Shown: in pieces, positions 1 through 32,171 of the stretch
Layout of the letters: each line of letters starts with the position of its first letter
Numbering within the stretch: position 1 is the stretch's first letter
From: a virus
Direction: 5' to 3' (one strand)
DNA: 32,171 nucleotides
Virus record (IMG/VR): IMGVR_UViG_3300029539_000017
Location: 1-32,171 of that record
Position numbers and translations under genes: made by a program
Notes under the pieces: model-generated
Database searches by the model: none
Seen by the model: the letters and a program-made list of their open reading frames with translations, nothing else
What the model was told of the DNA's origin: nothing

Positions 1-99
1 ATATATTACCGAGCGTTTGTCTCGGTTCTTTTAATAATAAGGAGGAGAATATGAATATTGTTGAAAAAAGATTAAATGAGATAAAGCCTTACGAGAATA
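1..99. repeat. Terminal duplication: nt 1-99 recur at 32072-32171 with one extra T (T4 vs T5 after the hairpin). Circular-permutation overlap of a complete genome.
   Basis: Direct comparison of the first and last ~100 nt; the offset changes from 32071 to 32072 across the T-run. Confidence 0.9.
8..32 (+). terminator. Hairpin (ACCGAG/CTCGGT, 7-nt loop) plus T-run upstream of the ParB-like gene RBS; second copy at 32079-32104.
   Basis: Inverted repeat accgag-cgtttgt-ctcggt followed by tctttt. Confidence 0.5.
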
Positions 100-632
100 A
101 TCCTAGAATCAATGATGGAGCAGTTAAATTTGTTAAAAATTCTATTGAGGAATTCGGTTTCAAAGTGCCTATTGTTATTGATAAAGATGGAGTTATTGTT
201 GCAGGTCATACACGATATAAAGCTAGTCAAGAATTAGGCTTAGAAACTGTTCCTTGCGTGGTTGCAGATGATTTAACAGATGAGCAAGTAAAGGCGTTTA
301 GAATTGCAGATAATAAAACGGCAGAAAAAGCTTCGTGGGATTTAGACGCATTAAAAACAGAAATGAAAGAGCTTGAAGAAATTGACGGAATCGATATGAG
401 AGATTTTGGATTCGGCGATTTTGAGATTAGTGCATTAACTGAGGACATGGAAGCGGAAGGATATGACAATGAGCTTATGGACGCATTTAGCGAACATTCA
501 GAAGAAATGCTAAAAAAACAACGTGTAATCATTACATATGAAACAGAGGAAGAACAACTATTCTTAGAGAAACTTTTACAGGTAACTGAATTAAAAGTGT
601 GCTACGACATCAAGGAATTAATGCATGAATAA
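51..632 (+). CDS. ParB-like nuclease domain protein (ParB/Srx N-terminal domain) with acidic C-terminus.
   Basis: Strong SD AAGGAGGAG + ATG. KPYENNPR and VIVAGHTRYKASQELGLETVPCVV motifs match ParB N-terminal nuclease domains often found next to phage terminases. Confidence 0.75.
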   Translation: MNIVEKRLNEIKPYENNPRINDGAVKFVKNSIEEFGFKVPIVIDKDGVIVAGHTRYKASQELGLETVPCVVADDLTDEQVKAFRIADNKTAEKASWDLDALKTEMKELEEIDGIDMRDFGFGDFEISALTEDMEAEGYDNELMDAFSEHSEEMLKKQRVIITYETEEEQLFLEKLLQVTELKVCYDIKELMHE

Positions 633-681
633 CATCTATTATGCAATAGCTTAATTATTAAAAGAAAATGGAGGATATAAG

Positions 682-1989
682 GTGAATAAAATTAGTGAGA
701 CTTATCAATCACCAAGATGGAAAGGAGAAATCGCAGATTGCTCATTACCAGTAACATTTGATACATATTCCAACTGTTCATTTGGATGTGTTTATTGTTT
801 TAGCCAATATCAAAGAGGCATTGGTGCAAGTAAAGAAGCATATCTTAATAAAGATGTGAAATGTATCAATGTTGAGAAATGCAAAAAGATTTTCAGTGGA
901 GAAGATACAAAATCACAATTCTATAAATACATTAAAGACAGACGCCCTATTCAATATGGTGGATTATCAGACCAATTCGACGGATATGAAAAGAAATATG
1001 GTAAAACCTATGAAATGCTCAAGTATATGAAATCTATTAACTATCCTATCTGTTTTAGTACGAAATCGGCATGGGTATTTAACGACCCTAAATATCAAGA
1101 ATTATTCAAAGGTGCAGACAATTGGAATGTTAAGTTTAGTATTATCACACTAGATGAAGAGGACGCAAGAAAAATCGAAGTAGGTGTACCAAGTCCAAGA
1201 AAAAGACTTGAAGCAATGAAAAAATATACTGAATTATCAAAAGGTGGTGCAACTTTAAGGTTGCGTCCGTTTATTGTAGGAGTATCAGATAAAACCTATC
1301 TAGATTTAATTAGAGAAGCCAAAAAGGTAGGAGCTACTGCGGTTACTACAGAGTTCTTTTGCTTAGAAATGCGCTCTATTAAACAAGCTAAGGAGCATTA
1401 TGATGTGATTAGTGAATGCGCAGGATTTGATATTGTAGACTTCTATAGAAAACATTCAAATGGAAGTGGATATTTAAGACTTAACAGAAAAGTAAAGGCT
1501 AAATACATTCAAAAGATGAAAGAGCTATGTGATGAATTAGGTATGCGGTTCTATGTATCAGACGCACACTTTAAAGAATGCTCGAATAATTGTTGTTGTT
1601 GCGCATTAGACAAGAATTGGGATTACTCAAGAGGAAATTTTAGTGGAGCTTTACAAATTGCAAAGAAACATGGAAGAGTACATTGGAAAGATATTGAAAA
1701 GGATATGTACTTCTTAGATTTTGAACGTAACAAAGCAATTGGTTTTAATACAAATACATCAGAAACTAGAGCAAAATATGCAGGAATGACAATGAAAGAT
1801 TATCTGCATTATTTATGGAATTCACCAAAAGCAGGACAATCACCTTATAAGATTTTTGAAAAAGTCTTAAAGCCTGTAGGATTTGATGAAAATAATGACA
1901 TCATTTATGAATACGATAATTCAGTAACATTCTTAAAAAGAACAGAGGAGATTACAAAACTTGAAACAGAAGAAGCAAGACATGTCTAG
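682..1989 (+). CDS. Radical SAM protein (CxxxCxxC: C-SFG-C-VY-C near the N-terminus; COG1533/SPL-like flavour) with a second Cys cluster CSNNCCCC.
   Basis: GTG start 7 nt after GGAGG. Canonical radical-SAM cysteine triad at residues ~32-39. 435 aa. Confidence 0.65.
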   Translation: MNKISETYQSPRWKGEIADCSLPVTFDTYSNCSFGCVYCFSQYQRGIGASKEAYLNKDVKCINVEKCKKIFSGEDTKSQFYKYIKDRRPIQYGGLSDQFDGYEKKYGKTYEMLKYMKSINYPICFSTKSAWVFNDPKYQELFKGADNWNVKFSIITLDEEDARKIEVGVPSPRKRLEAMKKYTELSKGGATLRLRPFIVGVSDKTYLDLIREAKKVGATAVTTEFFCLEMRSIKQAKEHYDVISECAGFDIVDFYRKHSNGSGYLRLNRKVKAKYIQKMKELCDELGMRFYVSDAHFKECSNNCCCCALDKNWDYSRGNFSGALQIAKKHGRVHWKDIEKDMYFLDFERNKAIGFNTNTSETRAKYAGMTMKDYLHYLWNSPKAGQSPYKIFEKVLKPVGFDENNDIIYEYDNSVTFLKRTEEITKLETEEARHV

Positions 1990-2131
1990 AGAAGAACATT
2001 TACGCCAAATGAAAAGCGTTGAAGAAGAACTACAAAACACGACATCAGAATATAGAAAAAGAGATTTAAGAAAAAGATTGCAAAGGCTTAAAAAGCAGTT
2101 GAATCAATATGATTGTTATAGGGGGTATTAA
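1982..2131 (+). CDS. Possible small basic coiled-coil protein (49 aa).
   Basis: ATG overlapping the stop of the upstream gene; no clear SD; the ORF fills the gap before TerS. Confidence 0.25.
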   Translation: MSREEHLRQMKSVEEELQNTTSEYRKRDLRKRLQRLKKQLNQYDCYRGY

Positions 2132-2474
2132 AATAGCAGAGAAACACGCAGGAGGACGTCCAAGAATAAAGATTGATTATGAAGCAGTTGAAAAGCTTGC
2201 TTCTATTGGATGTACTCAAGAAGAAATTGCCGATTTCCTAGGATGTTCAGTAAGAACATTGTTAAGAAATAAAAAGTTTTGTCAGACATATAAAAGAGGT
2301 ATAAGCCACTCAAAAAGAAGTTTAAGACGTATGCAGTTTGATAAGGCTTCAAAAGGGAATACGACCATGCTTATTTGGTTAGGAAAACAAATGCTTGGAC
2401 AGAGAGAAAAGGTTGAACAAACAATGACACATGAGATTGAGGACCTAACACCTTTGGCAGATTTATTGAAATGA
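2109..2474 (+). CDS. terS: Terminase small subunit (HTH plus GGRP motif). Probable true start at in-frame ATA 2133.
   Basis: AGGRPRI motif, HTH IGCTQEEIADFLGCSVRTL, MLIWLGKQMLGQ. ATG 2109 has no SD; ATA 2133 follows AGGGGG by 8 nt and gives the N-terminus M-AEKHAGGRP typical of TerS. Confidence 0.75.
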   Translation: MIVIGGIKIAEKHAGGRPRIKIDYEAVEKLASIGCTQEEIADFLGCSVRTLLRNKKFCQTYKRGISHSKRSLRRMQFDKASKGNTTMLIWLGKQMLGQREKVEQTMTHEIEDLTPLADLLK

Positions 2475-3808
2475 TGACTAGAACGATTCCGTGGGGGAAA
2501 TTTTCAGATAAACATAAGAACTATATTAAGACCGCCCTAAATTACAAACAAAGTGTAGCAGAAGGAGCGGTACGAAGTGGCAAAACGATTGACCACTGCA
2601 TAATCTTTTCAATGTATTTGGAAACATGTGAAGATAAAATACATTTAGCGAGTGGGTCAAGCTTACCGAATGCGAAATTAAATATAGGCGATTGCAATGG
2701 TTTCGGCTTAGAGCATATCTTTCGTGGACGATGTCGTTGGGGTAAATACAAATCAAACGAAGCGTTATTTGTCCAAACAAAGACAGGCGAAAAGATTGTT
2801 ATATTTACAGGTGGCGGAAAGTCCGATTCATATAAGAGCATATTAGGTAACTCATATGGAGGATGGATTGCCACCGAAATAAATGAGCATTATGATTGTG
2901 AGGATTCTAGAACAAGTTTTATCAAAGTAGCAATGGCAAGACAGATTGCAAGTGTACATCCATTTACATTATGGGATTTAAACCCATCAAACCCAAACGC
3001 AGACATTTATAAGAATTACATAGATAAATTCATGGGATTGGATTGGTACAGATATGAGCATTTCAATATCTTTGATAATGCTACAATGAGCCAAGAAAGA
3101 ATCGAAGAAATCCAAAACAAATATGACATGAATTCAGTATGGTACAAGCGAGATATTCTAGGGGAAAGAATGGTTGCCGAAGGACTTGTATTCCCTTATT
3201 TTGCTAATGACTGCAAACCTTACCTATTCAAATATCAACATTTAAAAGAGAAGATGAAAGAAAAAGGGAAAAGGTTTAGTCATTTAATCATAGGAGTAGA
3301 CTTTGGAGACAACGGGTCGAAATATTCATGGCACTTAACAGGATTCACAAACGATTGGGATTATATGTGGGCGCTTGATGAAGGAGACATGGCAAAGTCA
3401 AATGCAATTGACGCAACAAAGTTCTGCAAAGCGTTTGTAAGGTTCTATAAGCGTTGTATTGAATGTTATGGATATATTGAATGGATATTTCCGGATAGTG
3501 CTTCAAATACGCTTATAAACACGCTTAGAGCTTATTTTTACGCTGAAGGATTAGACGGAAGTATAATTGCACCAGTTAAGAAGAATGAGCTTACAGACCG
3601 CCCTATAACAGTTGATAGCTTACTTGTTACAGGGCGATTAAAGATAGAAGAACATTGTAAGAATTTAATAAACGCATTGAGCGAATTAGTATGGGATGAA
3701 AAGAAAGACATCCCAAAAGATGAGAACGTAAACAACATTAATGATGATTGGGATTCGTTCTGCTATACATTTATAACCCATAGTGGATATATAGATTTAA
3801 GGAGGTAA
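2471..3808 (+). CDS. terL: Terminase large subunit (PBSX/Terminase_6-like; Walker A GAVRSGKT).
   Basis: ATG overlaps the TerS stop (ATGA). Walker A motif present. 445 aa with nuclease-like C-terminal half. Confidence 0.9.
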   Translation: MMTRTIPWGKFSDKHKNYIKTALNYKQSVAEGAVRSGKTIDHCIIFSMYLETCEDKIHLASGSSLPNAKLNIGDCNGFGLEHIFRGRCRWGKYKSNEALFVQTKTGEKIVIFTGGGKSDSYKSILGNSYGGWIATEINEHYDCEDSRTSFIKVAMARQIASVHPFTLWDLNPSNPNADIYKNYIDKFMGLDWYRYEHFNIFDNATMSQERIEEIQNKYDMNSVWYKRDILGERMVAEGLVFPYFANDCKPYLFKYQHLKEKMKEKGKRFSHLIIGVDFGDNGSKYSWHLTGFTNDWDYMWALDEGDMAKSNAIDATKFCKAFVRFYKRCIECYGYIEWIFPDSASNTLINTLRAYFYAEGLDGSIIAPVKKNELTDRPITVDSLLVTGRLKIEEHCKNLINALSELVWDEKKDIPKDENVNNINDDWDSFCYTFITHSGYIDLRR

Positions 3809-3811
3809 GAA

Positions 3812-5215
3812 ATAGAAACATCTAACACACGTAATCCGTGGTTTCAGAATTACCTAAACGATAGAGGGTATTATGTAGATACAAACGCAATTGAGATTAT
3901 TGAATTGTGCAATAAGTGGTATACAAATACCGAAACAGAATTTCATACGGCATATACCTTAAACAATGAGGAATACATGCTAGACAAAACAGACTTTGCA
4001 AAGCGTTTGTGCGAAGATGACGCAAACCTTATTGAAATCCTAGATATAAACGCTACGGAAGACAGTACAACAAATGATATTATTTCAGACATTCTAACGA
4101 AGAATAGATTTGATGTTATGTATAGGAAGCAAGTTGAACAAATGTCTGCAAATGGTACGGTAGGAGCTTATGTAACGGTATCGAATGCCGAGATTTATGA
4201 AGATGGTACATTTAGTGGAGGAGAAATCAGAATCAACTATTGTGATTCAATGAATATCCTACCATTAACTGTTATAAATGATGAAATCGTTGAGGTAGCT
4301 TTCGTTGGAGTAAATTATGAAAAACTAAAAAAAGTATATGTGATGGTCATGTTCTTAAAAGGACAAGATGAAAGATATATTGCAGAAACACATTACTTTA
4401 AAGAAACAGGCGAAGAAATAAAAGAGCGTGCTCAGATTGTTCAATTAGATGTGGTTAAGCCGTTTGCAATTATGAGAAATGCAAAGGTCAACAACTTACA
4501 AATGCAAGGGTACGGCTTACCGAAGATTTGGAGTGCAATTGCTCCTTTGAAAACAATTGATTTAACAATGACAATGTGGAATCGTGATTTATTGAAATCG
4601 GATAAAATCGTTCTTGTAAACGAAGCATTAATGCAAAAAGACGAGAATGGAAAAGTAAAACAGAATCCACAATTAAAGAATATCTTCGTTCAATTAGGTA
4701 GAGATAAGCTACCGGAAGAAAAAGCTTTATGGCAAGAATATAATCCAACAGTAAGGACGGCAGAAGTTGTTCAGTCACTAGAAACGGCGTTAAGTATCTT
4801 ATCAATGATGTTTGGATTCGGTACAAAAAAATACACGTTTGAAAGTGGAAGGATTGTCACTGCTACCGAATATATTGGTGAGAATCAAGACGCAATGAAG
4901 GAAGTTAACTCACAACGTAAAGAATCTACGGCATATATTCAAGATATTATTCAAGCAATAGCATACTTCTACGAATTAACACAAGGCAGAAAGCTTAATA
5001 TTAATTCATTAGACATTGCTATTGATTATGATGATACATATATCGAGGATAAGCAAAGCACGGCACAAGCGTTAAGAAATGACGCACTAACATTTGATAT
5101 TCCAAGATTGAAAATCATGTATTTCATGAAACAATACGGATTCACTGAGGAAGAAGCAACGGAGTTATTAAATGAAGAAATTCAAGATGATGGAGAGGAG
5201 GATGACGAAGAATAG
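3812..5215 (+). CDS. Portal protein (by position, size and acidic C-terminal tail). Start assigned to ATA 3812; the first canonical start is TTG 3905 with no SD.
   Basis: Follows TerL. The frame is open from the stop at 3806. GGAGG at 3801-3805 and ATA 6 nt later. The annotated TTG/ATG region lacks any SD. Confidence 0.7.
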   Translation: METSNTRNPWFQNYLNDRGYYVDTNAIEIIELCNKWYTNTETEFHTAYTLNNEEYMLDKTDFAKRLCEDDANLIEILDINATEDSTTNDIISDILTKNRFDVMYRKQVEQMSANGTVGAYVTVSNAEIYEDGTFSGGEIRINYCDSMNILPLTVINDEIVEVAFVGVNYEKLKKVYVMVMFLKGQDERYIAETHYFKETGEEIKERAQIVQLDVVKPFAIMRNAKVNNLQMQGYGLPKIWSAIAPLKTIDLTMTMWNRDLLKSDKIVLVNEALMQKDENGKVKQNPQLKNIFVQLGRDKLPEEKALWQEYNPTVRTAEVVQSLETALSILSMMFGFGTKKYTFESGRIVTATEYIGENQDAMKEVNSQRKESTAYIQDIIQAIAYFYELTQGRKLNINSLDIAIDYDDTYIEDKQSTAQALRNDALTFDIPRLKIMYFMKQYGFTEEEATELLNEEIQDDGEEDDEE

Positions 5216-7350
5216 CAACTACATATTTTCCATTCGTCTCAAGAAATGGTGATAGATTAGTACTATATGACGCTTTTAGAAGATTATTCTCAAGCTACTT
5301 CACAAATGGTGTGTTCATAGATGATTCTAGTTCAGACCATTTAAGAGTTGAGAAAGCTCAAGGCTTAACCTTAACAGTTAAAGCAGGACGAGCAAATATT
5401 AATGGAGCGTTCTATTGGCAGAAAGATGACGAAACCATCACACTAGAAAAGAATAGCGCTACTAAAAGCTACAATATCATTCTTAGATTGAATGATAATG
5501 ACGCATATAGAAACATTACATTAGTAGCAAGTGATATTGACAATGGAATTACAAGAAGTGATTCTATTTACGATTTAGTATTAGCTACGGTCACCGTAAC
5601 AGGCAATGCAAGTGAAGTTAAAGGTTCAGATATTACTGATACAAGATTAGATTCTACACGTTGTGGAGCAGTTACAAGCGCAATTAAGAGCGTACAATCG
5701 TTGGATTTATTTACTCAAGTAACTGAGCTATTCAAAGAAATTAAGGCTCAGAATGAATCTGAAATGAATGCAAATAGAACAGAGTTCAATGATTGGTTTG
5801 AAACTGTAAAGGATACATTAGACGCAGATACGGCAGGGAAGTTATCTAACAGAATTTCAAGCGTTGAAAAGATGATTATGGATAACCATTTCACTACTGT
5901 TCTATTAGCAGAAGATGGAACACTAGTGGATGAGAATGGTTATGAGATTCTAGCAGATTGGAAATACAAAGTTGATGGCAGTCAAGATTTAAACGGTGAC
6001 AACATTGGAGATTCAGACAAAATTGCGTATGAATTAGAGAACCTAAGAAATCAAATGAAGTTTGAATTAGAGCAAACTAAAGCGGAAACAAGTGAACTAA
6101 AGGAAGATTTATATGAGTTATACAATTTGTTACCTGAAGATGTTTTGTCAGTTATAAATGAAAATACACCAACAACATCATTAACAGGGAAACTAATTGA
6201 TATAGAAGGAAATCTTGTAGATTTTACAACCTGGAAAACAATGTATTTTACTGCAACAGAAGATTTTAAAATGTACGTCGATAATTTTACTAATAATTAT
6301 TTTAGAATTGGCATTTTCGATGGAGAAATCAAATCGGAAAATTTAATTTCCCTATACATGAAAAATATTGATGATGGTACAAATACTTTACCAACGGTTG
6401 ATAATAAAGCAAATGTTAAAACTGGAAATACTGTTGTATTTTCCATGACAAGCGGAACAACGAGTTTTAAAATTTTTAAAGTTACAAGAGGTTTAGTTTA
6501 CGAACCGAAAAAAATGTATTATTCCAAATCTGGAAATATTTTCGATATTTATGTTCATTCAAAAACCAGTGATAATTTCATGCACTACGTTTATAAACAA
6601 GATATTGATGATAGTATAAATCTTAATACATGGAGATTTTACACTTATGAAATTGTCGATGAAAATTTCAATCGTTTGTATGGTTGTTCACAAGTTACAC
6701 CATCTATTGAAATGGATTCAGTTGTAAAAGAAACTGATAGCGTTGATTTTATGGGTGGTTATCATGGAGATGAAAATATGACAGCTTTATCTGTTTTAGT
6801 TGATGGTAAAGTAATTGACATGTCTGAAGAAATCCCTTTAACAAAATTTTATAAAGAAATTCGGTTTTGTGGTACATCTATTATTGATAAGTGCAACACA
6901 CCTAACGATAATATGTTTACTCGTTATAAGACTAATGTTTTTAGTTTAGATGGTTATTATTCAAAGCAAAGATGGGTTGCACTACAGGAATGTAATTTAC
7001 AACTCGCCTATATGGGAATGATGAGTTTACCAGTTGCTGATAACGGTATTACAATGGTTACAACTGCTAGAATGGATAATAACTACATCGAACAAAAATT
7101 CCATGAAAATACAGTAGAAAACGGGGCAAAATACCCGTCAAAAGATGTTAGAGAAGTTGAAATTTACGGCAACAAATTATATGGAAAAGCACGATTTTTT
7201 ACAGATAATTATGGCTCAGCATATCGAGCATTTTGTGATGACAGCCAAAACAATAATTTCAAAGCATATTTCCGTGTTGGTGTCGGTGTTTCAGCATTAC
7301 ACACGGGAGAAGAATTGCGTGGAGAAATGCATGTTGAATTTATGTATTAA
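5212..7350 (+). CDS. Tail fibre / receptor-binding protein (XkdV-like size, ~712 aa) with an N-terminal fibre domain and an aromatic-rich C-terminal binding domain. Start at ATA 5212; the first canonical start is GTG 5311.
   Basis: The N-terminal region (…EFNDWFETVKDTLDADTAGKL…) resembles baseplate/fibre N-terminal domains. GGAGG at 5197-5201 and ATA 10 nt later; the frame is open from the stop at 5203. Confidence 0.6.
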   Translation: MATTYFPFVSRNGDRLVLYDAFRRLFSSYFTNGVFIDDSSSDHLRVEKAQGLTLTVKAGRANINGAFYWQKDDETITLEKNSATKSYNIILRLNDNDAYRNITLVASDIDNGITRSDSIYDLVLATVTVTGNASEVKGSDITDTRLDSTRCGAVTSAIKSVQSLDLFTQVTELFKEIKAQNESEMNANRTEFNDWFETVKDTLDADTAGKLSNRISSVEKMIMDNHFTTVLLAEDGTLVDENGYEILADWKYKVDGSQDLNGDNIGDSDKIAYELENLRNQMKFELEQTKAETSELKEDLYELYNLLPEDVLSVINENTPTTSLTGKLIDIEGNLVDFTTWKTMYFTATEDFKMYVDNFTNNYFRIGIFDGEIKSENLISLYMKNIDDGTNTLPTVDNKANVKTGNTVVFSMTSGTTSFKIFKVTRGLVYEPKKMYYSKSGNIFDIYVHSKTSDNFMHYVYKQDIDDSINLNTWRFYTYEIVDENFNRLYGCSQVTPSIEMDSVVKETDSVDFMGGYHGDENMTALSVLVDGKVIDMSEEIPLTKFYKEIRFCGTSIIDKCNTPNDNMFTRYKTNVFSLDGYYSKQRWVALQECNLQLAYMGMMSLPVADNGITMVTTARMDNNYIEQKFHENTVENGAKYPSKDVREVEIYGNKLYGKARFFTDNYGSAYRAFCDDSQNNNFKAYFRVGVGVSALHTGEELRGEMHVEFMY

Positions 7351-7430
7351 CTAACTAAATAAGAATTAAACTAACTAAGAATATGATAAATTAATCGACA
7401 ATCTTTATAAAAAACAAGGAGGAATATAGA

Positions 7431-8342
7431 ATGGTAGGAAAACAAGTAACAGAACTAGACGCATTGAGTAGCTTTACGGATACAAGCGTATTGCCTGTAC
7501 ATAATGGTGCAGGATTAAAAAAAGGAACATTAACGCAATTAGCAAATTATCTAGGGACTAAATTCAGTAATCCCAATTTATTAATTAACCCAAATTTTAA
7601 AATCAATATCAGAGGAAAAAATAGTTACACAAGAGGGTATTCAGTAGATAGATGGAATGTACAGAATGCAACTTTAGACGCTAGAACATTGGTGCTTACA
7701 AATCCGAATAGTTCAAACGGAATGTTTCTACAATCCTTAGAAGATAAACCAACAGGAACATTCACCGTAACTTTAAATGTAGCAAGTGTCACAGGATTAG
7801 TTAAGTTTGTATGGAAAGATGGAGACACTTACAAGACAGGTGTAGCAATTTCAAAAGGCGTAAATACATATACATTTACGGCTTCAAGCTTAACGTGGGT
7901 TGGTATTGAAATTGCAAGTGGTGCTTCAGTTCAGTTGATTTATATGAAACTAGAGCAAGGTTCAGTGGCTACAGATTACGTTGAGCCAAATGGCAGTGAA
8001 GAGCATGTAAAATGCCTTTGGTACAACAGAGAAATCACAGGATTAAGGAGTGGATATTTTTCAGTCAATAAGATTTATTTAGGCATTCATGAATGTGCTT
8101 CTATGAGAACAAGTAAACCAACACCTGCAGATATCGACCTAGCCGGTTGGATTTATATCGGAAATAGTACGATTACCACAAACAAATCCGATATCACGGC
8201 AGTAACGATGGACGAATATAAAGAGCTAGTACTAACACTCACACCTACATTAGCTAAAAGATTATCAAGCGTAGGTGATATGAATATTACGTATGTAATC
8301 GACAAAGGTAAGCGAGTTCTATTGGACGCAGAAATTTATTAG
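7431..8342 (+). CDS. Second tail fibre protein (conserved fibre N-terminus VTELDALSS…KKGTLTQLANYL, beta-rich C-terminus with a DRW motif).
   Basis: AAGGAGGA + ATG; N-terminal motif typical of Firmicutes phage fibre proteins. Confidence 0.6.
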   Translation: MVGKQVTELDALSSFTDTSVLPVHNGAGLKKGTLTQLANYLGTKFSNPNLLINPNFKINIRGKNSYTRGYSVDRWNVQNATLDARTLVLTNPNSSNGMFLQSLEDKPTGTFTVTLNVASVTGLVKFVWKDGDTYKTGVAISKGVNTYTFTASSLTWVGIEIASGASVQLIYMKLEQGSVATDYVEPNGSEEHVKCLWYNREITGLRSGYFSVNKIYLGIHECASMRTSKPTPADIDLAGWIYIGNSTITTNKSDITAVTMDEYKELVLTLTPTLAKRLSSVGDMNITYVIDKGKRVLLDAEIY

Positions 8343-8350
8343 GAGGGACT

Positions 8351-8698
8351 ATGAACAACGAATATAAAGTATATGTATCATTACAAGATGGGTATATCAC
8401 ATCTATCAATTCAGAAATCTTCTTATCACAAGATGAAATTGAAACAATGACTGAAATCGACAAAGGGCAAGGAGACAAATATGCCCACGCTCAAGGTCTA
8501 TATCTAGAAAACGGATTAGTTGATAAATACGGAAGATATAACTACAAATATGTAGAAGGTAAAGTGATTGAGGTTGCAGAAGCAGAAAAGCCAACAATTG
8601 AAGGACCAAAAGCAGTACCAACTGAGCAAGATAAGATTAATGCACAATTAATGTTACAGATTGCTCAATTAAAAGCTCAATTGAATGGGGTGAAGTAG
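8351..8698 (+). CDS. Small fibre-associated protein (XkdW-position analog) with a C-terminal coiled coil.
   Basis: AGGAGGG + ATG; 115 aa; sits between the fibre genes and the XkdX-like gene as in PBSX. Confidence 0.4.
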   Translation: MNNEYKVYVSLQDGYITSINSEIFLSQDEIETMTEIDKGQGDKYAHAQGLYLENGLVDKYGRYNYKYVEGKVIEVAEAEKPTIEGPKAVPTEQDKINAQLMLQIAQLKAQLNGVK

Positions 8699-8699
8699 T

Positions 8700-8819
8700 A
8701 TGAGCTATGAATTAATCAAATCGTATTATGAATTAGGCTTATTTACAAAGAGCGATTTAGAAATGTTTGCTTCTATCGGTTGGATTACAGACAAACAGAA
8801 GAAAGAATTAATTAAATAG
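8700..8819 (+). CDS. XkdX-family small protein (39 aa).
   Basis: MSYELIKSYYELGLFTKSDLEMFASIGWITDKQKKELIK matches the Phage_XkdX pattern (IK.YY..G.YT..D...FV..G.IT..E..EI). Confidence 0.6.
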   Translation: MSYELIKSYYELGLFTKSDLEMFASIGWITDKQKKELIK

Positions 8820-8835
8820 GCTTTAAAAGCGTTTT

Positions 8836-8858
8836 AAAGGGCATTTAAGCCCTTTTTC
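8836..8858 (+). terminator. Rho-independent terminator after the fibre module (AAAGGGC-atttaa-GCCCTTT + T-run), preceded by an AT hairpin at 8821-8839.
   Basis: Inverted repeat followed by TTTTT. Confidence 0.6.
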
Positions 8859-8874
8859 TATAGGGGGTATATAA

Positions 8875-10056
8875 ATGTTAAGTGAAGAAGAACAAAGAGA
8901 ACAAGAGCGTAAAGAACGGCAAGAGCAAAGGAAGCAAGAACGCCTACAAAAACAGATTGAGAAAAGACGAAAGCTTGAAGAAAGAGAAAGAAAAAGTGTA
9001 AAGCGTGCTAGTGTATTTGAATTAGGAATGATGATATTTGTATCTAACAAAATTCGTGAAGTTTTAGAGAAAAGCACCGAAGAAAGCGCAAAATTTAATG
9101 TGATATTGGCAAAATCACTAGTAGATTTGCGTAAATTCACAAAAAAAGAATCAAAAAGCCTAAAAAAAGATGTAATTAAGGAATCAAAAAAGGATTTAGA
9201 AGAAAATAAGCAAGGAACACTTGATTTAATCAAAGAAGCAAGTGGAAAACCTATCAAAAATAAGCTCAAGATAGATTTATATATCAGTCCACAAAATGAC
9301 ACTTCAAAGCGTTGGAAGAAATATATCAAGACAAGTGCTAACACGTATGCAATCGGTAAAGATAAACTACCGGTATTCTTTACAAAGGTAGTTCAAGAAG
9401 AAGTTAAAAATGTAGTAGGTGGTAAATGCACAATTGATGATTCTTGTAGAAAAGCTATCTCAAAATTAGCAAATAGTGGCGTAAAGATTGTGGAATATGA
9501 TACAGGCGTTAAAAGAAATGTGGATGTATGGGTGAGACAACAAATGCAGTACGCAGAAAAGGAATCATCACAAGAAATTAACAATAAATGTGCAAAAGAT
9601 ATGGGAGTTACTGTATTTGAATTTGACGCTCACGCAAATGCAAGACCAAGTCATAAGAAGTGGCAAGGAAAGCGATACGACACGCAAGGGAAACTATATC
9701 CTAGTTTGTATCAGTTAACACATGGAGAAGAAAAAGACTATGGATGTAGACACTTCGCTCAACCTGTTTGGGATGTTGATATGCCTTATGCCTACACAAA
9801 AGAGCAGTTGAAGAATATTGATACAAAGCCTTTCACATTCCAAGGAAAAGAATATGAAGGATATGAAGCTAGGCAGTATCAAAGAGAATTAGAAAGAAAC
9901 ATCAGAGCGTTAAAAAGGGAAGTAATCTTATTGGACAATCAAGGATTAGGCAGTACAGAAACCAAAATCAAGCTAAAACACGCAAATGCAACGTATAAAG
10001 CTTTCAGTTCTGAAATGGGAGACAGAGTTCACAACGATAGGCTTAGAATTGGCTAA
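8875..10056 (+). CDS. Head morphogenesis / minor capsid protein (SPP1 gp7 / Mu F-like) with an unusual ~60-aa Glu/Arg/Lys-rich N-terminal extension.
   Basis: AGGGGG + ATG; C-terminal region …DAHANARPSHKKWQGKRYD… matches the Phage_Mu_F motif. Confidence 0.75.
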   Translation: MLSEEEQREQERKERQEQRKQERLQKQIEKRRKLEERERKSVKRASVFELGMMIFVSNKIREVLEKSTEESAKFNVILAKSLVDLRKFTKKESKSLKKDVIKESKKDLEENKQGTLDLIKEASGKPIKNKLKIDLYISPQNDTSKRWKKYIKTSANTYAIGKDKLPVFFTKVVQEEVKNVVGGKCTIDDSCRKAISKLANSGVKIVEYDTGVKRNVDVWVRQQMQYAEKESSQEINNKCAKDMGVTVFEFDAHANARPSHKKWQGKRYDTQGKLYPSLYQLTHGEEKDYGCRHFAQPVWDVDMPYAYTKEQLKNIDTKPFTFQGKEYEGYEARQYQRELERNIRALKREVILLDNQGLGSTETKIKLKHANATYKAFSSEMGDRVHNDRLRIG

Positions 10057-10202
10057 ATAGGTCTGTAACAGTGCGTATTGTATCTATATAGGTGTGTAAC
10101 AGTATAAACGCTCACATTGTGAGCTATTATTCAAGCTAAAATATAGTTAGCCAAAGCCATACCGGAGAAGATTCGGTTTATAAATAACTTTAGGAGGGCA
10201 AA

Positions 10203-10787
10203 ATGAAAAACATTATTGAAATTTTAAAAGAATCAAACATTGAATTAACCAAAGAGCAAGAGGACTCAATTACAAAGCTAGTAAATGACAACTATAAGAC
10301 GATTGCAGAGTTCGACAAGCAAAAAGATAAGCTATCTTTAGCAGAGAACAACGCAAAGGAAATTCAAACAAAGTTTGATAATTTCAAGAAAAGCTATGAT
10401 GGGGTTGATGTAGAAGAATTGAAAAATAAAATCAATACATTGACGAATGATATTGATACTCAAAAAACTACATACGAAACTCAGATTAGCAAAATGAATC
10501 TTGATTCTGTATTAAGTGCAAAAGCTAAAGAATACGGATGTAAAGATTTTGATTTAGCAAAATCACAATTCAACTATGATGATTTACTAAATTCAAAAGA
10601 CCAAACAAATGATATTGACAAAGCTTTTAAAACATTAAAAGAAAATAAGCCAATCTTATTTGAAGAAGAACAGAAAGGACCTACTGCAACAGGAAATATC
10701 GTTGGAAGCAGTGGTCAAGGGGAGAACCCAAATGCCGAAGATTTATTATTACGACAAGCAATGGGTTTAACTACAGAAAAGAAATAA
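10203..10787 (+). CDS. Scaffolding protein.
   Basis: AGGAGGG + ATG; acidic coiled-coil protein directly upstream of the capsid gene. Confidence 0.65.
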   Translation: MKNIIEILKESNIELTKEQEDSITKLVNDNYKTIAEFDKQKDKLSLAENNAKEIQTKFDNFKKSYDGVDVEELKNKINTLTNDIDTQKTTYETQISKMNLDSVLSAKAKEYGCKDFDLAKSQFNYDDLLNSKDQTNDIDKAFKTLKENKPILFEEEQKGPTATGNIVGSSGQGENPNAEDLLLRQAMGLTTEKK

Positions 10788-10801
10788 GGAGGATTTAATT
10801 A

Positions 10802-11671
10802 ATACCAAATCAAATTGCATTAGCTAAAACGTATGTCTCAAATTTGGATGAGGTATATAAGTTAGCTTCAGTTACAGGTGATTTAAATGCAGACGCTACA
10901 ATGGTACGAGCCGGAGCAAATGCAAAAGAAATCATCTATCCACAAATTTCTGTTAAAGGTTTAGGAAACTACGATAGAAACAGTGGTTATACAGGTAACT
11001 CAGTTAAGTTAGAATGGAAAACTGCTACATTCGACTATGATAGAGGAACTAAAATCTCAGTTGATACACAAGATAACGCAGAATCAATGAATATTGCGTT
11101 CGGTATGGCAGGAGCGGAATTAATGCGTACAAAGGTTGCACCGGAAGCAGACGCTTACACATTCGCTAAGATTGCCGGCACAACAGGAATCACAACAGTT
11201 GCCGAAGATTATACAACTTCAGAAGAGTTCTTGAGCGCATTATTAACGGCAACTACTAAAATGGATGAAGATGAAGTTCCTAGCGAACAACGTATCTTGT
11301 ATGCTACACCTACATTATTAAATGGCGTTAAGGCGTTGGACACTTACAAATCTCGTGAAGCTTTACAAGGATTTGCAAAAATTGTTCCTGTACCTTCAAC
11401 ACGATTCTATACAAAAATTAAATTGTTGAGTGGAAAAGATACAGAGTTAGATGGCGGATACAAAAAGGCAGAGGATGGACACGCAATCAACTTCTTAATT
11501 GTTCACAAACCTGCCGTAATGAAATGGGATAAACACACTGTTTCAAATGTGATTTCTGCAAGAAATAACATCGAATCAGATTCAGATGTATTGAAATATC
11601 GTAAATATGGAATCGTAGATGTATACGAAAATAAGGTAGCAGGAATTTACTTATCTGCTAGTGCGAAGTAA
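10802..11671 (+). CDS. Major capsid protein; start assigned to ATA 10802 (the first canonical start, TTG 10844, has no SD).
   Basis: Position after the scaffold gene. GGAGG at 10788-10792, in-frame stop at 10796, ATA 9 nt after the SD. The N-terminus IPNQIALAKTYVSNLDEVYKL reads like genuine protein sequence. Confidence 0.65.
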   Translation: MPNQIALAKTYVSNLDEVYKLASVTGDLNADATMVRAGANAKEIIYPQISVKGLGNYDRNSGYTGNSVKLEWKTATFDYDRGTKISVDTQDNAESMNIAFGMAGAELMRTKVAPEADAYTFAKIAGTTGITTVAEDYTTSEEFLSALLTATTKMDEDEVPSEQRILYATPTLLNGVKALDTYKSREALQGFAKIVPVPSTRFYTKIKLLSGKDTELDGGYKKAEDGHAINFLIVHKPAVMKWDKHTVSNVISARNNIESDSDVLKYRKYGIVDVYENKVAGIYLSASAK

Positions 11672-11820
11672 TGGCAGTGGAAATCGGATGGGGTTATCCT
11701 TCTATCACTAAAGAGGTTGAACAACCAAAAGGTGAAGAACCTACAGTTGATAAAGAAGTAAAAGAAGAACCTACAGAAGAAAAAGAGGAAGCTAAACCTC
11801 AACAAAAAAAGAAAAAGTAG
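11671..11820 (+). CDS. Possible small Lys/Glu-rich protein (49 aa) after the capsid gene.
   Basis: ATG overlapping the capsid stop; no SD; low complexity. Confidence 0.25.
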   Translation: MAVEIGWGYPSITKEVEQPKGEEPTVDKEVKEEPTEEKEEAKPQQKKKK

Positions 11821-11839
11821 CGTTAAAGGGGGTTGTAAA

Positions 11840-12187
11840 ATGAACAATATTTTAGATTGGGAATATTACAATTCCCATTTTCCTAAATTTGATGAAAGTC
11901 AATTCAATCAGTATTCTTACAAAGCGGAAGCAATGGTATTGAAGTATGTGAATGTTGATTTTATTAATGAACAGAACGAAAGCACTTTAAAAGATTGTAT
12001 CTGTGATGTATTAAACAATGTAATCTTTCAAGATTCGATTGATGGCGTATCAAGTATCTCAAATGGTGGATATTCCAAAAGCTTTATAAACACTACACAC
12101 TCAGATAAAAGAAACACGCTTGAGGATATCATAACCTTTTGGTTAGGAGATACAGATTTAATGAAAGAAAGATGGATTGCATTATGA
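11840..12187 (+). CDS. Head-tail connector / adaptor protein (by position).
   Basis: AAAGGGGG + ATG; first of four small genes between capsid and major tail. Confidence 0.5.
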   Translation: MNNILDWEYYNSHFPKFDESQFNQYSYKAEAMVLKYVNVDFINEQNESTLKDCICDVLNNVIFQDSIDGVSSISNGGYSKSFINTTHSDKRNTLEDIITFWLGDTDLMKERWIAL

Positions 12188-12603
12188 CAGGATTCTTTGA
12201 AGATTCAATTACACTTGTAAATCACTACTACGATACATTGACAAGAGAAGATAGGTTTCAAGCTTCTATTCTTGATAAATGTATGTGGAGACAATCAATT
12301 ATTAGAACTGCAAACGGTAATATTCTGAGCATAGCCACATCCACAAATATTACCATTTTATACCGTGAGGGATATGTTGAACCTTACGCATATGCAAAGC
12401 TTTCAAATGATGAAAAGCAAAAGCACTTCACATTAAATACAGATAAAACTGATTTCGTATTCTTTGGAGAAGTCGAAGAAGATTTATCTAACATCAAGGC
12501 AATCAATGAAGCGAAGAAAAAGCACAAATGGACAACAATTCAAAGCGTAACAGATTGTACGAATGTTGATATGTTGAAGCATTGGGAGGTTGTCGGTCAA
12601 TAG
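12184..12603 (+). CDS. Head closure / head-tail joining protein (by position).
   Basis: ATGA overlap with the upstream stop; 139 aa. Confidence 0.45.
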   Translation: MTGFFEDSITLVNHYYDTLTREDRFQASILDKCMWRQSIIRTANGNILSIATSTNITILYREGYVEPYAYAKLSNDEKQKHFTLNTDKTDFVFFGEVEEDLSNIKAINEAKKKHKWTTIQSVTDCTNVDMLKHWEVVGQ

Positions 12604-12605
12604 GA

Positions 12606-12962
12606 ATGAAAGTCAAACTTGATGTTAAATCAATTCCCCAAATTAAACAATCAAGAGGACTTGAAGAACGTGGCAGAGTACAACAAATGATTGATTCTGA
12701 AGTCATTAGGCTTATGTCCCCCTATACGCCTAGAGACACAGGAGCATTAATTAACTCGGCTACACGATTAACACAAATTGGTAGCGGATTAGTAAAGCAA
12801 GGTGGACCAAGTGCACCTTATGCTAGACGTTGGTATTACAACAAAGAGAACGCTCATTTCGTTGGAGGTAAAACAGACCATTGGTTTGAAAAAGCTATGC
12901 GAAATGGTGGCGCAGAAACAATCTTAAAGAAAGCACAACAAATGATAGGAGACGGAGAATGA
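12606..12962 (+). CDS. HK97 gp10-like tail component. An alternative in-frame ATA at 12600 lies 9 nt after GGAGG.
   Basis: MKVKLDVKSIP…PRDTGALINS resembles the HK97_gp10 family N-terminus. Confidence 0.5.
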   Translation: MKVKLDVKSIPQIKQSRGLEERGRVQQMIDSEVIRLMSPYTPRDTGALINSATRLTQIGSGLVKQGGPSAPYARRWYYNKENAHFVGGKTDHWFEKAMRNGGAETILKKAQQMIGDGE

Positions 12963-13378
12963 CAGTATCAAAAGCATTGATTCAATGGCTATATGGCTAT
13001 GGAAATATACAGATAGATGAACGTATTGAAACGGATGTTTTAGCGCAACAAGCTATCTCTTATGCGTTATACAAAGAACCTAACGCAATTGTAGATGCAT
13101 ACATTGACGGCTCTCAAATGCGTACAGAATACTACACGTTTCTAGCACGTAGGAATACACAAATCGAAGCCGAAAGACAAGATAACAATGTTTTTCTAGA
13201 AGAATTAGAAAATTGGATTGACGAAAAGAATTTAAGCGGAGAATTACCACAACTAGACGGAAACAGACATTGTGAGGATGTTTCCGTTTCAAGTGGTTTA
13301 TATCTATACACAAATGAGGATAGTCAAGCAGTATACGCCTTGACAATTCAAATTAAATACAGAAAGGAGCTTAATTAA
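12959..13378 (+). CDS. Tail completion protein (by position).
   Basis: AGGAGACGGAGA + ATG; 139 aa. Confidence 0.45.
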   Translation: MTVSKALIQWLYGYGNIQIDERIETDVLAQQAISYALYKEPNAIVDAYIDGSQMRTEYYTFLARRNTQIEAERQDNNVFLEELENWIDEKNLSGELPQLDGNRHCEDVSVSSGLYLYTNEDSQAVYALTIQIKYRKELN

Positions 13379-13884
13379 TAGCAACTCAAGGAACTGAAGT
13401 AAATACAGGACAGACAGTCAAGAAGTATATGATTGGATTGTTCTTAGAAATGGGAACAGGTTACAAGCGAATTAAGAAGTCTACAACTTTAGATATTTCG
13501 TTTAACAGTGAAACTGAAACGTATGACTTTATCGCAGATAAGAACCCAACAGAATCATTAAAGAGTTATTCACCTCAGATTTCGCAAGATTTAACAATGA
13601 TTAAAGGCGAAGATGACTTTGAATACATTTACGAACAAATGATGAAATCCGTACCAAACAACGAAGAAGTAAATACAAAAGCTTTACTTGTATTTATGTT
13701 TGACGGAGACAAAACTAAAGGCTATAAAGCGTGGGAAGTTGACGCTAAATTGATTTTCGATACATTAAGCGGTGTCGATTCAAAAATCAACTTCAATATT
13801 AACTTTGCAAGCGATATTCGTGTCGGTGTTGCAAAGGTAGCAGATGGAACAGTAACCTTCACAGAAGGCACATCAGAAGTATAA
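13378..13884 (+). CDS. Major tail protein; start assigned to ATA 13378 (ATG 13429 has no SD).
   Basis: GGAG at 13366-13369, in-frame stop at 13372, ATA 8 nt after the SD. Size and position fit a major tail protein. Confidence 0.6.
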   Translation: MATQGTEVNTGQTVKKYMIGLFLEMGTGYKRIKKSTTLDISFNSETETYDFIADKNPTESLKSYSPQISQDLTMIKGEDDFEYIYEQMMKSVPNNEEVNTKALLVFMFDGDKTKGYKAWEVDAKLIFDTLSGVDSKINFNINFASDIRVGVAKVADGTVTFTEGTSEV

Positions 13885-13902
13885 AGAAAGAAGAGGTAAA
13901 TC

Positions 13903-14265
13903 ATGAATAGAATCACGTATGAAGGGAAGCAGTATGAAATCCCACCTAAAACAATTGAAGTTTTAAAAGCAGAGGACGCTTGTAATGCATTTCACGCTAC
14001 ACATGAAGAAGCATATCGAGCTAAATTCGACTATCTGAAAACAGTATTAACAGATGAACAATTAGAAAGCATGTTAGGTAGCGTAGATATTGAACAAGTA
14101 GATTTAATGGAAGTGTTATATATTGTGAATTTAATTGATGAAGAATATTCAAGAAGAACAAATGAACAAGCAATGAAGAAAGCTAGAACATTAATGAACG
14201 ATAAAGCAATCAAAAGCTTAATTGATGCAAGCAATGCAGTTTCAAAAGTTACGGCGAAGAAATGA
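13903..14265 (+). CDS. Tail assembly chaperone (G-like, by position).
   Basis: AGAGGT + ATG; 120 aa, directly upstream of the second chaperone-like ORF and the TMP. Confidence 0.45.
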   Translation: MNRITYEGKQYEIPPKTIEVLKAEDACNAFHATHEEAYRAKFDYLKTVLTDEQLESMLGSVDIEQVDLMEVLYIVNLIDEEYSRRTNEQAMKKARTLMNDKAIKSLIDASNAVSKVTAKK

Positions 14266-14825
14266 TTGATTTACGCATAAAAGGCTTGCCAAATAGCATA
14301 CAATCGCTAAATGGCGAGCCTATTTTATTAAATACAGATTTTCGGTTGTGGATTCGCTTCTATGAAGAATTTGAAAGATTCAATAATCATGTTATTGATG
14401 AAATAGATTGTTCTTATTTATTCGTAGATGAGCCACCTATTATAGATAAGCATATTTTAAAAGAGCTAAAACGATTCTTATATAACCCTTCTAGTACGCC
14501 TAGAAGTGATTCTACAGGCGTTAAGACATTAGATTATGTACAAGATGGGGAATATATTTATTCGGCGTTTATGCAACTTTACGGCATTGACTTAACGGAA
14601 TGTGATATGCACTGGCATAAGTTCTTAGCACTAGCAAACAATATTGTAGGTGATTCTACATTGTGGGGATATGCAAAGAGTGTTAGAGGGTATGAAAAGC
14701 CTTCAAAGAATGATACACAGGATAAAGCATATCAAAGAGCAAAAGAAGCGTGGTCTTTCCCAATCGAATTAACAATAGAGGAACAAGAAATGAAAGATGA
14801 ATTTGATTCATATTTTAATGTTTAG
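14262..14825 (+). CDS. Second tail assembly chaperone-like protein (T-like position; in the -1 frame relative to the upstream gene but has its own ATG).
   Basis: ATGA overlap; 187 aa; no canonical slippery heptamer found. Confidence 0.4.
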   Translation: MIDLRIKGLPNSIQSLNGEPILLNTDFRLWIRFYEEFERFNNHVIDEIDCSYLFVDEPPIIDKHILKELKRFLYNPSSTPRSDSTGVKTLDYVQDGEYIYSAFMQLYGIDLTECDMHWHKFLALANNIVGDSTLWGYAKSVRGYEKPSKNDTQDKAYQRAKEAWSFPIELTIEEQEMKDEFDSYFNV

Positions 14826-14845
14826 AAAAGGAGGTGGCAAATTGA

Positions 14846-17425
14846 ATATCAGACGGAACATTAAAGTTTGATACAAAGATAGACACAAGTGGTCTAGAGA
14901 ATGGTATTAAATCTGTAAAGGTTGTATCAAGTGAAGCCACAAATGCTATCAAAGATACTTCAAAAGCGATTGATAAGCTAGGTTCTGATGGTTCAAAAGC
15001 ACCGCCAAAAATTAAAGAAAAACTTAAAGATTTAAACGAAGAGCAAAAGAATACACAAACCGAAACGCAAGAAACAGGTTCAAAGTTTGATGTATTTAAG
15101 CAAGTAGGAAACAGTGCCTTAGAATCAATTCAAGGTGGATTTGATGGACTGCTAGAGAAGATTCAGAATATTAGTCCGGAAGCTTCTGCAATTACTGAAA
15201 CATTAACAGGTTTAGGCGTTGGAGGTGTCGTTGGTGTTACTGCCGTAGCAGGAGCAGTTGGTGGTATGGCACTAGCGATTAAGGCCGGTGTCAATCAAGC
15301 TACTGAATTAGATGACGCTATGGCTAAATTCCAAGCTCAGACAGGTGCTTCAAGTAATGAAATGAGCAAATTTAAAAACATTGCTCGTGATGTTTGGTCA
15401 AATAATTTCGGTGAAGATATTTCAGATGTTGCCGATATGATGGCACGTGTTAAACAACAAATGCAAGGCATAAGTGATGTTGACCTAAAGAATGTGACCG
15501 AGGATTTGATTACATTAAGAGACGCTTATGGAATGGATGAGAATGAGACCTTAAGAGGTGCGAAACAATTAATGGAACAGTTTGGAATCAGTTCCGAAAA
15601 AGCTTTTGACCTTATAGCAAAAGGTGCTCAGAATGGTTTGGATTATTCCGGAGAATTAGGTGATAATATTGCAGAATACGCAGGTAAATTCAAGCAAGCA
15701 GGATATTCGGCAGAAGAATATTTACAAACTATTACAAATGGTGTAAAAAGTGGTTCTTATAACCTTGATAAAGCGCATGACGCAGTAAATGAAATTACTA
15801 CACAAATGTCAAACGGAACTATTGAAAAAGCGTTAGATAGTTTCAATGATAAGACAAAAGAAGTTTTTCAAGCATATAAAGAAGGTGGCGCAACACAAAA
15901 AGATGTGCAAGACGCAATCATCCAAGATATTAAGGAAACAACAAATCAACAAGAAGCATTAAACAAAGCAAGTATTGCATTCGGCACAATGGGAGAAGAT
16001 TTCAACCTTAAGTTTATAACATCTTTATCATCTGTAGGGGATGAATATAACAATGTAGCCGGAACAATGGATAAGGTTAAAGATATTGCAAATGGTGGCT
16101 TAAAAAACGCTTTAAGTGGTTTAGGACGTGCATTTCTTGATTCATTTACTCCAATAGGCGAACTTATTACCCCTATTCTTTCCGGTATCATTGTATTAAT
16201 TACATTAGCTATACAAGATATTCAACAAGGGTTTGCCAAAGTCGGTGAAGTTATTTCAAGCGTATTTGGTAGCATTGATACAAGTGGAATCACAAATATC
16301 GTTAACCAAGTTTCCAAAGTCTTAAAGCCTGCATTTGATGAAGTAAAAAAAGCAATTGAGCAGATGAAAGTTGCACTTGAACCTATCGCAAAAGAAATTT
16401 TAGGCAAGATAGGCAGTGCAATTCAAAATGTAGTAAACCAAGCTCAAAAGATTCTTAGCGTAGTAGGCCCACCGATTCTAGCAATCATTAAAAAGATTAT
16501 TCAAACAGTTATCGGCATGATTCCTGTAATAACATCTATTCTTCAAGTAGTTGGAAGTGTGGTAAGTGGAATCATTTCATTCATAAATATGGTTGTAACG
16601 TATGTTGGAACTGCAATTGCAAAAATACTAGGATTTATCATGCCTATTGTTCAAATTGTTGCTACAATCGTAGCGAATATTTGGTCTGTAATATTAACAG
16701 TTGCGCAGAATATTTGGAGCAAAGTCAGTGAAGTAGTAACTGCAATTATTGGATTTGTAAGCAATTTGTTTAAAATAGTTTCGGATGTAGTAGGCAAAAT
16801 TTGGAGCAATATTCAAGATTCCATGAACAAGGTAAGAGACAAGGTTCAAGGCGTTATTGATAATATCAATAACTATTTCAATAATGTTAAGAGCACTGTT
16901 TCAGATGTATTCAATGGAATTTGGTCTAAAGTTCAAGGCGTAATGGATAATGTAGGGAATAAAATTTCAAATGTCCTACAAGGAATACAAAATTCATGGA
17001 GCGGTTTAAAAGGATTTGTAAGTGGTGTGTTTGGTGGAATTGAAGGAGCAGTTAGTTCATTAGTTGGAAGTGTAAAAGGAATGGTAAATGGTGTTATCGG
17101 TGGTATTAATGGGGCAATCGGTATCATCAATAAGATTCCCGGAGTTCACATTGGAAAGATTCCAAGACTAGAGCGTGGTGGTGTATTGAAACGTGGTCAA
17201 ATTGGTTTGTTGGAAGGTAATGGAGCGGAAGCCGTCGTACCTTTAGAAAAAAATAAAGCGTGGATTCGTGCCGTAGCTAAAGATATGGCTCAAATCATGC
17301 CTAGCGTAACAACAAATAACAACGGACAGACTATCAACTTCTACAATAAAGTTCAAAGTCCGGATGAGATAGCTAGAATGTTACGTATGCAAGCAAGATA
17401 TGGATATGGAGGTGTAGTTCAATAG
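14846..17425 (+). CDS. Tail tape measure protein (~859 aa); start assigned to ATA 14846 (the first canonical start is ATG 15266, 140 codons downstream in an open frame).
   Basis: The frame is open from the stop at 14843. AAAGGAGGTGG at 14827-14837. N-terminus SDGTLKFDTKIDTSGL and a long hydrophobic/Gly-rich central region typical of TMPs. Confidence 0.8.
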   Translation: MSDGTLKFDTKIDTSGLENGIKSVKVVSSEATNAIKDTSKAIDKLGSDGSKAPPKIKEKLKDLNEEQKNTQTETQETGSKFDVFKQVGNSALESIQGGFDGLLEKIQNISPEASAITETLTGLGVGGVVGVTAVAGAVGGMALAIKAGVNQATELDDAMAKFQAQTGASSNEMSKFKNIARDVWSNNFGEDISDVADMMARVKQQMQGISDVDLKNVTEDLITLRDAYGMDENETLRGAKQLMEQFGISSEKAFDLIAKGAQNGLDYSGELGDNIAEYAGKFKQAGYSAEEYLQTITNGVKSGSYNLDKAHDAVNEITTQMSNGTIEKALDSFNDKTKEVFQAYKEGGATQKDVQDAIIQDIKETTNQQEALNKASIAFGTMGEDFNLKFITSLSSVGDEYNNVAGTMDKVKDIANGGLKNALSGLGRAFLDSFTPIGELITPILSGIIVLITLAIQDIQQGFAKVGEVISSVFGSIDTSGITNIVNQVSKVLKPAFDEVKKAIEQMKVALEPIAKEILGKIGSAIQNVVNQAQKILSVVGPPILAIIKKIIQTVIGMIPVITSILQVVGSVVSGIISFINMVVTYVGTAIAKILGFIMPIVQIVATIVANIWSVILTVAQNIWSKVSEVVTAIIGFVSNLFKIVSDVVGKIWSNIQDSMNKVRDKVQGVIDNINNYFNNVKSTVSDVFNGIWSKVQGVMDNVGNKISNVLQGIQNSWSGLKGFVSGVFGGIEGAVSSLVGSVKGMVNGVIGGINGAIGIINKIPGVHIGKIPRLERGGVLKRGQIGLLEGNGAEAVVPLEKNKAWIRAVAKDMAQIMPSVTTNNNGQTINFYNKVQSPDEIARMLRMQARYGYGGVVQ

Positions 17426-18294
17426 ATATCAATAAGGTAAGAGTTATCGTCCGTAGGGATGATGGCATAGAATTTGAAATCGACAACCAAAACAGATGGA
17501 GAATACCATCTAGTGACGGTTTGGATGGATTCGATTACGTAGCACCTTCATATACAACTCAAGACAATGCATTTGGAAATGGCGCTAGATTAATTGGTTC
17601 ACGTATTCCAACAAAAGAAAGAAGCGTAAAAGCTATCTTTAAAGGCTCATTAGAAGAGAAAAGAGAAGAAAGGGAGAAGCTACGGCGCTTCTTCCAATAT
17701 TCTCATGTATTTGATGTTATCGTTGAGTACATGGGAGAAAAGAAATATTGCAGAGGTCGTTTATATGCGTATAGCTTGCCTACTGTTAACATCTACAAAG
17801 AATTAGAGCTTAACTTCACGATATTATGCACGCAACCTTTATTGCTTTCATTTGATGATTTTGCAAGAAATATTGCAGAAATTGGCGAAGGTTTAGCGTT
17901 CAATTTTGAAATACCGGAAACAGGCGTAAACTTTGGAACATTTACATTCGCTAGAGAAATCTATATTGATAATCAAGGCGATACAGAAACATACTGTAGA
18001 GCCGTTATTGAAGCGTTTGGAGATGTGATGAATCCGAAACTTTTTAATAAAGATAAATATATTCGTGTATTAGATACGCTACACAATGGTGATGTATTAG
18101 AAATTGATTTAGTTTCTGAGCCTATTTCGATTAAAAAGAATGGTGTGAATTGTATCGGTAAAGTCGACAGAACCTCATCATTTAATGATATGACGATTCA
18201 ATTGGGCGAGAATATCATAGGATATACGGCAGACAATGGAGATACGAACTTAGCTTGTACGGTATATTACAATGAAAGGTATTTAGGTATATAG
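17422..18294 (+). CDS. Distal tail protein (Dit); start assigned to ATA 17422 (the first canonical start is TTG 17521).
   Basis: GGAGG at 17408-17412 and ATA 9 nt later, overlapping the TMP stop (ATAG). Position after the TMP. Confidence 0.6.
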   Translation: MDINKVRVIVRRDDGIEFEIDNQNRWRIPSSDGLDGFDYVAPSYTTQDNAFGNGARLIGSRIPTKERSVKAIFKGSLEEKREEREKLRRFFQYSHVFDVIVEYMGEKKYCRGRLYAYSLPTVNIYKELELNFTILCTQPLLLSFDDFARNIAEIGEGLAFNFEIPETGVNFGTFTFAREIYIDNQGDTETYCRAVIEAFGDVMNPKLFNKDKYIRVLDTLHNGDVLEIDLVSEPISIKKNGVNCIGKVDRTSSFNDMTIQLGENIIGYTADNGDTNLACTVYYNERYLGI

Positions 18295-18295
18295 T

Positions 18296-19309
18296 ATGTC
18301 TTACTTTGGATTAGATAAAGATTTCAACATTGTTACACATCTAGCTCCTTATAACGTGCAGTGGAATAGGCGATATTATGAAACAGGAGATTTCGAGATT
18401 TATATTGATATAGGGCAGTATTCAAGCGATATTAAATATATTTATTCAACTGAGGATAAAGAGTTAGGAATTGTAGAAATACCACATTATTCGGCGTCAA
18501 ATAACACGAAACAAATGTTGTTAAAAGGTTCATTTTTTGAAAAGATTCTAGCAGATGATTGTATTTATCCTACATTCTCAAGTAGCGGAAAAATTGTTGA
18601 TGTTGTCAAAAAGCTATTAGACAAGTATTGCTCATGGAAAATGGGGTATAGATATGATGAATCCATTACCGATAGAGTAGATTTTCAAGAAACAGGAGCG
18701 AACCTTGACGAGAAGCTTTATGAGTTGTTATATCCGTTAGAATTGTCGTTCCGTATAGAATATGACTATGTATCGAGTACGTTCACATTCGTGTTGTATC
18801 GTGGTCGTGACTTGACTCAGAACAATGCAGATGGAAACAACTTTGTTACATTCTCTACAGAGTTTGGAAACATTGAAGAACCGGACGTTATGATTGATTC
18901 TAGTAAATACAAGAACTATGCAATCATTTGTGGTGAAGGACAGTCAGAAGAGCGTATTTATGTAGAATATGACGCTAGGATAGATAAGAATGAACGGATT
19001 AAAAAATTGTTCGTAGACGCACGTTCTGAGCGTATGGGTGATGATGTGACACTTGAGGATTACAAGAAAGCATTGATTCAAAAAGGAATTGAAAAACTAG
19101 CAGATTGTCAAATTGAAGAAAATGTGAATTTCGGATTGAATACTGATTCGTACGAATACAAGGTTGATTTTGATTTAGGGGATAAAGTGGATGTTATAGT
19201 AGCAGATATTGGGTTAGTAATGACGGCAAGAATTAGAAATATATTTGAAGTCATTAAGAATGGATATAGAACCTTAGAATTAGAGGTTGATAATTTAAGA
19301 ATCATGTAA
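18296..19309 (+). CDS. Tail tip protein Tal, short form (337 aa; structural N-terminal domain only, no fibre extension).
   Basis: Immediately follows Dit; size and composition consistent with the Sipho_tail N-terminal domain. Confidence 0.5.
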   Translation: MSYFGLDKDFNIVTHLAPYNVQWNRRYYETGDFEIYIDIGQYSSDIKYIYSTEDKELGIVEIPHYSASNNTKQMLLKGSFFEKILADDCIYPTFSSSGKIVDVVKKLLDKYCSWKMGYRYDESITDRVDFQETGANLDEKLYELLYPLELSFRIEYDYVSSTFTFVLYRGRDLTQNNADGNNFVTFSTEFGNIEEPDVMIDSSKYKNYAIICGEGQSEERIYVEYDARIDKNERIKKLFVDARSERMGDDVTLEDYKKALIQKGIEKLADCQIEENVNFGLNTDSYEYKVDFDLGDKVDVIVADIGLVMTARIRNIFEVIKNGYRTLELEVDNLRIM

Positions 19310-19321
19310 GGAGTGAATTTA

Positions 19322-32171: not shown

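Follow-up and report, generated by a model that had tools for sequence, protein, structure and literature searches.

A probable host-adhesion gene cassette between the portal and MuF genes of a gut phage family, apparently relocated from the tail-gene end

The closest described relative of the system reported here is the tail-tip device of the Lactococcus P335 group III phages such as phiLC3 and r1t, a p2-like assembly that consists of Dit, a short Tal and the receptor-binding protein (RBP) ORF343. The RBP function of LC3 ORF343 was validated by neutralising antibodies (PMC5301393), and its shoulder domain has been modelled as docking on a Dit loop via N-terminal residues 6-22 (PMC9692632). 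Dit consists of 298 aa in LC3 and p2 but of 253 aa in the armless TP901-1 (PMC5301393). In p2/LC3-type devices, Dit has an 'arm and hand' insertion that enters the shoulder trimer. The group III RBP contains a shoulder, a helical stretch with a neck, and an exchangeable distal domain that determines host range, and its gene directly follows those of Dit and the short Tal. A second comparison system is the Firmicutes tail-end cassette, in which the genes for a fibre, a small protein, an XkdX protein and a holin follow the tail genes, as in PBSX (xkdV-xkdW-xkdX) and in the metagenomic Erysipelotrichales-like prophage L032-L035. The BppU-BppL and neck passage structure (NPS) proteins of TP901-1 and Tuc2009 combine a modular anchor, coiled coil and carbohydrate-binding module (CBM) into ancillary saccharide-binding adhesins, a composition that recurs here. 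Tail-fibre genes are known to be displaced in mycobacteriophage Marvin, where minor tail genes lie in the right arm, and in T5 (ltf). As in the phages described below, the otherwise rigid siphophage structural order is broken there for the host-recognition genes only, although the phage groups and the destinations differ. A shallow literature search returned no described case of an adhesion cassette between portal and MuF genes.

Here, we describe such a cassette in a viral DNA of 32,171 nucleotides (IMG/VR record IMGVR_UViG_3300029539_000017, hereafter the window), which holds a complete genome of 32,072 bp with a 99-nt terminal overlap. All features discussed lie on the plus strand. The upstream flank is the portal gene (3812..5215; phrog_533 portal, E=1e-53), whose product is 95-99% identical among relatives, and the downstream flank is the gene of a MuF-like minor head protein (8875..10056; PF06152, E=3e-36), which is 90-97% identical among relatives. 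Between them lie four co-oriented open reading frames, as claimed in a preliminary description of this DNA: F712 (5212..7350), F303 (7431..8342), p115 (8351..8698) and a gene of the XkdX family (8700..8819). Protein-level conservation in 28-38 IMG/VR contigs identifies them as real genes. We read the four as a host-adhesion cassette of the tail tip that was moved to the portal-MuF junction, and assign this reading a probability of about 0.78.

The synteny comparison proposed in the preliminary description bears this order out. All 34 related IMG/VR contigs that span portal and MuF carry the same order, with an insert of 2.2-4.6 kb that begins with the F712 N-domain, whereas in the outgroups MT837573 (portal 44% identical to that of the window), bajarodcaudo virus 3 and Acutalibacter phage Fontainebleau, MuF directly follows the portal gene. 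By parsimony against these outgroups, the cassette would have moved into the junction rather than out of it. As the window comes from a metagenome-type assembly and lacks a cultured relative, its gene order might in principle reflect a faulty or chimeric assembly, or an accidental insertion that one genome acquired recently. Such an origin is next to impossible given that 28-38 contigs, drawn from no fewer than four IMG samples (3300045988, 3300029240, 3300029526 and 3300029219), have identical bases at the junctions, that the overlap of the F712 start with the portal stop (ATAG) is conserved in all of them, and that neither flanking repeats nor mobile-element genes were found.

F712, a protein of 712 aa, is the probable main RBP. 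Its residues 1-155 (5212..5676) form the beta-sandwich shoulder, or anchor, of p2/LC3-type RBPs, as recognised by tblastn, AF2, BFVD and PDB comparisons. In tblastn, residues 1-220 are 28-33% identical to proteins of LC3 (orf343), r1t, Flyfo, Closwp03 and Fontainebleau (E 1e-16 to 2e-22); the match of LC3 orf343 covers residues 6-226, about 220 aa, at 30% identity (E=1e-16 against the database, 6e-21 locally). In each of these phages (Lactococcus phiLC3/r1t, Flyfo Tbat2_7, Butyrivibrio Closwp03 and Fontainebleau), the gene of the homologue comes directly behind that of a short Tal. Residues 10-155 are modelled by AF2 at pLDDT 85-97, and the domain has 47 BFVD matches at E≤1e-3, to models named 'Receptor Binding Protein (sandwich domain)', minor tail and tail fibre. 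In the PDB, it matches SPP1 gp22 (2xc8, a p2-shoulder-like fold; probability 0.91) and the phi812 baseplate (9euj_G; probability 1.0). The first 78 residues are almost invariant in all relatives. A tblastn search of F712 against 50,697 phage records placed no Bacillus among the top genera listed, with three smaller groups beyond that list. F712 has the N-terminal shoulder of a p2/LC3-type RBP, but its gene (5212-7350) lies about 12 kb upstream of Dit and the short Tal (17422-19309) instead of directly after them. This separation is the anomaly itself.

The remainder of F712 follows the group III order of domains. Residues 163-317 (5698..6162) form a helical stalk in the AF2 secondary structure, which includes a short neck motif (residues 211-254), and stalk and neck are about 61% identical to part of a 923-aa fibre of prophage L031 (BLAST, which also matched P0015-P0020). 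The distal domain, residues 432-712 (6505..7347), belongs to a widespread uncharacterised family with an invariant GGYHGDE motif and no Pfam or PDB match. The family has 415 representatives at E≤1e-3, always C-terminal in long modular proteins, and the BppU_N baseplate anchor is fused to it in 3 of 41 proteins. In place of the small trimeric beta-sandwich head that ends a p2/LC3-type RBP, the C-terminal 280-390 aa of F712 thus represent a different, unannotated family; the distal 390 aa are poorly modelled (AF2 pLDDT 30-40). The GC content falls to 0.29 over 6001-7000. The distal domain is absent from all 28 IMG/VR relatives, which instead carry SGNH/GDSL esterase, SASA, BNR sialidase-like, polysaccharide deacetylase, discoidin or Collar domains in the distal part.

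The name given to homologues of the F712 N-domain in PHROG and RefSeq is 'head protein' (phrog_1220, phrog_9534), and together with the position of the cassette inside the head-gene block this label would suggest head fibres or capsid decoration proteins, an alternative also raised in the preliminary description. Both the gene position of the homologues and the experiments on LC3 contradict the label: the so-called head protein directly follows Tal in all annotated phages that were examined, and one of these proteins is the validated RBP (PMC5301393). Searches of the cassette proteins by PDB sequence, PDB Foldseek and BFVD gave no capsid, decoration or head-fibre match, and the Foldseek comparison that had been suggested for F712 and F303 returned RBPs, minor tail proteins and carbohydrate-binding modules but no head protein. 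Hypervariable, enzyme-bearing distal domains are, furthermore, typical of RBPs. We found no support for head fibres and regard them as highly improbable.

F303 (303 aa) is a candidate second adhesin. Its first 45 residues are a conserved anchor peptide, followed by two beta-sandwich domains that resemble CBMs, at about residues 66-176 and 188-299. The N-terminus is invariant in 35 sequences, the AF2 model has a pLDDT of 76, and Foldseek matches it to CBM16/29/4/61 and to CDTb receptor-binding domains; among its 1741 homologues, one bears the name 'tail fiber protein'. The 115-aa p115, which travels with F303, is a small accessory protein of unknown function. It had been likened to XkdW, but no match to Pfam XkdW (PF09636) or to any other Pfam family appears even at E≤1, nor any NCBIfam match; its sole match is phrog_24451, of unknown function (E=7e-26). 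The assignment of the 39-aa protein to the XkdX family, in contrast, was correct: it scores 28.1 bits against PF09693 (Phage_XkdX; E=2e-6, cut-off 23.5) and also matches phrog_134. Against the NCBIfam equivalog TIGR01669 it reaches 21.3 bits, below the cut-off of 28.2, so it is a member of the Pfam family and not of the equivalog. The usual context of XkdX, the last small gene of the fibre block before holin and lysis genes, is missing, and MuF comes next. The analogy with PBSX holds for XkdX only.

Copies of these genes at the tail end are found in the Erysipelotrichales-like prophage contigs, at 80% identity for F303 (L031-L035) and 72% for p115 (116 aa, L032). L032-L035 contain, in this order, tail genes, F303, p115, an XkdX-family gene, a hairpin and a holin 62% identical to that of the window; L031 has F303 after the fibre with the F712-like neck. 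The trio of the window is thus 72-80% identical to the L032 genes and in the same order, and in both a hairpin trails it and a holin of one family lies downstream. The XkdX-family gene of L032-L035 rests on Pfam assignment and has no sequence match to that of the window at E≤1e-3. In these prophages and in PBSX the cassette lies after the tail genes, whereas in the window it is detached from the holin. The window also differs from group III devices in the addition of F303 and the two small genes.

Dit (17422..18294; PF22768) is of 290 rather than 257 aa, because it too starts at ATA (17422), in an ATAG overlap with the TMP stop. Only with the upstream 33 codons does it align with the Dits of LC3, Flyfo, Fontainebleau and Closwp03, which are 291-305 aa long, and its length falls within the range of about 290-298 aa shared with group III. 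In tblastn, Dit matches that of Fontainebleau at E=3e-28; the alignment with residues 160-298 of LC3 Dit, which includes arm residues 158-173, is gapless but weak (24% identity, E=0.003). Tal (18296..19309; 337 aa) was rightly described as lacking a receptor-binding extension. PF14594 (Sipho_Gp37) covers residues 7-332, end to end, so that Tal consists, as in group III, of the hub domain only, and its homologues include the Tals of Fontainebleau (E=2e-40), Flyfo, Closwp03 and LC3. Because the window and these phages share the families of both Dit and Tal, the Dit-Tal-RBP(N) triad appears to be co-inherited. The canonical RBP site is reduced to the 12 nt (19310..19321) that separate the stop of Tal from the start of the holin gene (ATA 19322; PF05105), and the holin immediately follows Tal in all 29 relatives whose DNA reaches past the Tal end. 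No RBP candidate was found outside the cassette in the complete 32,072-bp genome. Together, the anchor homology, the tail-end copies of the trio, the folds and this lack of any other RBP support the earlier proposal that the head block received its receptor-binding genes from the end of the tail module.

The position of the products on the particle is a separate question, since the NPS collar fibres of lactococcal phages are located at the neck although their genes belong to the tail module (PMC9692632); where a gene lies need not match where its product sits on the virion. The cassette adjoins the portal gene, and its products could be ancillary adhesins in the form of neck or collar fibres (neck passage structure, whiskers) at the head-tail junction. 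Lactococcal NPS proteins are likewise of about 700 aa with an N-terminal anchor, coiled coil and CBM (PMC9692632), F303 has CBM-like domains, and residues 213-254 of F712 match phrog_25620, named 'tail collar fiber protein'. NPS anchors, however, resemble BppU_N (PF10651), of which there is no match in F712 or F303. Their anchor belongs to another fold family than that of TP901-1 and Tuc2009, and the F712 anchor is homologous to the RBP of LC3 (ORF343), not to its NPS (ORF672). A complete genome with a short Tal and a plain Dit would then encode no tail-tip RBP at all. Distances of the F712 N-domain do not co-vary with those of the portal (r about 0.06). With Dit and Tal, the Mantel correlations are r=0.89 and 0.85 in 22 genomes and r=0.74 and 0.48 in 29 genomes, and they drop to r=0.21 and 0.26 (p about 0.1 and 0.07) when contig 012380 is left out. 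Residues 1-78, the part of F712 expected to contact the hub, do not vary at all. We consider a collar location unlikely and a tail-tip location probable.

The length of 712 aa given in the preliminary description for the reading frame from 5212 stands, but the start is not a usual one, for the codon is ATA rather than ATG, GTG or TTG, a further difference from group III. The ATA overlaps the portal stop TAG and follows by 10 nt a Shine-Dalgarno-like element, GGAGAGGAGGA (5192..5202), which lies within the last portal codons and is kept as GGAGAGG[A/G]GGA in all 28 relatives. Before 5206 the frame is closed, and a canonical start first occurs at GTG 5311, so gene callers report 679 aa. The upstream 33 codons are nevertheless under purifying selection in the F712 frame. 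Among 23 distinct relatives, 22 of the 29 variable sites in 5212-5310 are third codon positions, and codon changes are 29 synonymous to 5 non-synonymous in this frame, against 2:29 and 3:29 in the other two. The N-terminal Met of F712 homologues aligns to residue 1 of the 712-aa reading. This selection and the alignment with the extreme N-termini of homologues exclude GTG 5311 as the start. Programmed frameshift sites with a Shine-Dalgarno-like element upstream of a stop codon are known from dnaX and prfB. The layout here, with no canonical start at 5212 and such an element 8-10 nt before the stop codon, would also fit a frameshift from the portal frame that yields a portal-fibre fusion. The sequence GAA-GAA-TAG offers no re-pairing for a -1 slip, though, and the F712 frame opens merely two codons ahead of the ATA. 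Both a 679-aa product and a frameshifted N-terminus are very unlikely, and F712 appears to be initiated at AUA.

The same layout recurs across the genome. About ten further genes begin at an ATA preceded by a Shine-Dalgarno sequence, including portal, capsid, tail tube, tape measure, Dit, holin and endolysin, and appear to use it as their start; the layout is conserved across the lineage. Its presence in nine or ten genes besides F712, several of which have no overlapping upstream reading frame, argues against frameshifting, as does an ATG at exactly that position in a homologue of two of them. The portal gene was listed from TTG 3905, from which the phrog_533 match begins at profile position 39; its probable start is ATA 3812, 6 nt after AGGAGG at 3800-3805, and the ATA is kept in all relatives. 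Starts of this kind were unexpected, ATA being a very unusual start codon.

The cassette ends in a conserved hairpin (8836..8857), AAAGGGC-(6 nt)-GCCCTTT then TT, with a 7-bp stem (8836-8842/8849-8855, four G-C pairs), a 6-nt loop and then TTCT. The preliminary description took it for the cassette's own terminator (8836-8858). The hairpin itself is confirmed: all 17 relatives have the stem unchanged, with the loop in both orientations and no covariation, and an analogous hairpin stands after XkdX and before the holin in L032. Its role as a terminator is doubtful. A terminator scan does not call it, three A-U stem pairs take up most of its T-run, and no promoter-like site was found between the hairpin and the MuF, scaffold and capsid genes, so that an efficient terminator would silence the head genes. 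It is best read as a weak terminator, an attenuator or an mRNA-end structure.

These comparisons suggest a mechanism. In an ancestor of the lineage, the whole block, including the terminal hairpin, would have moved from the Tal-holin site to the portal-MuF junction, where it would be transcribed together with the packaging and head genes. F712 would be translated from the AUA that overlaps the portal stop, behind the strong Shine-Dalgarno sequence in the last portal codons. Presumably as a trimer, it would plug its shoulder domain into the tail-tip hub formed by the 290-aa Dit, the presumed docking partner, and the 337-aa Tal, while the helical stalk would present the exchangeable distal domain to a cell-wall glycan, to bind or modify it. 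F303, with its 45-aa anchor and two CBM-like domains, would serve as the second adhesin. The small accessory proteins p115 and XkdX, which always travel with F303, may help in assembly or attachment, although this role is a guess.

Among phages otherwise 90-99% identical, the payload of the cassette ranges from 2.2 to 4.6 kb between conserved flanks, namely the portal 3' end with the first 78 F712 codons on one side and XkdX, the hairpin and the MuF 5' end on the other. The junction therefore acts like a slot into which host-range modules are swapped. The window and its relatives are a family of uncultured gut phages that keep their fibre genes between two head genes and not at the end of the tail genes.

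Bases 1-99 of the window are identical to bases 32073-32171, and this direct repeat at both ends indicates a complete genome of 32,072 unique bp that is either circularly assembled or terminally redundant. Every gene lies on the + strand and the GC content is about 33%. The first gene block contains a ParB-like gene, a radical-SAM gene, terS, terL, and the portal gene, in that order. It is followed directly by four ORFs, referred to here as the cassette: F712 (712 aa, 5212-7350, +), F303 (303 aa, 7431-8342, +), p115 (8351-8698, +), and XkdX (8700-8819, +). Their placement between the portal and MuF genes, as the preliminary description had it, is confirmed in the window. Next come the MuF-like minor head protein (PF06152), scaffold, major capsid protein, connectors, major tail protein, chaperones, and tape measure, then the tail-tip hub proteins Dit and Tal (PF14594, 337 aa) and a holin (PF05105). 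Downstream of the holin, the map continues with a small HTH protein and five small ORFs, then a CHAP endolysin, and ends with the early genes. The HTH protein, an 88-aa sigma-70 region-4/HTH protein (19803-20069), overlaps the 3′ end of the holin gene, an odd site for a regulator. A perfect hairpin, GCTCACATTGTGAGC, with a T-rich tail occurs at 10110-10124 after the MuF gene, where the terminator scan finds it terminator-like on both strands, and again at 31883-31897 near the genome end. No integrase gene and no tRNA gene were found in the window. Megablast searches of 50,697 phage records, run with 5000-9000 and with 1-25000, returned no hit.

Relatives were collected by three IMG/VR scans with F712, Tal, and the portal as queries, which yielded 28, 31, and 38 loci, respectively, from at least four samples. 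All 34 IMG/VR contigs that hold both portal and MuF genes carry 2.2-4.6 kb between them, opening with the F712 N-terminal domain, while in the outgroups MT837573 (portal 44% identical), bajarodcaudo virus 3, and Acutalibacter phage Fontainebleau the portal gene is followed by MuF with no insert. The synteny comparison proposed in the preliminary description agrees with an insertion. In the IMG/VR relatives, the portal and MuF proteins are 90-99% identical to those of the window. Residues 1-255 of F712 are 68-95% identical, and in no case does the match reach beyond residue 272; F303 is 40-87% identical among relatives, and p115 and XkdX are kept. An assembly artefact of gene order is less likely, since identical junctions recur in many independent contigs. 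Insertion of the cassette as a mobile element was considered and rejected because flanking repeats are absent. At the other end of the structural block, the holin gene lies directly 3′ of Tal in 29 of the 31 Tal-centred loci, namely those whose fetched DNA reaches past Tal, and in the window the gap between the two genes is 12 nt. The relatives also fall into two packaging types (L003-L030). The first carries both the ParB-like and the radical-SAM gene, and its terL is 97-99% identical to that of the window (51-1989, 2471-3808); the second lacks the radical-SAM gene, and its terL identity is only about 65%. Portal identity is 95-99% in either type, a pattern suggesting that recombination had a sharp boundary between terL and portal.

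F712 is named a head protein by PHROGs (phrog_1220, phrog_9534). By tblastn, its N-terminal ~220 aa are matched in 161 phage records, including Paenibacillus larvae phages, Lactococcus phages of the r1t/LC3 type, Butyrivibrio phages, C. difficile phiCD6356, and others. Four homologue contexts were examined (phiLC3, Flyfo Tbat2_7, Fontainebleau, and Closwp03), and in each the homologue comes directly after the tape measure, Dit (291-305 aa), and a short Tal (369-387 aa). The Dit and Tal of the window are homologous to those of these phages (Fontainebleau Dit, E=3e-28; Tal, E=2e-40). LC3 ORF343 was shown to be the receptor-binding protein (RBP) by means of neutralising antibodies (PMC5301393), and its N-terminal "shoulder" domain has been modelled as docking on the "arm and hand" of Dit via residues 6-22 (PMC9692632). 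Judged by these homologies, the head protein label for F712 does not survive inspection. The families phrog_1220, phrog_9534, and phrog_5339 and the RefSeq genomes NC_004302, NC_005822, and NC_015262, among others, carry the label "head protein" or "virion structural protein"; with members directly after Tal, including the validated phiLC3 RBP, this looks like an annotation error that has been passed on. A reverse transcriptase gene lies two to three genes downstream of the F712-N homologue in Fontainebleau (L106, 9723-10748) and Closwp03 (L107, 10081-11076), which suggests diversity-generating retroelements on neighbouring tail proteins.

The AF2 model of full-length F712 is confident for residues 10-155 only. 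Among BFVD models, 47 match this region at E<=1e-3, and nearly every one carries the name "Receptor Binding Protein", "minor tail protein", or "tail fiber"; its PDB fold matches are a phi812 baseplate chain and SPP1 gp22, which has a p2-shoulder-like fold. The distal part is exchanged among close relatives for SGNH/GDSL esterase, SASA, BNR/sialidase-like, polysaccharide deacetylase, discoidin, and Collar domains. In the window, the distal ~280 aa fall into a family without annotation that has 415 representatives; it is always C-terminal, has an invariant GGYHGDE motif, and is joined to BppU_N baseplate anchors in some members. For F303, 1741 homologues were found, one of them named "tail fiber protein", and its N-terminal 45 aa are nearly invariant; two predicted beta-sandwich domains resemble CBM16, 29, 4, and 61 and the receptor-binding domains of CDTb. 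The fold comparisons suggested earlier for the 712-aa and 303-aa proteins thus lead to RBP, minor tail, and tail fibre models for the former and to CBM-like domains for the latter. PDB sequence and profile searches with F712, its C-terminus, F303, and the C-terminal family returned nothing significant, and no homologue of F303 turned up by tblastn in the 50,697 phage records. In five relatives (L009, L010, L016, L018, and L025), the F712-like gene is only about 255-270 aa long, comprising the shoulder, stalk, and neck, and an F303-like gene comes directly next; the N-terminal part may therefore be an adaptor for F303, comparable to BppU for BppL.

Counterparts of the cassette genes occur at the tail end of other prophages. 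In L032-L035, the order is tape measure, Dit, Tal, several genes, F303 (80%), a 116-aa protein (72%), XkdX, a hairpin, a holin (Phage_holin_4_1, 62% identical to the window holin), and a lysin. In L031, a 923-aa fibre that has F712 residues 214-300 in common (61%) is followed by two small genes, F303 (80%), homologues of the small ORFs g144, g69, g203, BclA_C, and g145, a holin, and a CHAP lysin (82%). Compared with these orders, the window looks like such a genome with the fibre block moved from the Tal-holin junction to a position after the portal. The five small ORFs themselves lie between holin and endolysin in the window (20163-22385), and in L031 their counterparts, 34-83% identical, separate the fibre genes from the holin. 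The BclA_C protein of the window (21521-21940) is a stand-alone TNF/C1q-like domain, and the block could be a further adhesin or a lysis accessory. Of the XkdV/W/X-like module proposed in the preliminary description, XkdX alone passes a PBSX-family profile (PF09693); p115 has no XkdW match.

The original observation is real, with corrections, and its main interpretation, that receptor-binding genes were moved from the tail end into the head block, is supported by the LC3-type anchor homology, the tail-end copies in L031-L035, and the 12-nt gap between Tal and holin. The four genes are most likely a phage adhesion cassette. The shoulder domain of F712 would anchor on the Dit-Tal hub, its exchangeable distal domain would bind or modify a glycan, F303 would contribute CBM-type binding, and p115 and XkdX would be accessory proteins. 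The whole cassette would have moved as one block in the ancestor of the lineage. It is now flanked by two highly conserved stretches framing a variable payload. That F712 and F303 are head fibres, which the preliminary description had left as an alternative, is less likely because the sequence and fold searches gave no similarity to head fibre or decoration proteins. Collar fibres are likewise less likely, since the anchor type does not match and no tail RBP would be left in the genome. The system is thus read as a p2/LC3-like RBP, a kind already known, with a displaced, hot-swappable cassette. A literature search for RBP genes beside the portal returned nothing relevant. If the anchor docks on Dit/Tal, F712-N variants might co-vary with these proteins. 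In Mantel comparisons of F712-N with every other gene across 22 genomes, its distances correlated with those of Dit (0.89) and Tal (0.85; p<=1e-4), with values of about 0.1 for the adjacent portal and MuF. After seven genomes were added (29), the values were 0.74 for Dit and 0.48 for Tal, and without the single contig 012380 they fell to 0.21 and 0.26 (p ~0.1 and ~0.07), so that the early signal did not persist. Residues 1-78 of F712, the expected contact region, are invariant throughout the compared genomes.

The cassette was described as closed by its own terminator, and a conserved hairpin is indeed present after XkdX, with a 7-bp stem (8836-8842/8849-8855) followed by TTCT. The stem is invariant in 17 of 17 relatives and the loop is found in either orientation: at 8843-8848, some relatives read ATTTAA and others the reverse complement, TTAAAT (L003, L009, L014, L016, L020, and L021 compared). 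The hairpin has apparently been turned around. It is not among the calls of the terminator scan, and no covariation was found in the alignment of 17 relatives. The MuF start is 19 nt away and no promoter-like site was found in between, so efficient termination here would shut off the scaffold and capsid genes. A conceivable alternative fold would sequester the SD of the MuF gene. A comparable hairpin lies between XkdX and holin in prophage L032, and the element may simply have travelled along with the cassette.

The F712 frame opens at 5206, after a TGA, and the codon at 5212 is ATA; the first ATG, GTG, or TTG is the GTG at 5311, which accounts for the public gene call of 679 aa and for shorter, inconsistent N-termini in relatives. 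The 712-aa reading given earlier is correct, with the amendment that its first codon is ATA and none of ATG, GTG, or TTG. Distant homologues align a Met exactly opposite this codon, and the family motif (Y/F)(P/F)F..(N)GDR falls within codons 5-15. Among 23 distinct relatives, 22 of the 29 variable sites in 5212-5310 are third positions of the F712 frame, and codon changes there are 29 synonymous to 5 non-synonymous; read in the two alternative frames, the ratios are 2:29 and 3:29. At ATAG, the start codon and the portal stop overlap, 10 nt after GGAGAGGAGGA, a layout kept in 28 of 28 relatives.

The same feature recurs along the genome. Probable ATA starts were located for the portal (3812), F712 (5212), major capsid (10802), a Minor_capsid_2 connector (12600), major tail (13378), tape measure (14846, adding 140 aa), Dit (17422, adding 33 aa), holin (19322), CHAP endolysin (22439, adding 29 aa including the catalytic Cys), and an HTH_36 protein (27010), with a possible further one at 2133. 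At each site, a strong Shine-Dalgarno (SD) sequence is followed 6-11 nt on by ATA, at most 10 codons from the frame opening (at most 2 at six sites). A usable ATG, GTG, or TTG where homologues begin is absent in about ten genes; the holin and connector have an earlier in-frame GTG/TTG without SD. The ten starts are ATA in all relatives, apart from the major-tail start of contig 064919, which is ATG. When the endolysin is aligned with the 82%-identical lysin of L031, its ATA falls on the ATG of the latter, and the CHAP domain with its catalytic Cys is seen only in the ATA-started protein. Dit attains homologue length only from ATA 17422, so that its length is 290 aa rather than 257 aa. Standard gene callers shorten all of the ATA-started proteins. 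Per locus, 12 combined SD and ATA sites occur in the window versus 0-3 in control phages (L031 and L032 among them). AUG is the start codon of neighbouring genes and of homologous cassette and lysis genes in unrelated prophages.

Three explanations for the pattern were rejected. Reassignment of ATA to Met does not fit, since internal ATA codons swap mainly with ATT/ATC (415) versus ATG (91) and so behave as Ile; a phage tRNA reading AUA does not apply, as the window has no tRNA gene; and the radical-SAM gene (682-1989) is absent from most relatives, which yet keep the ATA starts. Because capsid and tail-tube proteins, the most abundant in the virion, are among the ATA genes, the codon must be used efficiently. 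One speculative and rather improbable proposal is that the F712 ATA belongs to a lineage-wide AUA programme of about ten genes with strong SDs, in which start-codon fidelity relaxed by the phage, for example by interference with IF3 or initiator tRNA, would time or balance the synthesis of virion and lysis proteins; the ATAG link between portal stop and RBP gene would then be a single case of this. To our knowledge, routine, efficient AUA initiation has been described for no phage or bacterium, and a literature search for ATA/AUA start codons in phages returned nothing relevant and no description of routine use. The start-codon pattern is a more surprising result than the displaced cassette.

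The host is probably a gut Erysipelotrichales bacterium, judging only from the bacterial flank of the cassette-sharing prophage L032, which is nearest to Erysipelotrichales (Catenisphaera 62%, Faecalibaculum 57%). Among GTDB representative genomes, the portal had no match and the sole match of F303 was a 27%-identical Lachnospiraceae MAG.

The structural gene order of siphophages is routinely used to find RBPs by the "genes after Tal" rule, and this lineage of at least 34 gut-metagenome genomes indicates that the rule can fail wholesale. Where RBP genes are both labelled "head protein" and shortened by gene callers, automated host-range prediction and RBP mining would miss them. The ATA starts, if confirmed, bear on start-codon selection in Gram-positive hosts and on the number of mis-annotated phage proteins in metagenomes. 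Bounded on both sides by almost unchanging flanks, and with distal domains that differ greatly among phages that are otherwise nearly identical, the cassette is a natural, well-delimited swap site that could serve for re-targeting phages of Erysipelotrichales-like gut bacteria.
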